Part shown: one piece after another, positions 1-57,515 of the stretch | Layout of the letters: every line of letters starts with the position of its first letter | Position numbering within the stretch: the stretch's first letter is position 1 | Assembly: GCA_041592495.1 (NCBI GenBank) | Contig: JBFHPZ010000001.1 | Span: 1 to 57,515, forward strand | Direction of reading: 5' to 3' | DNA from: Gammaproteobacteria bacterium | GTDB lineage: Bacteria; Pseudomonadota; Gammaproteobacteria; SZUA-229 | DNA: 57,515 nucleotides | Notes under the pieces: model-generated | Told to the model about the DNA's origin: nothing | Database searches by the model: none | What the model saw: only the letters and a program-made list of their open reading frames with translations | Position numbers and translations under genes: made by a program

Positions 1-123
1 AGAGCGGAGATTTTCAATTACATCGAGCTTTTCTACAATCCAACCCGGCGGCATGGCAACAACGATGGCCTGTCGCCGATGGAGTACGAAAAACGGTATT
101 ACGAGAAGCTATCAACTGTCTAG
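1..123 (+). mobile_element. IS3-family transposase (OrfB) C-terminal end; 5' part lies outside the window
   Basis: Frame 1 reads RAEIFNYIELFYNPTRRHGNNDGLSPMEYEKRYYEKLSTV* with stop TAG at 121-123. The FYN-x-x-RRH...LSP-x-E-Y/F-E tail is typical of rve/DDE IS3-family transposases. It is absent from the ORF track because it has no start in the window. Confidence 0.7.
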
Positions 124-252
124 GAAACTAGGGGCACACCAGGCGACCCTATTGCTAATTGAGAGAATGGTCGATTACCACGACCTGTCGGATTGTCTGA
201 GAGTTATCCTCAAACCGGATAATGTCATTCCATTTCCACATTAATTAGGTTT

Positions 253-301
253 GGTTGACGGTGCTGGTATTAGTTTGTTTACCATCACTGTCAACCTTTT
301 T
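253..301 (+). terminator. Putative rho-independent terminator just downstream of the IS end
   Basis: Imperfect 17-bp inverted repeat ggttgacggtgctggta / taccatcactgtcaacc (2 mismatches, 10-nt loop), followed directly by TTTTT at 297-301. Confidence 0.5.
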
Positions 302-375
302 ATTAGCCGGTTTAGCTAACCTGCGCCTCTAAATCACTCACGAGAATTCAAAATAGGCCACTCAATCAGACGTCA

Positions 376-714
376 TTAGAGGTCATGAAACTTAATACGA
401 CCTGGCATTGCACTAGCTGAAGGAAATCGCTCACCTGCCTCAAATTCAACGCCGTTAAAGGTAAATGGCTCGATTACTTTGTCACCATTCCTCACACCAG
501 GTATAAATGGAGGAGCTATAACCTTATCCTGGAGCATCCTATCTCTTAGTTTTAGAAACTCAGGATGGTCCTCCCAGCTAATAGCGATTAATGGTTTCCC
601 TTTAGAAAGGGCGATATCTGAACCGTCCTCGAAAGGGATGTCTTCACTGATATGTAATGGTCTCTCGCGCTTTACAGTGCACAGATAGTCGGGATTTATA
701 TGGTAGTTTTTCAT
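376..714 (-). CDS. Hypothetical protein (112 aa), no recognisable family
   Basis: ATG start at 714 with AAGG about 8 nt upstream. The ORF is intact but I see no motif I can name. Confidence 0.45.
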   Translation of the reverse strand: MKNYHINPDYLCTVKRERPLHISEDIPFEDGSDIALSKGKPLIAISWEDHPEFLKLRDRMLQDKVIAPPFIPGVRNGDKVIEPFTFNGVEFEAGERFPSASAMPGRIKFHDL

Positions 715-902
715 AACAGTAGCCTTCAGTTTCCTAAAAGGGTTTTGTTAAGTTAATCGAAGCAAGTTATTGACTAATTGGTTGTTTTCATTGGCTCAGT
801 CTACTTATAATTCTATAGTCTAAGTATCAGATATCCAATGAAATTTTTGTAATTGTAGTCAACACAGGGGATCTATAGCCTCCCCTACGGGACGCCATAT
901 TC

Positions 903-934
903 AAGCCTGATCTTTGATCAGGCTTTTTTATTTT
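903..934 (+). terminator. Strong intrinsic terminator, + strand polarity
   Basis: Perfect 10-bp stem aagcctgatc / gatcaggctt with a 3-nt loop, then TTTTATTTT. The U-tract exists only on the + strand, although both neighbouring CDSs are on the - strand. Confidence 0.7.
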
Positions 935-952
935 CAGTTTTTACGTGCTCGG

Positions 953-1681
953 TTAATGTACCGCGTTGGCTGGCCATTTCTCGGCATAGCGATCCATGAC
1001 TTCCTTAACCTCATCGGGCACATTCTGCATGATCATCTGCCGTTTGCCGTCGGCGATAAAGCCGGGCATGTCATAGGGGAGGCGTCGACCCAGGGCATCG
1101 AAGGTCTGTTCCATCAGTTGCGGGTCCAGCGAACGCGTTGCGGTAATTCCGGCGTTAAGATTGAGCACGCGCCAGGGACGCCAGGGGCTGCTTCTGTCTT
1201 GATCCATGGCTTTACTTTCTGAAACGGCTTCGATGACTTCTCCCATCTGGTGGCAGATTGTCGCCAGCTCTTTTTGATCATTGAGACCATTGGCGATGTA
1301 AGCAAAACCATCGGCAATGCCTTCAAGATTTTCCAGGGTTGCATTTTGGCGGGCTAGCCAAAGCCCGATGGAGGCATAGACCCGCGCCAGGTTTTCACGC
1401 TGATCCATGATATCCAGTCGGCGGACCATTTGTGCCAGGCCATCGAGAAGATGCAGCCCATAATCGGTGAATTCGTTTATCTGTTCGCTATCGAGTGCTT
1501 GCTGGCCAGATTCGAGAACGCTGCTGATCTGAAAAAAATCAGACAGGGCAGCGGCGAGTCCAATGGGGCCGGAATCAACGTCTTCGAAGACTTTTACCTG
1601 GTCGTTTTTGGCAATCACTGTCTGCATGATTTTCAGGGTGAGTTCGGAAATGGCATCGATGTCTGAAATTAGGGTGCTCAT
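953..1681 (-). CDS. Conserved-looking hypothetical protein, acidic and helical
   Basis: The track ORF 953..1759 starts at a TTG. The first ATG (MSTLISDIDAI...) is at 1681. No signal peptide or named motif recognised. Confidence 0.5.
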   Translation of the reverse strand: MSTLISDIDAISELTLKIMQTVIAKNDQVKVFEDVDSGPIGLAAALSDFFQISSVLESGQQALDSEQINEFTDYGLHLLDGLAQMVRRLDIMDQRENLARVYASIGLWLARQNATLENLEGIADGFAYIANGLNDQKELATICHQMGEVIEAVSESKAMDQDRSSPWRPWRVLNLNAGITATRSLDPQLMEQTFDALGRRLPYDMPGFIADGKRQMIMQNVPDEVKEVMDRYAEKWPANAVH

Positions 1682-1852
1682 GCTAAGGCTTGTTCTGCTA
1701 GGAAGGTGGACTCGATTGTATTGCCAGCCTTTGTCATGAATCAAGTTCACATTTTGCAATGTTTACAGAAAATGTCAGCGGAATATGCAATGTTTATTCA
1801 CATCGAGTGATGTAGTGTGCTTGTTGAGAACACAATTACATGGAGAACCCTG

Positions 1853-2131
1853 ATGAAAAAGCTACACACTTTTGTTATTCCCTGTTTACTTGTTTCTGGA
1901 GCCGCGCTTGCTGACCACAACAGCATCTGGGGCGAAGGATGGGCGAATATGCCAAATGATATGCATAACCTGCGTATCGAAACCCTCGGCGATAACGATG
2001 CCTTCCTGGATTCAATGGAAGCCGGTTCTATGGCGAGCGAGGACCTGCTGTCGACTCTCGATATTGAAACGAGCAGGGGTGTTGGTGGTGGTGCAGGCGC
2101 CATGATCCGTGGTGCGGGACGTACCCGTTAA
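1853..2131 (+). CDS. Small secreted protein (92 aa) with N-terminal signal peptide
   Basis: ATG at 1853 is preceded by GGAG. The N-terminus MKKLHTFVIPCLLVSGAALA|DH looks like a Sec signal. The C-terminus is Gly-rich. Confidence 0.5.
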   Translation: MKKLHTFVIPCLLVSGAALADHNSIWGEGWANMPNDMHNLRIETLGDNDAFLDSMEAGSMASEDLLSTLDIETSRGVGGGAGAMIRGAGRTR

Positions 2132-2143
2132 ACCTGAAGTTTG

Positions 2144-2166
2144 GCCCTCTCCTTAACGGAGAGGGC
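2144..2166. terminator. Hairpin between convergent genes (possible bidirectional terminator)
   Basis: gccctctcc-ttaac-ggagagggc, a 9-bp perfect stem. It sits between the stop of 1853..2131 (+) and the stop of rlmA (-). The U-tracts are weak. Confidence 0.45.
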
Positions 2167-3017
2167 TAATTCACATTTTTATAAACTCTTATCGCGAAAT
2201 CCACCCTGGTGGTCAATTGCTCAAGAGAAAAAATCTTTTCCTGCTTGTCCTGGTCGGCCTGCCAGTAGTAAGGGGTCATGCTGAACAGATTGGCAATATC
2301 CTGTGAGTCATCAAGTTGAAGTTCGAACTTGAGATGACTGGTTTCCAGTAATCGCAGTCCAGATAGGGTATCTTGCTGGTAACCGTGCTTTTCAGGTTCA
2401 TCGTAAACCAGGCCGCGTAGTTCAAACAGGTGATCGGGGCCAGGTGTCACCGTAATGTAAATAGCATCCGGCTTCAGACAACGCTCAACTTCACTTATCG
2501 TTCCCGGTGCGAATATACGCAGCATGATGTCGATGCTGTTGTCCGCCATAGGAATCCTGGCGGTACTGGCCACGGCAAAATGAATCCTGGGGTAGGCTTT
2601 TGCCGCCATGCGAATGGCTTCTTTCGAGATGTCGATCCCACCAAACCAGGATAGCCGGGATTTCAGTGCTGAGGCCAGGAAATGACTGTAATATCCTTCG
2701 CCACAACCGGTGTCCAGTATGGCAAGCTTGTCCGTTGTGGGAGCATGCTCCTGGCAAATGTGAGCGAGTTGTGTTGCAAGCTTCCCGTAGTGTCCCTTAT
2801 TTAGAAAGTCGCGCCGATGACGTAACATAGCCTTGTTATCGCCGGGGTGCGTGCTGCGCTTCTGGTTGGGAAGGAGAAGATTGATATAGCCTTCTTTCGC
2901 CGGGTCGAAACTGTGCCCGAGAGAACACTGGTACGTCTCATTTAACAGCAGCGGTCCGCCGCAAACAGGGCACCGCCATATATTTGAAAAAAGAACTTGG
3001 CTGTCTGGCATAGGCAT
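2166..3017 (-). CDS. rlmA: 23S rRNA (guanine-N1)-methyltransferase RlmA-like
   Basis: N-terminal Zn-ribbon CPVCGGPL...YQCSLGHSFDPAKEGYINLL, then PGDNKAMLRHRRDFL and the SAM motif LDTGCGEGYY. This is the typical RlmA/RrmA layout. The start is taken at ATG 3017 (MPMPDS); the track start 3053 would overlap the next gene. Confidence 0.8.
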   Translation of the reverse strand: MPMPDSQVLFSNIWRCPVCGGPLLLNETYQCSLGHSFDPAKEGYINLLLPNQKRSTHPGDNKAMLRHRRDFLNKGHYGKLATQLAHICQEHAPTTDKLAILDTGCGEGYYSHFLASALKSRLSWFGGIDISKEAIRMAAKAYPRIHFAVASTARIPMADNSIDIMLRIFAPGTISEVERCLKPDAIYITVTPGPDHLFELRGLVYDEPEKHGYQQDTLSGLRLLETSHLKFELQLDDSQDIANLFSMTPYYWQADQDKQEKIFSLEQLTTRVDFAIRVYKNVN

Positions 3018-3897
3018 GAAGTATAACAAATTTAATTTGCTGCTCGTTCTCATTCTGCTGTTATCGATTGCAGGTGCGACGCTGTTGCAAATTCCCTCGC
3101 ATACAATGCTCGCACAAAACCTGCAGAACCTTCTTCACATCCCGTTGTTCGCCGTGCTGAGCCTGGTATTTATCAGGTTATTCTCGGGAGTTTTTCAGAA
3201 GCCACTGGCTCTGTACCTGACAGTAGTTATTATCGCCCTGCTTGCGGGAGCCCTGATTGAGGTTTTGCAGGGCTTTACCGGCCGGCCTTTTAGTGGGACA
3301 GACATCATCAGGGACATGATAGGGACCGGAATCGGGATTGTCGTACATGCCTGGCTGGTTAAGCGCCTGACCTGGCCAGCGGTGATGATAATAATTCTGG
3401 CTTTGATGGCGAAAGACAGTTATCAGTTTGCGCTTATGCTACAGCACTATCATGCCCGCAATGCGGCATTTCCGTTATTACTGGATCTTAACGCGGCCTG
3501 GTCGGCGACATTTAGCGGCTTGAGGCTTGCCGAGAGAAACAGGGACCTGGTTATCTATAAAGCGGGCGCCTATCCTGGGTTGTCGGTACTGGAGCCTTAC
3601 CCGGATTGGCGCGGCTATCGTGCGCTGGTTTTCGTGGTTGAGAACCTTGAAGAAAGCCCTGTTCAACTGGTCCTCAGAGTTCATGATGCGGACCATAATT
3701 TCCAGCACGCGGATCGATTTAACAAGGCATTCAGGCTGTCGCCTGGAATCAATGCCTACCGAATTCCACTGAAGGCGATCGCGTCTTCGCCACAACAGCG
3801 GGTGCTGGATCTCTCGCGGGTAGGGGAGATTATCTTTTTTATCCCCAAGGTTTCTTCCGATACGCGTCTAAGATTCGATCATATTGGTCTTGAGTAA
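3016..3897 (+). CDS. VanZ-like membrane protein with a C-terminal soluble domain
   Basis: Four predicted TM helices with the VanZ-like signature HIPLFAVLSL...IEVLQGFTGRPFSGTDIIRDMIGTGIG. About 150 aa of non-membrane C-terminal region follows. Confidence 0.6.
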   Translation: MKYNKFNLLLVLILLLSIAGATLLQIPSHTMLAQNLQNLLHIPLFAVLSLVFIRLFSGVFQKPLALYLTVVIIALLAGALIEVLQGFTGRPFSGTDIIRDMIGTGIGIVVHAWLVKRLTWPAVMIIILALMAKDSYQFALMLQHYHARNAAFPLLLDLNAAWSATFSGLRLAERNRDLVIYKAGAYPGLSVLEPYPDWRGYRALVFVVENLEESPVQLVLRVHDADHNFQHADRFNKAFRLSPGINAYRIPLKAIASSPQQRVLDLSRVGEIIFFIPKVSSDTRLRFDHIGLE

Positions 3898-3906
3898 CAA
3901 TAACCG

Positions 3907-5934
3907 TTAATTGATCGTCTTGGAGCCGCTGGTTGAATAGTCACTTTCCATTCCGTCGACATCCAATGTGGTTACAACGAAGTGATAGGTGGCTGGAGTC
4001 AGGCCTGAGATGGTGTGCTCGGTCGCGGCACTGTTGTTCACCTGAACAGACTGGGTGTAGTTGCCAGCGCTGGTGCCATAATAAATCCGGTAACCGGAGA
4101 TTTCACTCAGCGACAAGGGAGAGCCGTCTTCACGGGTTGAAGGCGCAACCCAGGATACAGTCGCTTCGCCAGTCGAAACCACTACCGCGGAAACATTGAC
4201 GCTGAAAGAGCTCAGGCTGACGCTGGTAGTGCCGTCGTTGACGCTGATAACGATATTGCTGAAAGTGCCGGCATCGCCATTGTCCGGTGTGCCTGACAGG
4301 CGGCCGGTGCTGGTGTTGAAGCTGGCCCAGGCGGGTTTGTTACTGATTGAGAAGCTCAGGCTGTCGCCATCCACGTCAGATGCGGATGGTGTGAAGCTGT
4401 AGCTATTTCCGGCAGTAACGGACGTAGCCGGAGAGCCGCTGATCACGGGTGCATCGTTGGTATTGGTTACGGTGATGCTAAATGGGCCCAACACGTCGGT
4501 GTCTGCACCATCGCTCACGGTGATACGGATGTTGCTGTAGCTGCCAACATCGCCGTTACGAGGTGTGCCGTTCAGGCGGCCGGTGCTGCTGTTGAAACTG
4601 GCCCAGCTGGGTTTATTGCTGATCGCGAAGCTCAGGCTGTCACCGTCGACATCGGATGCGCTGGGTGTGAAGCTGTAGCTGCTGTCTTCCGCCACGGTGC
4701 TGGCCGGGTTGCCGCCGATGACCGGTGCATTATTGCCTGGTGCTGGCGGAGGCGCAGAGTCAGCCACTGTGCGTGCGTTAACCGCAACAACGTCGTTACT
4801 GGTAGCGGTAACGATGTTATTGACCGCGCTGTTCAATACGGTGGCATCGGATGCCGGAATGAAGCTGGCCACGGTGCTGGCGCTGCTATTCGGCGTGATG
4901 GAGTCTACATCATTGGCCAGACTGGTAATTGCCGCGCTGTCGTCGAATGCCATTACGGCATCGAGCATTGCTGCCGTGTGAGTAATCATTTCGTTATTGA
5001 TGGTTACATTCAGGGTCATGCTGGAGCTGGGTGAGCCCGGCAGGACGGTGCTGATGGCAGTATCCATGGCGGCGGTTGCGAGCGCGCCATTGACACGCAG
5101 ACTGTTACTCAGGGATTCGACCAGTACCTGCGCGGCGTTGACGGCAGCAACAGCCGAGGTGCGTGGGTCGACACTATTACCGCCCTGGCCGTCGAGGGTG
5201 CCGTCGACCAGGTCTTCCGCCAGGCGATCGATGATATCGTCACCATCGACAGTCTGCCCAATCGAGATCATGCCATCGCGAGTACGACGAATCATTTCGC
5301 CGAATGCTTCCGATGACTTCACCATGGTGCCAACGTTTGAGGTGTCGATTGATTCAGAAATGGGGTCGGCCACTTTCGCCGGGTTAAGGCCGAAGTTCAT
5401 CTCGCGCAAGACGATAGTGCTTGCCGCGGCAATATTGGCGGCAGTGATGCCGCCCTGCATGCGTTCGGCTACTTCCACGATCATGGTGGAGAAGGGATTC
5501 AGGTTGGTAGTGTCCTGGCTCTGGTTCAGTGAAACAGAACGCAAGGTGAAATCCGGTGTGGCATTTGTCACCAGGTCTGTGCCGTTCTGGGCCTCAATAG
5601 TGATCGGGAAAGCACTGCTTGGTGCGGTGAAATTCTTGCTGAAATTGGCAAATGAGTCGCTGTTCTCAACCGCCAGCAGATCTCCGGAACGGTCAAAGAA
5701 AAAAATGTCGGCATTGATAATCGGGCCGTCACCCACGCTGCCCTGCAGGGATACGTTGACCTGGTCTCCGCCGGATACCGAACCATTATCGCTTGAAAGG
5801 GCGCCACTGCCTGAGCTGATGGAGGAAGATGAACTGGAGCCACCACCGCCACCGCAGGCGACCAGTTGGGCCAGCAGAATGGCCAGTGAAATCCTTTTCA
5901 GGTTGGAGCGATGTGTGGCGGCAATGTTGAACAT
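3907..5934 (-). CDS. Large surface lipoprotein with two cadherin-like/He_PIG-type Ig repeats and a C-terminal fibronectin type III domain
   Basis: ATG at 5934 is preceded by GAGGAA. Lipobox LAQLVA|CGGGGGSSSS. There are two 92-aa repeats (APVIxGxPA...YSFTPSASDVDGDSLSFxISNKPxWASFNxSTGRLxGTP). The C-terminal FN3-like segment reads TVSWVAPSTREDGSPL...ISGYRIYYG. Confidence 0.8.
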   Translation of the reverse strand: MFNIAATHRSNLKRISLAILLAQLVACGGGGGSSSSSSISSGSGALSSDNGSVSGGDQVNVSLQGSVGDGPIINADIFFFDRSGDLLAVENSDSFANFSKNFTAPSSAFPITIEAQNGTDLVTNATPDFTLRSVSLNQSQDTTNLNPFSTMIVEVAERMQGGITAANIAAASTIVLREMNFGLNPAKVADPISESIDTSNVGTMVKSSEAFGEMIRRTRDGMISIGQTVDGDDIIDRLAEDLVDGTLDGQGGNSVDPRTSAVAAVNAAQVLVESLSNSLRVNGALATAAMDTAISTVLPGSPSSSMTLNVTINNEMITHTAAMLDAVMAFDDSAAITSLANDVDSITPNSSASTVASFIPASDATVLNSAVNNIVTATSNDVVAVNARTVADSAPPPAPGNNAPVIGGNPASTVAEDSSYSFTPSASDVDGDSLSFAISNKPSWASFNSSTGRLNGTPRNGDVGSYSNIRITVSDGADTDVLGPFSITVTNTNDAPVISGSPATSVTAGNSYSFTPSASDVDGDSLSFSISNKPAWASFNTSTGRLSGTPDNGDAGTFSNIVISVNDGTTSVSLSSFSVNVSAVVVSTGEATVSWVAPSTREDGSPLSLSEISGYRIYYGTSAGNYTQSVQVNNSAATEHTISGLTPATYHFVVTTLDVDGMESDYSTSGSKTIN
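4196..4747 (-). repeat. Two tandem 276-bp coding repeats (Ig-like domains) inside the lipoprotein gene
   Basis: gaagctcaggctgtc...ggtgtgaagctgtagct recurs at 4351 and 4627, giving a period of 276 bp (92 aa). Confidence 0.8.
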
Positions 5935-6380
5935 CTGGGGTTCCTCGGTTTTCCTTGCGGACACCCAGTTGTTCGGAAATTGGCGGGATTTTCTTCGTGT
6001 GACTGTTCTCAATCATGCTGAGACTTCCGTCACAATTCGGTGAGAAGGCGCTGAATGTGTGAACCGGTTCACAAGTTTGAAAATCAGTGCCCATTCTGTC
6101 TTCCATTCGTCACAAAGCCACTATATATTGATGCCCATGTGATAAGGGGCACAACATCTTGTGTTCAGTAGCCTCCTTTTGAGCTGAAAATCTGCTTGAA
6201 GCTGGTTTTGTAACTTATTGATATTTATGTCTATCAGAAGCTGCTGATCCAGTAAATCCTGCTCAAGCAGCCTCCTGTTGAGTCGATAATCTGACAGGTG
6301 GTATTCAGCTCAGGACGAGGGTTGATTATCAAACGAGTTCCAGAAGGTTTCGATGAAGCCAGACAAGGATGATGTTGATT

Positions 6381-6821
6381 ATGCGGTTCAAGGACAGACA
6401 CAAACGTCTCTCTAAAATACTTTTTACAATTTTACTTCCCCTGCTACTGACTGCTTGTGGCGGAGGTGGGGGCGGCGGCGATACAACCAGCAGTTCCTCG
6501 AATAGAGTAACCCCCGCTGGATCCCAGACTTCAAACAATTCTCCCCAGCAAGGCAATCTGGAAGATGTGACCCTAAGCTGGGTAGCACCGGCGTCACGGG
6601 AAAACGGTGAGCCCATTGCGATGTCCGAGATCTCCGGTTACCGGATTTACTACAACCAGGAGCCGAGTGGCTCGCTGAAGTCGGTAACAATCAAGGGGGC
6701 TTACAATACGCGGGTAACAATTGATGGCTTATCCAGCGGCACCTATCGCATCAGGATGACCACACTGGATACAAAGGGACTGGAGAGTGGGTATTCTTCT
6801 TCGGTTCGTTTTACGATTTAG
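6381..6821 (+). CDS. Small lipoprotein consisting of a Gly/Ser linker plus one fibronectin type III domain
   Basis: Lipobox LLLTA|CGGGGGGG. The FN3 segment VTLSWVAPASRENGEPIAMSEISGYRIYYN...TTLDTKGLESGYSS is paralogous to the C-terminus of 3907..5934. Alternative ATGs lie at 6369 and 6372. Confidence 0.75.
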   Translation: MRFKDRHKRLSKILFTILLPLLLTACGGGGGGGDTTSSSSNRVTPAGSQTSNNSPQQGNLEDVTLSWVAPASRENGEPIAMSEISGYRIYYNQEPSGSLKSVTIKGAYNTRVTIDGLSSGTYRIRMTTLDTKGLESGYSSSVRFTI

Positions 6822-6839
6822 CGCAAAGACACAGAATTG

Positions 6840-6865
6840 AAAAAGGGGGCCTGGCCCCCTTTTTT
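6840..6865. terminator. Bidirectional intrinsic terminator
   Basis: AAAAA-gggggcc-t-ggccccc-TTTTTT: a GC-rich stem flanked by an A-tract and a T-tract, between convergent genes. Confidence 0.8.
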
Positions 6866-6888
6866 CGTTGGGTTATTTCACCTTTGGT

Positions 6889-7668
6889 TTATTTCACCTT
6901 GCGGCGAGTAAGCCCGATGCCAAGCATGCCAAGTCCGAGTAAAGCCAGGATGCTGGGTTCGGGAACCTCATATGCCCCTTCAATAGTATCGTTACCGCAG
7001 GTCATTCCCCAGTGCAGTGCGATCTGATCGCTGGATAACAAGCTGGTTCCAGCAAGGTCAATGACAAAGCGCAAACTGTTGTCGTCGTAATTGCCATAAC
7101 GGCCGTAATCGATAGACCATGTGCCTTGGCTAATAGCGGTCTGGTTTTCTTCTTTAACGGAAATTTCCTGACCATTACGGTAAGTAACGCGAGGCTTGAA
7201 GAAACTGTCACTCATGAGTGCGTTGTCGGCATTGGTTGCACCGTTCAATTGATACAGTGTGCCTGTTCCACCATTTCCCCACTGGTTGTCCAGGGCGAAT
7301 GCATAAGTCCAGAGTGTGCCAGTGACGTTGTCGTCCTGGTAATAAGGAGCGTCACCATAGGGATTCCAGCTGCTGCTCAGGAAAAGATCGCCATATCCAA
7401 TTCCTTTGCCATTCTTAGTAGCCGAAGCGAATTCGCCATCGTCACCTCGGCCTGCAAAGTTGGTGTTGATGTTGACGTGTAAAGAAGTTCCAATCAGTCC
7501 AACATCCATGCTGAAAACCTGGAACTTATAGGTGCTGCCAATGACATCACCGTACCCATGATTTTCTGAGCCGATATAGGTATCGGCAATGGTTTGCATG
7601 CCGGCCTGGGTAGTAAAAGCGGCCGTGGATGCCGCAGCCAGAACAGCTAAAGATAGAATGTGTCGCAT
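6889..7668 (-). CDS. PEP-CTERM sorting-domain protein (predicted exosortase substrate)
   Basis: Signal peptide MRHILSLAVLAAASTAAFTTQA. The C-terminus is VPEPSILALLGLGMLGIGLTRRKVK*, i.e. a PEP motif, a hydrophobic helix and a basic tail. The track start 7677 is a GTG; ATG 7668 has AGGTG 6 nt upstream. Confidence 0.85.
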   Translation of the reverse strand: MRHILSLAVLAAASTAAFTTQAGMQTIADTYIGSENHGYGDVIGSTYKFQVFSMDVGLIGTSLHVNINTNFAGRGDDGEFASATKNGKGIGYGDLFLSSSWNPYGDAPYYQDDNVTGTLWTYAFALDNQWGNGGTGTLYQLNGATNADNALMSDSFFKPRVTYRNGQEISVKEENQTAISQGTWSIDYGRYGNYDDNSLRFVIDLAGTSLLSSDQIALHWGMTCGNDTIEGAYEVPEPSILALLGLGMLGIGLTRRKVK

Positions 7669-7706
7669 TGAATTCACCTAAATTTATGTACAACTTGTAA
7701 GTGTAT

Positions 7707-7723
7707 TTGCATTAGATGTGCCA
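7707..7723 (-). promoter_or_regulatory. Candidate sigma54 (-24/-12) promoter of the PEP-CTERM protein gene
   Basis: The minus strand reads TGGCAC-atcta-ATGCA, matching the consensus TGGCAC-N5-TTGCA with GG and GC at exact spacing. It lies about 40-55 nt upstream of the start codon and next to the sigma54-dependent regulator gene prsR. Confidence 0.55.
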
Positions 7724-7787
7724 ATTTCATGACGTTATTTAAAATCAAATAGTTACATGTGGTAGGCGATTTCCAGGTCTTTAATAT

Positions 7788-7804
7788 TGTAAAAAATCAT
7801 GACA
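7788..7804. promoter_or_regulatory. TGT-N11-ACA element (candidate enhancer-binding-protein site), about 100 bp upstream of the inferred sigma54 start
   Basis: tgtaaaaaatcatgaca. Its first 10 nt are identical to the element at 7988-8004. This is motif-level evidence only, in an AT-rich spacer. Confidence 0.2.
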
Positions 7805-7987
7805 ACAGCTGAATGGCTTATTACGAAAATATATTTAAATTACAGTTATTTAAGTAAAGAACGATATATTTACATAGGAATTAGCACTGTTATATTTGTA
7901 AATAAATCATGCCACATCAATAGTTATTTGATTTTATTGATAATTTTAGAAAATTACGTTTTCATAAAGTTTATACAAGAAAGTTAA

Positions 7988-8004
7988 TGTAAAAAATTTT
8001 TACA
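7988..8004. promoter_or_regulatory. Palindromic TGT-N11-ACA element upstream of prsK
   Basis: tgtaaaaa-a-tttttaca, an 8-1-8 palindrome exactly 200 bp from the related element at 7788. This is motif-level evidence only. Confidence 0.2.
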
Positions 8005-8052
8005 GTTACTACAATCTCGTTACCTTCGTTCCCAACCTAATAATATGAATAT

Positions 8053-10104
8053 ATGAATCTGGGTGTTATTTCATACTCACTGGCTGCAGCCGGTTATCTG
8101 GTGCTGCTGCTGCTGTTACTGACGAGTTGGAAAAACAGCCTCCAGGCGAGGTTGCTAACCCTGGTAGTGCTGGTGAGTGTGACCTGGGCGTATTCCGCGA
8201 TTCAGGTTGCGATCGGTGGCGATGGTTATTCATGGCTGTATGTCATAACGGAATCTCTGCGTTACGCCCTCTGGTATTTGTTCCTTCTAAAACTTTTCGA
8301 TCTCGATGTGGAGCAACGGAGCTATAAGCAATTCGCCCGTTGGGCGATTCCAGTGAGTGTGGGTTTTTCGGTTGTAGTGATTCTACTGGAAGTATCCCAG
8401 GTGTTGAGGATGCACTCGCTTAATTATGTCGGGCACGTGATCCTCTCCATTATCGGGCTTGCCATAATCGAACAGGTATACCGCAATACCTCCCAAAAGC
8501 ACCTTTGGGCAATCAAGTATCTCATCATTGGCTGTGGCGGCGTATTTGCCTACGACCTGTTCCTCTACTCACACGCGCTCTTATTTCGAGGGATTGATTT
8601 GCAGCTATGGGAGAGCCGTGGAGCGGTTCACCTGGTGATTATCCCAATGCTGGCAATTGCCGCAGCCCGCAATAAATCCTGGAGCATGAATATTTTTGTT
8701 TCCAGGGAGATTGTGCTTAAAACCTCGGCATTTTTCGGTGGCGGGATGTATTTGCTGGTAATGGCGCTGGCTGGTTATTATCTGCGCGAAGTGGGTGGGG
8801 AATGGGGGATGCTGACCCAGGCAGTATTTTTCACGCTCGCCGTGATTCTCCTGGTTTCGATTTTATTATCTGAACAATTCAGAGTTCAATCCAAAGTATT
8901 TCTGGCAAAGCATTTTTATAAAAACAAATACGATTACCGGGAAGAATGGCTTAACCTGACACGAGATCTTAGCCAGCAATTGAGCGTATCTTCACGTTAC
9001 ACCATCGTCATTCAAGTCCTCGCGCGAATGGTCGATGCAAGGGCGGGAATGATCTGGGTTCGCGACGAGAAGGGGGACTATCTGAACGCGGGAGTCTGGC
9101 AGACACCCAGAATGGACGATACTCTGTCCCCAAATCTACCACTTATTAACTATCTTGCTGAAAAGCGCTATATCGTCAATGTAAAAGAATTTGCAAATCA
9201 GCTGCCTGAATATGAAGATTTGAAGCTACCTCAGAATTTCAATGAGCTATCAAGGCTATGGTTGATCATCCCGTTATTCGATCAAAGGGAACTAATGGGG
9301 TTCGTCCTGTTGATGGATCCATTGGTGGAGAGGAATATCAATTGGGAAGATCGCGATCTGCTTAAAACGGCAAGCAAGCAAGTATCCAGCTTCCTGCTGA
9401 TGCATAAGCAATCAGAAGAGCTACTGGAAGCGAAACAGTTTGAAGTGTTCAATCGCTTGTCTGCTTTTATGGTCCATGATCTGAAAAATATTGCCGCCGA
9501 GCTTGAGCTTGTGGCAAAAAATGCTGAAAGATTTAAGGATAATCCAGATTTTATTGAAGATGCGTTCTCAACGGTGAGTAACGCGGCGGGTGACATTAAA
9601 AAGTTGCTTGATCATTTCAGAAAACGCCAACAAAGTGACGAGCGCAAGAGCCTTGTTGATTTAATCGATATTGTAAAAGATGCTGTCAGTTTGAAAAGTC
9701 AAAAACAGCCAGTGCCTGCGGTGAAAGCGCCGGGCGAACCCTGCTATGTTTCAGCCGAAAAAAACCGGCTGATTAATGTGATTGCTCATATAATCGATAA
9801 TGCACAGGAAGCAACGGCAGACTCGGGCAGTATCTGGGTGGGATTCAAGACTGAGGATTCGCGCCACTATGTCAGCATAAGCGATACTGGTCATGGCATG
9901 GATAAAGATTTCATCAATACACGCCTTTTCCGACCGTTCGATACCACCAAAGGCAATGCCGGCATGGGGATCGGTATGTTCGAGAGTCGGGACTATATTC
10001 GATCGATGGGTGGGGATATTCAAGTAGAGAGTGAGCCATCTGTTGGAACGACGATGAATATCTGGCTGCCCGTGGCTAGTCCTGCTTTACTTAAACAGCC
10101 GTAA
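8053..10104 (+). CDS. prsK: PEP-CTERM system sensor histidine kinase PrsK-type
   Basis: About 300 aa of polytopic membrane N-terminus, a GAF-like middle, the H-box FMVHDLKN and the ATPase motifs DNAQEA...DTGHGMD...GNAGMGIGM. The 683-aa length and the position directly upstream of prsR fit the PrsK family. Confidence 0.85.
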   Translation: MNLGVISYSLAAAGYLVLLLLLLTSWKNSLQARLLTLVVLVSVTWAYSAIQVAIGGDGYSWLYVITESLRYALWYLFLLKLFDLDVEQRSYKQFARWAIPVSVGFSVVVILLEVSQVLRMHSLNYVGHVILSIIGLAIIEQVYRNTSQKHLWAIKYLIIGCGGVFAYDLFLYSHALLFRGIDLQLWESRGAVHLVIIPMLAIAAARNKSWSMNIFVSREIVLKTSAFFGGGMYLLVMALAGYYLREVGGEWGMLTQAVFFTLAVILLVSILLSEQFRVQSKVFLAKHFYKNKYDYREEWLNLTRDLSQQLSVSSRYTIVIQVLARMVDARAGMIWVRDEKGDYLNAGVWQTPRMDDTLSPNLPLINYLAEKRYIVNVKEFANQLPEYEDLKLPQNFNELSRLWLIIPLFDQRELMGFVLLMDPLVERNINWEDRDLLKTASKQVSSFLLMHKQSEELLEAKQFEVFNRLSAFMVHDLKNIAAELELVAKNAERFKDNPDFIEDAFSTVSNAAGDIKKLLDHFRKRQQSDERKSLVDLIDIVKDAVSLKSQKQPVPAVKAPGEPCYVSAEKNRLINVIAHIIDNAQEATADSGSIWVGFKTEDSRHYVSISDTGHGMDKDFINTRLFRPFDTTKGNAGMGIGMFESRDYIRSMGGDIQVESEPSVGTTMNIWLPVASPALLKQP

Positions 10105-10121
10105 TCACAGGAAGTGAGGAG

Positions 10122-11495
10122 ATGAAAAACAATAACGAATGCCTGCTTGTCGTGGAAGATAATCCAGGTATCCAGAAGCAGCTTAAATGGTCATTTGATG
10201 GCTATGAGGTGCACCTGGCCGACGATCGGGAATCGGCGCTTGAATTGGTGAGAAAGCACAAGCCACAGGTGGTTACGCTCGATCTTGGGTTACCGCCAGA
10301 TCGGGAAAATGCGACCCAGGGCATTTTGGCCCTTGAGCAAATACTGGATGAACTCCCCGAATGCAAGGTCATAGTCGTCACAGGGAATGAAGACCGGGAA
10401 AATGCACTTACGGCAATCAAGCTTGGCGCCTATGATTTTTATCAAAAACCGATTGATCCCGATATTCTCAGACTGATAGTGGATCGCGCATTTAATTTAC
10501 ACGCAATAGAAGCCGAAAACCGAAAGCTTGGCAGGCAGAAACTTGATTCGCCGATCAGCCGGATATTAGGTTCAAGTCAGGCTATGCAGACTGCATTGCG
10601 GATGACCGAGAAAGTCGCCGCTTCAGATGCAACTGCCCTGGTGCAGGGAGAAAGCGGGACAGGTAAAGAGTTAATTGCCCGTGCTTTACATGAATTAAGT
10701 CAGCGCAGTGACGAACCCTTTGTGGCTATTAACTGTGCAGCGATTCCGCACGAACTGCTGGAAAGCGAATTATTCGGTTATGAGAAGGGGGCGTTTACCG
10801 GCGCTCATAAAACAACGCCAGGGAAAATTGAGCATGCCAATGGAGGAACCCTGTTCCTGGATGAGATTGGCGATATGCCAATGTCCTTGCAGGCCAAACT
10901 GTTGCGCTTTTTACAGGAGAGAGTTGTAGAAAGAATCGGTGGGCGACAGTCTATTCCTGTTGATATACGGATTGTCTGTGCAACTCATCGCGACCTGGAG
11001 AAGGCTATTCGCGATGGAGATTTCAGGGAAGATCTTTATTTTAGAATATCTGAAATAGTTATTAATGTTCCGCCATTGCGTGATCGGGAAGAGGATATTG
11101 TATTACTCGCGCAATATTTCCTCGATCAATTTTCTGCGGAAATGAAAAAACGTTTCAAAGGCTTCAGTTCGGCTGCCAAGCGTAAGTTGGATGAATATCA
11201 GTGGCCGGGGAATGTGCGGGAACTGGAAAACAAAATAAAAAGGGCGGTCATTCTCACGGAAGGTAACCGAGTTGAGCCGGAGGATCTCGGGTTTTCCGCG
11301 GGTGCCGGTAGTGGGGATATGCCCATGCAGAGTTCACTGAGCCTTAAAGCGGCAAGAGAGGCGGTGGAGAGGAAAGTTATCAAGCAGGCACTGACTGTCT
11401 ATGAAAATAATTACTCCAAGGCGGCTGAAGCACTGGAGATCAGCAGGCCGTCGTTGTATAGCCTGTTAAAGAAACTGGGTATGGATGAGGCCTAG
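10122..11495 (+). CDS. prsR: PEP-CTERM-box sigma54-dependent response regulator PrsR-type
   Basis: Receiver domain (LLVVEDNPGI...VTLDLGLPP). AAA+ sigma54-interaction motifs GESGTGKE and GAFTGA (YEKGAFTGA). C-terminal Fis-type HTH YSKAAEALEISRPSLYSLLKKLG. Confidence 0.9.
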   Translation: MKNNNECLLVVEDNPGIQKQLKWSFDGYEVHLADDRESALELVRKHKPQVVTLDLGLPPDRENATQGILALEQILDELPECKVIVVTGNEDRENALTAIKLGAYDFYQKPIDPDILRLIVDRAFNLHAIEAENRKLGRQKLDSPISRILGSSQAMQTALRMTEKVAASDATALVQGESGTGKELIARALHELSQRSDEPFVAINCAAIPHELLESELFGYEKGAFTGAHKTTPGKIEHANGGTLFLDEIGDMPMSLQAKLLRFLQERVVERIGGRQSIPVDIRIVCATHRDLEKAIRDGDFREDLYFRISEIVINVPPLRDREEDIVLLAQYFLDQFSAEMKKRFKGFSSAAKRKLDEYQWPGNVRELENKIKRAVILTEGNRVEPEDLGFSAGAGSGDMPMQSSLSLKAAREAVERKVIKQALTVYENNYSKAAEALEISRPSLYSLLKKLGMDEA

Positions 11496-11589
11496 GAAGC
11501 TGTATCTGTTCTGAAATACTGTCTGGATGTGGTATATCCTGCTTTGTAAGTGAAGTATAGCCGTGCTGGGTAATGGCCATGGAGATAAC

Positions 11590-14382
11590 ATGAAAAAGTG
11601 TATCAATAAGTATGTGCATGCTTTGCTGGTGCTGGCAATGTTAATGACCAGTGGCTGCAGCCCTTCCAAAACAGACACCGAGTTACTCCAATCGGCAAAA
11701 GACTATATAAATAATAATCAGATAAGAGAATCTATTCTTGAGCTTAAGAACGCCTTGCAAGTAAACCCGCAAAATGCTGAGGCTCGCTTTCTGCTTGGCA
11801 AGCTTAACCTGGCGATCGGCAACCCTGCTTCGGCTGTGAAGGAGTTCGAGAGGTCGATTGAATATGGCTGGGATGAGGCAGAAGCAACATTATACCTGGC
11901 CCGGTCATTGTTGAATAATGGGCAATTTAATGAGTTGGCTACATTTGGAATCAATGAGACCTTTAGTAAGGAAACCCAGGCAAATTTGCATGGGTTAGTG
12001 GGTGCTGCGTACCTGGCGCGGAATGAGATCGTCAAGACATCGTCGCACCTCGATCTTGCAGCCAATCTTGATCAGAATTCCTTGTATGCCAAGATCACCC
12101 GAATTCGCCTTATGTTGGTGAAGGACGATCGTGCCGAAGCTAAACGCATTCTGGATAAGGCGCTTCAAATGTTTCCCGGCAATCAGGAGCTGTTACTGCT
12201 TTCGGCATTGATTTCGATCGAGGATGGCAATATTCAGGAGGCGATTGCTTCGTATGAGGCTGTACTGGCGAAAGAGCCGACCAAAATTGTCACAGCCTAT
12301 GCCAGGCAGGCGAGATTGGGTCTTGCGCGTATTTACGTGTATGGAAACCAGTTGCCTGAAGCTGAGAAAATTCTAGAGCCTCTTCACCAGGTTACCCCTG
12401 GTGATCCTGAGTTTAACTATCTATTGGGCCATATTGCTCTCCAAAAACAGGATTATTCACAGGCTGAAGAAAGGCTTCTTTCCGTGTTGAAAGTGGCCCC
12501 AGATCATTCCAATACCCATTTGCTCTTTGGTGTTGTGAATTACGAGCAAAAAGATTACGAGCAGGCTGCTTACTATATTTCAAAATTTCTGGCAAAGCAT
12601 CCGGATACACCGTCAGTGCGCAAACTGCTGGGGAAAATATATCTTGCGCTTGGGCAGCATGAAGAAGCACAACAAACGCTTACCTCGGCTGGTATGCCGG
12701 GCGATGATGCCGAATTGCAGGCAATGATCAGCTTGTCTCAATTTCGACAGGGTAATGTTGAGGCTGGCCTACAGGGATTGAAGCGCGCAGCCGAAGTTGA
12801 TCCCGAGAATAAGATATTAAGAAGAGAATTAATAAAGGCCTATATAGCTTCGGGTGAAACCAGCAAAGCTATCGATCATCTCAAGAAGGAAATTGCTGGC
12901 TCCAAGGATGTGCAAGATCAGGCTTTGCTCGTATCAGCCTATTTGCGCGCAGGTGAATTTGATAATGCAATCAACACCGTGTTAACCATGCGGGCTAAAA
13001 ATCCGGATAACATTAATATTAACACCCTGGCGGGAGTTGTCTTTGCAGCATCTGGCGATCTCGATAAGGCTCGTGAATATTTCAACGAGGTTCTGGGGTT
13101 GCATCCAAAGGATGAGATTGCTTCCCTGACGCTTGCGCGTGTCGAAGAAATAGACGGCAATACCGATAAGGCTATTGCTTTATATGAGAATTTAGCCTCG
13201 CAACCGGGGGGCTCTAGTGAGCCGTTACTCCAGTTGGCTAATCTTTATAGGCGTTCAGGTAATGATGATGAGCTAATTAAAGTCTTGAATCGTGCAGTGT
13301 CTAGTTACCCAGAGGACCCTCGGGGTTACATTCTGTTGTGCGATGCTTATCTTCAAAAAGGTGAAATTGAAAAGACGGATAAGGTTTTAAAAGCAGCGCT
13401 GTTGAAGTATGCCAACGAGGCTTCGTTAAAAACTATCGAAGGGCGCATCCTGCTGGCGAAAGGGGAGTTTAACAAGTCACTGCCGATCTTGCAGGGGGTG
13501 GTAGAGGCTAATCCTGGGTTAATAGTAAACCGGGTTCTGCTGGCAGAGAATCATCTGGCTTTAAATCAGCCCGACGAAGCAATCAAACAATTAAAAATGG
13601 TGCTCGAGAAACAGCCATTTCATCTGCCTGCAATGATATTAATAGCGAGAGCGCATTCGATGATAGGGGATTTCACTTCGGCACTTTCCCAGGCATTGAA
13701 TGTTCAAAAGTCCAACCCGGATTTTCCACACGGTTATGAACTTGAGGGAGATATCTGGTCACTTAAGAAGGACTTTATTCAATCCGCCAAAGCATTTTCA
13801 ACCGCATATGATCTCAAGCCAAGCAGTGAACTGGCGCTCAAGTACGCCAGGGCTCAGTATTTGTCGGGGCATACAAATGAGGCCATTACAGTTCTGTCAT
13901 CTTCCCTAAATACAGACCCGGGTAATATTCGGTTGTTACTGTTTCGAGCGGATCTGTATCAAATGAGTCAGCAGCAGTTAGCGGCACTGGATGACTATGA
14001 GTCAATTATTGCGCTTGATGCTCATCACGCGGTTGCATTAAATAATGCGGCCTGGATACACGATGTCGCCGGCAATCATGAAAAAGGTCTGATGTATGCG
14101 AGGAGGGCCCATGATATTTCTCCCAATGATCCCGGTATTCAGGATACGTACGGCTGGTTACTGGTACGCAACAATGACTCAGTGCCAGGTCTGGAATTAC
14201 TGGAATCAGCGAGAAAATTATTAAGCGATTCAAACGAAGTGCAATACCATTATGCTGCCGCTCTGTCCAAACTGGGCCGGTATGACGAGGCTCGGTCGAT
14301 CCTGGCGCCGCTGATTGATTCCGGAAAAGAATTTGATGGTCGTTCCGATGCGGAAGTGATGCTGAAAAAGCTGGAAAATTAA
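11590..14382 (+). CDS. prsT: PEP-CTERM system TPR-repeat lipoprotein PrsT-type
   Basis: ATG at 11590 follows GGAG. Lipobox LAMLMTSG|C. About 900 aa of TPR repeats, located immediately after prsK-prsR. Confidence 0.85.
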   Translation: MKKCINKYVHALLVLAMLMTSGCSPSKTDTELLQSAKDYINNNQIRESILELKNALQVNPQNAEARFLLGKLNLAIGNPASAVKEFERSIEYGWDEAEATLYLARSLLNNGQFNELATFGINETFSKETQANLHGLVGAAYLARNEIVKTSSHLDLAANLDQNSLYAKITRIRLMLVKDDRAEAKRILDKALQMFPGNQELLLLSALISIEDGNIQEAIASYEAVLAKEPTKIVTAYARQARLGLARIYVYGNQLPEAEKILEPLHQVTPGDPEFNYLLGHIALQKQDYSQAEERLLSVLKVAPDHSNTHLLFGVVNYEQKDYEQAAYYISKFLAKHPDTPSVRKLLGKIYLALGQHEEAQQTLTSAGMPGDDAELQAMISLSQFRQGNVEAGLQGLKRAAEVDPENKILRRELIKAYIASGETSKAIDHLKKEIAGSKDVQDQALLVSAYLRAGEFDNAINTVLTMRAKNPDNININTLAGVVFAASGDLDKAREYFNEVLGLHPKDEIASLTLARVEEIDGNTDKAIALYENLASQPGGSSEPLLQLANLYRRSGNDDELIKVLNRAVSSYPEDPRGYILLCDAYLQKGEIEKTDKVLKAALLKYANEASLKTIEGRILLAKGEFNKSLPILQGVVEANPGLIVNRVLLAENHLALNQPDEAIKQLKMVLEKQPFHLPAMILIARAHSMIGDFTSALSQALNVQKSNPDFPHGYELEGDIWSLKKDFIQSAKAFSTAYDLKPSSELALKYARAQYLSGHTNEAITVLSSSLNTDPGNIRLLLFRADLYQMSQQQLAALDDYESIIALDAHHAVALNNAAWIHDVAGNHEKGLMYARRAHDISPNDPGIQDTYGWLLVRNNDSVPGLELLESARKLLSDSNEVQYHYAAALSKLGRYDEARSILAPLIDSGKEFDGRSDAEVMLKKLEN

Positions 14383-14568
14383 TGAGTTAATAGATATTAT
14401 GGGTATGCATTTAAACTGGTGTTCTTGTTTAAAGATAGCGGCTGAATCTGCTACCTGGGTGGTTCAGTATTACCGAGTATGGCCGCTGTAATGGCATGCC
14501 CAGACAGGATATGTCAATCATTCAAGGATGATGTCATAAATTTCACCTATCCATAATTATTCATAATC

Positions 14569-16128
14569 ATGATCGAACAAATATTTCAGATTCTGGGTTA
14601 CCTACATGGTATGTGGCGTTATCGCTGGTCTGCGCTTGCAGTTACCTGGTTGAGCGCAATTGCGGGATTAATTGTTGTTATGGCTTTGCCTAATACCTAT
14701 GAGGTGAAGGCTGTCTTTCATGTTGATACGCAATCTATTCTGAACACCCTGTTGAAAGGGCTTGCCGTAGAAGACCAGGAAACCAATGCCGATGTCGAAC
14801 TGGTCAAGCGTATGATGTTGAGTCGGGAAAACCTTTTGCAAGTTATTCGCGAAACAGACATGGATCTGTTAGCAACAACTCCACAGAGCCTTGATTTATT
14901 GGTTGATAAATTAGCGAAAGATATTCAGATCTCCGGTGGAAGTGACGGGGGGTGGCGTCGTTCCAACAATAATATCTACGAAATAACTTATAGTGCCAGG
15001 CAACCAGACCAGGTGTATAAGGTTGTTTCCTCCTTTATGGATTCATTTATTGAAAACACATTGAATGCCGGACGGGTTGATACGGCTTCAGCGGAAGCTT
15101 TTCTTGACAAGCAAATCAAAGATTACGAAGCCCGTCTTGTCGAGGCAGAGCAACGACTTGCGGATTTCAAGAAGAAGAATGTCGGCGCAATGCCTGATGA
15201 ACGAGGTGGTTACTATAATCGTTTGCAACGCAGCGAGGTTGAGGCTGAAGAAACCAAAACAGCGATTCGCCTGGCGGAAAGGCGCCTGGCTGAACTCACC
15301 AAGCAATTACAGGGAGAGAAACCTGTTTATTCCTCTGCAGGTGTCGATATCAAGGCGAGAAAAGCTGAGTATTATCGACAGCTTGAATTATTGCTGACTG
15401 AATATACAGAACAGCATCCTGATGTTATCGCGCTGAAGCAGAAAATAGAAAATCTTTCAAGTGAGAAAGGTTCTGTTCCATTGGCCGGATTGAACCCTGA
15501 AAGCGCGCAGTTCGAGACCAACCCGGTCTATCAGGAGCTGAAAATAGAAGAAAGCAAGGCCAGGATCGATCTCGAAACACTGCGCTTAACGTTGAATGAT
15601 CAACTTAATCAAATTTCCAAGTTGAGAGCAGCAATCGACTCTATTCCCGAAGTTGAAGCTGAATATTCACGACTTAACCGTGACTATGAAGTTACCAATG
15701 AACGTTATCTTGAATTGGTGGAAAGACGTGAGTCAGCCGAATTGGCTCGTGAAGCCAAGCAAAGTGCTAGTGAAGTAAAGTTCAGAATTATCGAGCCTCC
15801 TATCCTGCCAACCAAGCCAACAGGGCCTAACCGACAGCTGTACAGCGTAGCAGTGTTCATTGGCGCAATAGGCCTGGGTATGGGATGGGGGCTGGTGCGT
15901 TTCCTTATGCACCCGACCTTTATCGGTGTCAACCAGCTCAAGGAAGCCTTCACTTATCCTGTTCTAGGGTCGGTGGGTTTAAATCTAACAGAGGATGGTA
16001 GGAAAAGGCGACTCAACAAAATGTTAATGCTGGCGGGAAGCCTTGCATTCCTTGCGCTCATATTTGTTATTGTAATCTTGCTTGGTAACCAGGTAACGGA
16101 CGTTATCCATCCTTTGCTCTACAGTTAA
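14569..16128 (+). CDS. Polysaccharide chain-length determinant (Wzz/PCP, EpsF-like)
   Basis: N-terminal TM followed by PNTYE, a long coiled-coil periplasmic region and C-terminal TM segments. It is followed directly by the kinase-like partner. Confidence 0.8.
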   Translation: MIEQIFQILGYLHGMWRYRWSALAVTWLSAIAGLIVVMALPNTYEVKAVFHVDTQSILNTLLKGLAVEDQETNADVELVKRMMLSRENLLQVIRETDMDLLATTPQSLDLLVDKLAKDIQISGGSDGGWRRSNNNIYEITYSARQPDQVYKVVSSFMDSFIENTLNAGRVDTASAEAFLDKQIKDYEARLVEAEQRLADFKKKNVGAMPDERGGYYNRLQRSEVEAEETKTAIRLAERRLAELTKQLQGEKPVYSSAGVDIKARKAEYYRQLELLLTEYTEQHPDVIALKQKIENLSSEKGSVPLAGLNPESAQFETNPVYQELKIEESKARIDLETLRLTLNDQLNQISKLRAAIDSIPEVEAEYSRLNRDYEVTNERYLELVERRESAELAREAKQSASEVKFRIIEPPILPTKPTGPNRQLYSVAVFIGAIGLGMGWGLVRFLMHPTFIGVNQLKEAFTYPVLGSVGLNLTEDGRKRRLNKMLMLAGSLAFLALIFVIVILLGNQVTDVIHPLLYS

Positions 16129-16145
16129 CCTGATGTTGGTATCAA

Positions 16146-16919
16146 ATGAATATGAATCTTGATAGCTATCAAAATGAGATGGGGACAAACCTTCTTGAAG
16201 TAAATGGGCGTTTGAAAGCGCTTAATATGCTGGTTGCTGACAGCAATATCGGCGTGGCAGCACGGGATGAATACAGGCGAATCAAGGCGCCGCTACTGTC
16301 GAACGCATTCGGAAAAAGTTCATCGTTAGTTGATAATGGCAACATAATCATGGTTACCAGTACCATGCCGGATGAAGGTAAAACCTACTCTGCGGTAAAT
16401 CTGGCCTTGTCTATGGCAAACGAGCAGGATCATACCGTGTTGTTAGTGGATTGTGACGTCGCAAAGAAAGGCTCAAGCCGCTTGCTCGGGGCTGAGAAAC
16501 AGCCGGGGTTGATGGATGTTCTGGAGAATGAATTCCTCGACATCAGCGATGTGATGATGAAAACTGATTTGCCCAGTTTTACGGTTGTATCTGCCGGTAA
16601 GCAGCATGACTATGCGGCGGAACTATTATCCAGTAAACGCATGGCTTCGGTGATGAAGGAAATTCGTTCTCGCTACGAAGATCGTATAATTATACTCGAT
16701 ACCCCGCCGGTTCTTGCAACACCGCAAACAGCTGTACTGGCCAACCTTGTTGGCCAGATCGTCTATGTTGTTGAAGAAAGTAAAACACCGAAATACCTGG
16801 TGGAAGAAGGATTGGACCAGTTGCCGAAAGATAAAGCTATTGGTCTTGTTTTAAATAAGCGTGAGACTTTTGTTGGCCAGTCCGGCGGATACTATGGTTA
16901 CTATGCCGTAGTGGATTAG
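16146..16919 (+). CDS. BY-kinase-type ATPase partner of the chain-length determinant (EpsG-like)
   Basis: Walker A-like TSTMPDEGKT, Walker A' LLVDCDV, Walker B IIILDTPP and a Tyr-rich C-terminal tail GGYYGYYAVVD. Confidence 0.8.
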   Translation: MNMNLDSYQNEMGTNLLEVNGRLKALNMLVADSNIGVAARDEYRRIKAPLLSNAFGKSSSLVDNGNIIMVTSTMPDEGKTYSAVNLALSMANEQDHTVLLVDCDVAKKGSSRLLGAEKQPGLMDVLENEFLDISDVMMKTDLPSFTVVSAGKQHDYAAELLSSKRMASVMKEIRSRYEDRIIILDTPPVLATPQTAVLANLVGQIVYVVEESKTPKYLVEEGLDQLPKDKAIGLVLNKRETFVGQSGGYYGYYAVVD

Positions 16920-16924
16920 AGTTT

Positions 16925-17782
16925 ATGCAAATTAGAAATGCGCTTACTGTCGACGTAGAGGACTACTTTCAGGTTTCGGCGTTTGAGAACGCCGTAGATC
17001 GTAAGGATTGGGTAAATCAACCCTTGAGAGTTGAGCGTAATACCCATCTTCTCCTCGATTTATTCGACGAATATAATACAAAAGCTACCTTTTTCGTGCT
17101 TGGTTGGGTGGCTGATCGAATTCCCTCCATTGTGAAAGAGATTGCTGATCGCGGACATGAGATTGCCTGTCATGGGTATAGTCACAGGCTTGTTTATAAT
17201 CAGACCCCGGAGGAATTTCGCGAGGAAACTCTGAAATCAAAAATGGTTCTGGAAGATCTGTCGCAACAGTCCATTTACGGGTATCGCGCAGCAAGTTATT
17301 CGATTACGAATAAGTCCCTTTGGGCACTGGATATACTGGTCGATGCGGGTTTTATTTATGATTCCAGTATATTCCCGGTACGGCATGATCGTTATGGTAT
17401 TCCAGACGCTAACAAATATCCTCATGAACTTAAAACATTGACGGGCAACACCATTGTTGAATTTCCGTTGACCACGGCCCAATGGATGGGTTCGACAGTG
17501 CCAATTGCAGGGGGAGGGTATTTCAGGCTGTTTCCGTATTGGCTTACAAAGGCGGGATTGGGTCAGTCAAACGACAAAAATGAACCTTTCATCTTCTATT
17601 TGCATCCCTGGGAAATAGACGCGGAACAACCGCGCATTGAGGCTTCCTGGTTCTCGAAATTTCGTCATTACAATAATCTCGACAAATGTTATCCCAGACT
17701 GAAATCGTTATTAACGGATTTCAAATTCACGACAACTCGAGATGTTCTTGCTGCAAAAGGCCTGTTATCTGTTAATGATTAA
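16925..17782 (+). CDS. Polysaccharide deacetylase, PEP-CTERM-locus subfamily type
   Basis: N-terminus ALTVDVEDYFQVSAFE, GHEIACHGYSH and a C-terminal DUF3473-like region (FYLHPWEID). This matches the exosortase-A-associated deacetylase pattern. Confidence 0.85.
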   Translation: MQIRNALTVDVEDYFQVSAFENAVDRKDWVNQPLRVERNTHLLLDLFDEYNTKATFFVLGWVADRIPSIVKEIADRGHEIACHGYSHRLVYNQTPEEFREETLKSKMVLEDLSQQSIYGYRAASYSITNKSLWALDILVDAGFIYDSSIFPVRHDRYGIPDANKYPHELKTLTGNTIVEFPLTTAQWMGSTVPIAGGGYFRLFPYWLTKAGLGQSNDKNEPFIFYLHPWEIDAEQPRIEASWFSKFRHYNNLDKCYPRLKSLLTDFKFTTTRDVLAAKGLLSVND

Positions 17783-18827
17783 AGAACGGAAGCGCCTTGG
17801 TCAGGATCCAGAAATTTATTAGTATCTTTTTGAGGGCGGGTGCGTCTTTCCTTATTGCTAGCAGGCTGTAGTTATTATTGACCCTGTTGGTCCAGTTATA
17901 TTTATAGTCTTCCGAGCCTCGTAGTAAATCGAAAGACGAACATCCTTTTTTCTTCGCCATTTCGACAAGCGACCTGAGAAGGAATTGTCCAGCGCCGTAC
18001 TGGGCGTATTTTTCATCATACGTTGGAACGTAATAATAAAAAATATCATCGTCCATGAATCCAAAATGTGCCGCAACAAGTTTGTTATCAATTTTGATGG
18101 TTGACAGAATTGCATGTGAGCCGAAGCTCGAGTCGTCTAGTATGGCGCGATAAAACTTCTGGGTTTTTTGCGCGTCAAATGCCGAATTAGGAAACGAGAG
18201 GCGATGAATGTCCGAGAATTCCGCCATGTCCTGTGCAGATATCTCGCAGCCTTGTTTGTGCTCAAAAACACAATTATCGGCGATTTTTCTAAACCTGCGT
18301 TTGATATTCGATGCCTTTTTGGGTTCTTCATAAATGCGGGAAAATTCAATTACAGGTGTAATTTCCGCCACTGTTTCGCATCCATAAAGCTCCTTGAGAA
18401 GGAAATGTCTAAATAATGATGCGTTGATATTGGCATCCGACAAATTATCGAATTTGTACACATCCCAGCGGCTTTCCTGCTGTTCCATTAAAAATTGGAT
18501 AACACGCTTGATAATTAATCGGCTGTTGGCCGAAGGATCTATAAGGAAGAGTGAATAATCCGTGGCCCTGTCGATGCCATGGCAGATCGCGTGGAAGGTG
18601 AATGCTTTTATCTTGAACGGCTTAATGCTGAATGGAAATGCACCAATCAGAGTTTTATCATCGTTGTAGACGACGACGACAAGCGGCGGTTGCTCGAACG
18701 TCTGGTAATGGAATAACACCCAGCTATGGTGGATGAAGGGCCCCTCGGATGTTTTGTTGTATAAGGAATTCCAGTCGCTCTTTGTTGCAGCGATCTCTTC
18801 GATAGTTGTTAAGAGTTTAATATGCAT
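17772..18827 (-). CDS. FemAB/CelD(BcsL)-like GNAT-fold acyl- or aminoacyl-transferase
   Basis: N-terminus ...WNSLY...PFIHHSWV and C-terminus ...AGQFLLRSLVEMAKKKGCSSFDLLRGSEDYKYNW, which is a CelD-like pattern. Its 3' end overlaps the convergent deacetylase gene by 11 bp. Confidence 0.65.
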   Translation of the reverse strand: MHIKLLTTIEEIAATKSDWNSLYNKTSEGPFIHHSWVLFHYQTFEQPPLVVVVYNDDKTLIGAFPFSIKPFKIKAFTFHAICHGIDRATDYSLFLIDPSANSRLIIKRVIQFLMEQQESRWDVYKFDNLSDANINASLFRHFLLKELYGCETVAEITPVIEFSRIYEEPKKASNIKRRFRKIADNCVFEHKQGCEISAQDMAEFSDIHRLSFPNSAFDAQKTQKFYRAILDDSSFGSHAILSTIKIDNKLVAAHFGFMDDDIFYYYVPTYDEKYAQYGAGQFLLRSLVEMAKKKGCSSFDLLRGSEDYKYNWTNRVNNNYSLLAIRKDAPALKKILINFWILTKALPFFNH

Positions 18828-18839
18828 TTAACGTTTTTT

Positions 18840-19862
18840 TCAGTGATTGGGTTGACGTAGATAATCAATCCAGGAAATTGATTGTATGAATTCTGCCAAT
18901 GAAGAGGGCATGTTTAACCTTGGAACCTGGTACGACGCATATTTGTCAGCGCTGTGGACAGGTTTATAGTGTAAGGTTTTTGTGGACACGGCGAGTGATA
19001 TACCCTCCTGTTGCAGGTTACGCATTTCTCTTTCCGTGAAATCGCCAGGCCTACCGGTCGGGTAGGCAAAGATAGGAGCGGTTGCAGGAATCCTTTCGCG
19101 CGTCAATGCGATGGAAGTCTTAATTTCATACGCGGCATCTTCATCGCTTAGTTGTGAAAGTATTCTATGTGTGCGGCTATGAGCGCCAATGCAATGCCCT
19201 CTGTTCGTGAGGTCTCTCGCCTGATCCCAGCTCATTGGTTGATACTGGCCTGGTGTGGTGTCGGGCTTTTCAACATGGGTTTGTTGATAGAGTGAATCTA
19301 GTGCATTGTATATATTGGTATTGTCCCGTGACTTCAATAATTGATAAAGCTCATATCGACAATGAGTGCGGGAGGCTGGATCTGCCAGCCTTGTACCGAA
19401 TTCAGATCCGGCAATATTCAGTTTATAGTAACCGTCTGGTGCATGATTCAGTAGGTATCGTAACTGGTCATCCCATGGCCATAGCTTGCCATCCAGGAGA
19501 TCCGTAATCAGGAAGTAGGTTAAGGGTATATCAAATTCTTCAAACAATGGCGCAGCCACTTCATATTGATCAATAAAACCATCATCGATAGTGAATACCA
19601 CCGACTTTTTTGGAGGGAGTTGACCGTTGCTGGAATATTGAGCGAGCTGACCCAGGGTTATCGGGTTATATTTGTGTTTGCGTGCATAAGCCAGGCTTCT
19701 TCGAAGCTCATCTGGCTTTTGGCCGGAAATACCCCGATCAGGTGCATTGAAGCGGTGCATGATAAAAATTGGAACAAACGGACCGGTAAATGCCTGTACC
19801 AGCCCGGTAGGTATCAGTGTTGCTGCTGCGGGAATCAATGGCCTTATTATTCGTTTAGGCAT
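18840..19862 (-). CDS. Polysaccharide deacetylase (NodB homology domain)
   Basis: VVFTIDDGFIDQYEVAAPLFEEFDIPLTYFL and GHCIGAHSRTHRIL are NodB motifs. Confidence 0.8.
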   Translation of the reverse strand: MPKRIIRPLIPAAATLIPTGLVQAFTGPFVPIFIMHRFNAPDRGISGQKPDELRRSLAYARKHKYNPITLGQLAQYSSNGQLPPKKSVVFTIDDGFIDQYEVAAPLFEEFDIPLTYFLITDLLDGKLWPWDDQLRYLLNHAPDGYYKLNIAGSEFGTRLADPASRTHCRYELYQLLKSRDNTNIYNALDSLYQQTHVEKPDTTPGQYQPMSWDQARDLTNRGHCIGAHSRTHRILSQLSDEDAAYEIKTSIALTRERIPATAPIFAYPTGRPGDFTEREMRNLQQEGISLAVSTKTLHYKPVHSADKYASYQVPRLNMPSSLAEFIQSISWIDYLRQPNH

Positions 19863-19867
19863 AAAAG

Positions 19868-20887
19868 TTATCTCAAGCCTTTTAGTTTCATTCTAAATAG
19901 CATGGCCGGGCGCAGCATAACAGAAGGAATGCTGGCCAGTAATCTATGTGAGACTGGGACCCCGGATTTCACCAGGGCGATATCTTTTCTTGCTTCCGTG
20001 CTTCGGCCCAGTGCCAGGTATTCCCTGATTCTTAATAGCCGTTCCTTGTCAATTCTGGATTGATAATCCTGCGAGTGTGCTTGAAGAAAGGTTTCATCCT
20101 TGCCCCATTGGTTTTCAAGAACCCTTATCTGTGCGTTATAGCGTTTCAGGCTCGATGCGTCGGTGAGTCTGGGTATCTCGTAATCGTTCTGCCAGGTAGT
20201 GCTGATGTCGAGGTAGCCCACATCGGCAATTCGGGCCAGTTTGGAACTATACTGCCAACTTTCCTGTAAACGCATGCTGGTGTCGAAATAAATCTGATCT
20301 TTGGCGATCTCACGGCGTACTACCATCGTGCTCGGAAGAACGTGATCAATATTCATTTGCGAGCGGTAAATTGAGCCAATATAGACATCAAAATCACTTA
20401 ATGAAGCCGGTAAATCGGCCATTGTCGAAAATTTGAAACTATCGCCAACTATTTTGTGCCAGTCAGTAATTTCGTGCCCCCAGTTGAAAAGGCAATTACG
20501 GGCAATCTTGCCGTTACTATACCTGGTGGAGAAGTTGCTGAATGTATAAACCAGTTCAGGATGGGCCTGCATAATTGCTTTTCGCAAGTATAAATTTTCC
20601 GGGTCCCACTCATCGTCGTCATCCAGAAATGCAATCAGTGAGTTTTGGCTGGCATCTATTCCGGTGTTCCTGGCTGCGGAAGGTCCGGAATTACTGTTCA
20701 TTCGGATGTACTTAATTTTATCCCCGAACTGTTTCAGGACTTGTTCTGTGTTATCCGGCGAGCAATCATCAACTACAATAACTTCGTCACCATTTTCACA
20801 GCAGTTCAATGCGCTTTGCACCGCCCTGGTTACGATATTGGCGCGATTGTAGGTGCAAATAATTGCTGAAACATTACTTGATTTCAT
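19868..20887 (-). CDS. Glycosyltransferase family 2
   Basis: VSAIICTYNRA...VIVVDDCSPDNT...NSGPSAARNTG...AFLDDDDEW. Start taken at ATG 20887 (MKSSNVSA); the track start 20974 is a GTG further upstream. Confidence 0.85.
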   Translation of the reverse strand: MKSSNVSAIICTYNRANIVTRAVQSALNCCENGDEVIVVDDCSPDNTEQVLKQFGDKIKYIRMNSNSGPSAARNTGIDASQNSLIAFLDDDDEWDPENLYLRKAIMQAHPELVYTFSNFSTRYSNGKIARNCLFNWGHEITDWHKIVGDSFKFSTMADLPASLSDFDVYIGSIYRSQMNIDHVLPSTMVVRREIAKDQIYFDTSMRLQESWQYSSKLARIADVGYLDISTTWQNDYEIPRLTDASSLKRYNAQIRVLENQWGKDETFLQAHSQDYQSRIDKERLLRIREYLALGRSTEARKDIALVKSGVPVSHRLLASIPSVMLRPAMLFRMKLKGLR

Positions 20888-21194
20888 TTGACTTGCGTCC
20901 CTGGACGTAACCTGGCCGGATATAAAAATAGAGTGTGAGCCAGGCGAGGCAGCCAAATAGCAGCGTGTACGCACCCAAGATATACAAAATTATTGAATCG
21001 GAATTAAATCCAAAAAATAGGGTTAATGAGGCTCCAGCCAGGGCAATGTACAGGGATGGCCAGAGGATTAGCCAGTTAATATGAATCTTGTATTGCATTA
21101 GCCTGGCAGACCGGCTAAATAACCATACGCCAGTGCCATAGAGTAAAGTCAGAAATGCGGTTTCGGCCAGAAGAAACAGGATTTTCATTAACAT
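20874..21194 (-). CDS. Small integral membrane protein (106 aa, 3-4 TM)
   Basis: Uniformly hydrophobic. Its ATG overlaps the TAA of the upstream GMC gene (TAATG) and its 3' end overlaps the GT2 start, which suggests translational coupling. Confidence 0.5.
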   Translation of the reverse strand: MLMKILFLLAETAFLTLLYGTGVWLFSRSARLMQYKIHINWLILWPSLYIALAGASLTLFFGFNSDSIILYILGAYTLLFGCLAWLTLYFYIRPGYVQGRKSNEIK

Positions 21195-22777
21195 TATGCA
21201 ACCTGTTCCCTGTCTTTGATGTGATCAGCCAACCTCAAGGCAAGGGCTACAATCGTCAGTGTTGGATTGACATGGCCAGATGTTGGAAATACCGAGCTTC
21301 CGGCTATGTATAAATTCTCGATATCATGAATTTTGCAATCACGATCGACGACGCCCTGGCTTGGAGAGTCGGACATGCGTGTTGTGCCCATATGGTGGGC
21401 AACATCCCGAAAATTATGCGCCCAGTCCGAACGGTTATTTTCCATCCAGTCTTTCATTCTGAAGCGTGAATGATAGTGGCGTGTAAGCTGTTTGGCGATT
21501 AATTGCTGGGATTCGACTGTTGTCTGCTTGTCAATGTCGAGCATGCGCCAGTCGACTTTGGAGCGTCTTAATCCCAGGCCGTCAGTTTCATCGCTAAGCA
21601 TGATGCGACTATCCGGGTTCGGCGCTTGCTCTGTATCCATCGACAATACGGAGATGTTGTTAATAAGTGTATTCGATTCCGGTCGAAGGAAACGTCGCCG
21701 GGTATTCATTATCAACTCATCAATATCGCGTATTACATTAACTGCATTCTGATCCAGGTCTTTTAACGGTTCACCGTTTAAAATGTTTGATGCGATCGCG
21801 GATGCGGAGTGGGTTGCTGATTGATTATTGCCTTCGTAGTAGTAAATCGCACCTGCATTCAGCAGTTTACTTTCCCGTTGCACCTGGTCACTGGTACGGA
21901 TGCCCAATACATAGCTGTCTTTGCGGGATTGATAGGTGTTAAAGGTTTTTTTCAGGTCGTAGGGGTCGCCAAAGTGGACCACGGTAGCCTTGCTACGCAG
22001 GTGCTCCATGAAGTATCGGCCTACCAGGTCGTTACGATTTCCAAGGCCGTTGGGGTGTACATTGTCGGAAAGCAGCAACATTCTCGCATTTTCAATACCA
22101 CCACAGCTGAGTACAAATCGTCTGGCCTTGACGCGTGCCTGGCGCTTTTCAAGTGAGCTGATATTGACGTGGGAAATCGAGTTTCCTTCGGGCGTTGCCT
22201 GTATTCGCGTGACATTCGCATTCAGGATTACATCGATATTGTCGGCGGTGCTGAGCGTATCTTTGTATTTCGGTCCAAACCGGGTTGGTGCGCTGAATTT
22301 CCATACCTGGTTTTCCAACTCGGAAGCATCAAACTTTGATGCGGGTATGCGAAATTGAGTGAAAACGTCATCCGTTGCTGCGAAAATCCCGAGATCACAG
22401 TTTTTCCAGGCTCTTTTGTAATAGGGAGAGAGTTCCTGGAGAGAGATAGGCCAGCCGCTGTTGGGTACCCAGTCACGTTTTTCGAAATCGATAGGATTAA
22501 GGGGAGCGCAACGTCCGTCCCAGTGATTGGTGGTTCCGCCGAAAAATCTGAGGCGTGAAAGTATGCTGTCATCAAGCGGTACGCCAACATTTTCCACGTC
22601 ATAAAGTTGCTGGGTATTTATGTTGAGTCCCATGTCGCCGCTTTCCAGCAGGCAAACCCTCAGTGGAGTGTTCAAAAACTCATTGGCAATACTGATACCT
22701 GCAGCGCCAGCGCCAATAATACACAGGTCGCACTCAATGAGTTGATCATCCGGTATGTCATTCAAATTGCGTATCAT
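21194..22777 (-). CDS. GMC-family FAD-dependent oxidoreductase
   Basis: N-terminal FAD fold CDLCIIGAGAAGISIA and C-terminal HHMGTTRM...YIAGSSVFPTSGHVNPTLT, typical of GMC oxidoreductases. Confidence 0.85.
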   Translation of the reverse strand: MIRNLNDIPDDQLIECDLCIIGAGAAGISIANEFLNTPLRVCLLESGDMGLNINTQQLYDVENVGVPLDDSILSRLRFFGGTTNHWDGRCAPLNPIDFEKRDWVPNSGWPISLQELSPYYKRAWKNCDLGIFAATDDVFTQFRIPASKFDASELENQVWKFSAPTRFGPKYKDTLSTADNIDVILNANVTRIQATPEGNSISHVNISSLEKRQARVKARRFVLSCGGIENARMLLLSDNVHPNGLGNRNDLVGRYFMEHLRSKATVVHFGDPYDLKKTFNTYQSRKDSYVLGIRTSDQVQRESKLLNAGAIYYYEGNNQSATHSASAIASNILNGEPLKDLDQNAVNVIRDIDELIMNTRRRFLRPESNTLINNISVLSMDTEQAPNPDSRIMLSDETDGLGLRRSKVDWRMLDIDKQTTVESQQLIAKQLTRHYHSRFRMKDWMENNRSDWAHNFRDVAHHMGTTRMSDSPSQGVVDRDCKIHDIENLYIAGSSVFPTSGHVNPTLTIVALALRLADHIKDREQVA

Positions 22778-22786
22778 GGATCGTCT

Positions 22787-23185
22787 CTAGGATAGAAGGC
22801 GAAGAGCGCACAATCGGGCTTCAGTGACAGTAATGGGCCAGCCATCGAGAAACAGCACTTTGTCGTTCATCAAATCTTCCTGAAGGCGCGCTGAGATGGA
22901 TGCTCTCAAAGAACTGGAGGAGGCCGGTGCATATGGATCAAGGATTGTGGCCAGCAGCCGGTCAAAGTCATTTTCGGCTGGATGTTGTGCCAGATAAGCC
23001 TGTCCCAGCTTTTTGCTGGCCGGGTTTTCGGGTAATGCCCGCAGGAATTCGCGCATAGCATCAGCCTGAGTTGTTATCGATTTTCTCGAAATAGACTGTG
23101 CAGGTGCGGATTTCAGGAATGTTGAGGACAGTGCAACGAGCTGCAGTGCGATGAGAAATTTTCTTCTGTTGTGATTGATCATCAT
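22787..23185 (-). CDS. Small Tat-signal subunit partner of the GMC oxidoreductase (gluconate 2-dehydrogenase subunit 3-like)
   Basis: MMINHNRRKFLIALQLVALSS has a twin-arginine-like signal. Its size and its position just upstream of a GMC gene match the usual two-gene arrangement. The track start at 23239 is a TTG. Confidence 0.55.
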   Translation of the reverse strand: MMINHNRRKFLIALQLVALSSTFLKSAPAQSISRKSITTQADAMREFLRALPENPASKKLGQAYLAQHPAENDFDRLLATILDPYAPASSSSLRASISARLQEDLMNDKVLFLDGWPITVTEARLCALRLLS

Positions 23186-23414
23186 TGCATGTTCTTGTTT
23201 CAATTCAGATATTGTGGAGTTTAGCGCTGTTGAGGGCAACCGTTTTCTGATTTCGCAACCCTGATTGCTACCTGAGAGTTCCCCGGCCGTTACCGAATAG
23301 GTAAAATTTATACAATATATTGATTATATTAAAAAATAATGTTATCAATGCCGCGTTTATCCCTGACTGCAACTATCCATAACGCTCGACCAGTTGGCCT
23401 GAGATATTTTCATT

Positions 23415-23828
23415 ATGTTCAAAAGAATAACCGAAATAGCGCTGTTGCTGATTCTATCTGTTCTGCTCTTTCCCCTGTATGCACTGGTATCGGCAGCGGT
23501 CGATTTCCTTTTAGGCGGTCTGGCGTTGCAGGATACCCTGAAATTTGAATCCCATCGGGTGTTTTTCGACCAGTTCCTGGCGGCCTGGATGGCTTCATTG
23601 CCGGTATTTACTGTTCTGTTCCTGCTGGTTTACTGGCCGCTGTCCGTTATTCTACGCCGGTTGCGATTCCCCTGTTTCGGGATTTTTCTGACATCTGTCG
23701 TAATTGCAGGCACGGGAATAGGGGTGTTCCTTTACGGCATGGCCCCTGTGCCGCTATTGAGCCTACTGTTAAGTTCGATGTTGCTGGCCGCGGTGCATGC
23801 CGTAGGGTTCTGCCGACGTCTTGATTAA
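23415..23828 (+). CDS. Hypothetical integral membrane protein (137 aa, about 4 TM)
   Basis: Hydrophobic throughout and first gene of a + strand three-gene unit. No named motif. Confidence 0.5.
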   Translation: MFKRITEIALLLILSVLLFPLYALVSAAVDFLLGGLALQDTLKFESHRVFFDQFLAAWMASLPVFTVLFLLVYWPLSVILRRLRFPCFGIFLTSVVIAGTGIGVFLYGMAPVPLLSLLLSSMLLAAVHAVGFCRRLD

Positions 23829-23847
23829 GAATGCCGAGTCTCCGTCA

Positions 23848-25290
23848 ATGAAACGATTAATAACCCTCATTCTGCTCTATACCTTTGCCGCCATGTCCCT
23901 GGCAGACAATCGCGTAGTCCTGTTCGGGGGCGGCCCCATGCCTGAAGATTCGCAGGTATCCATTGAGAAAAATACGCTCTGGATTCTGTCTTATCTTCAA
24001 AGCCAGTTTGCCGCGGAAGATATTGCATTTTATTACACCGATGGGAATGGAGCTTTCCCCGATGTGCGGGCGCCACAGGCACAGCCGGTTTCGCCTGATA
24101 CGGAAATGCTCACCCGAGTATTTCGTAAGGAATCCGAACTGGGAATTGAGTATCGACAGAACCTGTTCGATACCGAGCATGGATCGGCCGCTGCCTATGA
24201 GCTTGTTCCCGCGTTGGACAATGCATTTCAGTCTGTCGCTGCGGGTGACACCCTGACCTTGATTTACCAGGGGCATGGTGGGTACCGCCCCGCTAATACC
24301 CTGGATAATTATTTCAGATTGTGGAACGGAACCGAGCTCACGGTGACCGATATGGCTTCCTTGATGTCCCGGGCCGATGCCAATGCCCGCATCCGCTTTC
24401 TCTTTCCGCAGTGTTTTTCCGGGGCTTTCTCCCGGGTGATTTACAAGAACGCTGATTCTAAGCAGGGGTTATCCGAAAACACACGTTGCGGTTTTCTGGC
24501 GCAACCGGAATATCTGGAATCGGAAGGCTGTACAGACAGTGTCTATACAGGCGATTATCGGGACTATTCCTCTTATTTTTTCAGCGCTCTCAGTGGCAAT
24601 ACCATTGGCGGGCAGCCAATTCCGGGCCAGCCTGATCTGAATTCAGATGGGACTATTACCCTGCGTGAGGCGCACCTGTATACCCTGGAACATGCACGTA
24701 GTATTGATTATTCACGCTCGACCAGTGAAGACTACCTGGAAAACTGGCAGCCCTGGTACCTGAAATGGGCGCCGTCTTCCCATGCGGTGGACAACGAGTA
24801 TGCTGCTTTAGCACGACGCTTGTTATCTGATCTGGGTTATACCGGCGAGTGGCGGCAAGTATCGCCGCAGCTCTGGAAGGATATTCGTGATCTGGAAAAG
24901 CTTGCCTCCGACGACAAGCAGAAACTTGACGCACTTAATACAAAAATCAGGAAGCTTCAAAATCGCATTCAGTTGCCCCTGTTGCTGGAATGGCCCTATC
25001 TAAAAAACCCCTACGGGGAGACGTACCTGCGGAATATTGTCAAAGACCTTCCGAGTATGTATTCCCGGCTCGAACAAGACCCGGCATACCAGGAGTTGCA
25101 GGCGTTACAGCAAGAATACGAACAACTTGAAATCACGGAACTGGAGCATCGACGTAACCTGACCCAGCGTCGCAAGGTAATCCGTTTCTACAAATTGGCG
25201 AACCTCCTGGACCAGTTTGGGCGTCATGGTAGCGAGCAGGAACAACAGGATTACCAACGGCTTCTCAGCTGTGAAGATTCTGTCTTGTAA
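23848..25290 (+). CDS. Secreted protein with a legumain/clan-CD-like (peptidase C13-type) His...Cys core and a C-terminal coiled coil
   Basis: Signal peptide MKRLITLILLYTFAAMSLA. A beta-strand VVLFGGG is followed by TLIYQGHGGY (His codon 24274-24276) and, 46 aa later, RFLFPQCFSGAF (Cys codon 24412-24414). That is the order and spacing expected of caspase-fold cysteine peptidases. The gene is confident; the family call is motif-level only. Confidence 0.5.
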   Translation: MKRLITLILLYTFAAMSLADNRVVLFGGGPMPEDSQVSIEKNTLWILSYLQSQFAAEDIAFYYTDGNGAFPDVRAPQAQPVSPDTEMLTRVFRKESELGIEYRQNLFDTEHGSAAAYELVPALDNAFQSVAAGDTLTLIYQGHGGYRPANTLDNYFRLWNGTELTVTDMASLMSRADANARIRFLFPQCFSGAFSRVIYKNADSKQGLSENTRCGFLAQPEYLESEGCTDSVYTGDYRDYSSYFFSALSGNTIGGQPIPGQPDLNSDGTITLREAHLYTLEHARSIDYSRSTSEDYLENWQPWYLKWAPSSHAVDNEYAALARRLLSDLGYTGEWRQVSPQLWKDIRDLEKLASDDKQKLDALNTKIRKLQNRIQLPLLLEWPYLKNPYGETYLRNIVKDLPSMYSRLEQDPAYQELQALQQEYEQLEITELEHRRNLTQRRKVIRFYKLANLLDQFGRHGSEQEQQDYQRLLSCEDSVL

Positions 25291-25331
25291 ACCGATAAGA
25301 ACATCAACGTACATCATTACTGGGCATTAGC

Positions 25332-26483
25332 TTGGATATTTCACTGCATTTTGGATTATCGGGGCTGCTGGAGCTTCAGCAGTCCTGGCAAACGCTGGAA
25401 AGCAAAATCAATCGGCCGAATCATTCGCATTCGTTTGCCTGGTGGCAGGCTTATCTCGAGGAGCTGGCCAGCCAGCCTGATGAATTCTGCTTCATTTCGG
25501 TGCGGCAGGATGGCGAGACTATTGCGATTTGTCCATTTGTAACGCAGGTGCATAGGCGGTTTGGACTGTTCAGCGCCCGGGTACTGGCCTCTGTGCATGA
25601 CCCTAATTTCCTGTTTCCCGATATCATGGTTGTACCGCAGCACCAGCGGCCGGACTTTCTGCCGGAACTGGCAAAGCGTCTATCCCGTCTATTGAAGTGG
25701 GATATGTTGGTGATTGGCGGGGTCATGGGTGTACTGGAGACTTCGCACGCCGTTGCCTGCCTGCCCAAGCTGTCGCAACCGCGGCTGTTTCGCGAGAATG
25801 AAATCGGCTGTTTTGATGTACCTATGGATGATTACGAGGCTTACCAGCAACGCCTTTCGCGCAAGGATCGGGCTAACCTGCGTCGCACAACCAAGAAAAT
25901 CGAAGCGTATGACGATTGTTTACATCAGTCTGTCATGGAGCCAGAGAAGATACCGCAGGCCCTGCAAACATTTCTGGATGTTGAAGCGGCCGGCTGGAAA
26001 GGCGCGGGTGGCGAGGGTACCGCCATCAAGGTCAATCCGGAGATGACACGCTTTTATGAAAAGCTGGCCGCGGCCTACGCTGCATCCGGCCAATGCCAGG
26101 TCAACCTGTTGTCAGTGGAAGGCAACACCATCGCCGGACAGTTTGCATTCCAGTTGGGCGATACCCTGTACATGAACAAAATCGGGTTTAACCCGGATTA
26201 TTCCGGGCTTAATCCAGGTAACGTGCTCATGGGCAAGCAATTCGAACGTTATTGTGCGGATCCTGGCATTGCCCGCGTCAACCTGATGAGCAGTGCGCAT
26301 CATCTCAAGAAGTGGGCCCCTGACCTGGAACCCAGCTATCGCTACTATTTATGCAACACGACCCTCGCCGGTCTCGCAATTACAGCGTTTTTCCGGCTAA
26401 AACCCTGGTTAAGAAAGGCGAAAGCGCGATTGCATGAGATGAAGAAGAAAGACCCGGCGGCAACGACCGGCGAGGTCTCCTGA
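25332..26483 (+). CDS. FemAB/CelD(BcsL)-like GNAT-fold transferase
   Basis: ...FAWWQAYLE... and LDVEAAGWKGAGGEGTAI...GNTIAGQFAFQLGDTLYMNKIGFNPDYSGLNPGNVLM form a CelD-like pattern. It has a TTG start and no early in-frame ATG. Confidence 0.65.
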   Translation: MDISLHFGLSGLLELQQSWQTLESKINRPNHSHSFAWWQAYLEELASQPDEFCFISVRQDGETIAICPFVTQVHRRFGLFSARVLASVHDPNFLFPDIMVVPQHQRPDFLPELAKRLSRLLKWDMLVIGGVMGVLETSHAVACLPKLSQPRLFRENEIGCFDVPMDDYEAYQQRLSRKDRANLRRTTKKIEAYDDCLHQSVMEPEKIPQALQTFLDVEAAGWKGAGGEGTAIKVNPEMTRFYEKLAAAYAASGQCQVNLLSVEGNTIAGQFAFQLGDTLYMNKIGFNPDYSGLNPGNVLMGKQFERYCADPGIARVNLMSSAHHLKKWAPDLEPSYRYYLCNTTLAGLAITAFFRLKPWLRKAKARLHEMKKKDPAATTGEVS

Positions 26484-26488
26484 TTCCG

Positions 26489-27910
26489 TTAGGGGATGTT
26501 CTTGATAATCGGAGGACCGATGAGTTTGGTTAATGCCACCGGTAGCCGTTTCCAGGTGTTGATCATCAGTGCATATTTTTTATTGGTAGGATTGATCGCT
26601 GGCAAGGCTTCGCCTTCACGCAGCCAGTAATGCCAATAGGACTGTTTCGGTTCGGCTCCCCATTGACGTTTGAAGCGATAGGTGCCGGAATCGATAGAGG
26701 ATCTGCCGAAATCAAATATCTTGAATCCCTGGCTGACAGCATGCTGTAAGACCGACCAGTACAGGAGCATGTTGACGCTCAGATGATTCATATCCTGTCG
26801 GGAGGATGCCCAGGGGATTTCCAGTCTGTCGCGATAACCCATGAGAAAACCTGCTGCTACCGGCTTTCCGTTCAGGCGGACGGACACAATCCAGCAATGT
26901 TCTTCAAATGTTTTCAGGATGGCCTCAAAAAAATAGCGACCATAAACCGGTGTGCCAAGGTCGCGCATATTGCGACTGAAAACGGCATAGAAATCATTCA
27001 GTAGCTCAGCTTTGCCAACCCGGATATCCGGGTTTTCACGTTGTGGTCGCTTGATCTGGGCGCGTAGCTTGGGAGTGAAGCCGTTCCACAGGGCTTCAAT
27101 ACTGTCCGGGAGTTTCAATAACATGTTCACTTTTTCCGAGCGGACAGGCATGCCTTCGCGCGGAATATCGTCCCGGTACTCAATGTGCGAAACGCCCAGG
27201 GTGGTAGCGTACTGATTCGCCTGGTTAATCAACAGTTGTTCGATTTCCGGGTGATCGGCGATAGCGCCGCCGTAATTAAAATAAGGCATGGAAACCAGGA
27301 AATCGCCAAACAGGCGGCTATTGAGCCTTATCAAAGGCAATACGCCAAGGACGTTGTTTTCCGGGCCACGTGCCTGCAGGTAGTGGGCCGTGTGACCAAA
27401 TGTGGTTTTGACAAGATCGCGCCAGGCGGAAAGGTGATAAATACTGCTATGCGAATTCTGGGCTACATAGGTATCCCAGGCCTGGGTGTCTTCGCTCAAG
27501 GTATCAATCGTGATTTCCTGAGGTCTAATTTGGGCGAGCCGGTAGCGAGGAATTGCTTTTTCCTGCTGGCTCTTTGTTGACTCAGTGTCGTTCGCAAAAA
27601 ATTCCAGTAGCTGTTCTTCCCGCGACTTCTGGGTGCTTGCGAGCTGTTTTAACTGTTCAGATAACGTCTTCACCTTTGCCTTGAGAGGCTCAATGGGTTC
27701 ACCCGCGGCCTTGGCCTGACCGATCTGTCTGGACAAGCCTTTTCTGTCATCGTCCAGCGACTTTATATTGTCATTCAGGGAGTTCAGCTCGGTGGAGATT
27801 TGCTCGATTTCGGTGAGGGAGGCGCTATCGGGCGAGGGATTTCTTTCACGGTAGGCGGCAACGGGATCGGCAAGCAAGATCTTGCGTTCAGCTTTGGAGA
27901 AACCACTCAT
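26489..27910 (-). CDS. FemAB-related protein (PEP-CTERM-system-associated type) with an N-terminal seryl-tRNA-synthetase-arm-like coiled coil
   Basis: Residues from about 130 to 473 (IYHLSAWRDL...LPLIRLNSRLFGDFLVSMPYFNYGG...EIPWASS...FDFGRSS...YRFKRQWGAEP) fit the FemAB-related family. Residues from about 30 to 110 include LSRQIGQAKAAGEPIEPLKAKVKTLSEQLKQL, which resembles the SerRS N-terminal arm. Confidence 0.8.
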   Translation of the reverse strand: MSGFSKAERKILLADPVAAYRERNPSPDSASLTEIEQISTELNSLNDNIKSLDDDRKGLSRQIGQAKAAGEPIEPLKAKVKTLSEQLKQLASTQKSREEQLLEFFANDTESTKSQQEKAIPRYRLAQIRPQEITIDTLSEDTQAWDTYVAQNSHSSIYHLSAWRDLVKTTFGHTAHYLQARGPENNVLGVLPLIRLNSRLFGDFLVSMPYFNYGGAIADHPEIEQLLINQANQYATTLGVSHIEYRDDIPREGMPVRSEKVNMLLKLPDSIEALWNGFTPKLRAQIKRPQRENPDIRVGKAELLNDFYAVFSRNMRDLGTPVYGRYFFEAILKTFEEHCWIVSVRLNGKPVAAGFLMGYRDRLEIPWASSRQDMNHLSVNMLLYWSVLQHAVSQGFKIFDFGRSSIDSGTYRFKRQWGAEPKQSYWHYWLREGEALPAINPTNKKYALMINTWKRLPVALTKLIGPPIIKNIP

Positions 27911-27925
27911 GTAGCGATCAAATCC

Positions 27926-28960
27926 TTAAATCCATCCTGAAAGTCGGGCGAGAAATGCCGTTTTGTCTGAGGCTATATCGTTATGAACCCCGATTCGCTT
28001 TAACAGGTGTGCGTCAGAGGTTGCGTTGTTCCAGCCGGATTCGGTAGTGACGGCTGTACGGTAGAGGGATTTCACCAGGGACAGGGCTTCTGGCGAGTAA
28101 TCGCCGTTCGGAAAGCAAAAGGCCGAAACCGGTCGCTCGATGCTCTGTTCGATATGGGTTTTACAGTCACCTATCTCATGCCTCAGCACGTCAGCGGCAA
28201 GCCCGCTATTCAGGCGAATGTGATTGCAGGTATGACTGCCGAATTCAATCAGCCCCGATGCCTGCATTTCCTGTACTTGTTGCCAGTTGAGTAATGCCGC
28301 CGACGTGGTGGCGTTATTCAGGCCAAGTAATTTCTCAATCTGGTCCAGGCGGATATGGATGTCGTCGTCATTAAGGCTTTTGGCGGTGGCTATAAGCTGA
28401 CTAAGTTGCTCCCGGCTGGGTGCCTTGCTACCGAAGTTAAAACTGGTGTCCGCGCGGGTTAACCATTCCAGATCGGGTGAAGACCAGAGCTCGGGTTTTT
28501 CACTCGAAATCTGCGTGGCAATACGAGCCAGCCGTTCAGGCCAGAATTCACGTTGAGTGTTGATCATTTCCGACACCAGGAAAATGGTGGCTGGAATCTC
28601 GCGTTTTTTTAGTATGGGGTAAGCAAACTCGTAATTATCCGCCCAGCCGTCATCGAAGGTGATGGCGCAGGCCTTGGCCGGCAGTTTCTCGCCATTTTCC
28701 CGCGCCTTGATCCACTCCGCGAGCGAAACAACGTCAAAAAGCCTTTCAATCTCCCGCAGGTTGCTTTCCAGCGTTGCCGGGGTGACGACCATGCCAGGTT
28801 CTTCCTGTAGGTAGCGTGGATCGTTTTCCGGTAACACGCGGTGATACATCAATATGACGAGCGCGGGACTGGAAGGAGTGCGCTTGTGTGGGCCGAAATT
28901 AGCCGCGGCATATTGAACGCCGCGCTTGATCAGCTGTTTGATTGAGTGACTGACAGACAT
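27926..28960 (-). CDS. Polysaccharide deacetylase (NodB homology domain)
   Basis: CAITFDDGWADNYEFAYPILKKREIPATIFLV and EFGSHTCNHIRL. Start taken at ATG 28960 (MSVSHSIKQL). Confidence 0.8.
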   Translation of the reverse strand: MSVSHSIKQLIKRGVQYAAANFGPHKRTPSSPALVILMYHRVLPENDPRYLQEEPGMVVTPATLESNLREIERLFDVVSLAEWIKARENGEKLPAKACAITFDDGWADNYEFAYPILKKREIPATIFLVSEMINTQREFWPERLARIATQISSEKPELWSSPDLEWLTRADTSFNFGSKAPSREQLSQLIATAKSLNDDDIHIRLDQIEKLLGLNNATTSAALLNWQQVQEMQASGLIEFGSHTCNHIRLNSGLAADVLRHEIGDCKTHIEQSIERPVSAFCFPNGDYSPEALSLVKSLYRTAVTTESGWNNATSDAHLLKRIGVHNDIASDKTAFLARLSGWI

Positions 28961-29037
28961 TCGGGAAATGATGATTTCGCAGGTTTCGGGTATCGTATAA
29001 ACTATTGTCCATCCGATAGCGAAAAACAACAAGTCCT

Positions 29038-30144
29038 GTGAAAACCATTCTTCATGTCATAGATACCACGGGTCCCGGTGGTGCGGAAACAGTCTTCATT
29101 GATCTGCTCAGTGGTCTGGATAAGTCGCGATACCGCTCGCTGGTTCTGATCCGCGGACCTGGTTGGGTTTGCGATGAACTGAAGCGACGCGGCTTCGAGC
29201 CGATCATTCTTGATGCCAAGGGGTCGTTTAACTGGCGCTATCTGCTCGCGATCGTGAAGCTTATCCGTTCCGAAAAGGTTGATCTCATCCAGTCGCATTT
29301 ACTCGGGTCCAACGTATATTGCGCACTGGCTGGTTTGATAGCGCGCTGTCCGGTGGTTGCGACCTTTCATGGCGCGGTGGATATTGCCTCAAAAGAACGA
29401 TTCATGGGGGCAAAATTTGCAGCAATTAACCTTGGCGCCAGCGCGATTATTGCTGTATCCGAGAATCTTAAACGGGATATCGTCGAGAGGACACCGCTAA
29501 GGGCGAGCAAAACACGCGTAATTTATAACGGGGTTGATATCGAGGCTTTCCAGTTGCCACGGTCATCCGAGCTTCGTCAGCAGCATGGGTTACCCGACGA
29601 TTGCGTGATTATTGGTTCCCTGGGGAATATTCGTCCCGCCAAGGGCTATGATGTGCTGATCCGGGCTGCGGCACGAATCAAGGATACCCGGCCCGAGGTA
29701 CGGTTCGTGATTGCCGGGCAGGGGAGAAAGGGTTTGTCCGAACAACTGGAAGCGCTGCGCAGGGAACTGGGCGTTGAGGAGCAGGTGATATTTCATGGAT
29801 TCGCGGGCGATCCGGCGGCATTCCTGGCCAATCTGGATCTGTTCCTGTTGCCGTCGACTTCAGAGGGATTCTCCATTGCGACCATTCAGGCCATGGCGGC
29901 TGGCTTGCCGGTGATTGTCACCCGTAGCGGAGGCCCCCAGGAAATTGTCACGCACAACGACGACGGCTGGATGGTAGAACCGGGCAGACCGGACGAAATT
30001 GCCGATGCGGTTGCGCGACTGGTTTCTGATCCGCCGCTGCGCCAGCGATTGGCGGATCAGGGTAGAACACGTGTGGAGTCGACCTTCAGCCTGGCAGCCA
30101 TGCTCCAGGCCTACTACAGTCTCTACGAGACGTTATTGGCCTAG
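29038..30144 (+). CDS. Glycosyltransferase family 4 (GT-B)
   Basis: ILHVIDTTGPGGAETVFIDL at the N-terminus and C-terminal LLPSTSEGFSIATIQAMAAGLPVIVTRSGGPQEIV (E-x7-E region). GTG start. Confidence 0.85.
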   Translation: MKTILHVIDTTGPGGAETVFIDLLSGLDKSRYRSLVLIRGPGWVCDELKRRGFEPIILDAKGSFNWRYLLAIVKLIRSEKVDLIQSHLLGSNVYCALAGLIARCPVVATFHGAVDIASKERFMGAKFAAINLGASAIIAVSENLKRDIVERTPLRASKTRVIYNGVDIEAFQLPRSSELRQQHGLPDDCVIIGSLGNIRPAKGYDVLIRAAARIKDTRPEVRFVIAGQGRKGLSEQLEALRRELGVEEQVIFHGFAGDPAAFLANLDLFLLPSTSEGFSIATIQAMAAGLPVIVTRSGGPQEIVTHNDDGWMVEPGRPDEIADAVARLVSDPPLRQRLADQGRTRVESTFSLAAMLQAYYSLYETLLA

Positions 30145-31313
30145 TTGCGCAGGTCCCGCAGATATTTCTTTAATTCGTACCAGAATGGACCCAGGTCATC
30201 CCAGCGATTGACCTCGTGCCGGGTGGTAAAGAATGAAGGCGTTAGAAAGGTCGTCAGCTGCTTCAGTTTGACAGGCCAGCCAGTGCGCCTGTCCTTGAAA
30301 CTGATATATAGGCTATCCAGATCACCCAGTAGCCATCGCAGTCTTCGGCCTAGTCGGTAGTTCATCTGGGGTTGAGGATGTGCGCCGTCAAGCAGCTGAT
30401 AGAGTAAATAAGGAAAATCCACTCCTGAATCAATGGCGAGCTGGAGCGAACCCCAGAAGCGGGTATTAATTTCCATCAGGTAGGGCGTGCCGTCATTGCC
30501 GACTTTGAATTCCACCATGGCGACGCCGTGCCACTTAACTTCATCCAGCAGCGATCTGGCGGCTGCCAGCAGTTTTTCGTCCAGCGGACAACTTTCGGAG
30601 AGGACACTGACGCCCCCCCAGGGTGGTTTTTCCCGCAGTCGTCGATGGGAAAAGAATGCCAGCGGTTTGCCATGATCATACAGGGCAAATATTCCCTGGC
30701 CTGTTCCGGTAACACATTCCTGAAACAGGAAGCGTTCATACTGAAATCCGGGATCGGTTTCCAGGTAATGTCTGACTTCGTCGGCACTGGCAGCTATTCT
30801 CACACTGCTTCGGAACCAGCCGGATGGGGCAGGCTGCCAGGACCTGCCGGGCTTCATGACCAGGGGGTACGGCAACGAATCCAGATCAAGGGAGAGATTC
30901 CGCGGATCATCGATGTACCAGGTTCTGGGTATTACTACATCCAACCCAGTGGCCAGCTGCATGAGATTGTATTTGTCGGCAACGCTGTTAACGGTTGTTG
31001 CAGCTGCAAATGGAAGCAAGACGCCGCTGAGTCGTTCCTTGTGCTCAAGGAGTAGTTGAGTTGTTAACTCCGTCATTGGGAGCAGGATATCGATCTTCTG
31101 TTCGGTACAGATTGTCGCGATACTGTCGATGAAGTCTGCAGGAGACTCGGTAGGCGAACCATATTGTCGATATGCCTGAGGGTAACGGGAATTGCCGGCC
31201 AGGGCCTCGGATGTGGTATCCGCCGTAATAAGAGGGACGCCCTGCCTGCCGAGGGAACGGGTAACCGCAAGCGCGCTGCGCTGGTTGGCATCGAGGATCA
31301 GGACTTTTTTCAT
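30141..31313 (-). CDS. ATP-grasp family carboxylate-amine ligase-like enzyme
   Basis: MKKVLILDANQRSALAVTRSLGRQG, PLVMKPGRSW and HGVAMVEFKVGNDGTPYLMEINTRFWGSLQL are ATP-grasp signatures. Confidence 0.8.
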   Translation of the reverse strand: MKKVLILDANQRSALAVTRSLGRQGVPLITADTTSEALAGNSRYPQAYRQYGSPTESPADFIDSIATICTEQKIDILLPMTELTTQLLLEHKERLSGVLLPFAAATTVNSVADKYNLMQLATGLDVVIPRTWYIDDPRNLSLDLDSLPYPLVMKPGRSWQPAPSGWFRSSVRIAASADEVRHYLETDPGFQYERFLFQECVTGTGQGIFALYDHGKPLAFFSHRRLREKPPWGGVSVLSESCPLDEKLLAAARSLLDEVKWHGVAMVEFKVGNDGTPYLMEINTRFWGSLQLAIDSGVDFPYLLYQLLDGAHPQPQMNYRLGRRLRWLLGDLDSLYISFKDRRTGWPVKLKQLTTFLTPSFFTTRHEVNRWDDLGPFWYELKKYLRDLRN

Positions 31314-31423
31314 GGCATTATTGTGAGCTGTTCGTCTATGAAAAATGAGATTTGAAAATTATACTGATTTCTGGGTATATTAGGTAGCTTATTGATTATG
31401 AAAGAATTCACTCTGGAACGCTT

Positions 31424-31978
31424 TTGACAAATCCACTTTCAACCCGGATAGCTCACCGTTACGGTTCTAAAAGAGGGATGCTTCGTACCCAGTGGTACCG
31501 ATTACTCTATCTTCTTGGGTTCTATCAGAAGTATCAACGAGTAGATTGGGCGGGGGTAAAGCGCCTGGTGTTTGTTTGTAAGGGAAATATCTGCCGGAGT
31601 GCTTTTGGCGAGGCGGTGGCGAAAGCGAAGGGGATTTCCGCTGCCTCATTCGGTATCGATACGATTGATGATGCCCCGGCAAATGCAACTGCGATAGAGG
31701 TTGCGCACGAGAAAGGCATCGATCTTACTTCGCACCGTACTCGTCAAATATCAGGATATAAGTATCAGGAAGGGGATTTATTGTTGGCGATGGAGCCGTG
31801 GCAGGCGAGCATTTTGGAAGACCAGTTTGGTAAAAATACGCAAATAACACTGCTGGGGATCTGGGCAGAGGTCAAGTTACCGCACCTGGGGGATCCTTTT
31901 AATACTTCTCTTGAATATTTCCAGCGGTGCTTCAGTTTAATATCTGCAAATGTAAGCAGTATATCCTCCCGGTTTTAG
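31424..31978 (+). CDS. Low-molecular-weight protein-tyrosine phosphatase
   Basis: P-loop VFVCKGNICRSAFGE (CX5R-S) and a downstream DP loop (HLGDPF). The start is uncertain: TTG 31424 versus ATG 31478. Confidence 0.75.
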   Translation: MTNPLSTRIAHRYGSKRGMLRTQWYRLLYLLGFYQKYQRVDWAGVKRLVFVCKGNICRSAFGEAVAKAKGISAASFGIDTIDDAPANATAIEVAHEKGIDLTSHRTRQISGYKYQEGDLLLAMEPWQASILEDQFGKNTQITLLGIWAEVKLPHLGDPFNTSLEYFQRCFSLISANVSSISSRF

Positions 31979-32064
31979 AAAAGGGATGTAAAAAATCCGC
32001 ATGGATTTTCGAAGAAATATAGTCAATTCCATTCCGAATAGTTAATAAGGTTAAGGATTTAGTA

Positions 32065-33258
32065 ATGAAAATACTTATGGTGTGGGATGGTGATTATCCT
32101 TGGGACGTGCGAGTTGAAAAAGTATGCACTTCATTTCTAGAAAATGGCGATGCTGTATCGTTGCTAAGTAGAAATTCTAAAGGACTTCCTCTCCGAGAGA
32201 ACATTCAGGGGTTATCTGTTAGAAGAGTGTTTGGATTTCAAAAAAGATTAAAAAGTCTAAATAAAATTTTGTCATTCCCCTTTTTTCTGTCACCAGTCTG
32301 GTTGTGGGGGATATATAAAAGTATTAAAGAAACACAGCCTGATTTAATCATCATTCGAGATTTGCCGATGGCTTTAGGGGTTTTGGCTATTTCTAAGCCA
32401 ATGAATATACCTACGGTATTAGATATGGCTGAATGTTATCCAGAAATGCTCAGATGCATCTGGAAATTTGAAAAGTTTCGCTGGCAGAATATTTTTGTAA
32501 GAAACCCTAAATTGGCTGATATTGTTGAGAAAGTAACAGTCCGTAATGTAGATATGAATTGGGTTATGGTTGAGGAGTCAGCGCGACGTCTTGTTAGAAT
32601 GGGAGTTGATTTAACGCGGATTACTATTGTTAGTAATACACCAAAAATCAAGGATGAGAGTGGTGTAGAGCATCAAAAAAGAAATGAAGACGCCATTTTA
32701 ACGAATATTTCTTACATAGGGCTAATAAACCCATCTCGTGGGCTTGCTACTGTGCTAGAAGCGGCCGTGCTTCTAAAAAAAGATCAAATTCCAGTGCATT
32801 TTACAATTGTAGGCTCAGGTAAACAGCTTGACGAACTGAAAAAGTTTGTTGAAGAAAATGATCTGAATTCCATAGTGAGTTTGCTTGGATGGATTGATCG
32901 AGATAAGGCAGAGGCTGTGATTGAGAAAGCTGATATTGGTATTGTTCCACATTACAAATGTTCGCATTGGGATAATACCATACCGAATAAGCTTTTTGAT
33001 TATATGAATCTGGGTGTTCCCGTTCTTTCTTCAGATACAATTCCTGTAGAGCGTATTATTTCTGAAACGCAGTGTGGCCTTATATACCGAGATACTGATC
33101 CTGCTGACCTGGCGGAAAAAGTTAAAGAGTTACTTGATGTAAGGAAGAGGGCCTGGCTTGGCAGTAATGGTAAGAAGGCTATTGCTGATAAATACAATTG
33201 GCAAATAGATAGTAAATTACTTGTTGAGTCCGCACTCGGTTTGCTTAAACAGAGATAG
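32065..33258 (+). CDS. Glycosyltransferase family 4 (GT-B)
   Basis: MKILMVWDGDYPWDVRVEKV at the N-terminus. The C-terminus has typical GT-B architecture, including IPNKLFDYMNLGVPVLSSD. Confidence 0.75.
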   Translation: MKILMVWDGDYPWDVRVEKVCTSFLENGDAVSLLSRNSKGLPLRENIQGLSVRRVFGFQKRLKSLNKILSFPFFLSPVWLWGIYKSIKETQPDLIIIRDLPMALGVLAISKPMNIPTVLDMAECYPEMLRCIWKFEKFRWQNIFVRNPKLADIVEKVTVRNVDMNWVMVEESARRLVRMGVDLTRITIVSNTPKIKDESGVEHQKRNEDAILTNISYIGLINPSRGLATVLEAAVLLKKDQIPVHFTIVGSGKQLDELKKFVEENDLNSIVSLLGWIDRDKAEAVIEKADIGIVPHYKCSHWDNTIPNKLFDYMNLGVPVLSSDTIPVERIISETQCGLIYRDTDPADLAEKVKELLDVRKRAWLGSNGKKAIADKYNWQIDSKLLVESALGLLKQR

Positions 33259-33268
33259 AGTTCTTTAT

Positions 33269-34594
33269 ATGCATCGCCTGCTATCTAAATATTTACTATA
33301 TTATCCAGTCACGCTCTTGAAGGGGGAGTTAGTAGCGGCATATATGCCATTTTATAATAATTTCCAAAACAAAACAGCAGATGAAATTCAGGCGTATCAA
33401 TTAAAAAGTTTTAAACGCATTGTTGAGTATGCTTTTAAGAATAATCAATTTTATAAACAGCATTACGGGTCTGGGTTTTCGTTGGCGGATATCCGCTCAC
33501 TTGACGATTTAAAACAAATACCAACAATAACAAAGAATGATTTGATCGGAAGTATCAGTGAGCTTTCAAGCACAAAGAATTTGTTCTCTTCCTCAAAAAC
33601 AACGGGCGGTTCAACTGGGCAGCCTGTACGATTATATAAATCTCCTGATGCTTTAGCTCGTGAAAGAGCGGCTACTTGGCGAGCATATCAATGGGCGGGA
33701 ATTGAAATTGGAGATGCACAAGCAAGATTTTGGGGTGTGCCTCACTCTCAATCAGGAAGATTTAAGGCGCGAATTGCGGATTTTGCTGCAAACAGACTCA
33801 GGATGTCGGCTTTCCAGATAACAGGTGAAAACCTTTCCAAATACTATAAGGATATACACAGATTTGGCCCGGCATACTTATATGGTTATGTTAGTGCGAT
33901 TGATGAATTGGCTAAATTTGTAATTAGTGAAAATCTATCTCCATTCCCATCCCTGAAGTCTGTAATAACTACATCAGAGGTATTAACTGATACCGCCAGG
34001 AGCCGAATTTGCAATGCTTTTGGTGTCAAGGTTTATAATGAATATGGGTGTGGTGAAGTGGGTTCGATTGCTCATGAATGTGAACATGGCTCAATGCATC
34101 AGATGGCAGATAACTTAATTGTTGAGGTCGATTCTCCACCAGGTGAGCCAGGTGAAATCATAGTTACAGATCTGTTCAATAAGGCTACACCACTCATAAG
34201 GTACCGACTAGGGGATTATGCGACCTTTGATAACTCAAAGTGCTTATGTGGTAGATCGCTACCCGTGATATCAGCAATACATGGGAGAGCTTATGATTTG
34301 ATTAGGACGATCTCGGGGAAAATGATACATCCTGAATCTTTGATTTATGTTGTTGAGGGGCTACAACAAGAAACAATGGCTTTTAGGCAGTTCCAGGCGG
34401 TTCAGGAAACTTTATCTAAAATAACTATATCTATAGTCCCATCTGAAAAATTCTCGGACAGCGTTGTTAACAGATTAATCGCATTGTTGAAAAATGATGT
34501 TGATTCAAGTATTGATTATGAAATTCAACTTTGTAATGAAATTCAACGGGAAAGCTCGGGTAAGATGAGGCTTGTGAAGGGATTGAAAAACTAG
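33269..34594 (+). CDS. Phenylacetate-CoA ligase-like / CapK-type adenylate-forming enzyme
   Basis: IPTITKNDL, the AMP motif SSKTTGGSTGQPV, and YNEYGCGEVG...GRAYD. Start at ATG 33269 (MHRLLSKY). Confidence 0.75.
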   Translation: MHRLLSKYLLYYPVTLLKGELVAAYMPFYNNFQNKTADEIQAYQLKSFKRIVEYAFKNNQFYKQHYGSGFSLADIRSLDDLKQIPTITKNDLIGSISELSSTKNLFSSSKTTGGSTGQPVRLYKSPDALARERAATWRAYQWAGIEIGDAQARFWGVPHSQSGRFKARIADFAANRLRMSAFQITGENLSKYYKDIHRFGPAYLYGYVSAIDELAKFVISENLSPFPSLKSVITTSEVLTDTARSRICNAFGVKVYNEYGCGEVGSIAHECEHGSMHQMADNLIVEVDSPPGEPGEIIVTDLFNKATPLIRYRLGDYATFDNSKCLCGRSLPVISAIHGRAYDLIRTISGKMIHPESLIYVVEGLQQETMAFRQFQAVQETLSKITISIVPSEKFSDSVVNRLIALLKNDVDSSIDYEIQLCNEIQRESSGKMRLVKGLKN

Positions 34595-34613
34595 AAGAGC
34601 GGGATGTTGATAT

Positions 34614-35819
34614 TTAGCTTGATATGAGTTGGTTATATACTTTTTCAATCCCTGAAGCTTGATTAGCCGGGCTAAATGTACTCGTTACACGCAAATATGC
34701 TTGGTTACCCATTTGCTCCGCCTTCTGGTCATTGCTAAGAATTTCTAGCATCGCAGATGCAAGAGACTGGGTATCAAATGGGTCAACGATCAAGCCCTCC
34801 ACACCATTATTAATGATCTCGGGCGGTGTCCCAAGGTTTGAAACAATTACGGGTTTCTTGTGCGACATTGCCTCAACAATTACAAGGCCAAAAGGCTCTG
34901 GAGTAATTGAGCAATGCACAATCAGATCTGATGCTTCATAAAAAGGATGAACATTGTTTTGGTAGCCGACAAAAACAACTTTATCTGACAGGCCAGAACT
35001 GTTTGTAAAATCCTTAAGATAATCGATGTAGGATGTATCGATGTCGTCTGCCGAGTCTCCAATGATCAGCACTTTAACTCCAGGAAACTTCTGCACAAGT
35101 AAAGAAACTGCTAGCAAAAATTCTTTCTGTCCTTTCCACTTAACAACTCTGCCGAAAAAACCTATAACTTTATCGTGAGAGTTTATGTTATATCTCTCTT
35201 TTAATGCATTTACATCCTCCCTGGGAACTGAGACAACATCCGCGGCGTTATACACAACCGATATCTTATTGCCTTCAAAACCGCTAGCGATTAAATTTTG
35301 GCGTACATACTGTGATATAGCGATAAAACGATCACAACCATGTAATAAGCGGCTATATCTCTCAGCACCCAATATCCCCGTGCTATGTATATGCGCAACA
35401 AAAGGGCCTTTAAATATCTTTGCCAAGATAAGCCCAAAATAGCCGTTATTAACATGAAAAAGAGCTGGTTTTTCCGCAAATAAAACACGAATGACATTAA
35501 AGTAATATTTGAGGTTTAATATATAAGAAATACCGACAAACCCATAAATTAGAATTTTCTTTATGATGGTAGGTAAGCTTTCAATTTTAGACTTAAATAG
35601 CATGATGCTTGTATAGTCAATACTCTTCTTCAAAGAAACGATCTTCGTGTTTGAAGAAAACTTGCCGGTGAGTGTTTTTTCATCGACCGATGAAACAAAA
35701 ACAAATTTGTATTTATCAGGAGCAAAAGTTCTGGTAAAAAGAGATGTCACCTCAATTGTACCGCCATACGTTCTCGCTTCATCAAGTATCAGAATTGTTT
35801 TAGCGTTATTCATGCTCAC
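34614..35819 (-). CDS. Glycosyltransferase family 4 (GT-B)
   Basis: C-terminal HCSITPEPFGLVIVEAMSHKKPVIVSNLGTPPEII (E-x7-E type). Confidence 0.8.
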   Translation of the reverse strand: MSMNNAKTILILDEARTYGGTIEVTSLFTRTFAPDKYKFVFVSSVDEKTLTGKFSSNTKIVSLKKSIDYTSIMLFKSKIESLPTIIKKILIYGFVGISYILNLKYYFNVIRVLFAEKPALFHVNNGYFGLILAKIFKGPFVAHIHSTGILGAERYSRLLHGCDRFIAISQYVRQNLIASGFEGNKISVVYNAADVVSVPREDVNALKERYNINSHDKVIGFFGRVVKWKGQKEFLLAVSLLVQKFPGVKVLIIGDSADDIDTSYIDYLKDFTNSSGLSDKVVFVGYQNNVHPFYEASDLIVHCSITPEPFGLVIVEAMSHKKPVIVSNLGTPPEIINNGVEGLIVDPFDTQSLASAMLEILSNDQKAEQMGNQAYLRVTSTFSPANQASGIEKVYNQLISS

Positions 35820-36161
35820 AGTAACTCATTCCTAAAATCCAACCCAAACAAACATGGTTAATGTATTTAGTAGGGCCCCATATGTGAATGAAAAAATTCA
35901 GAGGCCTATTGACCTTTTCTAATTCGTCAGGTTATATGTCGATCCCCTTGGCCCCGGGGGCGACCCTTAAGTATACTGTGCCGGATGCATTCGCGAAACA
36001 GCTTTATGTAAAGTATATTGTGGGCATATAGGACATTTAAGACGTAGGCACGTAAAATCATATCGAGCAATCTTAAGTTTAAATGAATGAATAATTCTGA
36101 TATTTAAAAATCATATAACCGATTCGATTTGTTATAACGAATTTCTAGCTTCAATAATGAA

Positions 36162-37436
36162 ATGAGCATGCAAGAATTATATTCGCTAAAAATCAAAAAT
36201 CTTTACCGCGCATTTATATCAGAAGGCATCGCTTTCTGGTGTGCATGTTTATATCTATTCTTCGAATATGTGCGCCCACAATCAGCTTATCCTGCAATCG
36301 ATATAATACCTTGGGGTAAAACAACCATTCTTTTAACGGCGATAACTTGGCTTATTGCGGATAAAAAAAATAAAATTCCAACTTACACGACTTTTCATTC
36401 ACTATTTTTAATCTTTTTTACGCTTATCATTGCGTCGTCCATTTTCGCATACCGCCCAGAAATTTCTTTCTCGAAATTATCTGACTTCTACTTTTGGTTA
36501 ATTATTTTCATTATTCTCACCGGAGTAATACGTACAGAGCAACGATTTTTTATTTTTCTTCTTTTATTCTTGGCTGCTAACTTCAAAATGTCGCTCCACG
36601 GCTTTACTTCCTGGGCTTCAATTGGATTCCAGTTTAGAGATTGGGGGGTAACTGGGGCGCCGGGCTGGTTCCATAATTCAGGAGAGTTTGGTGTCGAATT
36701 ATGCCTTGTTTTTCCTATAGTTGCTTTCTTTACCATGGCAATTAAAAAGCACTTAAGCCTTTCATACAAACTCTTTTTCTATTTCTTCATATTGACTGTG
36801 GTGGGTTCTGCAATTGCAACCTCATCCCGCGGGGCCATGCTAGGAGTAGCAGCAACTATTCTGTATATGATACTTATTTCTAAATACAAATTTAAGATCT
36901 TATTTTATGTCGCAATAATAGGTGCCATCGCACTTTCCTATGTGCCGGATGAAACCAAGCTTAGATTTGAATATGCTGGTGAAGATACAACTTCTACTCT
37001 AAGACTTGAGCGTTGGGAAGCTGGTATTAAGATGATGAACGAGCACCCGCTACTTGGTGTCGGCTTCCGTAATTGGTCCTGGTATTATCTCGACCGTTAC
37101 CCAGAAAATGTCCAGGGCATTTCGCACAATATCTTTATTGAGGTTGGCTCTGAGCTTGGTTATACCGGTTTGGTGCTCTGTATAATCATGTTTGCATACT
37201 CGTTTATATACAACCACAGAACAAGGCGTATCGCCAAAAATAACAATGATAATTATTATCTATGGATGGCGCATGGCTTTGATGCCGCTCTTATAGGATT
37301 TATAACAAGTGGCTTTTTTGTGACTGTTTATTATTATCCGTATTTTTGGATTAATGCTGTATTCGTAGCCGCGCTGCATAATATTGTAAAAGCTAAATAC
37401 GCTAAGAAAATAGACAGGCCTAGCTTTGTTCGATAA
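36162..37436 (+). CDS. O-antigen ligase/Wzy-like polymerase family membrane protein
   Basis: About 10-12 TM segments. Wzy_C-like segment SSRGAMLGVAATILYM and a periplasmic loop ...RLERWEAGIKMMNEHPLLGVGFRNW. Confidence 0.7.
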   Translation: MSMQELYSLKIKNLYRAFISEGIAFWCACLYLFFEYVRPQSAYPAIDIIPWGKTTILLTAITWLIADKKNKIPTYTTFHSLFLIFFTLIIASSIFAYRPEISFSKLSDFYFWLIIFIILTGVIRTEQRFFIFLLLFLAANFKMSLHGFTSWASIGFQFRDWGVTGAPGWFHNSGEFGVELCLVFPIVAFFTMAIKKHLSLSYKLFFYFFILTVVGSAIATSSRGAMLGVAATILYMILISKYKFKILFYVAIIGAIALSYVPDETKLRFEYAGEDTTSTLRLERWEAGIKMMNEHPLLGVGFRNWSWYYLDRYPENVQGISHNIFIEVGSELGYTGLVLCIIMFAYSFIYNHRTRRIAKNNNDNYYLWMAHGFDAALIGFITSGFFVTVYYYPYFWINAVFVAALHNIVKAKYAKKIDRPSFVR

Positions 37437-37440
37437 TTAC

Positions 37441-38313
37441 CTATTTTAAACTTTTCCATTCAGGAAACTCTCTATTAAGTATTGAAGATAATTCCTGTAT
37501 TTTTGGGATATAAAGTCTCGATAAATACTCTTGAACTTTTGGTTCTGAAGCATCTTCCATTTTAACTTTCTTTACCGCTAGATTTCGCAGCGCTTTTCTA
37601 AAACTCCTAGGTATGTATGGAGATAATGTATTCCACAAATTATTATTTCTTAATCTGTGAAGAATTCCTTTCCCTTTAGCCTTATCAAATTCTTTTGGTG
37701 TTGCATTGAACTTTTCAAACTTAAATTCTTCCTGTTTGAGGCTGCGCAAGCTTAGCCACTTAAATATTTTCGTGACTTCCAGATAAGGGTTTTCAATTAA
37801 CTCTTCAAAAGTCAGGGTGTAAATATTATCTAGCCCATATAAATCTATATATGGTTGCAACTGCATTGCGTAATCACCGTAAGCTATATATTCAGGCTCG
37901 TTAGTTATCGCAGTCCACATATCCCTGTTTTCCAGAATAAACTTTTTATTGTATTGTCTTCCGGATGTTGCAGTATTAAACCAGTAATGACTGATCGCTC
38001 TTTTTACTGGATCTCGCATAATGTAAATTAGTTTTGCATGAGGCGAATAATCATACATCCTATCTGCTGCATTTTTGAACGTAGGCAACTTAGTATAATG
38101 TGTGCTTGATTCTCCGATATATTTAACATTCGCAGGTGCCTTTTCAAATAATTTCATATACCATTCTGGGCCCTCATCAAAAGCTAACTCTTTGACGAAA
38201 TATCCAGGCTCCTTTTCATCCGCCATATATATATCCGGATGACATGACAAATAATTATGTAATGATGTTGTTCCAGATTTCATCGAGCCAATTATAAATA
38301 GATTCGGCTTCAT
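37441..38313 (-). CDS. Sulfotransferase family protein
   Basis: 5'-PSB motif PNLFIIGSMKSGTTSL and 3'-PB-like IYIMRDPVKRAISHY. ATG 38313 has AGGA 6 nt upstream. Confidence 0.8.
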   Translation of the reverse strand: MKPNLFIIGSMKSGTTSLHNYLSCHPDIYMADEKEPGYFVKELAFDEGPEWYMKLFEKAPANVKYIGESSTHYTKLPTFKNAADRMYDYSPHAKLIYIMRDPVKRAISHYWFNTATSGRQYNKKFILENRDMWTAITNEPEYIAYGDYAMQLQPYIDLYGLDNIYTLTFEELIENPYLEVTKIFKWLSLRSLKQEEFKFEKFNATPKEFDKAKGKGILHRLRNNNLWNTLSPYIPRSFRKALRNLAVKKVKMEDASEPKVQEYLSRLYIPKIQELSSILNREFPEWKSLK

Positions 38314-38348
38314 TAATTTTCCTTTCGAACAAAACATTGGGGTTGTAA

Positions 38349-39824
38349 TTAACGACTTATAGCGCGTTTTGCATATGTTTGCATCTTAATGTAAAGCGTT
38401 TTCTTTAGCTCAGGCTCAAGCACTGGCAACATCGCTAATACAACAACAAAACAAATAAATAATATGGTTTTTAACGCCAAAGACATATAAAAACTTTCTG
38501 GTAGAAATTGCGCTAGAATTACTGTGGTGCCCCACGCAAACAAGACTGCTGAAGCTTTCAGCCAAGGCAAATTCATATTGTAGTGTCTACTGGAAACAAA
38601 CACGACTACAACAAGCTGAGCAATTGTGGCAATCAATGCCGAAACCGCGGCCCCATAAATACCGTAATTTGGTATCAGAGCAATAAACAATCCTGTAATA
38701 ACGACAGCTTTAATAAAGGTGCTGATAAATAAATATATGGTTTTTTCGCTTAGCAATATTCCAAAATTATTAAAAAATACCAATGTCTGAAACATTTGCG
38801 TTAGAACAAGGATTGGCACGATTCCAGCTGCTGCCCAAAAAGATTGTTCTGACATAACCCACAAAACATTTTCAGTAAATAAAGCGATGCCTAGCCCTGC
38901 CAAAGCCAGCACTGAAACTAGCATTAAAAATAAATTACCATAGACGTTCTTAGCATCCTGTTGCTTATATATCTCGTAACACTGCGTTTCCCATATTTTT
39001 GAGAATGGCCCCCAAACTAAAACAAGAATTAGTAGCCCAAACTTTGCTCCAAGTGCATAAACACCTACTTCCTCCAAACCTGAAAATAAGCGCAAGAAGT
39101 ACTTATCTCCTGAGCCGACATAAATACCACCAATACCGGTCAGCCATATCGGATAACTGAATAATAGTAATTTTTTTGCCATTTCTTTTGAAAATCTGAC
39201 GCCGGAGTAGTAATAGCAATAACCTAAAGACAATAGCGCCATTGTGCTAGTTGATAGCACGGCGCTATAAATGACACCTTCGACACCTAAGCCACGGTAA
39301 ACTAGAAAATAAACATTCAAACTCACTTGTAAAATAAGTTTTGAAATGCTCACTATCAAAAACAATAAGGGGCGTTGATGTATCCGAATATATATCACCC
39401 CGTATTCTTCTATTACTTGAGTTACCAATATTAATGCAAGTATAGCCATTAGATCCGAATAACTTTCGTCACCAAGCATGACTTGGGTTGCAATATCGGC
39501 GTTAAGGTAAAGCATAATAAACGCGAAAATGCTTGCGGCAATTGTCACCATTAAAGCTGTTGAAACAACGGTCTTCTGCTTTTCAATATCACTTTCCATA
39601 AAATAGTAGCGAAAAATTGCCTGTCCCATTCTCGCACCAAGGAAAATTTCTATGATGGCAATAGCGATCATCATCATTTCGACCACACCATAACCCTCAG
39701 GGGTTAAATATCGTGTGTATATCGGAAGCATTACAAAAGCGACTATCTTTCTTAGAATGTCAGATATTCCATAGAGGAATGAGTGCTTTACTGTTTTTTT
39801 ATACGGATTGGTTTGTTCAGTCAT
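38349..39824 (-). CDS. Wzx-like polysaccharide flippase (MOP/PST superfamily)
   Basis: About 12-14 TM segments, with N-terminus KHSFLYGISDILRKIVAFVMLPIYTRYLTPEGYG. Start taken at ATG 39824. By my reading the track start 39900-39902 is TGG, which is not a start codon. Confidence 0.7.
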   Translation of the reverse strand: MTEQTNPYKKTVKHSFLYGISDILRKIVAFVMLPIYTRYLTPEGYGVVEMMMIAIAIIEIFLGARMGQAIFRYYFMESDIEKQKTVVSTALMVTIAASIFAFIMLYLNADIATQVMLGDESYSDLMAILALILVTQVIEEYGVIYIRIHQRPLLFLIVSISKLILQVSLNVYFLVYRGLGVEGVIYSAVLSTSTMALLSLGYCYYYSGVRFSKEMAKKLLLFSYPIWLTGIGGIYVGSGDKYFLRLFSGLEEVGVYALGAKFGLLILVLVWGPFSKIWETQCYEIYKQQDAKNVYGNLFLMLVSVLALAGLGIALFTENVLWVMSEQSFWAAAGIVPILVLTQMFQTLVFFNNFGILLSEKTIYLFISTFIKAVVITGLFIALIPNYGIYGAAVSALIATIAQLVVVVFVSSRHYNMNLPWLKASAVLFAWGTTVILAQFLPESFYMSLALKTILFICFVVVLAMLPVLEPELKKTLYIKMQTYAKRAISR

Positions 39825-40279
39825 ATTGCCCAGGTGCGTTAATTCGATAGAGTAATTGTGGCCGCAATTATGCCAGCATTTTGCAGCATTTGTTGCTGTC
39901 ATCCATCGACTTAAATGAACTTTACTTTATGGGTTGGGTTTTCTGTGGGTAATGGGGCTCGACTATTTTATTAACGTATCAACAAGGCTTGATTAGTGCA
40001 GCAGTAGAAGCTATTTCGGCAAGTCAAAATAACGATTCTTAACATATTGAATAATATAGAAAAAGAATCCTGGTCGGAGTCTGTCTCCTAAATGCCCGTC
40101 TTGTATAGGTCCTCTAGAAATGATTGGAGTGCGAGAAGTCATCAGCAAATTGTATGCGGCAAATCAATATCGAATGACTCCTTAATGCTCTGGATGATTC
40201 TTTCCCTGGTCAGATAAGGGTCGTATAAGGTGTTTGGGAGATTGTTTTTATGACTGAGATTAATTTAGGGGCCAATATG

Positions 40280-41791
40280 TCATTTGCTATTCCTGACATA
40301 ATCGTTAATAAAATCTAATGCGGATTTTTCTAGAAAATCCTTATCCAGGTTTCCCCCTTTATCTGATATGCATTCTTCAGAATTGCAACGATAGGTGACG
40401 ACTATTAATTCAGCAGATGAATTCGCTCGTAGCCCCTCAATGAATTGATAAAACTTTCCCTTAAATGGAGAAATCGTGAAATGGTTACCTATTTTGTAGG
40501 TCCAGGCAACCAGGTAGGATTGGTATCCTTTTTTTACACCGACAATAGATATCTGGCGTTCATTGTCTATAGTTAAATTTTGAATTTCAGTAAGGTCATC
40601 CTCTTCAGCAATCTTGTTGCTATAGTAAATCATCTCTTTTCCCTGTTTTTGTACATAGTAACTATATACGGCGGCATTAAGCCGATCATTATTTTTATTT
40701 TCCAAATACAGAGCGTTATCCCAATTAGAATAATCAATTTCGACTTGAGGTTCGGAAATTTGATGCCATTTAAAGAAAGTGAAATTATTCGAATGTGAAC
40801 CTTTTTCACTTGCATTATCAACGGAAACTATGGAATTCCCTGCTGTTAGAAAAATGCTTGATACTATAATTGGCGCAAATGAAACTTTGATAAAGCTTGA
40901 AGGTTTTACAAAGTCGGATTTGGTTTCATCAGCATGAATGCGTTTTTCCAGAGGTTCTGGAAAAAATCTATCTAAATACTTGTGTAAAGAAGGGAGCGTG
41001 AAAAAGTATATTGTTAAAACTACTGCAAAGATTATCCACCCAAATGTGCCGTGCTCATAAACAATCGAGCTTTGCATTTTAGAATAATATCCGATTAATA
41101 CTAGAGAATACACGCGAACCCAATTCGCAATTATTGCTAGCAATAATGCCAATCCAGTGTACACAACACCTTTCATAAAAGATCGTGTATTTTGCGCGGC
41201 GCTTAGTATGCCGATTACTAACCCCATCATGAAATAATTCATCCCTGCGCAGCTACCGGCCACCTTGAGTGTCCCATATGGGAGTTCGATCAGGAATCCT
41301 TGTACATGTGCGGGAATTTGAAGCCAAGTTAACCAGATTTGTACAACATGAACTGTCGCTTCACGCAAAATCGGCTGAAAGACATCCCATGCTGGCATCG
41401 CGATATAAAGGCATAAAATTGGAAGATAGAAAGAGGGGGCTGATTTTAAACCATATAGAGCTAATAGCAGGCTTGTGAATATCAATGGCAATGCTAATTG
41501 CTCAATAATCAGCATTTGGGTTGAATGGCCGAAATACCAGATTAAGCTTACCAATATGGCAATAGGGACAATCCAGTAATTGGGTTGTATTTTCGTCTTT
41601 TCAGACAATACATTCTTAATGATCCAGTACAATGAAATCGCAAGAATGAAGTATCCATGCGAATAACTCTGATCCCATTTAATCCATTTTTCATGTAATG
41701 ACGCAATGGTTTGAGAAAAGCTAAAATAAAGGACGATACAGGATAAACCTATCCAGGTTATGGATAACAATGCATGATTAGAAATGCGCAA
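40280..41791 (-). CDS. xrtA: Exosortase (XrtA-like) fused to a C-terminal EpsI-family domain
   Basis: Polytopic membrane N-half with exosortase motifs GSCAGMNYF (Cys181), ANWVRVY (Arg226) and EHGTFGW (His247). About 200 aa of soluble C-terminal domain follows. TTG start with AAGGG 7 nt upstream and no early in-frame ATG. The subtype is inferred from locus context only. Confidence 0.8.
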   Translation of the reverse strand: MRISNHALLSITWIGLSCIVLYFSFSQTIASLHEKWIKWDQSYSHGYFILAISLYWIIKNVLSEKTKIQPNYWIVPIAILVSLIWYFGHSTQMLIIEQLALPLIFTSLLLALYGLKSAPSFYLPILCLYIAMPAWDVFQPILREATVHVVQIWLTWLQIPAHVQGFLIELPYGTLKVAGSCAGMNYFMMGLVIGILSAAQNTRSFMKGVVYTGLALLLAIIANWVRVYSLVLIGYYSKMQSSIVYEHGTFGWIIFAVVLTIYFFTLPSLHKYLDRFFPEPLEKRIHADETKSDFVKPSSFIKVSFAPIIVSSIFLTAGNSIVSVDNASEKGSHSNNFTFFKWHQISEPQVEIDYSNWDNALYLENKNNDRLNAAVYSYYVQKQGKEMIYYSNKIAEEDDLTEIQNLTIDNERQISIVGVKKGYQSYLVAWTYKIGNHFTISPFKGKFYQFIEGLRANSSAELIVVTYRCNSEECISDKGGNLDKDFLEKSALDFINDYVRNSK

Positions 41792-41814
41792 ACTCTACCC
41801 TTTTATTTGGTATT

Positions 41815-42036
41815 TCAAAAATTGCCGATTTTCATTGCAGGTCTCGCCATGAACCTATGTGCCATACGCAAATTGCACCAGCCGTAGACAAAGCGATTCT
41901 CATTCCAGAACTGCTTTATCTGTCCAATGTAGGCGGCAACATTTTTGGCGCACGGGCTGAGTGGCTGTTTCAACCAAGCGTAAAATTCAATGTGATGCAA
42001 ATTTAGTATCTGATACAGGGTGCCAAATGCCCACAT
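41815..42036 (-). pseudogene. Remnant of an IS3-family transposase (OrfB N-terminal HTH region)
   Basis: The 73-aa ORF contains FYAWLKQPLSPCAKNVAAYIGQIKQFWNENRFVYGW. This resembles the conserved YAWLK-x-PLS-x-RA...I...YG segment of IS3/IS407-group OrfB. There is no OrfA and no catalytic core. Confidence 0.5.
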
Positions 42037-42366
42037 AAAATTGTCACTAAAAATTTACTGGCAATGATATCGTTACATTCTATTTTTAATACAATGCATT
42101 ATAGGATTTAATGGATACTTCTTTGAATATTTTTCGTAGATACGTTTATCGGGGATATTCTGTGAATATCGATATGTGACGGACCTCTCAGACAGTAAAA
42201 ATGAAAGTTGCAATAGTCACCCTGACACTAAAGTTATGAGTTTTAAATCCGAAAATCTTTGTAATTGTAACCGAATAGAGATTAAACACCCTTATCTAAC
42301 ATACTGTTTTCACTAAATATACCTTTTTGATAAGATATATTTATAGATTATGAAGCGAGACATATT

Positions 42367-43179
42367 ATGAGAGCGCTCAACATTTTTACCTGCTTGGTTT
42401 TGTACTCCGCCAGTCTAACCACCAATGCCGCTGTCTTACTCAAGGATACGTTTGAATCTGGCAGCCTGAATTCACCTACGAGTGGCGGAAGTTGGGGATC
42501 GGCAACAAACGTTACGAATAGTGCTAATGGTGGTTATAACAGTCAACATGCAGCCAAATTCAATTTCATTGGTAACACTTCTACAGCCTCGAATGCTGAC
42601 GCATTTTCTGAGCTACGGTTCGACTTAGGCAAATTGAGTAGCACGGTTTGGGTGCAATTTCAGCTCTATATTCCATCAAACTATGTACACCGAAATGCCG
42701 AAAGTACTGATAACAATAAATTTATCAGGCTTTGGGGTAGTGACTACAACAATGTGGAAAAAGTGGGTCTTTCCACGTGGCCGACCTCCAACGGCGGATC
42801 CAAACTTATTGCCGACTGGAATAATGGTGGAGGTATCGGCCCAAAGGGTTCTCAACACTCCGACTTTATTACATCGTCTGACCTAGGTAAGTGGATGACT
42901 ATCAAGATCCAGTTTGTTGCTGCCACATCCACTCAGCCTGGCACATTGAATCTCTGGAAGAATGGCGTAAAGGTAATCGATAACACGGGTACGGTAGACA
43001 GTTATCGGTCTGGCGAGCCTCACGCTTATAGATACGGTTATCTGCTGGGATGGTCTAATTCAGGATTCACGCAAACAACAAGCATTTTGATAGATGATGT
43101 AACATTTGCCACTAGCGAAGCTGAATTGGGCGATGCGCCAAACCCGCCAAATCCGCCATCTTTTATTCAGGTTCAATGA
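42367..43179 (+). CDS. Secreted concanavalin-A-like (lectin/glucanase/polysaccharide-lyase fold) protein
   Basis: Signal peptide MRALNIFTCLVLYSASLTTNA. Beta-rich sequence with FSELRFDL, IRLWG, W..IKIQF and LIDDVTFA, then a PNPPNPP tail. The fold and function call is tentative. Confidence 0.4.
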   Translation: MRALNIFTCLVLYSASLTTNAAVLLKDTFESGSLNSPTSGGSWGSATNVTNSANGGYNSQHAAKFNFIGNTSTASNADAFSELRFDLGKLSSTVWVQFQLYIPSNYVHRNAESTDNNKFIRLWGSDYNNVEKVGLSTWPTSNGGSKLIADWNNGGGIGPKGSQHSDFITSSDLGKWMTIKIQFVAATSTQPGTLNLWKNGVKVIDNTGTVDSYRSGEPHAYRYGYLLGWSNSGFTQTTSILIDDVTFATSEAELGDAPNPPNPPSFIQVQ

Positions 43180-43186
43180 GCCTTGG

Positions 43187-43230
43187 TCAACCACCCCTAA
43201 TTATGTCTGGAACTAATTAGGGGTGGTTGA
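43187..43230. terminator. Long perfect hairpin between convergent genes
   Basis: tcaaccacccctaatta / taattaggggtggttga: a 17-bp perfect stem with a 10-nt loop. The U-tract is weak. Confidence 0.6.
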
Positions 43231-43237
43231 TATTCAA

Positions 43238-44353
43238 CTAAACTGAAATTTTCCGATAGACTAATCTGAGCCTCTCCGCATTATTTTCCGCTGAATAGAA
43301 TTCGTTTACTCTTTTTTTAGCCCTGTTCGTTTTAGCAAGGGAGTCATTATTATGTTTAATAAGGTTGCTTAAAGCTTCAGCGTAAGCTTTGTCTGTTTGA
43401 TCTGTCACTAATATTCCGCAATTACCGTTTTCTAAGAGTTGAGGTATTCCTCCTACTGCATGTGCAATTATCGGCGTAGCTAACGCCATTGCTTCTAGTA
43501 GAGTCATTGGCAGGCCTTCATGATCCGAAGTCATCATCAGTACGTCTAGGTTTTTTATTTCCTGATGAATTTGACTTGAGTGGCCCTCGAGAATAATTTG
43601 TTTCTCTACATTGTTAGCTGAAATCATTGTTTCCAGCTCATCATATAGAGGCCCGTCACCATAGATATGAAAAGTAACATTGGTTTCTGGTTGCAGTTTC
43701 AGAAAGTAAACAGCGGCCTGAATGAATATATCAACTCGTTTGACTGGCATTAGCCGGCCAACTATTCCGACCTGATATGTCGGCGAATAAGCCTGCTTCT
43801 CGATCGCATTCAAAGCATTAACGTCTACGCCATTCTGTATTACTTCAATATTGTTGCTTGGGTAATTTCGAGCAAGAATCTCTGCTAAATCATCCGACAC
43901 CGCAATAATTTTCTGCTGCAGATAGCGGCCGCAGAATATATCCAGAAGCTTGATGGCCATTTTTGCCGGATTTTTCCAGCTGACATCATGCTCTGGAGCA
44001 CCATGGGCTGTCCTGACAGAATGTTTAACACCGCTGATTCTGGCTGCAATACTGCCTAGTACATTTTCTTTTATACGGTGTGTGTGAACGATATCCGGCC
44101 GAGCTTTCTTCATTTGCCTGACAAGGCTTAGAAAGATATTGATACTGCTGAGTTTGGATTCATCGAATACAGTGACATCGATGCCCGCGCTAAGTAATTC
44201 CTGTTCCAGTTTACCATGGTTCAGTAATACAACGGATAGCGAGATGTCTGGGAATTTCATGAGCGCCCTGGCAAGCGTAGCGAGTTGCACCTCGGCGCCG
44301 GCCCATAAATCCCCAGATGCGATATGCATGACCCTTAATGATTTCTTCTTCAT
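43238..44353 (-). CDS. Glycosyltransferase family 4 (GT-B)
   Basis: LRVMHIASGDLWAGAEVQL at the N-terminus and MMTSDHEGLPMTLLEAMALATPIIAHAVGGIPQLL (E-x7-E). Confidence 0.8.
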   Translation of the reverse strand: MKKKSLRVMHIASGDLWAGAEVQLATLARALMKFPDISLSVVLLNHGKLEQELLSAGIDVTVFDESKLSSINIFLSLVRQMKKARPDIVHTHRIKENVLGSIAARISGVKHSVRTAHGAPEHDVSWKNPAKMAIKLLDIFCGRYLQQKIIAVSDDLAEILARNYPSNNIEVIQNGVDVNALNAIEKQAYSPTYQVGIVGRLMPVKRVDIFIQAAVYFLKLQPETNVTFHIYGDGPLYDELETMISANNVEKQIILEGHSSQIHQEIKNLDVLMMTSDHEGLPMTLLEAMALATPIIAHAVGGIPQLLENGNCGILVTDQTDKAYAEALSNLIKHNNDSLAKTNRAKKRVNEFYSAENNAERLRLVYRKISV

Positions 44354-44445
44354 TGCCGATATCAGGATTTACATCTAAATGCTGGCATTGTAAGCAATTT
44401 TTCTTATAGTATCTATTAAGTTTTAAATGACTAAGGGCGGGCTTC

Positions 44446-45585
44446 TTGACTATGGCTGTTTGGTTTTTCCTGCTGGCAATTCTGTGCGTCTACAGCTATT
44501 TCCTGTATCCGGTAATTCTGAAGCTGTTGCCTGCGCGGCAATTCGGTACAACGTCCGCCAGTACAGGGACGTTTCCGCGTTTGAGCCTGATAGTAACGGC
44601 CCATAATGAAGAAGCCCGTATCCGGGAAAAGCTGGATAATTCCCTTGAGCTGGATTATCCGAAAGACCTGCTGGAAATCATAGTTGCCTCGGATTGTTCC
44701 ACTGACCAGACCGACGCGATTGTGGAATCCTATGCCGACCGGGGGGTGCGCCTGGTGCGTGCAGATCAGCGCAAAGGCAAGGAATATGCCCAGCTTTGCG
44801 CGATTCGCGAGGCGCAGGGCGATATCCTGGTGTTCTCGGATGTGGCAACCCGGATTCCCCGGGAAGCCCTGACAAAACTGGTGAGCTATTTCGCCGACCC
44901 CAAGGTGGGGGCGCTGTCCAGTGAAGACCAGTTTATCAGCAACGATGGCAAGGTCGTGGGCGAGGGCGCCTACGTGAAGTACGAAATGTGGCTGCGTCGC
45001 CTGGAATCGGAGCGTGCCGGGCTGGTAGGGTTGAGTGGTTCATTCTTTGCCGCACGCAAGGAAGTCTGTGGTCAATGGGACATCTATTCTCCCAGCGATT
45101 TCAATACCGCGCTGAATTGTGCCCAGTTAGGTTACGTGGCCATTACCTGTCCGGATGTGGTGGGTATTTACAAGGACGTTAAAGACCCCGGTCTCGAGTT
45201 CAATCGAAAGATTCGTACCGTTATTCGCGGCATGACGGCTGTTCTGCGTCATCCGGTTGTGTTGAATCCTTTTGCCCTGGGCCAGTTTGCCTTCCAGGTA
45301 TGGAGCCACAAGATTATGCGTTGGGCCGTTCCCTGGTTGTTACTGGCCTTCGCTGTCGTGACCTTGATGCTGCAGGGGCAGGGGCTGATTTATAGCCTTG
45401 CGCTGCTGGCGCAACTCGCCTTCTACGGCGCGGCGATTGCGGGGTGGTTGTCTGAGGCGTTGCGAGACAATACTCTGATCCGCATCGTGTTCTTCTTTGT
45501 GCAGACCAATCTTGCGTTGGCCTATGCCATGGTGCAGTTTGCCCTGGGGAAACGCATGACAGTCTGGACACCATCGAAGCGCTGA
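44446..45585 (+). CDS. Membrane-anchored glycosyltransferase family 2
   Basis: LSLIVTAHNEE...IIVASDCSTDQTD...RKGKEYA...VFSDVATR, followed by C-terminal TM helices. TTG at 44446, with an alternative ATG at 44452. Confidence 0.8.
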   Translation: MTMAVWFFLLAILCVYSYFLYPVILKLLPARQFGTTSASTGTFPRLSLIVTAHNEEARIREKLDNSLELDYPKDLLEIIVASDCSTDQTDAIVESYADRGVRLVRADQRKGKEYAQLCAIREAQGDILVFSDVATRIPREALTKLVSYFADPKVGALSSEDQFISNDGKVVGEGAYVKYEMWLRRLESERAGLVGLSGSFFAARKEVCGQWDIYSPSDFNTALNCAQLGYVAITCPDVVGIYKDVKDPGLEFNRKIRTVIRGMTAVLRHPVVLNPFALGQFAFQVWSHKIMRWAVPWLLLAFAVVTLMLQGQGLIYSLALLAQLAFYGAAIAGWLSEALRDNTLIRIVFFFVQTNLALAYAMVQFALGKRMTVWTPSKR

Positions 45586-46767
45586 ATGTTTTACCACCTT
45601 CCTCCGGTCGGACACCCCATTCAGTTTCGCGGTTGCCAATCAGATAGCCGGGTGTTTGGCCGTGCTGTCGCGCCTTATCAATTCCGATTTTTTGCTTCTG
45701 GTACTGCCTCCCTGGCGGCGGCAATTCAGACTGCGATCAGCAGGAAACAAACGCCGTCGCGGCCGGAGGTGCTGTTGCCGGCTTATGCCTGTCCTGACCT
45801 GATCAGCGCGGTACTTTTTGCCGGAGCCAGACCCGTGCTGGTTGATCTGATACCAGACCGGCCCTGGATGGACCTGTCGCAGCTGGAGCGCAAGTTAAGC
45901 GCTAACACAGTCGCTGTCATTGCTGTGAATTTCCTGGGTATTCTGGAGCGTCATGCAGACATTCGCGAACGTCTCGAAAATCGAAATGTGTTACTTATTG
46001 AGGATAGCGCCCAGGCGTTTCCGCGCAAGGAGGAAAGCGATTTCTGGCAGGGCGATCTGGTGGTCGTCAGTTTTGGGCGCGGCAAGCCGGTAAGCTTGCT
46101 GGGTGGGGGTGCACTGCTTTTCCAAGAGGATATCGCGCCATTTGTACCCTCATCATACAGCCGGCCCGGGACGCACGGGCTTGACCGGGCTAAATTTTAT
46201 CTGAAGGCGACGCTATACAATCTGCTCATAGATCCACGTTGGTACTGGCTGCCAGAGGCTCTGCCGGGGCTCCGTCTGGGCGAGACCCGGTATCACCCGC
46301 TTGAGGCTTTGGAAGGCATGGCAGGGGAGTATGAAACCATTCTGGCCTGTAATCTTGAGCGTTATCAGATTCGTCCGTTGACGGTCCAGCAGTCTGTGCA
46401 GGAGAAGATGCGGGCTTTTGAAACCAAGGGCCGAGATATTATCGATTTGCCGTCACGGATTGGCTTACCTGCCACTCGTGCGCTATTGCGTTACCCGGTC
46501 CTGGTACCGGCGGAGGATCGCGAAGCCGTCATCCAGGCGATGCAGGGGGCCGGAATGGGAGCGTCGCGTCTCTATCCCAGTGCATTGCCAAGTATCCCCG
46601 GCGTTGATAATATGCCTGAAATTTCAGGAGAATTTCCAGTGGCCGAAGATTTCGCCCGGCGCCTGGTGACGTTACCTACCCATGGGTTCGTATCGGTTGA
46701 GGATATTCAGACCCAGCTTGGGATTCTGGAAAATTACATCACGCGATGTGAATGTTACAACGATTAA
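45586..46767 (+). CDS. DegT/DnrJ/EryC1/StrS-like PLP-dependent aminotransferase family protein
   Basis: LLPAYACPDLISAVLFAGARPVLVDL...VIAVNFLG...LLIEDSAQAF...VVSFGRGKPVSLLGGGA, with the putative PLP Lys in GRGKP. Its ATG abuts the preceding TGA (TGAATG). Confidence 0.65.
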   Translation: MFYHLPPVGHPIQFRGCQSDSRVFGRAVAPYQFRFFASGTASLAAAIQTAISRKQTPSRPEVLLPAYACPDLISAVLFAGARPVLVDLIPDRPWMDLSQLERKLSANTVAVIAVNFLGILERHADIRERLENRNVLLIEDSAQAFPRKEESDFWQGDLVVVSFGRGKPVSLLGGGALLFQEDIAPFVPSSYSRPGTHGLDRAKFYLKATLYNLLIDPRWYWLPEALPGLRLGETRYHPLEALEGMAGEYETILACNLERYQIRPLTVQQSVQEKMRAFETKGRDIIDLPSRIGLPATRALLRYPVLVPAEDREAVIQAMQGAGMGASRLYPSALPSIPGVDNMPEISGEFPVAEDFARRLVTLPTHGFVSVEDIQTQLGILENYITRCECYND

Positions 46768-46784
46768 CTAAGGGGGCTTTCCAG

Positions 46785-47417
46785 ATGAATAAGATATTCA
46801 AAGCAGCAATGATTTTCGTGGGTGCATTGAGCCTTGTTGCTTGTGCAAGTAATGCCAGCAGACCAGCCAAGAGTGCCGCCGAGGCCCAGGTGGCAAACAG
46901 CGTGCTGGTCGAGTCCTACCAGATGTCCGTGGGTGACCAGATTCAGGTCAACGTCTGGAAGAATCCGGAATTGTCCGTGTCGGCGCCGATTCGCCCCGAC
47001 GGTAAAATTGCCGTGCCCTTGATCGGTGACGTCATGGCGGCTGGCGTATCGCCCGAGTCGCTGGCCAAGACCATCGAAAATGAAATGTCCGCCTACGTTA
47101 AAAATCCCAATGTCACGGTCATCGTCACCGGACTGATTGGCCATTCTTTCCTGTCGCGGATTCGCGTGACAGGCGCGGTCGCTTCCGATGTTTCCATGCA
47201 GTATCACCAGGGTATGACAGTGCTGGACGCTGTTCTTGAAGCGGGCAGCCTGGATATTTACGCTGACGCCAACCGTACCCGTCTGCATCGTCGCACCGAT
47301 ACGGGGCAGGAAACCTATGAGATTCGCCTGAAAGATATTATGGAAAACGGTGATATGAGTACTAACATTCCGTTGCAGCCGGGTGACATCATTACCGTGC
47401 CGGAAAGCAACTTCTAA
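46785..47417 (+). CDS. Wza-like polysaccharide export lipoprotein (EpsE-like, PEP-CTERM-locus type)
   Basis: Lipobox GALSLVA|C. Poly_export motif YQMSVGDQIQVNVWKNPELS...IRPDGKIAVPLIGDV, and SLBB-like RVTGAV...GMTVLDAV. ATG 46785 follows AAGGGGG. Confidence 0.85.
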   Translation: MNKIFKAAMIFVGALSLVACASNASRPAKSAAEAQVANSVLVESYQMSVGDQIQVNVWKNPELSVSAPIRPDGKIAVPLIGDVMAAGVSPESLAKTIENEMSAYVKNPNVTVIVTGLIGHSFLSRIRVTGAVASDVSMQYHQGMTVLDAVLEAGSLDIYADANRTRLHRRTDTGQETYEIRLKDIMENGDMSTNIPLQPGDIITVPESNF

Positions 47418-47451
47418 CTGCTCATACGTTATTTTAATAAGGGAGTTACCC

Positions 47452-48744
47452 GTGAAACAGAGCGTCTATCTACTGGCAAGTGCCATGGCCTCATTAAGTC
47501 TGTTGACCTCACCAGCCTATGCGCTGGATTTTAGTGGCGAGGCCAGCGTCGGGCTGGAAAATACGGATAACTCCCTGCGTACAAGGACGAATGAGCAGGA
47601 TGAACTGATTGTCAGTGCAGGTGTCAGTGGCCGGCTGCAGGAGAACACGGGCGCGTTCACTTCGGATATCAGTGCTTCTGTTTTTCAGGATCACTACACC
47701 GAGGATACCTTTGGCGATGAAACCAACTTTAATCTTCGCGGCATGGCCAATTGGGCCATTGTGCGCGATCGGGTTGATTTGATTGTTCAGGATTTCTACC
47801 AGCAACGCGATATCAATTCCCTGGCCAGTTCGACACCTAACAACACCCAGGACACCAATGTGTTCTCGATCAGTCCGGTGATGCGTTTCGCGCTGGCCAA
47901 TCGCCATCAGCTGACGGTAACGCCCGCTTTCCGTGATTTCTACTATGAAGAAACTATCGAGGATAACCAGCAACTGGCCCTGCAGGCCGACTGGCTTTAC
48001 CTTCTGAATCGCACCATGAATGTTGGCGCCGGGGTAAATTTCGCCGAAACCGATTACGAGGATAACGCATTAAGTGATCACACCATTACCAGTCCATATG
48101 TGATCGTATCGGGTGAAAGAGCCAAATTTGATTATCGTCTGAATGTGGGTACCACGGAAATCGACCGCGATACCTTGCCCGATGAGGATGGCAGCATGGC
48201 CGATCTGTTTGTCAGCTACGGCAAGACGGATCGTTCGCGAATAACATTGCGCCTGGCTTCGATCCTGACCGATGCCAGCAGCAACCAGTTTGATTCGCTG
48301 ACTGCCATAGAAAACGGTGATTTCGATAATGAACAAATCACGTCTGATGTCCTGCGCAATGAAGTAATGCGATTGCAATATAATCTTAATCAAGATCGTT
48401 TATCCTCTAGCGCCTGGGTGGAATTGCGGGATCTCGATTACAAGGTGGATAACTCGCTGGATCGAGAGGTGCAGGAGTTTGGCATCAATCTTACGTATAA
48501 CCTGAGCAGCCTGATGTCGGCTTCTTTCAGGGCAGTAAGTCGCGATACTGACGTTACCCTGACAAACCGTAATGATGATGCCATGTTGCTGGGCGTGGGC
48601 ATGGGCTATCGGTTGTCGCGCCAGTTGCGTACTTCCCTCGACATTAATTACTACGATGAAGAGAGTTCAACGTTGGCAGGTAGTGAATACGAAGAAACCA
48701 GTATTGTCTGGCGTTTGGCCTACGCTTTTGGTCGAGTTAGATAA
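47452..48744 (+). CDS. Outer-membrane beta-barrel protein of the PEP-CTERM-associated type
   Basis: GTG 47452 follows GGGAG. Signal peptide MKQSVYLLASAMASLSLLTSPAYA|LD. The pattern is alternating and beta-rich, and the gene sits directly after the exporter gene. Confidence 0.6.
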   Translation: MKQSVYLLASAMASLSLLTSPAYALDFSGEASVGLENTDNSLRTRTNEQDELIVSAGVSGRLQENTGAFTSDISASVFQDHYTEDTFGDETNFNLRGMANWAIVRDRVDLIVQDFYQQRDINSLASSTPNNTQDTNVFSISPVMRFALANRHQLTVTPAFRDFYYEETIEDNQQLALQADWLYLLNRTMNVGAGVNFAETDYEDNALSDHTITSPYVIVSGERAKFDYRLNVGTTEIDRDTLPDEDGSMADLFVSYGKTDRSRITLRLASILTDASSNQFDSLTAIENGDFDNEQITSDVLRNEVMRLQYNLNQDRLSSSAWVELRDLDYKVDNSLDREVQEFGINLTYNLSSLMSASFRAVSRDTDVTLTNRNDDAMLLGVGMGYRLSRQLRTSLDINYYDEESSTLAGSEYEETSIVWRLAYAFGRVR

Positions 48745-48996
48745 TTCAACGAAAACAGATAGTTGACAGAGTGTCGTGAAGGCATAACTTGTCAGGCATG
48801 TCTTTCATTTATTTTTTTGATCTCGTTCACATTTTGGAATCATCCACCTCTTAAAGATGATTGTTCATCCGCCGCTGAATGGCGGAGAGCAATTTATTAT
48901 TTTGTACTAGACTAGAATTCTGTTTAGAAGGAATCGTTATGTCTGGTGCGATATGGATTTCATATTTGCAGTATTTGATCAGGTGGGGGATTCCGG

Positions 48997-50463
48997 ATGA
49001 GCGAGACGGGATATCAACATGAATTTGGAAATGAGCACATGAGCTGGTCGATAAACCGCTTTATTAGCCCATCCACTCAATTTTTCCAGCACCACATTCC
49101 AACGGCTTTCGTACTACTGGGCTTTGTTGAGTTTGCCTTGCTGGTCGTGTCATTTTATATCGGCGTGGAACTCCGTTTTGGTGAGGCGCACGTCCTTTTT
49201 GATCAAAAATCGCTCAGTTATTTCCCTAAAAGTCTCATGTTCGCGGCGTTTATGCTGGGCGGGCTGATCGCCTTTGGTAATTATCAACGCCATGCCGAAC
49301 AGTCCAAAGAAGTGACAGCGCTCCGCCTGGGTGTGGGCTTGCTGATTGGGCTCATCCCGTTAATGGTGAGCTATTACGTCAGTGAAGCTTTCTTCCTGGG
49401 TCGAGGTGTGTTTGCAATTGCTTCAGTGTCCTCATTTATAATTCTTTTCATTACTCGTGTTTTCTTTGAAAAAATTGCGAGTGAAGACCTCAAGCTGCGT
49501 GTACTGGTTCTGGGTGTGGGAAGACATGCGCGAACCATTGCGAATTCCGTTAAAAGCGGCGAGCTCAAAGGACTCAATATACTGGGCTATCTCCCCGTGC
49601 CTGAGGAAAACAACGAGGTAACTGACGAAAGAATTATTCACGGCAACAAGTCGCTGCTGGATATTGTCGCTGAAAATGAAGTTGACCAGATTGTTCTCGC
49701 GGTGCGCGATCGGCGCAAGTCATTGCCAATACAGGAAATCCTCGACTGCAAAATGAGTGGTGTTGATATCCTGGATCCGCAGACATTCTTCGAGCGAGAA
49801 ACGGGTCAAATTCGGCTGGATATGTTGTCGCCAAGCTGGCTGTTTTTGTCTGAAGGTTTTCGTCAGACAACAATGCGGCGCCTGGTTAAGCGCTTGATGG
49901 ATGTCTTGCTGGCACTTGCACTGTTGCCATTTCTTTTGCCTTTCATGGTAATGACTGCTTTGGCGATCTGGATTGAGAGCGGTTTTCGCGGGCCTATTCT
50001 CTACAAGCAGGTCCGGGTTGGCGAGAATAATGTGCCGTTTTCCATCGTCAAATTCCGTAGCATGCGCATGGATGCCGAGAAAAATGGTGCACAGTGGGCA
50101 TCCAAGAATGACAGTCGCATTACCCGTGTCGGCGCGGTGATCCGTAAAACCCGGCTCGATGAACTTCCCCAGTTGTTCAATGTGCTCAAGGGGGAAATGA
50201 GCTTTGTCGGACCCCGTCCGGAGCGTCCTGAATTCACCAGTGAGCTTGAGCAGAATATCCCCTATTATTCAGAACGGCACCGTGTCAAACCTGGCCTGAC
50301 CGGGTGGGCGCAGATTCGTTTCAGTTATGGTGCTTCGGAAGAAGATGCGTTACAGAAACTGCAGTACGATCTGTATTACGTGAAGAATTACGGCATTTTG
50401 ATGGATATTCTGATTCTGCTGCAGACTGCTGAAGTGGTTTTGCTTGGCAAGGGCGCGCATTAA
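48997..50463 (+). CDS. Priming undecaprenyl-phosphate sugar phosphotransferase (EpsB/WbaP-like bacterial sugar transferase)
   Basis: N-terminal TM block, a central Rossmann-like region, and the C-terminal KRLMDVLLAL...PILYKQVRVGENNVPFSIVKFRSM...DELPQLFNVLKGEMSFVGPRPERPEF. Confidence 0.85.
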   Translation: MSETGYQHEFGNEHMSWSINRFISPSTQFFQHHIPTAFVLLGFVEFALLVVSFYIGVELRFGEAHVLFDQKSLSYFPKSLMFAAFMLGGLIAFGNYQRHAEQSKEVTALRLGVGLLIGLIPLMVSYYVSEAFFLGRGVFAIASVSSFIILFITRVFFEKIASEDLKLRVLVLGVGRHARTIANSVKSGELKGLNILGYLPVPEENNEVTDERIIHGNKSLLDIVAENEVDQIVLAVRDRRKSLPIQEILDCKMSGVDILDPQTFFERETGQIRLDMLSPSWLFLSEGFRQTTMRRLVKRLMDVLLALALLPFLLPFMVMTALAIWIESGFRGPILYKQVRVGENNVPFSIVKFRSMRMDAEKNGAQWASKNDSRITRVGAVIRKTRLDELPQLFNVLKGEMSFVGPRPERPEFTSELEQNIPYYSERHRVKPGLTGWAQIRFSYGASEEDALQKLQYDLYYVKNYGILMDILILLQTAEVVLLGKGAH

Positions 50464-50469
50464 GCCGCG

Positions 50470-50733
50470 ATGCAATGCGCCGTCTACAAGGGTCGTAAAA
50501 AGCAGGATACCTATCTCTTCGTGGAACAGGCGGATGATTTTTCCCGTGTTCCCGAATCGCTTATTGCCATGCTCGGTGAATTAGAATTTGTCATGGAGCT
50601 GTCGCTGGAATTTGATCGACAGTTAGCCAGAACCGATACCCAGAGCCTCAAGTCGGCGATTCTCAATCAGGGGTTTTATCTCCAACCTCCACCGGGAGAT
50701 ACCCTGCAGATGGTAAAAAAATCCGGTTTCTAG
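50470..50733 (+). CDS. ycgL: YcgL-domain protein
   Basis: MQCAVYKGRKKQDTYLFVEQADDFSRVPESL matches the YcgL family N-terminus. Confidence 0.7.
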   Translation: MQCAVYKGRKKQDTYLFVEQADDFSRVPESLIAMLGELEFVMELSLEFDRQLARTDTQSLKSAILNQGFYLQPPPGDTLQMVKKSGF

Positions 50734-50821
50734 CTGTTTCAGCATCTACCGATAAAGCCTGTCGCGCATTGATTCAGGCTCGCGCTAGAATATATATCCC
50801 CTTTTCATTATTTGATCCTCC

Positions 50822-51601
50822 ATGGAATTGATTGACACAATCTGCCATTTGGATGTGCCGGAATTTGCTGATGATTTGCAGGCGGTACTGGATGACGCCC
50901 GGTTACATGGAGTAACGCGTTTTATCCTGGCGGGTATTTCTTCGGATGGCTGGCCTCGGATGAGCAAGTTGGCTTCCAGGCATTCCGATATTCATCCCGC
51001 TTATGGTATTCACCCTCAGTTTATTGCCGGTTCGGTTGATAATGAACTGGTGCGATTAAATGCTTACCTTGAAGGACACCAGGCCGTCGCAGTGGGTGAA
51101 ATTGGCCTGGATTATTTCGAGAAATCGGCAGATAAACAACGCCAGCAACAACTCTTCGAGGGCCAGCTCAAAATCGCCGCGCACCATGATTTGCCGGTTA
51201 TTCTTCATGTCAGGAAAGCACATGAAGATGTATTGCGTAGTTTGAAAACAGCACATATTAAGGGTGGCACCGCGCACGCCTTTAATGGTTCCTATCAGCA
51301 GGCAACCCGTTACATTGACCTGGGATTCAAGCTGGGCTTTGGTGGTATGCTCACCCATGAACGTTCACGGAAACTGCGTGAGCTGGCGGTCAAATTGCCC
51401 CTTGATGCCATCGTTCTTGAAAGCGATGCGCCGGACATGGCTGTTGCTAGCCATCGGGGAGAACGTAACAGTCCGGCATACCTGATAGAAGTTGCAACAG
51501 TGCTGGCGGAAATCAAGGGTTGTTCGGTAGAAGAGGTTGCCCGGCTGACGACCGAGAATGCATGTAATGTATTCAATCTGCAGCCTGATCGAATGAGGTA
51601 A
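50822..51601 (+). CDS. TatD-family metal-dependent hydrolase
   Basis: IDTICHLD, GEIGLDYF, PVILHVR, GTAHAF and LESDAP form the TatD/YjjV-type motif series. Confidence 0.85.
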   Translation: MELIDTICHLDVPEFADDLQAVLDDARLHGVTRFILAGISSDGWPRMSKLASRHSDIHPAYGIHPQFIAGSVDNELVRLNAYLEGHQAVAVGEIGLDYFEKSADKQRQQQLFEGQLKIAAHHDLPVILHVRKAHEDVLRSLKTAHIKGGTAHAFNGSYQQATRYIDLGFKLGFGGMLTHERSRKLRELAVKLPLDAIVLESDAPDMAVASHRGERNSPAYLIEVATVLAEIKGCSVEEVARLTTENACNVFNLQPDRMR

Positions 51602-51611
51602 ATATGTAATT

Positions 51612-52277
51612 ATGGATTTTCCATCTGGCATATTCCCTACCGGCCTGCTGATCATAGCCAACATCCTGTTTGTCTTGCTGTTGCTGTATGCGCTTGTCAC
51701 CGCTCCCGTCACTCGCCTGCGTGACAATAATTTTAGCCATCTGGTTTTTGCTTCAACGGTGGCCATTCTGATTCTCTGGAATATCCGCGCTGGCATTTAT
51801 CCCGCAATACATTTCCATCTGCTGGGAGTAACTACTTTTACGCTGATGGTTGGCTGGCGCTTTGCCATCATTGGTGTCACGCTGGCACTGATCGGAACCA
51901 CCGCCTATGGCCATGGCGGCTGGGAAACCCTGGGGCTGAATGGCTTGATCATGGGCGTGCTGCCCGCACTGTTTACGCATTGGCTGCTGGAAGTGGCGCA
52001 GCGTCGCCTACCACATAATTTTTTCATTTATATTTACATCAATGGGTTTCTTGCCGGAGGGTTGGCAATCTGCGTGAGTGGATTTACCACAGCGGCATTG
52101 TTGTGGTCTCTCGACATACATTCCTTCGATTGGCTGGGATATCAGTATCTGGCTTTTTTCCCTTTAATGTTCTTTTCCGAAGCCGTTCTCAATGGCATGA
52201 TTACCACCATGTTGGTTGCGCTGCGGCCGCAATGGATTCTAAGTTTCGACGATCGACTCTATATCGACGGTAAATAA
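51612..52277 (+). CDS. Integral membrane protein (possibly CbiM/NikM-like fold)
   Basis: Six to seven TM segments. HFHLLGVTTFTLMVGW is loosely CbiM-like. The family call is weak. Confidence 0.4.
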   Translation: MDFPSGIFPTGLLIIANILFVLLLLYALVTAPVTRLRDNNFSHLVFASTVAILILWNIRAGIYPAIHFHLLGVTTFTLMVGWRFAIIGVTLALIGTTAYGHGGWETLGLNGLIMGVLPALFTHWLLEVAQRRLPHNFFIYIYINGFLAGGLAICVSGFTTAALLWSLDIHSFDWLGYQYLAFFPLMFFSEAVLNGMITTMLVALRPQWILSFDDRLYIDGK

Positions 52278-52288
52278 AATCCCTGACC

Positions 52289-53509
52289 ATGACTGATTCG
52301 ATACGGCAATATTTGCTGATTACTGGCAATTATTGGGCTTTTACCCTGACCGATGGCGCCCTGAGAATGCTGGTAGTTTTGTATTTCCACGCGCTGGGAT
52401 ACACGCCATTGGAAATCGCGCTTCTGTTTTTGTTCTACGAATTCTTCGGTGTGGTCACTAACCTGATGGGAGGATGGCTGGCAGCGCATATCGGCCTGAC
52501 AAGGACCATGCAGATCGGCACGCTGTTACAGATAATTGCGTTGCTGTTGTTGACCGTGCCGGACGACATGCTCAGCGTGCCTTATGTAATGGCCGCACAG
52601 GCAATGTCCGGTATCGCCAAGGATCTAAACAAGATGAGCGCTAAATCGAGTGTGAAAAGCCTGGTGAGCGCGGGCAGGGATTCGCGGCTGTTTAAATGGG
52701 TTGCGGTGCTGACCGGTTCAAAAAATACGCTCAAGGGAGCCGGTTTTTTTCTTGGTGGTTTTTTGCTTGCCACGCTGGGGTTCCGCAATGCGCTGTATGC
52801 ACAGGCAGGATTACTGGTGCTGGCCTTGTTAATCACGCTCGCGGGCCTTAATACCGAGTTGGGTAAAACCAGGGCAAAGCCGAAATTCTCTCAGCTGTTT
52901 TCCAAGAGCAAAGCGATTAACGTGCTGTCCGGAGCGCGTTTCTTCCTGTTTGGCGCGCGCGATATCTGGTTTGTAGTGGCACTGCCGGTGTATCTCAGCA
53001 GCCAGTTCGGCTGGGGGCATAGCCTGGTGGGCGGTTTTCTGGCTGCCTGGGTTATAGGTTATGGGTTTGTCCAGGCCAGCGCACCCCGGTTCATTCGTCA
53101 CTCGCATGAAGGACGTGGACCGGATGCGGTTACGGCGCAATATTGGGTTTTCCTGTTGACCGGCATTCCGGCCGTAATGGCCGTGATGCTGGATCAGGGT
53201 GCCAACGCGCAGTGGGTGGTAATCGTCGGGCTGATGATTTTCGGGATACTCTTTGCCATGAATTCGGCCGTGCATTCCTACCTGATTCTGGCTTATTCGG
53301 AAGACGACAAGGTTGCGCTGGATGTGGGTTTTTATTACATGGCGAATGCCGGAGGGAGACTGGCAGGAACCGTGATATCGGGGTGGTCTTACCAGTCGTT
53401 GGGTCTGGAAGGCTGCTTGTTGTTATCATCGGGATTTCTCGCGGCGAGCTACATGGTCAGTCGTGCCTTACCGCCGCTTTACCGAGATGAGCTAAAAACT
53501 GCCCCATGA
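52289..53509 (+). CDS. MFS transporter, ArsJ-like family
   Basis: The N-terminus QYLLITGNYWAFTLTDGALRMLVVLYFHALGYTPLEIALLFLFYEFFGVVTNL closely resembles the ArsJ-type MFS signature as I remember it. No arsenic-resistance neighbours are present. Confidence 0.55.
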   Translation: MTDSIRQYLLITGNYWAFTLTDGALRMLVVLYFHALGYTPLEIALLFLFYEFFGVVTNLMGGWLAAHIGLTRTMQIGTLLQIIALLLLTVPDDMLSVPYVMAAQAMSGIAKDLNKMSAKSSVKSLVSAGRDSRLFKWVAVLTGSKNTLKGAGFFLGGFLLATLGFRNALYAQAGLLVLALLITLAGLNTELGKTRAKPKFSQLFSKSKAINVLSGARFFLFGARDIWFVVALPVYLSSQFGWGHSLVGGFLAAWVIGYGFVQASAPRFIRHSHEGRGPDAVTAQYWVFLLTGIPAVMAVMLDQGANAQWVVIVGLMIFGILFAMNSAVHSYLILAYSEDDKVALDVGFYYMANAGGRLAGTVISGWSYQSLGLEGCLLLSSGFLAASYMVSRALPPLYRDELKTAP

Positions 53510-53886
53510 ACAAGCCTGTGCAATCTCCCTGGATTTTCAATGTCGACTTCGAGGATTTCACCGCGAAGGTCATTGAGCGTTCTCAGAGTTCTCCAATACT
53601 GGTCGATCTCTGGGCTGACTGGTGTTCACCCTGCCGCGTAATTGCACCGGTGCTGGAACGGATAGTGAACGAATACGATGGCAAACTGCTGTTGGCCAAG
53701 GTCGAGGTAGACGAAGGCGAGAACATGAAACTGGCCGGACACTACCAGGCGCGTGGCTTTCCAACCGTGATGCTATTTGAGTCCGGAGAGGTGATTGGGC
53801 GCTTCAGCGGCGCCAAGCCAGTTCACTTTATCCGGGAGTTTATTGCCGATCACAGCCAATTTTTGCAAGAAATTGATAAAGCATAA
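53506..53886 (+). CDS. Thioredoxin-family protein
   Basis: VLVDLWADWCSPCRVIAP (WCxxC active site) and GFPTVMLF. It overlaps the upstream stop by 4 bp. Confidence 0.8.
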   Translation: MNKPVQSPWIFNVDFEDFTAKVIERSQSSPILVDLWADWCSPCRVIAPVLERIVNEYDGKLLLAKVEVDEGENMKLAGHYQARGFPTVMLFESGEVIGRFSGAKPVHFIREFIADHSQFLQEIDKA

Positions 53887-54020
53887 ATCTATAACTTATT
53901 GTTATTAATAGGCTCAATATTTTTTTACAGCGTCATTTAGTTGGCGCTCGCGTCAAAACCTGTTAGTCTCCAGTGACAACAATATCTTTCATGGGGAGTA
54001 AGCCCGCCAGGGTGATCGAA

Positions 54021-55748
54021 ATGCCGCGCATCATCGCAATAACCAGTGGCAAGGGGGGGGTTGGTAAAACCAATCTCAGTGTCAATCTTGCCTCGGCCCT
54101 CGCCAGGGCTGGTCAACGGGTTGTTCTCCTGGATGCCGATCTCGGCCTGGCGAATGCCAATATCCTGCTCGACTTCAAGCCGGAACAAACCCTGGAAGAC
54201 GTGCTCGATGGTACCTGTAATCTCCCCGATATTCTGATTCCTGCCATGGATAACCTGTGGGTGATTCCGGGCAGCTCCGGTATCCAGCGCATGGCGCATG
54301 CCGCCCCCGAGGAACTTGCGAAGCTGAGCGAGGCTTTTGCCTCCATGGATCCGTTCGATTACTTCCTCATTGATACATCATCGGGCATTGCGGATAACGT
54401 CATCAAACTGGTGCTGGCCGCGCGCGAGACCTTGTTGGTTATGACGCCGGAACCAACGTCGCTGACTGATGGCTATGCCATGTTAAAGCTGCTGAAACAA
54501 TCGGACTATGCGGGCGATGTCCAGGTGGTCATCAATGCGGCGCGCAGCAAGACGCTGGCGGAAAGGACATTCGACAAGTTTCGTGCCGTGGCCCGTTCCT
54601 ACCTGCAGCTTGATGTCAGCATGATTGCGCATATTCCCTATGATCCGCGTTTGCCAGAGTCTGTCCGCGAGCAGGTGCCGTTGGTGGTGCAGCACCCTTA
54701 TGCACCGGCCTCCGGTGCGATCAACAAGCTGGCCGATACGCTCATCACACAAGACAGTATGCATCTGCAGTCCGAGCTGGATAGTTTCTGGCGGCAACTT
54801 GCGCCTGTCCCCGCGGACGACCAGGAAACTGTTGCCGAGAGTGCGCCTGTCGAGGAATCGCCAGCCACGCCAGATACGGTGAGTGAAACGCCCGAAACTC
54901 GCCGGTCCATGCGTGAGATGGAAGCCTTCATTGAGCGCATGGATTCCAAACTGGATGAACTTTTGAGCAAGATCGATCAGTTAACCGAACAGGTCGCGCA
55001 AACGTCAACAGCTCCTACCGTGCCTGAGCCAGTCACACAACCGCAGGTTATCTCGGAGTTCGAGGCCAATCTGCAGCGTCGAGGCCAACAAAGCCGCCGG
55101 GGCGGGGTACGACGCAACCTGCGGGCGGCGCCAATAGACCATGTTGAATTGCGTCGTGTTCTGGGACGAATGATTACCAAGGTTCACGAGGATAGCGTTA
55201 ATGGTCTGGTAAGAGTGGATATGGCGGATAAAAAGATAGCCGATTCCAATGAGCTGCGGCTCAAGCCAGGATTTTATTCAACCGTTAGCCTGATTTTCGA
55301 ACGCCAGGACCATCCTGATTACCTCGTGGAAGAAGTGCTGGAAACCTGTAATGTCGAGGGTTGTCAGGTGCAGTCAATCGGCTCAGAAAGACGCTACTGG
55401 TTAACCTGTGATGGCGATGGTGCGATTTACCTGCGGCCTTCAGATGAAAATAAACTCACTATTGAATTTTATCTGCCCAAGGGCGGCGACACGGAGAGAT
55501 TATTACAGACCGGTCGTCCAGAGGTGCCGGTGCTCAAACCCGAGAAACGTGCCACGGCCTCGCATGACGAGCATCGGGTTTCAGAACTAACTGCACGGTA
55601 TCAATCGCTACTGCGGCCAGAAGGCGAGAGCGACGCCGGGGTGAGCTTCTATCGTCTCGAACGTGAACGGCCGCCAGCTGTGGTTTTTGCATTTTCTGAG
55701 AGGGAAAAGAAGCAGGAAGCAGACTTTGAATCGGCAGCGGATTTTTGA
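54021..55748 (+). CDS. MinD/ParA-family ATPase with a roughly 320-aa C-terminal extension (acidic linker, coiled coil, PilZ-like motif pair)
   Basis: Deviant Walker A IIAITSGKGGVGKT, plus VVLLDADLGLAN and FLIDTSSG. ATG 54021 is preceded by AGGGTG; the track start 53973 is a GTG. The extension contains RRNLR (55110-55124) and, 21 aa later, EDSVNG (55188-55205). Confidence 0.7.
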   Translation: MPRIIAITSGKGGVGKTNLSVNLASALARAGQRVVLLDADLGLANANILLDFKPEQTLEDVLDGTCNLPDILIPAMDNLWVIPGSSGIQRMAHAAPEELAKLSEAFASMDPFDYFLIDTSSGIADNVIKLVLAARETLLVMTPEPTSLTDGYAMLKLLKQSDYAGDVQVVINAARSKTLAERTFDKFRAVARSYLQLDVSMIAHIPYDPRLPESVREQVPLVVQHPYAPASGAINKLADTLITQDSMHLQSELDSFWRQLAPVPADDQETVAESAPVEESPATPDTVSETPETRRSMREMEAFIERMDSKLDELLSKIDQLTEQVAQTSTAPTVPEPVTQPQVISEFEANLQRRGQQSRRGGVRRNLRAAPIDHVELRRVLGRMITKVHEDSVNGLVRVDMADKKIADSNELRLKPGFYSTVSLIFERQDHPDYLVEEVLETCNVEGCQVQSIGSERRYWLTCDGDGAIYLRPSDENKLTIEFYLPKGGDTERLLQTGRPEVPVLKPEKRATASHDEHRVSELTARYQSLLRPEGESDAGVSFYRLERERPPAVVFAFSEREKKQEADFESAADF

Positions 55749-55897
55749 GGGTAGGGTTGGTTCGGGCTCTGCTGCTATTTCAAAGGATAAAATAGTTGCT
55801 GATGAAAAAGGACTGAGTAGTCCGAGAATAATGAGAGTGGGGTAGTTATTTTGTTAACTTTTCCCTGAAGAAAAAATAATTAAAACGGGAGTCTACT

Positions 55898-57515
55898 GTG
55901 AAAAGATCTCAAATAAACATTTTCTGTGTAAGTCTGTTCTTCTCGCCTGTCTCTCAGGCAACTCAGTTAAGTACCAGTTATGACATCCACGTGCTTGGTT
56001 TTACGGATTCGGAACATACCCGAGAAACCGATGGTTATCGATATAGTAATTACAACTATCTGAATGAGGCGGGTCAGGTGGCCGGTTATGCCAACCGCTA
56101 CGGCGCGGGCGGAACTAACTTGGGTGGAAGTGCCTGGTTGTATAACGGCAGCAGCACGGTCAATATTGGATTCACCGATGCCGAGCATACTCGAATTACT
56201 GACGGCTATCGCTATAGCTCAACCAGTCAAATGAACGATGTGGGCCAGGTAGCCGGGAGTTCGTATCGCTATGGGGCTGACGGTGCCAGCTTGGGTTTTA
56301 GTGCCTGGCTGTACAATGGCATCAGCACGGTCAACATTGGCCTCACCGATGCCGAGCACACTCGAGATACCAATGGTTTCCGGAGTAGCTCTATCAGTGT
56401 ACTGAACGAAGCCGGCCAGGTGTCCGGTTATTCTAGCCGCCACGGGGCGGGTGGTACCGACCTGGGTTTTAGTGCCTGGTTGTATAACGGCAGCAGCACC
56501 GTCAACATCGGCCTCACCGATGCCGAGCATACACGCGTTACCGACGGCTATCGGTATACTGACATCAGACATATGAATGAAGTGGGGCACGTGGCTGGTA
56601 TTGCCTATCGCTATGGAGTGGGCGGAACTGACCTGGGAAAAAGCGTCTGGCTCTACAACAGCGGCGGTACGGTGAACATTGGTCTGATTGATACGGAGCA
56701 CACACGTGTTAACGATGGCTATCGTGAAAGTTACATCCGCCAAATGAACGAGGCTGGCCAGGTGGCCGGAGATGCTACTCGTTATGGAGTGGGTGGCGCG
56801 TACCAGGGTAAAAGTGCATGGCTCTATAGTGGTGGCACTACGGTAAACATAGGTCTGACTGATCAAGAGCACACTGACGGCTCCGATGGTCTTCGATATA
56901 GCAGCATTAGCCAAATGAACGAGGCGGGCCAGGTGGCCGGAACTTCTTATCGCTACTCAACTCGAGGAGGAATTCAAGGCCAAAGCGCCTGGCTATACGG
57001 TGGTGGCAGTACCGTAAATATTGGATTGACCGATGCCGAGCACACTAGGATTAGTGATGGCTATCGTAGTAGTTCTATCAACCAAATGAACGAGGCAGGT
57101 CAGGTAGCAGGTGACGCAGAACGCTTTGGTGCAAATGGCTGGAGCTTAGGAAAAAGTGCCTGGCTCTACAGCGGGGACAGCACGGTGAGCATTGGCCTGA
57201 CTGATGCAGAACATACCCGTGACACTGACGGTCTTCAGGCAAACTCTATCAACCGGATGAACGAGGCGGGCCAGGTAACCGGGTATGCTTCCCGCTACGG
57301 GGTGGGTGGCAAGTACCTGGGACGAAGCGCCTGGCTTTACAGTGATGGAAGTGCAGTGGAAGTGGGTCTTACAGATGCCGAGCGCACTCGGGACACTGAC
57401 GGCTACAGGGATAGCACCATCAGTAAATTGAACGAATTGGGCCAAGTGGCCGGTGTTGCAAATCGTTATGGTGCAGGCGGTACCAATCTGGGTCAAAGTG
57501 CTTGGTTTTACGACC
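55898..57515 (+). CDS. Secreted tandem-repeat protein (HAF-like extracellular repeats), 3' end outside the window
   Basis: GTG 55898 lies 6 nt after GGGAG. The N-terminus VKRSQINIFCVSLFFSPVSQA|TQ looks like a signal peptide. The frame stays open to the window edge (539 codons, no stop). It is missing from the ORF track because it has no stop. Confidence 0.75.
   Translation, partial: MKRSQINIFCVSLFFSPVSQATQLSTSYDIHVLGFTDSEHTRETDGYRYSNYNYLNEAGQVAGYANRYGAGGTNLGGSAWLYNGSSTVNIGFTDAEHTRITDGYRYSSTSQMNDVGQVAGSSYRYGADGASLGFSAWLYNGISTVNIGLTDAEHTRDTNGFRSSSISVLNEAGQVSGYSSRHGAGGTDLGFSAWLYNGSSTVNIGLTDAEHTRVTDGYRYTDIRHMNEVGHVAGIAYRYGVGGTDLGKSVWLYNSGGTVNIGLIDTEHTRVNDGYRESYIRQMNEAGQVAGDATRYGVGGAYQGKSAWLYSGGTTVNIGLTDQEHTDGSDGLRYSSISQMNEAGQVAGTSYRYSTRGGIQGQSAWLYGGGSTVNIGLTDAEHTRISDGYRSSSINQMNEAGQVAGDAERFGANGWSLGKSAWLYSGDSTVSIGLTDAEHTRDTDGLQANSINRMNEAGQVTGYASRYGVGGKYLGRSAWLYSDGSAVEVGLTDAERTRDTDGYRDSTISKLNELGQVAGVANRYGAGGTNLGQSAWFYD
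55988..57515 (+). repeat. At least 9 tandem copies of an exact 171-bp (57-aa) coding repeat
   Basis: The landmark agYgcNtggYt (S-A/V-W-L/F) recurs at 56129, 56300, 56471, 56642, 56813, 56984, 57155, 57326 and 57497, always 171 bp apart. Consensus: SAWLYxGxSTVNIGLTDAEHTRxTDGYRxSSIxQMNEAGQVAGxxxRYGxGGxxLGx. Confidence 0.9.

Follow-up and report, generated by a model that had tools for sequence, protein, structure and literature searches.

The Wbp/Vim pathway of Porphyromonas gingivalis and Tannerella forsythia proceeds from deacetylation by VimE, through amino-acid transfer by VimA, to the PorU sortase (Veith 2020, PMC7468200). In this pathway, VimA, a GNAT-type protein that matches TIGR03019, selects the amino acid that the freed amine of the sugar receives, VimF is a GT4 protein, and the PorU sortase uses the aminoacyl-sugar as its acceptor in type IX secretion (PMC7468200). 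Loci that combine a deacetylase, a FemAB protein, an asparagine synthase, and an exosortase were proposed as possible equivalents of Wbp/Vim (Veith 2020, PMC7468200); both the idea of amino acids on sugars for deacetylase plus FemAB in exosortase loci and the tie of these genes to exosortase anchoring, on which an earlier note on the present DNA touched, date as proposals from 2020. In the Campylobacter jejuni HS:2 capsule, the ATP-grasp amidoligase Cj1438C forms an amide on the glucuronate C6 carboxylate during chain assembly (PMC11800379).

Gene content of the locus

The window, the whole 57,515-nucleotide stretch of gammaproteobacterial DNA analyzed here, is a complete XrtA/PEP-CTERM exopolysaccharide (EPS) locus that contains PrsK, PrsR, PrsT, a chain-length determinant, a Tyr kinase, a TIGR03006 deacetylase, an exosortase, and a TIGR03013 priming transferase. 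We consider it fairly probable that, within this locus, two functional units with independent inheritance meet in the interval 23415-31313 and, jointly with this reading, that the first of them, unit A (19868-26483), is a ∼6.6-kb accessory cassette whose insertion separates deacetylase-b from FemAB in the backbone. The second, unit B, comprises g4-g7 (26489-31313) and belongs to the conserved XrtA backbone. The genes concerned are as follows.

16925-17782: TIGR03006 canonical XrtA deacetylase, outside the 23415-31313 interval
19868-23239, minus strand: operon of GT2, 3-TM mini-protein, GMC flavoprotein, and Tat-signal small subunit (unit A)
23415-23828, plus strand: g1, small membrane protein of 137 aa with four hydrophobic segments (4-TM) that serves g2 as partner or tether (unit A)
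23848-25290 (alternative start 23821), plus strand: g2, predicted cysteine peptidase or transpeptidase of clan CD with a caspase/legumain fold, secreted (unit A)
25332-26483, plus strand: g3, cytoplasmic FemX-fold dupli-GNAT (Acetyltransf_6) transferase (unit A)
26489-27910, minus strand: g4, canonical XrtA/PEP-CTERM-associated FemAB with an N-terminal SerRS-type coiled-coil arm (unit B)
27926-28960 (ORF reaches 29032), minus strand: g5, CE4/NodB-type polysaccharide deacetylase (unit B)
29038-30144, plus strand: g6, GT4 glycosyltransferase, convergent with g7 (unit B)
30141-31313, minus strand: g7, ATP-grasp ligase (unit B)
31424-31978: low-molecular-weight (LMW) protein-tyrosine phosphatase, gene next to g7

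Re-examination of the open reading frames reproduced the seven genes and orientations of the earlier note, as well as the tetranucleotide CTAG (30141-30144) that supplies the TAG stop codons of both convergent genes, g6 and g7. The gene orientations also agree with its three transcription units, but promoter and terminator scans returned a number of sites not above that in shuffled sequence. For g2, homologues and the signal peptide MKRLITLILLYTFAAMSLA favor the ATG at 23848. Alignment with orthologues of 341-345 aa favors M25 (nucleotide 28960) as the start of g5, so translation probably begins there although the ORF extends to 29032.

The proposed family labels held up in HMM tests for FemAB and ATP-grasp (TIGR03019, PF13480, PF15632) and for the NodB deacetylase and GT4 (PF01522, PF00534), and the clan-CD label of g2 passed a structure test.

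Unit B is part of the conserved XrtA backbone

In collinear loci, the backbone genes run as follows: chain-length determinant, Tyr kinase, TIGR03006 deacetylase, Acetyltransf_6, deacetylase, FemAB, deacetylase, GT4, ATP-grasp, LMW protein-tyrosine phosphatase, and Wzy-like protein. Collinearity with this backbone was found in FemAB-anchored loci L084-L086 (∼50% identity) and in ATP-grasp-anchored loci L087, L091, L103, and L105. Collinear backbones are missing g1-g3. In L085, L086, and L091, FemAB is followed directly by deacetylase-b, whereas the segment 19868-26483 lies between these two genes in the window; the GT2/GMC operon is also absent from these three loci. The earlier note had taken all seven genes to be accessory, but g4-g7 are a widely conserved, collinear part of the backbone.

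Counts from ATP-grasp-anchored loci with enough flanking sequence describe the same neighborhood. A g6 orthologue is convergent to the ATP-grasp gene in 31/57 loci, a g5-type deacetylase lies downstream of it in 19/45 (and anywhere in 41 of the 80 loci), FemAB is present in 12/28, and the LMW protein-tyrosine phosphatase in 27/64.

The g4 product scores 374.8 bits on TIGR03019 (cut-off 260), with the model spanning residues 143-473, and its residues 22-104 match PF02403 (Seryl_tRNA_N), an arm that also matches solved SerRS structures at E 5e-4. Among 6693 homologues of g4, the PF02403 architecture occurs in 87 of the 120 best and is thus the common one; g4 itself belongs to a described family, TIGR03019. 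On the basis of its fold and SerRS arm, g4 is predicted to be tRNA-dependent.

As the first gene of the g5-g4 operon, g5 encodes a protein that matches PF01522 (84.9 bits) and has TFDDG and HxxxH motifs, with TFDDG and H267/H271 invariant in the alignment; it is not TIGR03006 and is PgaB-like at its N terminus. Orthologues of g5 adjoin those of FemAB and/or ATP-grasp in many loci. The g6 product matches PF00534 at 153 bits, and its 177 bits on TIGR03088 fall under the 409-bit cut-off. For g7, matches to PF15632 (46 bits) and PDB 2pn1 (E 5e-7) were found, residues K154 and E281-x-N283 are invariant, and >565 metagenome stretches contain related sequences. For g5, g7, deacetylase-b, and Acetyltransf_6-a, every curated model stayed below its cut-off.

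Unit A couples a 4-TM protein to a caspase-like enzyme

The g1 product has no match in any Pfam or NCBIfam family. By HMM, a g1 homologue immediately precedes that of g2 in nearly all loci for which upstream sequence is available (70 loci with a match, three same-species contigs included), 3-nt start/stop overlaps between the two genes are common, and g1-type and caspase-like domains are naturally fused in six cluster representatives and in L029.

The g2 product has no Pfam match and lies below every family-level HMM cut-off, and about 600 clusters (50% identity) match it at E<=1e-30. It carries the motifs GHG(143) and QCxSG(189), and family representatives retain H143 in 231/242 and C189 in 239/242 cases. 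Its AF2 model (pLDDT 89) has PDB matches at E <= 0.001 that are almost all clan CD; Foldseek matches include metacaspase 9 (E 2e-6), legumain (TM 0.59), the GPI-transamidase subunit 8imx_K, GSU0716, and MALT1, with TM-scores against clan-CD structures that are moderate only (<=0.59). In addition, the g2 profile aligns the His143/Cys189 dyad with GSU0716 (E 0.009). An EF-hand-like loop is present at aa 263-274, and g2 probably binds Ca2+; a C-terminal helical domain occupies aa ∼335-476. Judged from its motifs and model, g2 looks like an active clan-CD enzyme.

The g3 product matches PF13480 (81.5 bits, E 9e-23). The best PDB match of its AF2 model (pLDDT 87) is Weissella FemX (E 8e-12, TM 0.63-0.65), and other top matches are the aminoacyl-tRNA-dependent peptide synthases Sba18/Sbb17 and the MprF C-domain; the model thus suggests that g3, too, may be tRNA-dependent. 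Of 53 loci with sufficient flanking sequence, 43 (81%) have an Acetyltransf_6 gene close to the g2 homologue.

The fold matches also bear on an explanation without amino-acid chemistry, in which g3 and possibly g4 would be acyl-CoA-dependent CelD/BcsL-type N-acyltransferases that re-acylate deacetylated sugars, and g2, as an ordinary protease of the periplasm, would mature secreted or PEP-CTERM proteins. Homologues of g3 are named "CelD/BcsL family acetyltransferase" or "GNAT family N-acetyltransferase" in the sources, CoA-dependent tandem GNATs (VipF and a clavulanic acid pathway tandem GNAT) are among its fold matches, and the clan-CD enzymes matched by g2 are mostly hydrolases, as metacaspases, legumain, and MALT1 are. 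We regard this explanation as unlikely, since the best g3 fold matches are aminoacyl-tRNA transferases, most g4 orthologues carry the fused SerRS tRNA-binding arm, which points to a tRNA-borne substrate, and VimA, which matches TIGR03019, sets Ser versus Gly incorporation in vivo (PMC7468200).

The GT2/GMC operon, whose genes were assigned by Pfam (the small subunit has the Tat motif RRKF), is transcribed divergently from g1-g2-g3. The same arrangement is found in the closest relative (L167, 61% identity), where a GT2-GMC-small subunit operon is divergent from TM-caspase-Acetyltransf_6 genes and the cassette adjoins a different neighbor gene than it does here. The GT2/GMC set is also linked to g1-g3 in L036 and L065. 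Unit A moves as a unit, and the g1-g2-g3 arrangement, an uncharacterized cassette, is new to family libraries.

A carbamoyltransferase gene accompanies the g1-g2 pair in 62% of loci, carbamoyltransferases of the NodU/CmcH type were counted in 47/80 loci, and UDP-sugar dehydrogenase and epimerase genes are further neighbors. The cassette occurs within loci with XrtA-type markers in L036, L038, L040, L058, and L083, and within EPS loci in at least seven cases. XrtA markers are missing within 10 kb of most g2-family loci, and therefore unit A may be unrelated to EPS anchoring.

This distribution is relevant to the proposal that unit A modifies an envelope lipid or glycolipid and not EPS, with g3 aminoacylating a lipid head group (MprF-like), g1 helping to present or flip the product, and g2 acting in the periplasm as a hydrolase by which the modification is removed or tuned. 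Such a system would resemble the aminoacyl-phosphatidylglycerol synthase/hydrolase gene pairs PA0920/PA0919 and LpiA/AcvB. The g3 model does match the C-terminal domains of MprF and A-PGS (E ∼1e-9), in one locus (L169) the cassette is next to lpxD-fabZ-lpxA-lpxB, and most g2 loci have no EPS markers within 10 kb. However, the FemX matches of g3 exceed those to MprF, unit A encodes no flippase-like large membrane domain, its carbamoyltransferase, UDP-sugar dehydrogenase, and epimerase neighbors point to sugar substrates, and it is embedded in EPS loci in the cases counted above; we regard a lipid target as quite improbable.

The two units are probably inherited separately

In the reading of the earlier note, the seven genes are a single accessory module by which a short peptide substituent is built onto the EPS and afterward processed, the caspase-fold enzyme acting on what the FemAB and ATP-grasp ligases have made. 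The enzyme classes are mutually compatible in chemistry, and the cassette is found inside the five XrtA-marked loci named above. However, g1 and g2 are in 0/80 ATP-grasp-anchored loci and, among 80 g2-anchored loci, FemAB is present in 2, the g5-type deacetylase in 2, and ATP-grasp in 1. All seven genes occur in one of these 80, a Reinekea metagenome-assembled genome (L065) that is the sole case outside the present species and in which they lie with an exosortase, a GMC enzyme, and a GT2 gene within 15 kb. The collinear backbones without g1-g3, the different neighbor of the cassette in its closest relative, and the absence here of the carbamoyltransferase that is its usual partner also count against a single module, which we consider very unlikely. 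The comparison indicates that g1-g3 and g4-g7 are statistically independent across genomes. Because the Reinekea locus holds all seven genes and an exosortase, some functional interplay between units A and B may exist.

Proposed roles of the two units

Gene content, family and fold assignments, catalytic-residue conservation, synteny, and fusions are established here, and for the substrates and chemistry of both units we infer the following. By analogy with Wbp/Vim, the unit B backbone probably puts amino acids on sugars: the CE4 deacetylase would free a sugar amine, the SerRS-arm FemAB would load an amino acid from aminoacyl-tRNA onto it, and the GT4 enzyme would install the modified sugar. 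The ATP-grasp enzyme would form a further amide bond, with either a uronate carboxylate or the newly added amino acid as its site, and the aminoacyl-sugar may serve as acceptor for exosortase joining of PEP-CTERM proteins. Amide-bond chemistry on deacetylated sugars is a reasonable proposal with an experimental precedent in that pathway.

The conserved core of unit A joins two elements: a 4-TM mini-protein with its coupled partner, a predicted clan-CD cysteine enzyme of the periplasm, and a FemX-fold transferase of the cytoplasm. In the cytoplasm, g3 would aminoacylate or acylate a sugar-bearing precursor and, after export, membrane-tethered g2 would cleave or transpeptidate at the added substituent, following the same logic as Fem with sortase or VimA with PorU.

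Comparison with known systems

Like Wbp/Vim, the locus combines a CE4 deacetylase, a TIGR03019-matching protein, and a GT4 enzyme. The analogy is incomplete because the window lacks a WbpS/EpsI-type asparagine synthase (amidotransferase) and most Wbp genes. It differs further in that FemAB has a SerRS arm, the locus has an ATP-grasp ligase and two additional deacetylases, and the presumed sortase is the exosortase XrtA, which has another fold than PorU. PorU belongs to clan CD, as g2 is predicted to, but g2 is inherited separately from FemAB here. As a PorU/gingipain homologue g2 was rejected, with no C25 structure among its best 50 matches.

Within clan CD, g2 can be compared with the C14 metacaspases/orthocaspases, with legumain and the peptide asparaginyl ligases, and with PIGK/GPI8, a subunit of GPI transamidase (C13). 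With these g2 shares a predicted alpha/beta caspase-type fold and the order His-Gly, then Gln-x-Cys; its calcium-type loop is as in Ca-dependent metacaspases, and its C-terminal helical domain recalls the prolegumain cap. Unlike them, g2 is a periplasmic protein that forms an obligatory pair or fusion with a 4-TM protein and is encoded beside sugar-modifying enzymes, and C475-E476 is invariant in its long C-terminal coiled-coil domain.

Both g3 (by model) and g4 (by HMM) have the dupli-GNAT Fem fold of FemX/FemABX, although g3 has no detectable sequence similarity to solved Fem proteins. In the Gram-positive Fem and sortase logic, amino acids are added in the cytoplasm to a lipid-linked sugar precursor before an extracellular Cys transpeptidase acts; here there is no peptidoglycan context, and the outer enzyme would be clan CD or an exosortase.

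Like Cj1438C, g7 is an ATP-grasp enzyme encoded in a polysaccharide locus, but Cj1438C is described as TupA-like, whereas g7 matches ATPgrasp_Ter/PylC-like/CPS-like models and is a stand-alone protein that typically adjoins a CE4 deacetylase. Finally, both families of the TIGR03019/TIGR03006 XrtA system are present in this XrtA locus, and the SerRS arm of g4 (residues 22-104), though common, lies outside the TIGR03019 family model.

The XrtA locus and its gene content

The window covers a complete XrtA/PEP-CTERM locus for exopolysaccharide. Outside the interval 23415-31313 it contains the following features.

Features of the XrtA locus outside the interval
16925-17782, + strand: TIGR03006 deacetylase
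17772-18827, - strand: second Acetyltransf_6 gene (Acetyltransf_6-a)
18840-19862, - strand: second deacetylase gene (deacetylase-b)
40280-41791, - strand: exosortase, in the AT-rich block
45586-46767: DegT aminotransferase, the only DegT-type one in the window
Also in the window: PrsK, PrsR, and PrsT
Also in the window: chain-length determinant and Tyr kinase
Also in the window: matches to TIGR03007 and TIGR03018
Also in the window: GT2/GMC operon and LMW-PTP
AT-rich block: glycosyltransferases, AMP-ligase, Wzy-like ligase, sulfotransferase, flippase, and exosortase
Also in the window: exporter and TIGR03013 priming transferase

The exosortase open reading frame scored 185 bits against the XrtA model, below the 208-bit cut-off, and 156 bits against XrtW. 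It lies with the sulfotransferase, flippase, Wzy-like ligase, and several GT4 genes in an AT-rich stretch (32000-44000, 36-42% GC). This stretch could be a variable region, exchanged horizontally together with the sortase.

The only PEP-CTERM-tailed open reading frame of the window (6889-7677, - strand) has the tail VPEPSILALLGLGMLGIGLTRRKVK. About 31 nt upstream of it is a sigma-54-type -24/-12 element (7708-7723, - strand, TGGCAC-N5-ATGCA, one mismatch), the one site returned by the sigma-54 pattern search of the window and outside the interval; chance alone would give about 2.5 occurrences of the pattern in a window of this size. An element at this position fits PrsR/sigma-54 control. The GMC flavoprotein gene (21194-22777, - strand) is flanked by two small open reading frames in 20874-23239, one (within 22787-23239, - strand) with the twin-arginine signal MMINHNRRKFLIAL and the other (20874-21194, - strand) encoding a 3-TM mini-protein. 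The GMC oxidoreductase probably reaches the periplasm as a hitch-hiker on the Tat pathway.

The interval contains exactly the seven open reading frames of the earlier note; they are called g1 to g7 here.

Genes of the interval
23415-23828, + strand: g1, mini-protein of 137 amino acids with four hydrophobic segments
23848-25290, + strand: g2, secreted clan-CD-like protein; ATG 23848 is the most likely start and gives a Sec signal peptide
25332-26483, + strand: g3, Acetyltransf_6 protein
26489-27910, - strand: g4, FemAB protein with a SerRS arm
27926-29032, - strand: g5, NodB/CE4 deacetylase; a start at nt 28960 is indicated by orthologues of 341-345 amino acids
29038-30144, + strand: g6, GT4 protein
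30141-31313, - strand: g7, ATP-grasp ligase

As the earlier note had it, g6 and g7 converge and share a stop in the tetranucleotide CTAG (30141-30144). We rejected it as a regulatory feature: the orthologous ATP-grasp/GT4 pairs have a 4-nt stop/stop overlap that reads TTAA in one locus (L084:7720-7723), a 28-nt overlap in a second (L085), and a 27-nt gap in a third (L086). The arrangement varies among these loci and therefore reflects compaction, not a conserved signal. The proposed division of the interval into three transcription units agrees with gene orientation, and a promoter/terminator scan did no better on the real sequence than on shuffled sequence (15 promoter-like and 22 terminator-like sites in 17500-32200 versus 17.7 and 15.8 in shuffles), so operon structure was taken from orientation alone. 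An Rfam scan of the whole window gave no match.

Co-occurrence divides the interval into two units

The earlier note had read the seven genes as one undescribed accessory module and proposed to check whether they recur as a block in other exosortase loci. Around g4 and g7, the comparison covered three loci with FemAB proteins ∼50% identical (L084-L086) and 80 metagenome loci fetched with the ATP-grasp profile. These revealed a collinear backbone that begins with Wzy-like, LMW-PTP, ATP-grasp convergent with GT4, g5-type deacetylase, and FemAB genes and continues with deacetylase-b, Acetyltransf_6-a, the TIGR03006 deacetylase, Tyr kinase, chain-length determinant, and PrsT. In ATP-grasp-anchored loci with enough flank, GT4 was present in 31/57, FemAB in 12/28, LMW-PTP in 27/64, and Wzy-like genes in 26/50; a g5-type deacetylase was found downstream in 19/45 and anywhere in 41/80. 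Neither g1 nor g2 occurred in any of these 80 loci, and a g3-type gene occurred in two. Deacetylase-b directly follows FemAB in L085, L086, and another locus (L091); in the window, the GT2/GMC operon together with g1-g3 (19868-26483) lies between them.

The second comparison was anchored on g2 and covered 80 species-representative genome loci with homologues of 31-40% identity, mostly from Gammaproteobacteria (among them Granulosicoccaceae, Marinobacter, Thiodiazotropha, Sedimenticola, and Reinekea) and also from Sphaerotilus. Near the g2 homologue, loci with adequate flanks contained an Acetyltransf_6 gene (43/53) and a NodU/CmcH-type carbamoyltransferase gene (33/53), usually in the order Acetyltransf_6, carbamoyltransferase, TM protein, caspase-like protein. 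The carbamoyltransferase was not found in the window by tblastn. FemAB was present in two of the 80 loci, a g5-type deacetylase in two, and an ATP-grasp gene in one. A regular-expression screen found no PEP-CTERM-tailed open reading frame near the g2 homologue in any of the 80.

A single seven-gene module would predict that both halves travel together, and one g2-anchored locus does have all seven genes: in L065, from a Reinekea metagenome-assembled genome, they are ordered differently and share a stretch of no more than 15 kb with an exosortase, a GMC enzyme, and a GT2. The full set was found only there, so the expected recurrence as one block did not hold. The interval is best read as the junction of two units, the XrtA backbone (g4-g7, 26489-31313) and an inserted accessory cassette (19868-26483, with g1-g3). 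The earlier note's observation of the genes thus stands, and its interpretation stands in part: four of them belong to a common XrtA backbone for which a hypothesis is already published, and not to one undescribed module.

The closest relative (L167, 61% identity) has GT2, GMC, and small-subunit genes divergent from TM, caspase, and Acetyltransf_6 genes, which is the arrangement of the window but with a different neighbor gene. XrtA-type markers lie beside the cassette in L036, L038, L040, L058, and L083 too, and in other loci its neighbors are genes for UDP-sugar dehydrogenase and epimerase. L036, from a metagenome-assembled genome binned as Verrucomicrobiaceae, has beside its TM/caspase/Acetyltransf_6 cassette very close orthologues of the window's GMC gene (2e-181), GT2 gene 44446-45585 (2e-159), and GT4 gene 32065-33258 (4e-133), so that either horizontal transfer or mis-binning has to be assumed. 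In L169 (6714-11470), the Acetyltransf_6-carbamoyltransferase-TM-caspase cassette has lpxD-fabZ-lpxA-lpxB and a pair of GFO/DegT genes as neighbors, a context which hints at sugars of LPS or lipid A as a possible target in some organisms.

Proteins of the backbone unit

The NodB, GT4, and ATP-grasp labels of g5, g6, and g7 passed HMM tests. g5 matches PF01522 (84.9 bits, cut-off 23.1), and its D127, D128, H267, and H271 (TFDD and HxxxH) are invariant across two subfamilies, as expected of a CE4/NodB enzyme; it does not match TIGR03006, the member of that family being the separate gene 16925-17782 (401 bits). g6 is a general GT4 member (PF00534, 153.5 bits) and scores 177.5 bits against TIGR03088 (stp2), below the cut-off of 409. 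g7 matches PF15632 (46.1 bits, cut-off 29.1) and PDB 2pn1 (E 4.7e-7), and the five orthologues compared all keep the Lys and Glu-x-Asn Mg/ATP residues of an ATP-grasp enzyme (K154, E281, and N283).

The earlier note counted g4 among the accessory genes. It is instead the core FemAB of the XrtA system, as it matches TIGR03019 (374.8 bits, cut-off 260.35) and is encoded in an exosortase A-type exopolysaccharide locus; PF02388 FemAB (33.4 bits, cut-off 24) and PF13480 match as well. Its arm is PF02403 Seryl_tRNA_N (residues 22-104, 38.3 bits; solved SerRS structures, E 5e-4), which is carried by 87 of the top 120 of 6693 g4 homologues, all of about 450-530 amino acids. The arm would fit a tRNA-borne donor.

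In total, the locus encodes three deacetylases of the CE4 type and as many Acetyltransf_6/Fem-type proteins. The paralogues are very divergent: g3 and Acetyltransf_6-a are 17% identical, and g4 has no BLAST match to either. Such divergence suggests several distinct deacetylate-then-reacylate steps.

Proteins of the cassette

The core of the cassette (TM protein, clan-CD enzyme, and FemX-like transferase), separate from the backbone and well conserved, is the more interesting part of the interval; neither g1 nor g2 is covered by a Pfam or NCBIfam model. The clan-CD label given to g2 in the earlier note was borne out by an invariant dyad, fold matches, and a profile alignment to GSU0716, with no Pfam family at E ≤ 0.01. 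The AlphaFold (AF2) model of g2 (pLDDT 89, pTM 0.86) has the caspase-type α/β/α fold. Its PDB matches at E ≤ 0.001 number 39, nearly all in clan CD, including metacaspases, legumain (TM 0.59), PIGK (a GPI-transamidase subunit), GSU0716, and MALT1; these have a probability of 1.00, yet TM-scores of at most 0.59. The clan-CD order, His-Gly and then Cys, each ending a hydrophobic strand, is seen in LIYQGHGG (H143) and FLFPQCFSG (C189). G-H143-G and Q-C189-x-S-G are invariant in an alignment of 22 homologues, and family representatives keep H143 in 231/242 and C189 in 239/242. A profile search of the PDB gave E values of only 0.009-0.24, and in it the dyad is in register with GSU0716. The NCBIfam model caspase_w_EACC1 gave 18.2 bits (cut-off 140), and none of the curated C14, C13, or C25 cut-offs was reached.

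g2 also has a long C-terminal helical domain and a canonical EF-hand-type Ca2+ loop (residues 263-274, window 24634-24669, + strand, DLNSDGTITLRE, D263-x-N-x-D-G-x-I-x-x-x-E274). D263, G268, and E274 of this loop are invariant or nearly so in the family, and the activity of g2 may thus depend on calcium like that of metacaspases. C214, C228, and C475 are conserved besides the catalytic cysteine. In L015, L016, and L044, a thioredoxin-like protein (PF13098, weak; 172-193 amino acids) is encoded directly downstream of the g2 homologue.

The g2 family, mostly gammaproteobacterial, comprises 604 clusters at 50% identity (E ≤ 1e-30). Nearly all loci that extend far enough upstream have a g1-family gene directly before the g2 homologue, and an overlap of 3 nt is frequent. 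Since the two proteins are naturally fused in some cases, an iterative HMM search with g1 at first strayed into caspase-family proteins and was repeated on short proteins only. In these fusions (L029, 9332-11350, and six cluster representatives: P0274, P0279, P0280, P0311, P0319, and P0330; 567-632 amino acids), the g1-type 4-TM part is N-terminal to the caspase-like protein, and the retained signal-peptide-like hydrophobic segment is likely a fifth TM helix. A caspase-like effector of anti-phage defense was excluded by the g2 signal peptide and by PADLOC, the models of which gave no match for g1-g3 or g5-g7 and only coiled-coil noise for g4.

The FemAB-type labels of g3 and g4 were upheld, the dupli-GNAT Fem fold being assigned to g4 by HMM and to g3 by its model. 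g3 matches PF13480 Acetyltransf_6 (E 9e-23), and a sequence search of the PDB returned nothing for it. Its AlphaFold model (pLDDT 87) was built on a shallow alignment, as no more than 13 relatives came out of a word-indexed homology search; the best fold match is Weissella FemX (E 8e-12, TM 0.63-0.65), followed by aminoacyl-tRNA-dependent peptide synthases and the MprF C-terminal domain. The last of these would also agree with a less likely reading, in which an MprF-like system acts on a lipid and is paired with a hydrolase in the periplasm. Alternatively, and again less likely, g3 would perform plain CoA-dependent re-acylation and g2 would be an unrelated protease; aminoacyl-tRNA transferases head the fold list, which points indirectly to aminoacyl-tRNA as the g3 donor. 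In the most economical mechanism, g3 would attach an amino acid or an acyl group to a sugar-bearing precursor, and g2, tethered to the membrane on the periplasmic side, would cleave or transpeptidate at this substituent.

A bolder reading, which we consider rather unlikely, is that g1-g3 are a previously unrecognized, widespread Gram-negative envelope system in which FemX-like aminoacylation of an (often carbamoylated) sugar is followed by a tethered, Ca2+-dependent clan-CD periplasmic transpeptidase acting on that handle. If so, g1-g3 would function in a sortase-like manner, independent of the exosortase, and loci like the window would gain a second way of coupling proteins or polymers to exopolysaccharide.

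Comparison with known systems

Literature searches on the cassette and on FemAB/ATP-grasp genes in XrtA loci brought up no description of the cassette, and papers on floc formation do not mention these genes (PMC9850573, PMC13453990). Among experimentally grounded systems, Porphyromonas and Tannerella have the one closest to the backbone unit, the Wbp/Vim pathway, in which VimE (CE4) strips a 2-N-acetyl group, VimA, which matches TIGR03019, decides whether Ser or Gly goes onto the freed amine, VimF (GT4) is also needed, and type IX secretion system (T9SS) cargo proteins are joined at the aminoacyl-sugar (PMC7468200). Loci with deacetylase, FemAB, Asn synthase, and exosortase genes have already been speculated to make an equivalent amino acid-modified sugar (PMC7468200). 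Like that pathway, the window has deacetylases, a TIGR03019 FemAB, and a GT4; unlike it, the window lacks an asparagine-synthase-type gene or WbpS-type amidotransferase and most Wbp genes, so the complete set of WbpA/B/E/D, WbpS-type amidotransferase, VimE, VimA, and VimF is not present. A precedent for the ATP-grasp partner is the amidoligase Cj1438, which acts on capsule glucuronate (PMC11800379). Amide or amino acid chemistry is plausible for the backbone unit because of these two precedents and the SerRS arm, and the idea is not new.

The acceptor of exosortase-attached PEP-CTERM proteins has been a question since 2006, and the deacetylase-FemAB(SerRS arm)-GT4-ATP-grasp backbone is a concrete candidate pathway to an aminoacyl-sugar acceptor. 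The curated XrtA gene set is extended by members without a family model, namely two additional deacetylases, the second Acetyltransf_6, and the ATP-grasp ligase. In the TM/clan-CD/FemX-like cassette, a caspase-fold enzyme of the periplasm would be linked with enzymes that modify sugars, which is rare; if g2 is a transpeptidase, the cassette would also be a Proteobacterial parallel to PorU of the type IX secretion system.

Follow-up and report, generated by a model that had tools for sequence, protein, structure and literature searches.

Whether a predicted caspase-fold protein encoded within an exopolysaccharide and protein-sorting locus takes part in the sorting, or came to that locus with a task of its own, is the question raised by the window analyzed here, a stretch of 57,515 nucleotides of contig JBFHPZ010000001.1 from a gammaproteobacterium of the SZUA-229 lineage. 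Clan-CD enzymes, the enzymes of the caspase fold, include the caspases, legumain, the gingipains and the GPI transamidase, and to our knowledge a role has been assigned to few of their bacterial periplasmic members. The locus surrounding the gene is a true XrtA/PEP-CTERM exopolysaccharide locus, with PrsK, PrsR, PrsT, a chain-length determinant, a tyrosine kinase, a deacetylase, an XrtA-associated FemAB, an exosortase, an export protein and EpsB_2, and the initial annotation had proposed a functional tie between the protein and PEP-CTERM sorting.

The gene lies on the forward strand, where the reading frame is open from 23821 to 25290 and translation from the ATG at 23848 gives a precursor of 480 amino acids (23848–25290), here called P0001. 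Residues 1–19, MKRLITLILLYTFAAMSLA (23848–23904, forward strand), read as a Sec-type signal peptide, with the n/h/c layout of such peptides followed by the residues DN, before which the precursor is likely cut. Of the 226 homologues of 460–530 amino acids, 217 have a similar hydrophobic stretch at the N-terminus, and export of P0001 is predicted on this reading. In the precursor VVLFGGG occupies residues 23–29, with N42 lying 13 residues past G29; GHGG, which contains His143, occupies 142–145; and PQCFSGAF (187–194, with Cys189), RCGF (213–216) and ESEGC (224–228) follow. The Sec signal peptide and the motifs quoted in the initial annotation agree with this reading, every motif being at the residue assigned to it.

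The AF2 model of P0001 (pLDDT 92.4, pTM 0.89) gives 31 Foldseek matches in the PDB at E≤1e-3, all of them clan-CD proteins, and metacaspase 9, GSU0716, a Candida metacaspase, PIGK, MALT1 and a legumain-type enzyme are matched with a Foldseek probability of 1.00. The top structural matches are C14 metacaspases, with PIGK at rank 9 and the legumain-type enzyme at rank 25. In the model His143 (codon 24274–24276, forward strand) lies in IYQGHGG at the end of strand 135–145 and Cys189 (codon 24412–24414, forward strand) in FPQCFSGAF right after strand 181–186, so that two successive strands lead to the His-Gly and then to the Cys. A profile alignment to GSU0716 (3bij) sets GHG on GHG and QCySG on SCHSG, an hhalign alignment to the source genome's own true Pfam C14 protein yields the same pairing of His-Gly and Cys motifs, and the catalytic-Cys region aligns with the catalytic DSCHSG / SCFSG motif. 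Conservation was counted in 242 full-length homologues with 25–65% identity to P0001, among which His143 is kept in 231, Cys189 in 239, Gln188 in 241 and Asn42 in 231. Model and alignments together show P0001 to have the predicted clan-CD (caspase–haemoglobinase) fold with a conserved dyad at homologous positions, which bears out the caspase-like fold proposed at the outset as well as the expectation that the dyad would be conserved in homologues; from the homology of these positions, His143 and Cys189 would be adjacent in space.

Assignment within the clan is a separate matter, the initial annotation having favored the legumain/GPI8 family (C13) and having named C13, caspase and gingipain profiles as the ones to search. 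Pfam and NCBIfam scans of P0001 returned no model at threshold. PF01650 (C13) does not match P0001 at E≤10 and matches five of 56 family members weakly (best E=3.8e-4), whereas PF00656 (C14) matches neither P0001 at E≤10 nor any of the 56 members at E≤1, and in the source genome finds only a different gene, on contig C25. The NCBIfam model caspase_w_EACC1 gives P0001 18.3 bits against a cut-off of 140. The commonest weak Pfam match is Raptor_N (PF14538), in 16 of the 56 members with a best E of 1.7e-4, and across the members such weak matches are restricted to clan-CD families (Raptor_N, C13 and C25). Thus the clan-CD part of the earlier label stands and C13 and C25 are faintly recognizable in some members, while C13 membership is weakly supported, with PF01650 silent on P0001, metacaspases ranking higher in structure and a legumain-like prodomain lacking. 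Since no Pfam or NCBIfam model reaches threshold, the family is, as far as profiles can tell, an unnamed one, separate from the named families of clan CD. It is large, with 879 clusters at 50% identity matching at E≤1e-3 and 650 at E≤1e-10, and is distributed in Gamma- and Betaproteobacteria and also in assemblies of Myxococcota, Gemmatimonadota, Verrucomicrobiota and Bdellovibrionales. We found no description of it in the literature searched on caspase-like, clan-CD periplasmic, PEP-CTERM and exopolysaccharide systems. A role as an anti-phage defence caspase was also considered and is rejected because a PADLOC scan gave no match at E≤0.01 for the enzyme, its TM partner or the neighboring GNAT.

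Comparison with characterized relatives places P0001 nearest in structure to the metacaspases, orthocaspases and GSU0716 (C14, PF00656; 8a53, 7qp0, 4f6o and 3bij, with Foldseek E values from 4e-6 to 4e-4), with which it shares the succession of a His-Gly and a Cys-x-S-G motif behind consecutive strands. In contrast to these proteins, P0001 is predicted to be secreted and has a Q-C motif where C14 has S-C or A-C, and its family has a coiled-coil hairpin of 165 residues, a 4-TM partner and a different gene neighborhood. With legumain and PIGK/GPI8 (C13, PF01650; 8imx_K and 6l4v) it has in common the clan-CD fold, PIGK giving the highest query-normalised TM-score (0.34), a predicted extracytoplasmic location at the membrane with TM partners, and a Cys-x-Ser-Gly motif; N42 of P0001 comes soon after the first strand and may correspond to Asn42 of legumain, a third catalytic residue in C13. 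It differs from legumain in that its C-terminal domain is a predicted antiparallel coiled coil and not an LSAM prodomain, and from the GPI transamidase in that genes for GPI-T-like subunits are missing from its neighborhood, where those for a 4-TM protein, a GNAT and a carbamoyltransferase are the partners instead.

Between the dyad and the C-terminal domain lie two further conserved features. Cys214 and Cys228, in CGFLAQPEYLESEGC (24487–24531, forward strand), are present in 235 and 238 of the 242 homologues respectively and probably form a periplasmic disulfide. The 12 residues D263-L-N-S-D-G-T-I-T-L-R-E274 (24634–24669, forward strand) follow the pattern of an EF-hand-like loop and are a putative Ca2+ site; the pattern D-x-[DNS]-x-[DNS]-G-x-[ILVM]-x3-[ED] is found in 173 of the 242 homologues and a relaxed form of it in 225. 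Pfam EF-hand models do not match P0001, and EF-hand regions of calcium-dependent kinases give weak profile matches at E about 1. Metacaspases are Ca2+-dependent, and the conserved loop suggests that the same may hold for the P0001 family.

The C-terminal domain (residues 317–480; 24796–25287, forward strand) was described in the initial annotation as helical, and the AF2 model agrees, with helices from 317 to 476 (317–328, 335–381, 391–410, 412–460 and 463–476). Helices 335–381 and 412–460 would form the arms of an antiparallel coiled-coil hairpin roughly 70 angstrom in length, with a WP(382–383)xLxxPY motif between them, and C475-E476, close to the C-terminus, form a conserved C-terminal CE motif. 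When the last 193 residues were modelled and searched separately with AF2 and Foldseek, the best matches were PI3K p85 iSH2 coiled coils at E≥0.019, and no PDB entry, legumain included, was matched at E≤1e-3. A legumain-like C-terminal prodomain (LSAM), which in legumain caps the active site, is rejected on this search, in which the region has only generic coiled-coil matches. The HlyD hairpin region gives a weak profile match to P0001 (E=0.0067), and periplasmic adaptor (membrane-fusion) proteins such as HlyD share with it a long antiparallel alpha-hairpin with conserved turn residues; however, P0001 has neither lipoyl nor beta-barrel domains and no pump genes nearby, and the likeness may be that of generic coiled coils.

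Directly upstream of the enzyme gene is a gene for a small inner-membrane protein of 137 amino acids with four predicted TM helices (23415–23828, forward strand), whose charge distribution suggests an N-in/C-in topology and whose stop is 20 nt ahead of the enzyme ATG. A homologous 4-TM ORF of ~140 amino acids occupies the same position in 67 of 75 loci, with gene overlaps of 4–20 nt on annotated contigs, and the two genes are fused in frame at locus L030 and in six cluster representatives (P0136, P0144, P0169, P0171, P0176 and P0195). In the fusions the N-terminal hydrophobic segment of the enzyme forms a fifth TM helix behind the four of the partner domain, a topology that puts the enzyme domain outside the cytoplasm. 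A physical complex between the enzyme and the separate 4-TM protein would be in keeping with these fusions. No Pfam or NCBIfam family was found for the partner; PF16995, which scores 23.4 bits against a cut-off of 26.8 in the Granulosicoccus copy, was treated as a hydrophobic-segment artefact. The initial annotation had missed the conserved partners of the enzyme, namely this upstream protein, the downstream Acetyltransf_6 gene and the O-carbamoyltransferase of most other genomes.

The downstream gene encodes an Acetyltransf_6 protein, a FemAB/CelD-like GNAT of 383 amino acids without a signal peptide (25332–26483, forward strand; PF13480, E=8.8e-23), and is co-operonic with the enzyme. Of the 62 loci with full flanks, 48 have a homologue of this GNAT no more than 4 kb from the enzyme gene, and 40 have a TobZ/NodU-type O-carbamoyltransferase, which matches NovN, TobZ and GdmN with E values near 1e-90. 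The same-strand order of GNAT, carbamoyltransferase, TM protein and enzyme recurs in genomes of Gammaproteobacteria, Myxococcota and Gemmatimonas. In the betaproteobacterium Sphaerotilus the GNAT is upstream and a carbamoyltransferase match is absent, and in a Verrucomicrobiaceae locus the GNAT lies about 3.9 kb upstream among other genes. A genome search detected no carbamoyltransferase in the source genome, which is 85% complete, so the carbamoyltransferase is not a core component in this organism. The cassette is accessory, being present in just three of 41 relatives of the source genome, and at eight of 75 loci the enzyme is encoded alone, without the 4-TM partner, the GNAT or the carbamoyltransferase; the enzyme thus also occurs outside the cassette, and these solo copies keep the GHG, QCxSG and C-terminal CE motifs. 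Operon membership is in itself no proof of a shared substrate.

Divergently transcribed from the cassette are a GMC flavoprotein and a small subunit with an RRKFL (Tat-like) signal (21194–23239, reverse strand; GMC_oxred_C, E=5.5e-25). The same divergent arrangement is found on the contig of the closest relative (L086), and the GMC cluster occurs at 17 of 85 loci, making it recurrent and not universal; whether it belongs to the module is uncertain. The PTA, asparaginase II, TrpRS-like and OmpA neighbors seen in Granulosicoccaceae were put down to a synteny with housekeeping genes that is particular to this lineage, and were left outside the module; the phosphotransacetylase in particular, whose score is that of a bona fide Pta, was rejected as a module member.

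We favor, with moderate confidence, the reading that P0001 is a periplasmic, Ca2+-binding and membrane-held clan-CD peptidase or transpeptidase belonging to a mobile glycoconjugate-decoration cassette that was recruited into the XrtA exopolysaccharide locus. In the periplasm it would act as a peptide-bond hydrolase or transpeptidase with His143 as general base and Cys189 as nucleophile, and the conserved EF-hand-like loop suggests that it depends on Ca2+. It would work in complex with the 4-TM inner-membrane protein, the two genes appearing to be coupled in translation in most genomes and being fused in others, and the coiled-coil hairpin, with its conserved WP and PY residues between long helices, is a probable stalk or docking arm. 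The pair, together with the cytoplasmic GNAT and in most genomes the O-carbamoyltransferase, would constitute a small, horizontally mobile cassette for the processing or maturation of an envelope glycoconjugate bearing amino-acyl or acyl and carbamoyl groups, the presence of the GNAT and carbamoyltransferase being what points to a decorated glycoconjugate of the envelope. Because the substrates of all characterized clan-CD enzymes known to us are proteins or peptides, not glycans, this reading must assume that the glycoconjugate carries a peptide moiety. The analysis shows the fold, the conserved dyad, the partner genes with their fusion and the independence from exosortase, and from these we infer the catalytic activity, the Ca2+ binding, the physical complex and the glycoconjugate-linked substrate. 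In the present genome the cassette, lacking the carbamoyltransferase, would have landed in the XrtA locus, amid its deacetylase, FemAB and ATP-grasp genes, and the enzyme would act there on the decorated polymer or an attached peptide and not on PEP-CTERM sorting signals.

The opposite view, that P0001 serves the PEP-CTERM system as a GPI8-like transamidase, removing the C-terminal signal or attaching cargo to the polymer beside the exosortase, draws on the position of the gene inside this XrtA locus, on the few other loci with XrtA-locus markers within 10 kb (among them L066, L041, L037 and L084), and on the place of PIGK among the structural matches. Such markers, however, are found within 10 kb of the enzyme gene at only six of the 62 loci with full flanks, the surroundings of most copies are housekeeping genes, and an exosortase was not found (HMM TIGR02602, E≤1e-5) in 17 of 30 carrier genomes, including Granulosicoccaceae genomes of 5–7 Mb. 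The enzyme family is independent of exosortase; the functional tie first proposed is not supported, and at the level of the family this view is largely refuted and, overall, extremely improbable. A more elaborate idea borrows the logic of sortases and Fem transferases, by which the GNAT adds an amino-acyl amine to a lipid-linked or polymeric sugar and the enzyme ligates the C-terminus of a protein or peptide there. A sortase ligates its substrate to a Fem-built cross-bridge and the GPI transamidase to ethanolamine, and the analogy with sortase A and the FemXAB-built cross-bridges is one of logic and not of homology: both systems would pair an extracytoplasmic Cys-His enzyme with a Fem-type transferase able to build an amine acceptor, but the sortase fold is an unrelated beta-barrel and no LPXTG-like cargo was identified for P0001. 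The idea gains from the co-conservation of the enzyme with a FemAB/CelD-like GNAT, from the two natural transpeptidases among its clan-CD relatives (PIGK and the legumain-type ligases), from a partner that tethers the enzyme to the membrane, and from the deacetylase and FemAB pairs around the gene here, which would create and acylate sugar amines. It is nevertheless purely inferential, what the GNAT transfers may be a simple acyl group and not an amino acid, solo enzyme copies occur without any GNAT, and no candidate cargo with a common C-terminal motif was identified, so that we think it rather improbable. We give the same low credence to its fullest form, drawn by analogy, in which the TM/enzyme pair would be a new Gram-negative envelope transpeptidase system, held at the inner membrane and extending outward on a coiled-coil stalk, that ligates peptides or proteins to amino-acylated and carbamoylated sugars made by the co-operonic GNAT and O-carbamoyltransferase and so cross-links or decorates a surface glycan.

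The solo copies, with their motifs intact, fit a stand-alone periplasmic processing or quality-control protease that cleaves envelope proteins unrelated to the products of the cassette, its neighbors reflecting shared regulation or mobility, and as a matter of general knowledge all characterized clan-CD enzymes cleave proteins. Against it, genomes of Gammaproteobacteria, Myxococcota and Gemmatimonas repeat one arrangement, in which the genes for the 4-TM protein, the GNAT and the carbamoyltransferase are packed tightly with the enzyme gene on one strand and often overlap. This arrangement would be hard to keep up without functional coupling, and we regard a stand-alone protease as unlikely. 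There is also the prospect that P0001 is a non-catalytic pseudo-enzyme whose task is scaffolding or binding, comparable to the N-terminal domain of Raptor or the pseudo-orthocaspases. The caspase-like domain of Raptor is eukaryotic, cytosolic and thought to be non-catalytic; its profile is the commonest weak match in the family, and the long coiled coil would suit a structural role. In the P0001 family, by contrast, the protein is predicted to be exported and the His, the Cys and the flanking Gly and Gln are nearly invariant in sequences as divergent as those counted above, which is the signature of a working active site, whereas PMC6426788 describes the dyad residues of pseudo-orthocaspases as replaced. 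We accordingly consider a pseudo-enzyme very improbable.

The favored reading, a membrane-held peptidase or transpeptidase of a glycoconjugate-decoration cassette, corrects a tempting link to PEP-CTERM sorting and defines a large family for which Pfam and NCBIfam have no model. The architecture of the family is distinctive, a predicted catalytic domain with an EF-hand-like loop being followed by a coiled-coil hairpin and encoded, next to a 4-TM partner, in a conserved operon with glycan-decorating enzymes, and it offers a testable entry point into an envelope-modification pathway. If the transpeptidase reading is true, the enzyme would add a new way of linking peptides or proteins to glycans of the cell surface, a bacterial counterpart of the GPI transamidase and of the sortase/Fem logic that is independent of exosortase.

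The gene studied here lies in a + strand open reading frame at 23821..25290, whose ATG at 23848 opens a protein of 480 residues (P0001). The motifs listed in the initial annotation were all found at their residues: VVLFGGG occupies residues 23-29 with N42 thirteen residues past G29, GHGG spans 142-145 and includes His143, and PQCFSGAF spans 187-194 and includes Cys189; residues 214-228 read CGFLAQPEYLESEGC. The N-terminus (MKRLITLILLYTFAAMSLA/DN) is built like a Sec signal peptide, as had been proposed, with the expected charge, hydrophobic core and small-residue site; of 226 homologues about as long, 217 also have such a hydrophobic segment at the N-terminus. The gene is genuine and is under selection: when 1.84 billion cluster representatives were scanned without a profile, 879 relatives matched at E≤1e-3, and 650 of these at E≤1e-10, almost all of them about 480 amino acids long. 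A word-indexed search listed 120 relatives, none of which carries a precomputed Pfam domain; wherever a source names them, the name is "hypothetical protein", with the single exception of a UniRef label, "Caspase family p20 domain-containing".

A caspase fold had been suggested for the protein, and the sequence and structural comparisons bear this out. Searching the PDB with the P0001 sequence found GSU0716 (3bij, E=2.6e-3), and a profile of 56 relatives (alignment A1) again placed 3bij first, followed by metacaspases 4 and 1, aligning the family's YNGHG with YSGHG of 3bij and its tQCySGgF with dSCHSGtv, the metacaspase catalytic-Cys motif. The same register (YAGHG/GHG and SCFSG/QCySG) was obtained when A1 was aligned by hhalign with the one true Pfam Peptidase_C14 protein of the window's own genome (96.5 bits to PF00656). 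In an AlphaFold2 model built with A1 (mean pLDDT 92.4, pTM 0.89), strand 135-145 ends at His143 and strand 181-186 is followed by Cys189, a modelled placement that is the clan-CD (caspase-haemoglobinase) arrangement. Foldseek returned 31 PDB matches at E≤1e-3, clan-CD proteins without exception, among them Arabidopsis metacaspase 9 (3.9e-6), GSU0716, Candida and yeast metacaspases, MALT1, the human GPI transamidase subunit PIGK (rank 9, with the top query-normalised TM-score, 0.34) and a legumain-type enzyme (rank 25). Conservation was counted over 242 full-length homologues: 231 retain His143, 239 Cys189, 241 Gln188, 231 Gly142, 239 Gly144 and 231 Asn42. Given the model, the structural matches, the alignments and this conservation, the predicted clan-CD fold and His-Cys dyad are well supported. 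The C14 protein used in the comparison (345 amino acids) likewise has a signal-like segment at its N-terminus. Its gene shares a 4-nt overlap with the end of a neighbouring gene (both in L085:419-2388, contig C25 of the window's genome), whose 311-aa product has a single hydrophobic segment and a Cys-x2-Cys motif and may be an anti-sigma-like partner.

Assignment to a family within the clan is another matter. P0001 matched no Pfam family even at E≤10, and the NCBIfam caspase model scored 18 bits against a cut-off of 140. When the 56 members were compared with Pfam at E≤1, weak matches appeared to Raptor_N in 16 (best 1.7e-4), to Peptidase_C13 in 5 (best 3.8e-4) and to Peptidase_C25 in 2, and Peptidase_C14 matched in none. 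Judging by these weak Pfam matches, the sequence would lean slightly towards C13/Raptor, whereas the Foldseek order of the modelled structure would lean slightly towards C14; the membership threshold of either was reached on neither sequence nor structure. The legumain/GPI8-like description is supported as to the fold, the C13 label is not established, and P0001 belongs to clan CD outside all of its named families.

Several further features are conserved. Of the 242 homologues, 235 retain Cys214 and 238 retain Cys228, and in a protein that is exported such a pair suggests a disulfide. Residues 263-274 (D-L-N-S-D-G-T-I-T-L-R-E) match the canonical EF-hand loop and form a putative Ca2+ site; the pattern occurs in strict form in 173 of 242 relatives and in relaxed form in 225, and the A1 profile search gave only marginal matches to EF-hand kinases. 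A Trp-rich connector, STSEDYLxxWQPWYLRW (291-307), is nearly invariant. The helical C-terminal region that had been noticed is modelled as a long antiparallel coiled-coil hairpin over the last 165 residues (helices 335-381 and 412-460), with a conserved WP(382-383)xLxxPY between the two helices, and C475-E476 lies close to the C-terminus, E476 being present in 241 of 242 homologues. Modelled alone, the hairpin reached pLDDT 92.2, and a structure search found no specific relative, the best being the PI3K p85 iSH2 coiled coil at E of at least 0.019. A legumain-like prodomain was therefore rejected for this domain, in which P0001 differs from legumain.

The window contains a complete XrtA/PEP-CTERM exopolysaccharide locus: PrsK, PrsR and PrsT (8053-14382), a chain-length determinant, tyrosine kinase and deacetylase (14569-17782), an XrtA-associated FemAB protein (26489-27910), glycosyltransferases, an exosortase (40280-41791), an export protein and EpsB_2 (48997-50463). 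Between 32000 and 44000 the GC content falls from about 0.51-0.54 to 0.36-0.41, which suggests a swapped-in variable cassette; the block holds three GT4 genes, an O-antigen-ligase-like gene and the exosortase, among others. The enzyme is encoded in the middle of a three-gene + strand unit. The first gene (23415-23828) specifies 137 residues with four hydrophobic segments, and its stop codon lies 20 nt ahead of the enzyme's ATG; the third (25332-26483) encodes an Acetyltransf_6 (FemAB/CelD-like GNAT) protein (PF13480, E=8.8e-23). Divergent from this unit, on the - strand at 21194-23239, are genes for a GMC flavoprotein and a small protein with an RRKFL Tat-like signal; at L086 a GMC flavoprotein is likewise paired with a small protein, and by clustering 17 of 85 loci, among them L086, L037, L066 and Granulosicoccaceae loci, have such a flavoprotein close to the enzyme. 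The flavoprotein may be a periplasmic sugar oxidase of the same decoration pathway.

The proposed PEP-CTERM link was put to the test by comparing 80 genome loci and several metagenome contigs, for which we used tblastn, clustering of ORFs and an HMM built for the small membrane protein. Of the 75 loci whose upstream sequence extends far enough, 67 have, directly upstream of the enzyme, a homologous ORF of about 140 residues with four transmembrane (TM) segments; where contigs are annotated, the overlap between the two genes is 4-20 nt. Moreover, the two form one polypeptide in a 127-kb Pseudohongiellaceae contig (L030) and in six cluster representatives, where the former signal peptide becomes a fifth TM helix after the four; this order fits a partner predicted to be N-in/C-in and a periplasmic catalytic domain. 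The L030 fusion (L030:9455-11353, from MAG contig JBBDLF010000015.1; 632 aa, in frame) matches the TM HMM at residues 4-135 and shares its length and C-terminal CEAGGTLQ with cluster representative P0136. The Granulosicoccus antarcticus copy of the 4-TM protein (L001:9561-10004) scores 23.4 bits, below the cut-off of 26.8, against PF16995, the TM region of LysX-type lysyl-tRNA synthetase, probably as hydrophobic-segment noise.

Flanks are complete at 62 loci. Of these, 48 have an Acetyltransf_6 homologue no more than 4 kb from the enzyme, 40 have a carbamoyltransferase (NovN, TobZ and GdmN matches at E of about 1e-90; NodU in NCBIfam) no more than 1.5 kb away, and 38 have both. The commonest order on one strand, GNAT, carbamoyltransferase, TM protein, enzyme, is seen in Granulosicoccaceae, Chromatiales, Sedimenticolaceae, Thiodiazotropha, Competibacteraceae, a Myxococcota MAG and Gemmatimonas MAGs. 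The carbamoyltransferase was not detected in the window's genome (85% complete), nor was it matched in the Sphaerotilus loci, where the GNAT sits upstream. These GNAT, TM, enzyme modules belong to cultivable strains: S. uruguayifluvii, S. natans ATCC 13338 and S. sulfidivorans (L036, L058 and L063). The glycoconjugate that forms the Sphaerotilus sheath bears Gly-Cys peptides on its amino sugars; a link between module and sheath is speculative. The term "thiopeptidoglycan", used for this sheath material, appears in the reference list of PMC11412304. On metagenome contig Ga0136852_10000705 (L088:1-11470), the four-gene operon lies a few kb from lpxD-fabZ-lpxA and lpxB and from a GFO_IDH_MocA and DegT aminotransferase pair, neighbours that hint that in some lineages the target may be lipid A or LPS. 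The closest relative, P0003 (61% identity), has the window's arrangement, with GT2, GMC and small-protein genes divergent from those for TM protein, enzyme, GNAT and deacetylase. Only 3 of 41 relatives of the window's genome carry the enzyme gene, which is therefore accessory and patchily distributed; in one of the three, the same-family genome G042 (contig C19, L090:1480-2955), a single in-frame TGA (GRSRL*KPLTG) falls at a non-conserved position and not at the catalytic Cys. A decayed gene (pseudogene) or an error in sequencing is the probable cause.

The initial annotation suggested that the enzyme could process PEP-CTERM proteins, and its gene does sit in a PEP-CTERM locus in the window; however, an XrtA-locus marker of any sort lies within 10 kb in only 6 of the 62 loci with full flanks, and no exosortase (HMM TIGR02602, E≤1e-5) was found in 17 of 30 carrier genomes, several of 5-7 Mb included. 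The functional link is thus not upheld, and PEP-CTERM processing is unlikely: the partners at the level of the family are the 4-TM protein, near-obligate and sometimes fused, and two cytoplasmic decorating enzymes, not an exosortase. Two other rivals are a stand-alone periplasmic protease and a pseudo-enzyme scaffold. At eight loci the enzyme gene stands solo, surrounded by housekeeping genes, and has kept both its dyad motifs and the CE motif. A bolder scheme likens the enzyme to sortase/Fem systems or GPI transamidase, in that it would ligate peptides to an amine, here installed by the GNAT; we consider it improbable.

The most economical interpretation is threefold. The enzyme would be a periplasmic, membrane-tethered, probably Ca2+-binding cysteine peptidase or transpeptidase; it would be part of a small, mobile cassette for modifying or maturing a glycoconjugate of the envelope; and in the window's organism an EPS locus with many deacetylase/FemAB pairs and an ATP-grasp ligase would have recruited the cassette. 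These locus genes suggest a polymer with amino-acyl or peptide substituents. The substrate, the chemistry (hydrolysis or transfer) and a physical complex with the 4-TM protein are proposals that we infer. The literature searched contains no description of this family. Its architecture and operon are distinctive, and within the well-known clan CD it is a new family-level variant.

Follow-up and report, generated by a model that had tools for sequence, protein, structure and literature searches.

A FemX-like transferase domain joined to a seryl-tRNA synthetase-type arm in a PEP-CTERM/exosortase locus

FemX of Weissella viridescens (1ne9, 4ii9) is a transferase with a double-GNAT fold of ~330 residues and an aminoacyl-tRNA donor. 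Its acceptor is UDP-MurNAc-pentapeptide in peptidoglycan synthesis, and it has no arm of the seryl-tRNA synthetase (SerRS) type. Other Fem transferases, S. aureus FemA, FemB and FemX and S. pneumoniae MurM, possess a long antiparallel helical hairpin, which Benson et al. 2002 reportedly likened in structure to the SerRS arm. In the S. aureus FemA-type proteins this hairpin is inserted inside GNAT domain 2 and has no reported sequence homology to SerRS. To our knowledge, holding tRNA(Ser) or tRNA(Sec) is the sole job of the SerRS arm domain. The arm touches the tRNA at its variable arm and at the D and T loops, reading shape rather than specific bases (PMC4666401).

The Fem fold, in which the substrate cleft lies between the two GNAT domains, also acts on amino sugars. 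Orf11 takes Gly from Gly-tRNA and attaches it to the amino sugar of streptothrisamine, giving glycylthricin (PMC12945691). Orf11, Sba18 and Sbb17 are armless actinomycete proteins which use Gly-tRNA to acylate the amino-sugar amine of a small-molecule antibiotic intermediate. MprF-like transferases are fused to a lysyl-tRNA synthetase paralogue, and VlmA is coupled with the SerRS paralogue VlmL (PMC2922099). In both cases a whole synthetase has been recruited to charge the tRNA, whereas the protein described here has acquired the tRNA-binding domain only. The earlier note on this DNA knew of no such fusion in PEP-CTERM loci, and we likewise found no description of the fusion, or of tRNA use in these loci, in the searchable literature. 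The founding paper on the exosortase A system does not mention the FemAB-like companion protein.

Layout of the arm-Fem protein

The window, a stretch of 57,515 nucleotides from a gammaproteobacterium (contig JBFHPZ010000001.1), contains the 473-residue open reading frame reported in the earlier note, with an ATG start and its stop codon at 26489-26491 on the minus strand. A Pfam search of the product matched Acetyltransf_6 (the strongest), Seryl_tRNA_N and FemAB. We used AlphaFold (AF2) models, profile searches and the translation to place the following features.

26489..27910, minus strand: the whole arm-Fem gene (open reading frame list, translation, TIGR03019 and Pfam)
27842..27895, minus strand: two short N-terminal helices, residues 6-23 (AF2 secondary structure; conserved K-x-I-L-x-D-P-V)
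27704..27826, minus strand: arm helix 1, residues 29-69 (AF2, pLDDT >90)
27692..27703, minus strand: hairpin tip, residues 70-73, G-E-P-I (break between the AF2 helices; matches GEDI of SerRS)
27593..27691, minus strand: arm helix 2, residues 74-106, antiparallel to helix 1 (AF2, translation)
27512..27592, minus strand: flexible linker, residues 107-133 (pLDDT <50 over residues 108-120; variable sequence; translation)
26492..27511, minus strand: FemX-like double-GNAT catalytic domain, residues 134-473 (Foldseek, family profile)
26669..26674, minus strand: F413-K414, counterpart of Phe304-Lys305 of W. viridescens FemX (HMMER alignment; FK in the translation)

The peptide DDRKGLSRQIGQAKAAGEPIEPLKAKVKTLSEQLKQLAS, quoted in the earlier note, lies at residues 54-92, and the stretch IGQAKAAGEP within it is encoded at 27695-27724, one base away from the 27694-27723 first given. 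The N-terminal excess had been put at 110–130 residues over two proteins of 351 and 383 residues; this holds for the former (122 residues) and not for the latter (90 residues), while the extension relative to the curated TIGR03019 model is 142 residues. These two proteins are not close paralogues as had been thought, since BLASTP gives E = 0.003 for one and a non-significant score for the other, and an Acetyltransf_6 domain is all that the three share.

Because the argument depends on the N-terminus, we considered whether the arm is an annotation artefact and the real start lies downstream. Spurious open frames of this kind do occur, and in high-GC DNA they account for the apparent N-terminal extensions of five otherwise armless loci (L031, L048, L059, L072 and L079), with long upstream frames in L031, L072 and L079. 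Here, however, no further Met occurs between residues 1 and 207. The upstream gene ends with its stop codon 15 nt ahead of the ATG, which has an AAGGA upstream of it. The same 473-residue product was called by independent gene callers on three assemblies. Homologues of ~50% identity, whose starts align, conserve both the residue 10-17 motif and the entire arm at the protein level. An artefact is therefore barely credible, and the assigned start codon stands. A scan for promoters and terminators around the gene returned counts no better than those from shuffled sequence.

The catalytic domain is of the FemX kind in its profile matches. Residues 143-473 cover positions 1-330 of the 330 in TIGR03019 (374.8 bits against a cut-off of 260.35), and both transferase profiles that the earlier note had suggested, FemAB (33.4 bits against 24) and Acetyltransf_6, are matched. 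In Foldseek the top match is W. viridescens FemX (1xe4, E=1.8e-16, TM(target) 0.73; 0.71–0.73 over the matches to this enzyme), followed by Sba18/Sbb17, FemA (1lrz, E=1e-13) and MprF/A-PGS, with FemX 6snr also present and tandem-GNAT acetyltransferases ranked lower. A family profile (from alignment A3) searched against the PDB retrieved FemX, S. aureus FemX 6snr and Sbb17/Sba18 only. For W. viridescens FemX the sequence-profile match has E=5e-9 at an identity of ~14%, and HMMER aligns the family 'tyrfkk' with 'LYVFKH' of FemX (residues 302-306), placing F413-K414 on F304-K305. Neither residue of the pair varies in alignments A1 and A3, and Lys305 is catalytic in FemX (PMC12945691). The modelled domain has the size of its W. 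viridescens counterpart (~330 residues) and lacks a long internal hairpin. Thus the arm is joined to a domain of the aminoacyl-tRNA transferase type that keeps the catalytic Phe-Lys pair, as the earlier note had proposed. On the basis of fold, motif and fused domain, we infer a FemX-like enzyme dependent on aminoacyl-tRNA.

Relationship of the arm to SerRS and its conservation

We compared the N-terminal segment to SerRS by sequence. Seryl_tRNA_N (PF02403) matches residues 22-104 over positions 20-100 of its 108 (38.3 bits against a gathering score of 28.2, E=1.7e-9), while all generic coiled-coil Pfam families fall far under their cut-offs against the 473-residue protein. SerRS chains are the top three phmmer matches in the PDB (E = 1e-4 to 5e-4), with query residues 48-90 (SRQIGQAKAAGEPIEPL) aligned to residues 43-85 of E. 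coli SerRS, the arm sequence of which is correct in the earlier note. Seryl_tRNA_N is also matched individually by 29 of 38 sampled family members (E<=1e-3), and no other coiled-coil family recurs among the 38. A profile built from 32 family arms finds 9 distinct SerRS structures, all collinear (E = 3.7e-8 to 9e-3), before the first non-SerRS protein at E = 0.036; its positions 10-101 align with residues 5-94 of T. thermophilus SerRS (1ser). In contrast, the full-length SerRS model TIGR00414 scores only 18.5 bits against a cut-off of 301.65 and aligns only at residues 30-103. The class II catalytic core of SerRS is absent, and the Fem domain makes up the remainder of the protein.

The predicted structure is in agreement. 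An arm-only AF2 model, with pLDDT >90 over residues 11-100, is an antiparallel two-helix hairpin (residues 29-69 and 74-106), and its Foldseek matches are all SerRS from rank 1 to 13, albeit with weak E-values (5e-3 to 0.1; rmsd ~3.7 Å over ~98 columns, 26% identity). Residues 6-23 are the counterpart of the helix that opens the SerRS N-terminal domain. From there through helix 2 the two are collinear, and they share an S-(K/R)-x-I-G-x-A-K-x-x-G-E tip. Helix 1 ends in a conserved S60-R61-x-I63-G64-x-A66-K67, which aligns with S-K-S-I-G-Q-A-K of SerRS. Judged by its sequence, the segment is truly homologous to the tRNA-binding domain of SerRS and is no generic coiled coil, which bears out the near-collinear likeness first noticed. 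The arrangement differs from that of FemA-type proteins: the arm stands at the N-terminus on a flexible linker, and its score exceeds the Pfam threshold for the SerRS N-terminal domain. The FemA-type hairpin and the SerRS-type arm seem to have answered one need independently. SerRS itself uses its arm in trans across the dimer on a rigid hinge, whereas the arm here is carried by a disordered linker, the length and composition of which vary between homologues.

Fusion of the two domains is conserved in orthologues. All of the 120 best database homologues are full-length, and the arm is present in 43 of the 80 best species-level loci. Arm-bearing loci form coherent clades that include cultured Marinobacter; M. 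algicola DG893 and M. lipolyticus SM19 are cultured carriers. About half of the closest orthologues have no arm, with 9–60 residues ahead of the Fem domain, yet share the catalytic domain (49–57% identity), the locus type and the upstream deacetylase; the curated TIGR03019 model likewise ends at the Fem domain. We found no stand-alone arm near the armless Fem genes in six-frame open reading frames searched with the arm HMM. Thus the arm is dispensable for the chemistry and is an accessory, not essential to the reaction. One apparent match to query residues 24-473, in L080, turned out to span two genes, one for a deacetylase upstream and the next for an armless Fem protein of 341 residues. An arm-only phmmer search of 1.84 billion representatives gave only 13 matches at E<=1e-3, mostly N-terminal fragments together with one repetitive coiled-coil protein of 1015 residues, and is uninformative on other architectures.

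Overall arm identity is merely 20–32%, yet the tip S-R-x-I-G-x-A-K-x-x-G is conserved. I63 and G64 are invariant in the family alignments, S60 and R61 are conserved at 90% or more, as are L76, M80 and F105 in helix 2, and in a count over 38 sequences the tip columns hold G70 in 32 and P72 in 26. For the N-terminal motif the same count gives K10 in 32, I12 and L13 each in 34 and P16 in 37. The conserved tip and the occurrence in coherent clades indicate, at the sequence level, that the arm is under selection, although the tip is degenerate in some lineages (L030, L035, L077 and L069).

Comparison of the tRNA-contacting residues reveals differences from SerRS. Human SerRS D51 and the invariant N58, both in helix 1, contact the long variable arm (PMC4666401). 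At family position 57, the equivalent of this Asn (human N58, E. coli N52, the numbering being matched by motif pattern and not by computed alignment), the 38 sequences hold Arg (13), Lys (12), Gln (8), Gly (4) and Ser (1) but no Asn. At position 50, the equivalent of D51 and acidic (Asp/Glu) in SerRS, they hold mainly Lys (18), Arg (8) and Gln (6), with no Asp. SerRS structures in the alignment keep RN where the family arms have replacements, whereas the elbow-facing tip motif S-R-x-I-G-x-A-K is conserved in the family. The arm is close to neutral in net charge (-2 for the window protein, +3 as the family mean), and no dedicated tRNA gene is found in the window or in 42 arm-bearing loci. The earlier suggestion that the enzyme selects a long-variable-arm tRNA is weakened by these replacements, while the choice of a tRNA by the arm stays within what may be proposed from the homology.

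Deacetylase linkage and the proposed reaction

The locus has the PEP-CTERM/exosortase setting that the earlier note had assumed. In addition to the genes listed here, the window encodes PrsK, PrsR, PrsT, TIGR03007, TIGR03018, TIGR03027 and TIGR03013.

27926..29032, minus strand: CE4 polysaccharide deacetylase directly upstream of the arm-Fem gene (Polysacc_deac_1, E=5.5e-24)
16925..17782, plus strand: XrtA-system polysaccharide deacetylase TIGR03006 (NCBIfam, 401 bits against 276)
40280..41791, minus strand: XrtA-like exosortase of 503 residues (TIGR03109, 185 bits, under the cut-off of 208; TIGR02602, 122 bits against a cut-off of 105.6)
6889..7677, minus strand: protein with the canonical PEP-CTERM tail VPEPSILALLGLGMLGIGLTRRKVK (regular-expression scan of all open reading frame C-termini in the window), by its sequence a likely exosortase substrate

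A chain-length determinant and a tyrosine kinase are encoded near the arm-Fem gene, and another Acetyltransf_6 protein in the neighbourhood has a weak likeness to the crotonyl-transferase BspF.

The CE4 deacetylase and arm-Fem genes are probably co-transcribed. Other gene callers give the deacetylase 288 residues, and its translation probably begins further downstream than the listed TTG. In the window and in most of the best 80 loci, Fem is immediately preceded by a deacetylase gene, and the deacetylase-then-Fem order of the window is also seen in L004, L006-L011 and L016. In other genomes the usual upstream partner of TIGR03019 genes is TIGR03006, which adjoins the Fem gene in Marinobacter-type and armless loci. 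Fusions of the deacetylase to Fem recur (L032 and P0121-P0129, at least nine distinct proteins, down to 38% identity). Members of this deacetylase family occur fused to GT2, GT4 and the priming phosphotransferase as well, which points to cytoplasmic lipid-linked intermediates. The exopolysaccharide (EPS) locus and the deacetylase linkage thus suggest an acceptor other than a peptidoglycan precursor such as the UDP-MurNAc-pentapeptide or lipid II of FemABX enzymes.

We propose that the protein works in the cytoplasm and uses aminoacyl-tRNA to N-aminoacylate a de-N-acetylated EPS sugar, its arm being an additional clamp on the tRNA, and consider this reading somewhat favoured overall. The CE4 deacetylase would expose an amino group on an amino sugar of the lipid-linked EPS repeat unit, the likeliest acceptor, and the FemX-like double-GNAT domain would transfer the aminoacyl group from aminoacyl-tRNA to this amine, giving an N-aminoacyl-hexosamine. 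The N-terminal 107 residues, apparently borrowed from SerRS (first helix and long antiparallel helical arm) and tethered to the catalytic domain by the ~27-residue disordered linker, would grip the donor tRNA at its elbow and on the side of the variable arm, with the acceptor end meanwhile entering the Fem active site. Since only the tRNA-binding domain was recruited, charging would be left to the housekeeping synthetase. What the sequences show is the homology of both domains, the conserved fusion, the kept catalytic Phe-Lys and the linkage to the deacetylase, whereas tRNA binding by the arm, the tRNA and amino acid used and the acceptor are proposals; Ser-tRNA(Ser) is the leading candidate donor, a possible choice with somewhat less than an even chance. 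The acylation of an amino-sugar amine would have a precedent in Orf11, Sba18 and Sbb17. A similar order of steps is found in mycothiol synthesis, in which a GlcNAc derivative is de-N-acetylated by MshB and an amino acid is then amide-linked by MshC, a tRNA-synthetase-derived enzyme. MshC is an ATP-dependent CysRS paralogue that makes no use of tRNA, and the folds are unrelated to Fem.

Alternatively, the arm might bind no tRNA and serve as a coiled coil for dimerization or for docking on the membrane EPS-assembly machinery, for instance the nearby chain-length determinant and tyrosine kinase. The replaced variable-arm contacts, the near-neutral charge, the fast divergence with degenerate tips, and orthologues that function without an arm would all fit such a scaffold. 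We nevertheless regard it as unlikely: the conservation of the SerRS-specific tip and of the N-terminal K-x-IL-x-DP helix goes beyond heptad hydrophobics, the replacing residues (Arg, Lys and Gln) are suited to contact with an RNA backbone, and the fusion makes functional sense because the class of the host domain has a tRNA substrate. That substrate is itself challenged if the catalytic domain is an acyl-CoA-dependent GNAT which re-acylates the de-acetylated sugar with a different acyl group, the arm being vestigial or regulatory. The broad GNAT family Acetyltransf_6 as strongest Pfam match, the BspF-like neighbour and the tandem-GNAT acetyltransferases lower in the Foldseek list lend themselves to this idea. 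It appears very unlikely given that the best fold and sequence-profile matches are exclusively aminoacyl-tRNA-dependent enzymes, that the FemX catalytic Phe-Lys is invariant and that the Pfam FemAB model is passed, and it can hardly account for a fused SerRS tRNA-binding domain.

The reaction might instead depend on tRNA but be directed at another acceptor, either a protein N-terminus or side chain, perhaps that of a PEP-CTERM protein (compare L/F-transferase), or a lipid (compare MprF). Lipid aminoacylases of the MprF/A-PGS kind are among the Fem-fold relatives, and the locus does encode a PEP-CTERM protein and an exosortase. However, the 473-residue protein has no transmembrane domain of the MprF kind, the CE4 deacetylase is tightly linked over most loci and recurrently fused, and its family is also fused to glycosyltransferases and a priming transferase; such acceptors are decidedly unlikely. 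Thus N-aminoacylation of a de-N-acetylated EPS sugar is the reading we carry forward.

In this proposed reaction, the aminoacyl stub (Ser or another residue) on the EPS hexosamine could have a further role, its alpha-amine acting as the nucleophile that receives PEP-CTERM proteins from XrtA. Gram-negative bacteria would then have their own equivalent of the Fem-built cross-bridges that act as sortase acceptors, and we regard this role as a doubtful extension. If true, it would identify the attachment point of exosortase substrates, the main open question of the PEP-CTERM system.

The SerRS-arm fusion provides strong circumstantial evidence that charged tRNA is used by exosortase A EPS loci. 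Combined with the recurring deacetylase-Fem fusions, it suggests a concrete two-step reaction, in which a sugar is de-N-acetylated and then N-aminoacylated, and the cultured Marinobacter carriers make this directly testable. The family is, besides, a natural experiment in the ways by which Fem-type enzymes may gain affinity for tRNA, by an added SerRS domain here and by an inserted hairpin in staphylococcal FemA/B. If the donor is indeed charged with Ser, translation-grade Ser-tRNA would be a building block of the biofilm matrix.

A seryl-tRNA synthetase-type arm on a FemX-like enzyme

The gene arm-Fem (26489–27910, minus strand) opens with an ATG and specifies a protein of 473 aa; the same-strand upstream gene stops 15 nt before this ATG. 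The NCBIfam model TIGR03019 ('FemAB family XrtA/PEP-CTERM system-associated protein') matches residues 143–473 over its complete 330 positions (374.8 bits, cut-off 260.35 bits). Thus, residues 1–142 lie outside the curated family. That this extension is an artefact of a mis-called start codon is barely credible, since the N-terminus is conserved in homologues and three independent gene calls agree on the start. The peptide quoted from it in the earlier note is present in the translation, as is IGQAKAAGEP, although the coordinates for the latter were one base off and are 27695–27724.

The earlier note had proposed that the extension resembles the N-terminal arm of seryl-tRNA synthetase (SerRS), and this was borne out by profile and by predicted structure. 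Pfam Seryl_tRNA_N matches residues 22–104 at profile positions 20–100 of 108 (38.3 bits, E=1.7e-9, gathering score 28.2 bits), whereas the many generic coiled-coil Pfam families reach 10–17 bits, far under their thresholds. The top three PDB sequence matches of the arm alone are SerRS chains, with residues 48–90 (SRQIGQAKAAGEPIEPL) aligned to SerRS 43–85; the alignment given in the earlier note is correct. A profile built from 32 family arms (A2) retrieves nine distinct SerRS structures from the PDB (E=3.7e-8 to 9e-3), from Klebsiella, E. coli, Pseudomonas, S. aureus, Pyrococcus, Aquifex and Thermus plus an engineered enzyme, before the first non-SerRS protein at E=0.036. All of these alignments are collinear, placing profile 27–105 on SerRS residues of about 22–103, and that of Thermus starts earlier (profile 10 on residue 5). 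Of the 38 full-length family members, 29 are matched by Seryl_tRNA_N on their own (E≤1e-3), and these proteins show no recurrent hit to a different coiled-coil family.

AlphaFold2 predicts two short helices (6–14 and 16–23) followed by a hairpin of helices 29–69 and 74–106, with pLDDT above 90. Foldseek places SerRS structures at ranks 1–13 for the arm-only model (rmsd of about 3.7 Å, ~98 columns, 26% identity), with modest E-values of 5e-3 to 0.1, as expected of a 100-residue hairpin. Four independent tests on sequences and models agree in assigning the extension as a SerRS-type arm. The motif K-x-I-L-x-D-P-V at residues 10–17 is highly conserved and is the counterpart of the SerRS first helix, and divergent members resemble the SerRS N-terminus, for example MDIRKILDDPATAIAARWG at one related locus (L016). 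The unit that was acquired is the whole SerRS N-terminal domain, beyond a mere coiled coil.

The full-length AlphaFold2 model (mean pLDDT 89.7) is disordered at 108–120 and adopts a double-GNAT fold from about residue 134. The best Foldseek match of the catalytic domain is Weissella viridescens FemX, FemX(Wv) (E=1.8e-16, TM(target) 0.73). Next come the aminoacyl-tRNA-dependent peptide synthases Sba18/Sbb17, whose structures contain the amino-sugar substrate streptothrisamine, together with S. aureus FemA and FemX; the MprF/A-PGS lipid aminoacylases rank after these. In size the domain matches FemX(Wv), and it has no internal hairpin of the FemA kind. Profile A3, built on 28 Fem domains taken from genes with and without an arm, finds no PDB entries other than FemX(Wv), S. 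aureus FemX and Sbb17/Sba18, and aligns the family 'TYRFKK' to FemX 'LYVFKH' (302–306). F413-K414 (codons at 26669–26674) is invariant in the family alignments A1 and A3. Lys305 is described as the one reactive residue of the FemX active site, and its equivalent in DhpH-C as essential (PMC12945691).

Conservation and distribution of the arm

The fusion is conserved in orthologues. The best 120 database homologues are all full-length (447–527 aa, about 50% identity, 89–100% query coverage), most with a precomputed PF02403 match, and are named in their sources only 'FemAB family XrtA/PEP-CTERM system-associated protein' or 'serine/alanine adding enzyme'. Overall identity within the arm is low (20–32%), with I63 and G64 invariant and S60, R61, P16, L76, M80 and F105 at least 90% conserved.

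Relatives are encoded at no fewer than 591 loci (one genome per GTDB species), the best 80 of which were re-examined at the ORF level. The arm HMM detects an arm in 43 of these 80; about 30 are truly armless, their open frame reaching no more than 9–60 codons upstream of the Fem domain, and in one, L030, the hairpin is degenerate. As these 80 loci are skewed towards similarity with the query, the arm-bearing fraction overall will be lower. No stand-alone arm ORF was found near the armless Fem genes. The long form of the arm, a 140–150 aa extension including the N-terminal helices, occurs in the window's clade and Granulosicoccaceae. The short form (about 105 aa) amounts in essence to hairpin plus tip, and is carried by Marinobacter algicola DG893, M. 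lipolyticus, M. maroccanus, Oleiphilaceae, Hydrogenophaga and Acidovorax. A neighbour-joining tree built on the Fem domains puts the arm-bearing proteins in two coherent groups, apart from a cluster of armless ones. The arm is thus a trait of whole clades that was seldom gained or lost.

The tip motif is decayed in L030 (Thiotrichaceae UBA4486), L035, L069 and L077, reading 'LSRAFRDSS', 'IASKFKLFK', 'CSKSFKEAK' or absent. These lineages keep the helical hairpin, some also a SerRS-like N-terminal helix, which suggests that constraint on the tip is relaxed or altered in some clades.

The exopolysaccharide locus and its deacetylases

The window holds a complete XrtA/PEP-CTERM EPS locus, encoding the regulators PrsK, PrsR and PrsT, a chain-length determinant, a tyrosine autokinase, a TIGR03006 deacetylase, several GT2 and GT4 glycosyltransferases, an O-antigen-ligase-like protein, an export protein and a TIGR03013 priming transferase.

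Further features of the window
6889–7677, minus: ORF with canonical PEP-CTERM tail VPEPSILALLGLGMLGIGLTRRKVK, just upstream of PrsK/PrsR/PrsT
17772–20974, minus: second module of like logic (GT2 19868–20974, deacetylase 18840–19862, Acetyltransf_6 17772–18827)
25332–26483, plus: third Acetyltransf_6 protein, 383 aa, tail-to-tail with arm-Fem
27926–29032, minus: CE4 deacetylase, preceding arm-Fem on the same strand
30141–31313, minus: ATP-grasp enzyme, conserved near arm-Fem in many related loci
33221–34594, plus: AMP-dependent (PaaK/F390-like) ligase, within the EPS locus
40280–41791, minus: exosortase, 503 aa; XrtA 185 bits (cut-off 208), XrtW 156 bits, full length
50822–51601: TatD-family hydrolase, window edge, outside the EPS locus
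52289–53509, plus: ArsJ-type organoarsenical efflux transporter (597 bits), window edge, outside the EPS locus

The exosortase is possibly a C-terminally extended variant of XrtA. The ATP-grasp enzyme and the ligase are further candidate amide-bond formers, and the EPS may thus bear more than one acyl or aminoacyl decoration. The 351-aa and 383-aa Acetyltransf_6 proteins are only remote relatives of arm-Fem, and the former has Tyr-Lys in place of the Fem Phe-Lys.

The order CE4 deacetylase then arm-Fem recurs within the window's clade, and a TIGR03006 deacetylase occupies that upstream place in Marinobacter-type and armless loci. As listed, the CE4 gene begins at a TTG only 5 nt from a divergent GT4 gene at 29038, and its product was called at 288 aa in another assembly; translation probably starts further in, for instance at the Met of 'MSVSHSIKQL'. 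At L032 (8966–11008, plus strand), a TIGR03006-type deacetylase and an armless TIGR03019 Fem domain share one 680-aa ORF. At least nine distinct fusions of this kind (P0121–P0129, 625–695 aa, down to 38% identity) occur in diverse lineages, including the isolate Geomonas sp. Red276. They are a Rosetta-stone link between both enzymes. The XrtA-system deacetylase (PF01522+PF11959) is also frequently fused to GT2 (ExoA-like), GT4 or a Bac_transf priming phosphotransferase (P0165–P0236), implying that it works in the cytoplasm on lipid-linked intermediates at an early stage. No clear signal peptide is seen in any of these proteins, as judged by eye and not by computed prediction, and the chemistry would thus be cytoplasmic, where charged tRNA is available.

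A proposed aminoacyl transfer to the repeat unit

We propose that the deacetylase would strip the acetyl group from an N-acetyl-hexosamine of the lipid-linked repeat unit, and that the Fem domain would then load the freed amine with an aminoacyl group from aminoacyl-tRNA, K414 being at the centre of a substrate-assisted mechanism of the FemX type. A second contact, on the tRNA body, would come from the tethered SerRS domain and should make binding tighter or more selective. The closest chemical precedent is set by Orf11/Sba18/Sbb17, for which Gly-tRNA is the donor and an amino sugar the acceptor.

In SerRS, the arm touches the variable arm and the D and T loops of the tRNA and reads its shape more than particular bases (PMC4666401). 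Ser-tRNA(Ser) is the first candidate donor, with serine a real possibility short of probable. The SerRS helix-1 residues highlighted previously are an invariant Asn (human N58), an essential Asp (D51) and S61, which approaches U20 (PMC4666401). Mapped by motif pattern rather than structural alignment, N58 (the 'RN' Asn of bacterial SerRS) falls on Arg, Lys, Gln or Gly in the family, D51 mostly on Lys or Arg, and S61 on S60, a position occupied by Ser in 35 of 38 sequences. Since these helix-1 contacts are largely replaced, while the elbow-facing tip is the most conserved part of the arm and short Marinobacter arms keep little else, elbow binding is probably retained and variable-arm specificity is uncertain.

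It is unlikely that the arm is instead a scaffold without a tRNA role, since its conservation pattern is SerRS-specific, even though the arms diverge fast and their charge is near neutral. Acyl-CoA as the donor, which the Acetyltransf_6 label might favour, is very unlikely, as it does not fit the fold and profile neighbours, the Phe-Lys pair or the fused tRNA-binding domain. An acceptor other than a sugar is quite unlikely, being disfavoured by the deacetylase linkage and the deacetylase-Fem fusions.

Public protein records annotated automatically with Pfam show the combination of arm and Fem domain. The earlier note knew of no description of such a fusion, and our literature search, which covered few subscription journals, likewise returned no mention of it or of tRNA use in PEP-CTERM loci; the founding PEP-CTERM paper refers to the deacetylase family, with no word on Fem or tRNA. 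Both parts of arm-Fem are of known kinds, and synthetase-derived modules on Fem/MprF-type transferases have precedents in MprF-LysRS fusions and VlmA/VlmL (PMC2922099). Arm-Fem is relevant to both the aminoacyl-tRNA transferase and exosortase fields, and the hypothesis is open to direct test in cultured Marinobacter.

Follow-up and report, generated by a model that had tools for sequence, protein, structure and literature searches.

The 3′ end of the window, i.e., the whole stretch of 57,515 nt that was analysed, raises the question of which strand encodes a protein there and what kind of protein this may be. The ORF track gives three minus-strand ORFs in this region. A first-pass annotation, made from the letters of the DNA, proposed that an unlisted plus-strand frame is the gene instead, encoding a large HAF-type repeat protein with a propeller- or solenoid-like fold and a VPEP-type sorting signal beyond the window. 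Of that proposal, the reality of the gene, its superfamily, the signals of its relatives and the propeller have held, while the match to the HAF model, the literal VPEP motif and the large size have not. The account that we consider probable as a whole is that of a secreted multi-bladed propeller, processed by an exosortase and cut by the contig end.

Gene structure and repeat array

ORF calling lists the plus-strand frame at 55898..57514 (539 aa, GTG start, 3′ end open). The ORF list and the sequence agree with the first-pass annotation on the GTG, on the GGGAG motif 6 nt upstream of it and on a frame that stays open to the window edge. Because the window is the whole contig (C1:1-57515), the open 3′ end is the end of the assembled sequence rather than a consequence of how the window was chosen. 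The gene went unlisted since open-ended frames had been left out of the ORF track, which gives three antisense ORFs here instead (Table 1). ORF calling recovered all three at the coordinates that the first-pass annotation had given.

These minus-strand ORFs are sizeable, the longest having 231 aa, and they stand in the ORF track, which would favour one or more of them as the real genes. However, all three sit in the exact codon-complement frame of the plus-strand gene, where just 5 stops occur because the sense strand uses only 5 TTA/CTA/TCA codons in 539, so that the scarcity of stops reflects sense codon usage. The mismatches between repeat units are distributed over codon positions 1, 2 and 3 of the plus frame as 0.26, 0.24 and 0.54; read on the minus strand, this pattern is reversed, with the would-be wobble position the least variable and the first position the most variable. 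In addition, the minus-strand ORFs have zero Pfam matches, whereas the plus frame has hundreds of homologues. The three ORFs are shadows of the plus-strand gene and not genes, and the probability that any of them is the real gene is practically nil. The codon-position bias, the counts of stops and of TTA/CTA/TCA codons and the Pfam result all uphold the earlier view that the unlisted frame is the gene.

The signal peptide was read by eye as MKRSQ / INIFCVSLFF / SPVSQA with cleavage before TQ, a segment that appears as a low-confidence N-terminal helix in the AlphaFold model. By this reading, the window protein carries an N-terminal signal peptide, as is expected of a PEP-CTERM-type exosortase substrate. 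The array that follows comprises 8 full units and a ninth cut at its residue 50, each unit being exactly 57 aa (171 nt) with zero indels. At lag 57, the protein autocorrelation reaches 0.61. A unit HMM recovers 9 back-to-back units scoring 84–113 bits each, in keeping with the earlier count of at least 9 units of exactly 171 bp without indels. This is also the usual number of the family: the mode among 153 complete relatives is 9 canonical units (9 in 74, 8 in 43 and 10 in 22 of them). Tandem Repeats Finder detects the array only in part (period 171, 4.4 copies) because the nucleotide identity between units is only 60–73%. The last residues of the window protein, GQSAWFYD, align with GQxAWxYD, the place in the family consensus at which the canonical repeats stop, and the end of the array is in register with that consensus.

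The contig ends within the gene, in a fragmented assembly (599 contigs, N50 5.9 kb, 85% complete). The gene also deviates somewhat from its surroundings, with a GC content of 0.53 vs. 0.465 for the genome and a codon-usage correlation of 0.71 vs. about 0.8–0.84 for neighbouring genes. These features could point to a decaying or truncated copy, or to a misassembly of the repeat region at the contig end, such that no full-length protein is made. However, the 539 codons contain no stop or frameshift, the start, the ribosome-binding site and the signal peptide are intact, and the variation is strongly biased to the third codon position. Together with the scores of all nine units and the in-register end of the array, this renders decay or misassembly very improbable, and the gene is read here as an intact one that the contig end interrupts.

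The size of the missing part, about 142 residues, is based on the relatives, in which a median of 142 residues follows the aligned end point. The rest of the gene was sought at the DNA and protein levels across the 599 contigs, where only the window copy was found, and a tblastn search of the assembly with the last 150 aa of each of 20 close relatives returned only the sorting-signal tails of unrelated proteins. One of these, the ORF C179:809-1675, encodes a small secreted protein that has the tail alone in common. Upstream of the gene, the 149-nt leader was searched for a riboswitch because c-di-GMP riboswitches precede VPLPA/PEP-CTERM genes (PMC12530212), and it gave no Rfam match at E ≤ 1. 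A sigma-54 promoter read by eye at about 55757, TGGTTCGGGCTCTGCT, was likewise rejected: the pattern with 3 mismatches occurs 275 times vs. 274.7 expected by chance, and the site therefore carries no signal. A single 1-mismatch site of the same pattern, at 7708-7723, stands out and precedes another gene.

Table 1. Coordinates of the repeat-protein gene, its parts, the minus-strand ORFs and the exosortase gene in the window
Feature	Position	Strand	Remarks
Repeat-protein gene	55898..57515	+	539 codons, GTG start; cut by contig end, ~142 codons missing
Shine-Dalgarno-like GGGAG	55887..55891	+	6 nt before GTG 55898; read directly from sequence
Predicted Sec signal peptide, aa 1-21	55898..55960	+	Read by eye from sequence
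N-terminal segment SYDIHVL	55976..55996	+	Homologous to a blade's outer strand
Eight complete 171-nt units	starts 55997, 56168, 56339, 56510, 56681, 56852, 57023, 57194; end 57364	+	
Ninth unit, 50/57 residues	57365..57514	+	Ends GQSAWFYD at contig end
Shadow ORF, 73 aa	55967..56188	-	Codon-complement frame; no Pfam match
Shadow ORF, 231 aa	56219..56914	-	Codon-complement frame; no Pfam match
Shadow ORF, 116 aa	57146..57496	-	Codon-complement frame; no Pfam match
Exosortase, 503 aa, XrtA-like with C-terminal extension	40280..41791	-	Only exosortase found in assembly

Repeat family and predicted fold

The HAF model TIGR02913 (cut-off 22.65 bits) gave no match at E ≤ 10 to the window protein and none in the whole genome. 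The unit itself departs from the HAF definition of 39–40 residues with the HAF motif, being 57 aa long with SAW(L/F)Y at the equivalent place. Nor did Pfam PF11949 (DUF3466; gathering threshold 25.1 bits) match the window protein at this E-value limit. Of the curated models, TIGR05002, which describes the NxxGxxAF choice-of-anchor repeat, alone gave a match, with 38.7 bits and E = 7e-10, short of its cut-off of 50; single units score 12–15 bits, and the matches span profile positions 7–43 only. The window protein is therefore below every curated cut-off tried (TIGR05002, HAF and DUF3466), and the HAF HMM check that the first-pass annotation had put forward came out against it, with another repeat model, TIGR05002, matching better. 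The TIGR05002 profile has 57 positions, equal to the exact length of the window units (n = 9), and it thus accounts for the 57-aa period.

However, relatives with 50–58% identity do pass these models. The HAF model is passed on summed score by P0014 (49.9 bits), P0030 (56.6 bits), P0009 (27.7 bits) and P0052 (23.7 bits), TIGR05002 by P0014 (55.2 bits), and DUF3466 by P0014 (65.0 bits), P0030 (64.9 bits) and P0002 (47.7 bits). Because these relatives pass them, the three models overlap on one superfamily, and the placement of the window protein in the same superfamily as the HAF repeats is supported by sequence comparison. The HAF assignment thus survives at the level of the superfamily and not at that of the model.

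The likenesses to each known group are accompanied by differences. TIGR05002 covers secreted proteins in which tandem arrays are combined with C-terminal anchors of differing kinds, and the window protein resembles them, although its motif is NEAGQVAG and not NxxGxxAF. HAF repeat proteins have in common with it the N-x-x-G-Q-V-x-G ... aromatic-hydrophobic core motif and, among family members, a frequent PEP-CTERM ending; in contrast, their model has 39 positions vs. the 57-aa unit, HAFLW stands where SAWLY is found here, and the window unit adds a conserved GLTDxEHTRxDGY loop. DUF3466 is the label on most relatives, and its members are secreted proteins of about 600–700 aa whose function is uncharacterised, one of them having been detected in Photobacterium as one of the abundant vesicle/secreted proteins (PMC10049053). 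The DUF3466 proteins of Vibrio/Shewanella differ in that they carry GlyGly-CTERM with rhombosortase, not an exosortase signal (PMC3237569).

A word-indexed search found 523 homologues at E ≤ 1e-3, and an exhaustive search found 839 clusters at 50% identity, 460 of these at E ≤ 1e-30. The relatives are about 660–700 aa long, so the protein is not the especially large substrate envisaged earlier. The gene is present in one of 24 same-family genomes, a sample of 300 further genomes of the class yielded no copy (E ≤ 1e-10), and a scan of genome contigs returned one Phycisphaerales MAG. The homologue in the same-family genome (G006) is located near RuBisCO and Entner-Doudoroff genes, the neighbourhoods of P0014 and P0005 are unrelated, showing no conserved synteny, and the relatives examined are not located in EPS loci. 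A literature search found no functional experiments on any family member. The window protein is an ordinary member of a large uncharacterised family; this copy is new, and its kind was already known.

The AlphaFold model of the window protein (pLDDT 94.6, pTM 0.88) has 4 strands per unit by DSSP, each 57-aa unit being a predicted four-stranded propeller blade. All top matches listed by Foldseek are beta-propeller-containing proteins; by sequence, the family profile matched nothing in the PDB at E ≤ 1. The confident models and the Foldseek matches bear out the earlier guess of a beta-propeller, and four-stranded antiparallel blades of this fold are accordingly predicted. The full-length relative P0005 was modelled with similar scores (pLDDT 92.9, pTM 0.88) and shows 44 strands (11 × 4), one of them standing alone at the N-terminus and three forming the last blade, with a TM helix after them at 672-693. 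The lone strand corresponds to the SYDIHVL segment of the window protein (family consensus YxIxxxGLxDxEHT); it is modelled as a strand in the full-length relative (about pLDDT 98) but not in the truncated window protein. SYDIHVL is thus a predicted "velcro" strand that may pair with, and complete, the last blade, which is missing from the window copy.

The strand counts and the Foldseek scores suggest indirectly that the blades may form one closed ring of 11. Alternatively, the repeats might stack into an open beta-solenoid or a fibre, or divide into two propellers. This view draws on the low global TM values to solved propellers (0.2–0.3 with the window model and no higher than 0.40 with the full-length one) and on the absence of an 11-bladed example among solved propellers, CATH v4.4 listing this architecture only as a hypothetical, predicted one (PMC11701635). 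However, an open array would not need a copy number tightly centred on 9 canonical units, and the exact count of 11 × 4 strands, the lone N-terminal strand, the three-stranded last blade and the pTM of 0.88 also argue for a single ring. Furthermore, the single-ring, ten-bladed sortilin/SorCS2 Vps10p domain fits the full-length model about twice as well as two-propeller proteins do (TM 0.38–0.40 vs. 0.12–0.21). The open or divided arrangement is fairly unlikely on this evidence, and the closed ring of 11 blades remains the preferred prediction. Globally, the fold closest to that of the full-length relative is the Vps10p domain of sortilin/SorCS2 (PDB 5mri, 6fg9), aligned over about 700 columns. 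It likewise has one very large ring of four-stranded blades, although a TM of 0.4 is a loose resemblance only and not a strong match. It differs in having 10 blades and not 11, in being eukaryotic, in its Asp-box blades and 10CC module, and in an identity of about 9%. The "11-bladed beta-propeller" of the AlphaFold DB, as described by TED (bioRxiv 10.1101/2024.03.18.585509) and in CATH v4.4 (PMC11701635), has the same predicted blade number and, like the ring proposed here, is a prediction so far.

Sorting signal and exosortase

Because the C-terminus lies outside both the window and the assembly, the sorting signal of the window copy can be read only from its relatives. Among 120 relatives, a PEP-CTERM-type signal was found in 100 by a strict rule and in about 107 by a looser one, in line with the earlier statement that such proteins commonly end in this way. 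The motif had been given as VPEP; instead, the flavour of the closest relatives is VPxPAAxWLF...RRKK (VPLPA-CTERM-like), which is present in 9 of the 10 best-scoring relatives, and VPxPAAxWLF occurs in 13 of the top 15. P0005 passes the TIGR03370 VPLPA-CTERM model (32.5 bits vs. cut-off 25.35), and the sole homologue in the same-family genome ends VPVPAAIWLFGSGLFGLLLIGRTRRHVQ. The missing residues of the window copy therefore most likely carry the VP(V/I/L)PAAxWLF...RRKK form of the PEP-CTERM signal, as judged from these related sequences.

The same propeller could have another anchor or none (soluble, dockerin-like or GlyGly-CTERM) and not be an exosortase substrate. The best-matching model, TIGR05002, is explicitly of the choice-of-anchor kind, and its varied anchors are seen in the family, though not in this copy: the 120 relatives have PEP-type, VPxP-type, dockerin-like (P0114) and other tails (a different one in P0008/P0063). 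About 13 of them are without a recognisable signal, some have other C-terminal modules, and Shewanella DUF3466 proteins occur with GlyGly-CTERM (PMC3237569). However, several of the records that lack a signal are evidently truncated or carry frameshifts, and the VPxPAAxWLF signal of the closest relatives, counted above, argues against another anchor. So does the genome itself, in which twelve other ORFs have the VPxPAAxWLF...RRKK flavour and one has VPEPS, their tails passing VPLPA-CTERM or PEP-CTERM models, and in which an exosortase and no rhombosortase was found (assembly 85% complete). Another anchor, or none, is on balance unlikely.

The exosortase thus stands in the same genome as the window protein. 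It is the sole match of TIGR04178 in the genome (54 bits) and passes 8TM_EpsH (122 bits, cut-off 105.55). Among the specific models, XrtA scores best, with 185 bits where its cut-off is 208; XrtD, the model specific to VPLPA, reaches only 76 bits vs. a cut-off of 400. This exosortase would be the processing enzyme of the repeat protein. As in other exosortase substrate systems, the exosortase and EPS genes share a contig with the repeat-protein gene, from which the EPS genes are set apart by five unrelated genes. Compared with PEP-CTERM/VPLPA-CTERM substrates such as the Zoogloea flocculation protein PepA (NF033554), the tails of the relatives and of the other substrates in this genome match (TIGR03370, TIGR02595 and the PepA tail). 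The differences are that the passenger domain is unrelated, that the window gene lies outside the EPS operon and that the tail of the window copy is beyond the contig.

In the proposed mechanism, the region would be the 5′ four-fifths of a secreted repeat-protein gene, encoding a Sec signal peptide and then nine 57-residue units, each predicted to be a four-stranded beta-sheet blade. By analogy with full-length relatives, two more divergent blades, a short linker and then a proline motif, a membrane helix and a basic tail would follow. This would bring the strand count to 11 blades, in a ring probably closed by the N-terminal strand joining the last blade. After export by Sec, the C-terminal helix would retain the protein in the inner membrane, where the exosortase encoded 14 kb upstream may cleave at the proline motif, and the product would reach the cell surface or the exopolysaccharide layer, in released or attached form. 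The most likely job would be multivalent binding, probably of polysaccharide, with the conserved GLTDxEHTRxDGY loops predicted to line one face of the ring. A more specific version, namely a single closed 11-bladed velcro ring that is tethered by the exosortase, binds the organism's own exopolysaccharide multivalently and has blades that repeated homogenisation or re-amplification keeps almost identical within a given protein, is offered tentatively and is rather doubtful in its full form.

Significance for the organism and the family

The locus itself is not surprising, since it holds an ordinary family member. For this organism, it adds one more candidate cargo for the exosortase system, and the artefact of the ORF track that concealed it will recur at contig ends of fragmented assemblies. 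The analysis also brings HAF, DUF3466 and NxxGxxAF, three repeat models that were curated separately, together under one fold. The family consists of widespread surface proteins of planctomycetes and uncultured proteobacteria, comprises hundreds of sequence clusters whose function is uncharacterised, and has an unusually large propeller predicted with high confidence. Thus, solving the structure of any one member, or assaying its binding, would characterise a widespread family.

Coding strand, repeat array and family

The plus-strand frame that stays open from a GTG codon to the contig end (see table) is a real gene, as the first-pass annotation had proposed against an ORF listing that offered three minus-strand ORFs in its place. 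Between repeat units, codon positions 1, 2 and 3 of this frame differ at rates of 0.26, 0.24 and 0.54, respectively, a sequence signature of selection acting on the plus frame. The three antisense ORFs all lie in the exact codon-complement frame, where stops are few (five) because TTA, CTA and TCA together occur just five times among the 539 sense codons. A Pfam search with these ORFs matched no family; they are shadow ORFs. In its charge, its hydrophobic core and a small-x-small motif, the N-terminus looks like a Sec signal peptide. A sigma-70-like promoter candidate, TTGTTA-18-AATAAT (9/12; 55851–55880, plus strand), lies in the 149-nt intergenic region, so near the start codon that a transcript from it would have only a very short leader; this region holds three such sites, with 0.7 expected from shuffles.

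The window protein has its autocorrelation peak at lag 57 (0.61), and both stacking and a unit HMM (nine contiguous units, 84–113 bits apiece) bear out the earlier description of a 171-nt array free of indels, i.e., eight full units of exactly 57 aa and a ninth that breaks off at residue 50. Identity between units is 54–72% in protein and 60–73% in DNA, a divergence that limits Tandem Repeats Finder to 4.4 copies. A family consensus built from an alignment of 66 members runs from a signal peptide through a conserved N-terminal 'YxI' strand and nine units (G-L-T-D-x-E-H-T-R-x-D-G-Y...L-N-E-A-G-Q-V-x-G-x-S-x-R-Y-x-G....L-G-x-S-A-W-L-Y-x-G..T..I) to a switch at 'GQxAWxYD', followed by a divergent module of ~120 aa and a proline-motif tail ('...AYLLTP..VPxP...'). 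The last residues of the window protein, GQSAWFYD, coincide exactly with this switch, beyond which relatives carry a median of 142 residues (n = 115), indicating that the canonical array is complete and that ~430 nt are missing. The window is one entire contig (C1) of a fragmented, ~85% complete assembly, and the remainder of the gene was not found elsewhere among the 599 contigs.

One curated model matches the window protein, i.e., TIGR05002 (NCBIfam, 'choice-of-anchor tandem repeat NxxGxxAF'; 57 positions), with E = 7e-10 and 38.7 bits, under the 50-bit cut-off. The HAF likeness noted at first pass was a good lead; however, the refutation test proposed there goes against it, for the HAF model (TIGR02913) does not match the window protein itself and TIGR05002 fits better. 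No Pfam family was matched. A word-indexed search returned 523 homologues at E ≤ 1e-3 (the top ones 50–58% identical), mostly of 600–850 aa, labelled DUF3466 or 'PEP-CTERM sorting domain-containing' and hosted by Pirellulales and other Planctomycetota and by Gammaproteobacteria; an exhaustive search gave 839 clusters (50% identity threshold), and 460 of these reach E ≤ 1e-30. The protein had also been called large, but its size is not unusual. Relatives variously clear the TIGR05002, HAF and DUF3466 models, which thus overlap on one repeat superfamily; the window protein belongs to it as a divergent sequence.

Features of the repeat-protein gene and the exosortase system
Feature	Location	Strand	Remarks
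Repeat-protein gene	55898 to contig end	+	GTG start, 539 codons without a stop
GGGAG	55887–55891	+	6 nt ahead of GTG 55898
Putative Sec signal peptide	N-terminus of window protein	+	MKRSQ-INIFCVSLFF-SPVSQA, cut before TQ; read by eye
Three minus-strand ORFs	55967–56188, 56219–56914, 57146–57496	-	ORF listing confirmed
Exosortase, the only one in the assembly	40280–41791	-	XrtA-like; clears general exosortase models
MinD/ParA-type ATPase, gene upstream	53973–55748	+	MinD models 120–142 bits, below cut-off
Single canonical VPEPS protein	6889–7677	-	adjoins regulators and a 1-mismatch sigma-54 site, 7708–7723
Twelve VP(V/I/L)PAAxWLF...RRKK candidate substrates	contigs C6, C7, C12, C14, C105, C169, C173, C179, C203, C208, C408		

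Predicted propeller fold and turnover of the blades

An AlphaFold2 model of the window protein, made with the family alignment, shows four strands per unit (pLDDT 94.6, pTM 0.88). Foldseek against the PDB returned only beta-propellers, i.e., sialidases, fucose lectins, prolyl-oligopeptidase propellers and the nine-bladed eIF3b, with TM-scores of just 0.2–0.3, and a PDB sequence search found no relative; the propeller guess made at first pass thus holds in the model. The full-length model of P0005, a relative 55% identical to the window protein, is of similar quality (pLDDT 92.9, pTM 0.88), and its 44 strands comprise one N-terminal strand, ten four-stranded blades and a three-stranded last blade, followed by a transmembrane helix at 672–693. 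The N-terminal strand is a homologue of a blade's outer strand and precedes GLxDxEHT in the position that 'TVNI' takes in each unit. This segment forms a strand in the full-length P0005 model but not in the truncated window model; together with the three strands of the last blade, this fits velcro closure of an 11-bladed ring. Globally, the P0005 model best matches the ten-bladed Vps10p propellers of sortilin and SorCS2 (TM 0.38–0.40), whereas two-propeller proteins such as DDB1 and GH74 score 0.12–0.21. Canonical units number nine in 74 of 153 complete relatives, eight in 43 and ten in 22, the constancy that a closed ring would require. On these models, the blades probably close into one ring. 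Surveys of AlphaFold DB report an '11-bladed beta-propeller' as a novel architecture that is so far hypothetical (bioRxiv 10.1101/2024.03.18.585509; PMC11701635).

When units of the window (55997–57514) were compared with those of the relatives P0014, P0020 and P0005, the best match was not the same-numbered unit. Unit identity within a protein (0.64 in the window protein, 0.75–0.76 in P0014 and P0020) exceeds that between proteins (0.50–0.59), pointing to concerted evolution or lineage-wise re-amplification; by this sequence comparison, blades are homogenised or re-amplified per lineage while their number holds near nine. Unit spacing in relatives is mostly 55–57 aa (mode 56), and the perfectly uniform 57-aa spacing is a feature of the window copy. 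The gene is patchily distributed: a single one of 24 same-family genomes has it, and it was absent from all 300 further genomes that were sampled from the class. Its GC content is 0.53 (genome, 0.465), and its synonymous codon usage (55898–57514) correlates with that of long genomic ORFs at 0.71, compared with 0.80–0.84 for neighbouring genes. The distribution and high GC are weakly suggestive of horizontal acquisition; the compositional deviation hints faintly at foreign origin or is an effect of biased repeat composition.

Sorting signals and the exosortase setting

The C-terminal signal was defined by three elements (proline motif, hydrophobic stretch, basic tail); 100 of 120 relatives carry it under a strict rule and ~107 under a looser one, and several that fail are records with evident truncation or over-extension. 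The signal comes in two flavours, VPEPS...RRR and VP(V/I/L)P(A/P)AxWLFGSGLxGL...RRKK; nine of the ten relatives that score best, and 13 of the best 15, bear the latter. The P0005 tail clears the VPLPA-CTERM model (32.5 bits; cut-off 25.35), and the sole homologue found in a same-family genome ends in VPVPAAIWLFGSGLFGLLLIGRTRRHVQ. The genome itself encodes the second flavour in twelve ORFs and VPEPS in one; their tails clear the VPLPA-CTERM model, the PEP-CTERM model or both, and are similar to that of the Zoogloea floc protein PepA; one exosortase may thus serve both flavours. Judging from the relatives and this genome, the window copy likely bears an exosortase-type tail. In a few relatives (P0114, P0008/P0063, P0042), the tail is replaced by a dockerin-like DxDxDxNGDG repeat, a Cys-containing module or an FG-GAP-like segment, illustrating 'choice-of-anchor' behaviour.

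The exosortase scores 185 bits with the XrtA model, below the 208-bit cut-off; the XrtW profile aligns with nearly all of the enzyme's 503 aa (156 bits, far under the cut-off of 425), and the VPLPA-specific XrtD model reaches only 76 bits, though most substrates look VPLPA-like. A search of the assembly for a rhombosortase found none. The contig also carries EPS genes of the XrtA/PEP-CTERM system (TIGR03013, TIGR03027), but the repeat-protein gene lies outside this operon, with TatD, a CbiM-like protein, ArsJ, thioredoxin and the MinD-like ATPase in between. This ATPase has a ~320-aa C-terminal extension and a weak likeness to XrtA-associated tyrosine autokinase models. Relatives lie in unrelated genomic surroundings. 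In the same-family genome G006, a 670-aa homologue (contig C89, 8818–10830, minus strand) is followed just downstream by two adjacent or overlapping ORFs (7440–8691, minus strand) rich in SxDGGxxW (Asp-box/BNR-like) motifs, which by sequence may represent a second secreted propeller protein, split by a frameshift; form II RuBisCO and Entner-Doudoroff genes lie on the same contig.

Proposed function

Sec export, a propeller passenger and exosortase-type tails across the family are shown or predicted with confidence. The C-terminal helix would retain the exported protein until the XrtA-like exosortase cleaved it, and the product would then reach the surface or the exopolysaccharide layer. Repeated ten times, the conserved polar loop GLTDxEHTRxDGY runs between neighbouring blades, from the outer strand of one to the inner strand of its successor, and these loops would line one face of the ring beside the variable strand 2–3 loop. 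This face might, rather tentatively, form a multivalent binding surface in the modelled ring, most likely for polysaccharide; the lectin and glycosidase neighbours point only weakly to such a ligand, since beta-propellers fill many different roles. The literature searched yielded no functional test of any family member. A DUF3466 protein of Shewanella carries GlyGly-CTERM (PMC3237569), and one of Photobacterium is abundant as a secreted or vesicle protein (PMC10049053).

The first-pass reading of a HAF-like, exosortase-sorted propeller largely stands in spirit; in detail, it needs correction in the choice of model and the size of the protein, and the C-terminus on which the sorting depends lies beyond the contig end. 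The gene adds one more, unremarkable member to a large uncharacterised family; of modest further interest are the predicted ring of 11 blades and the way in which these evolve in concert.
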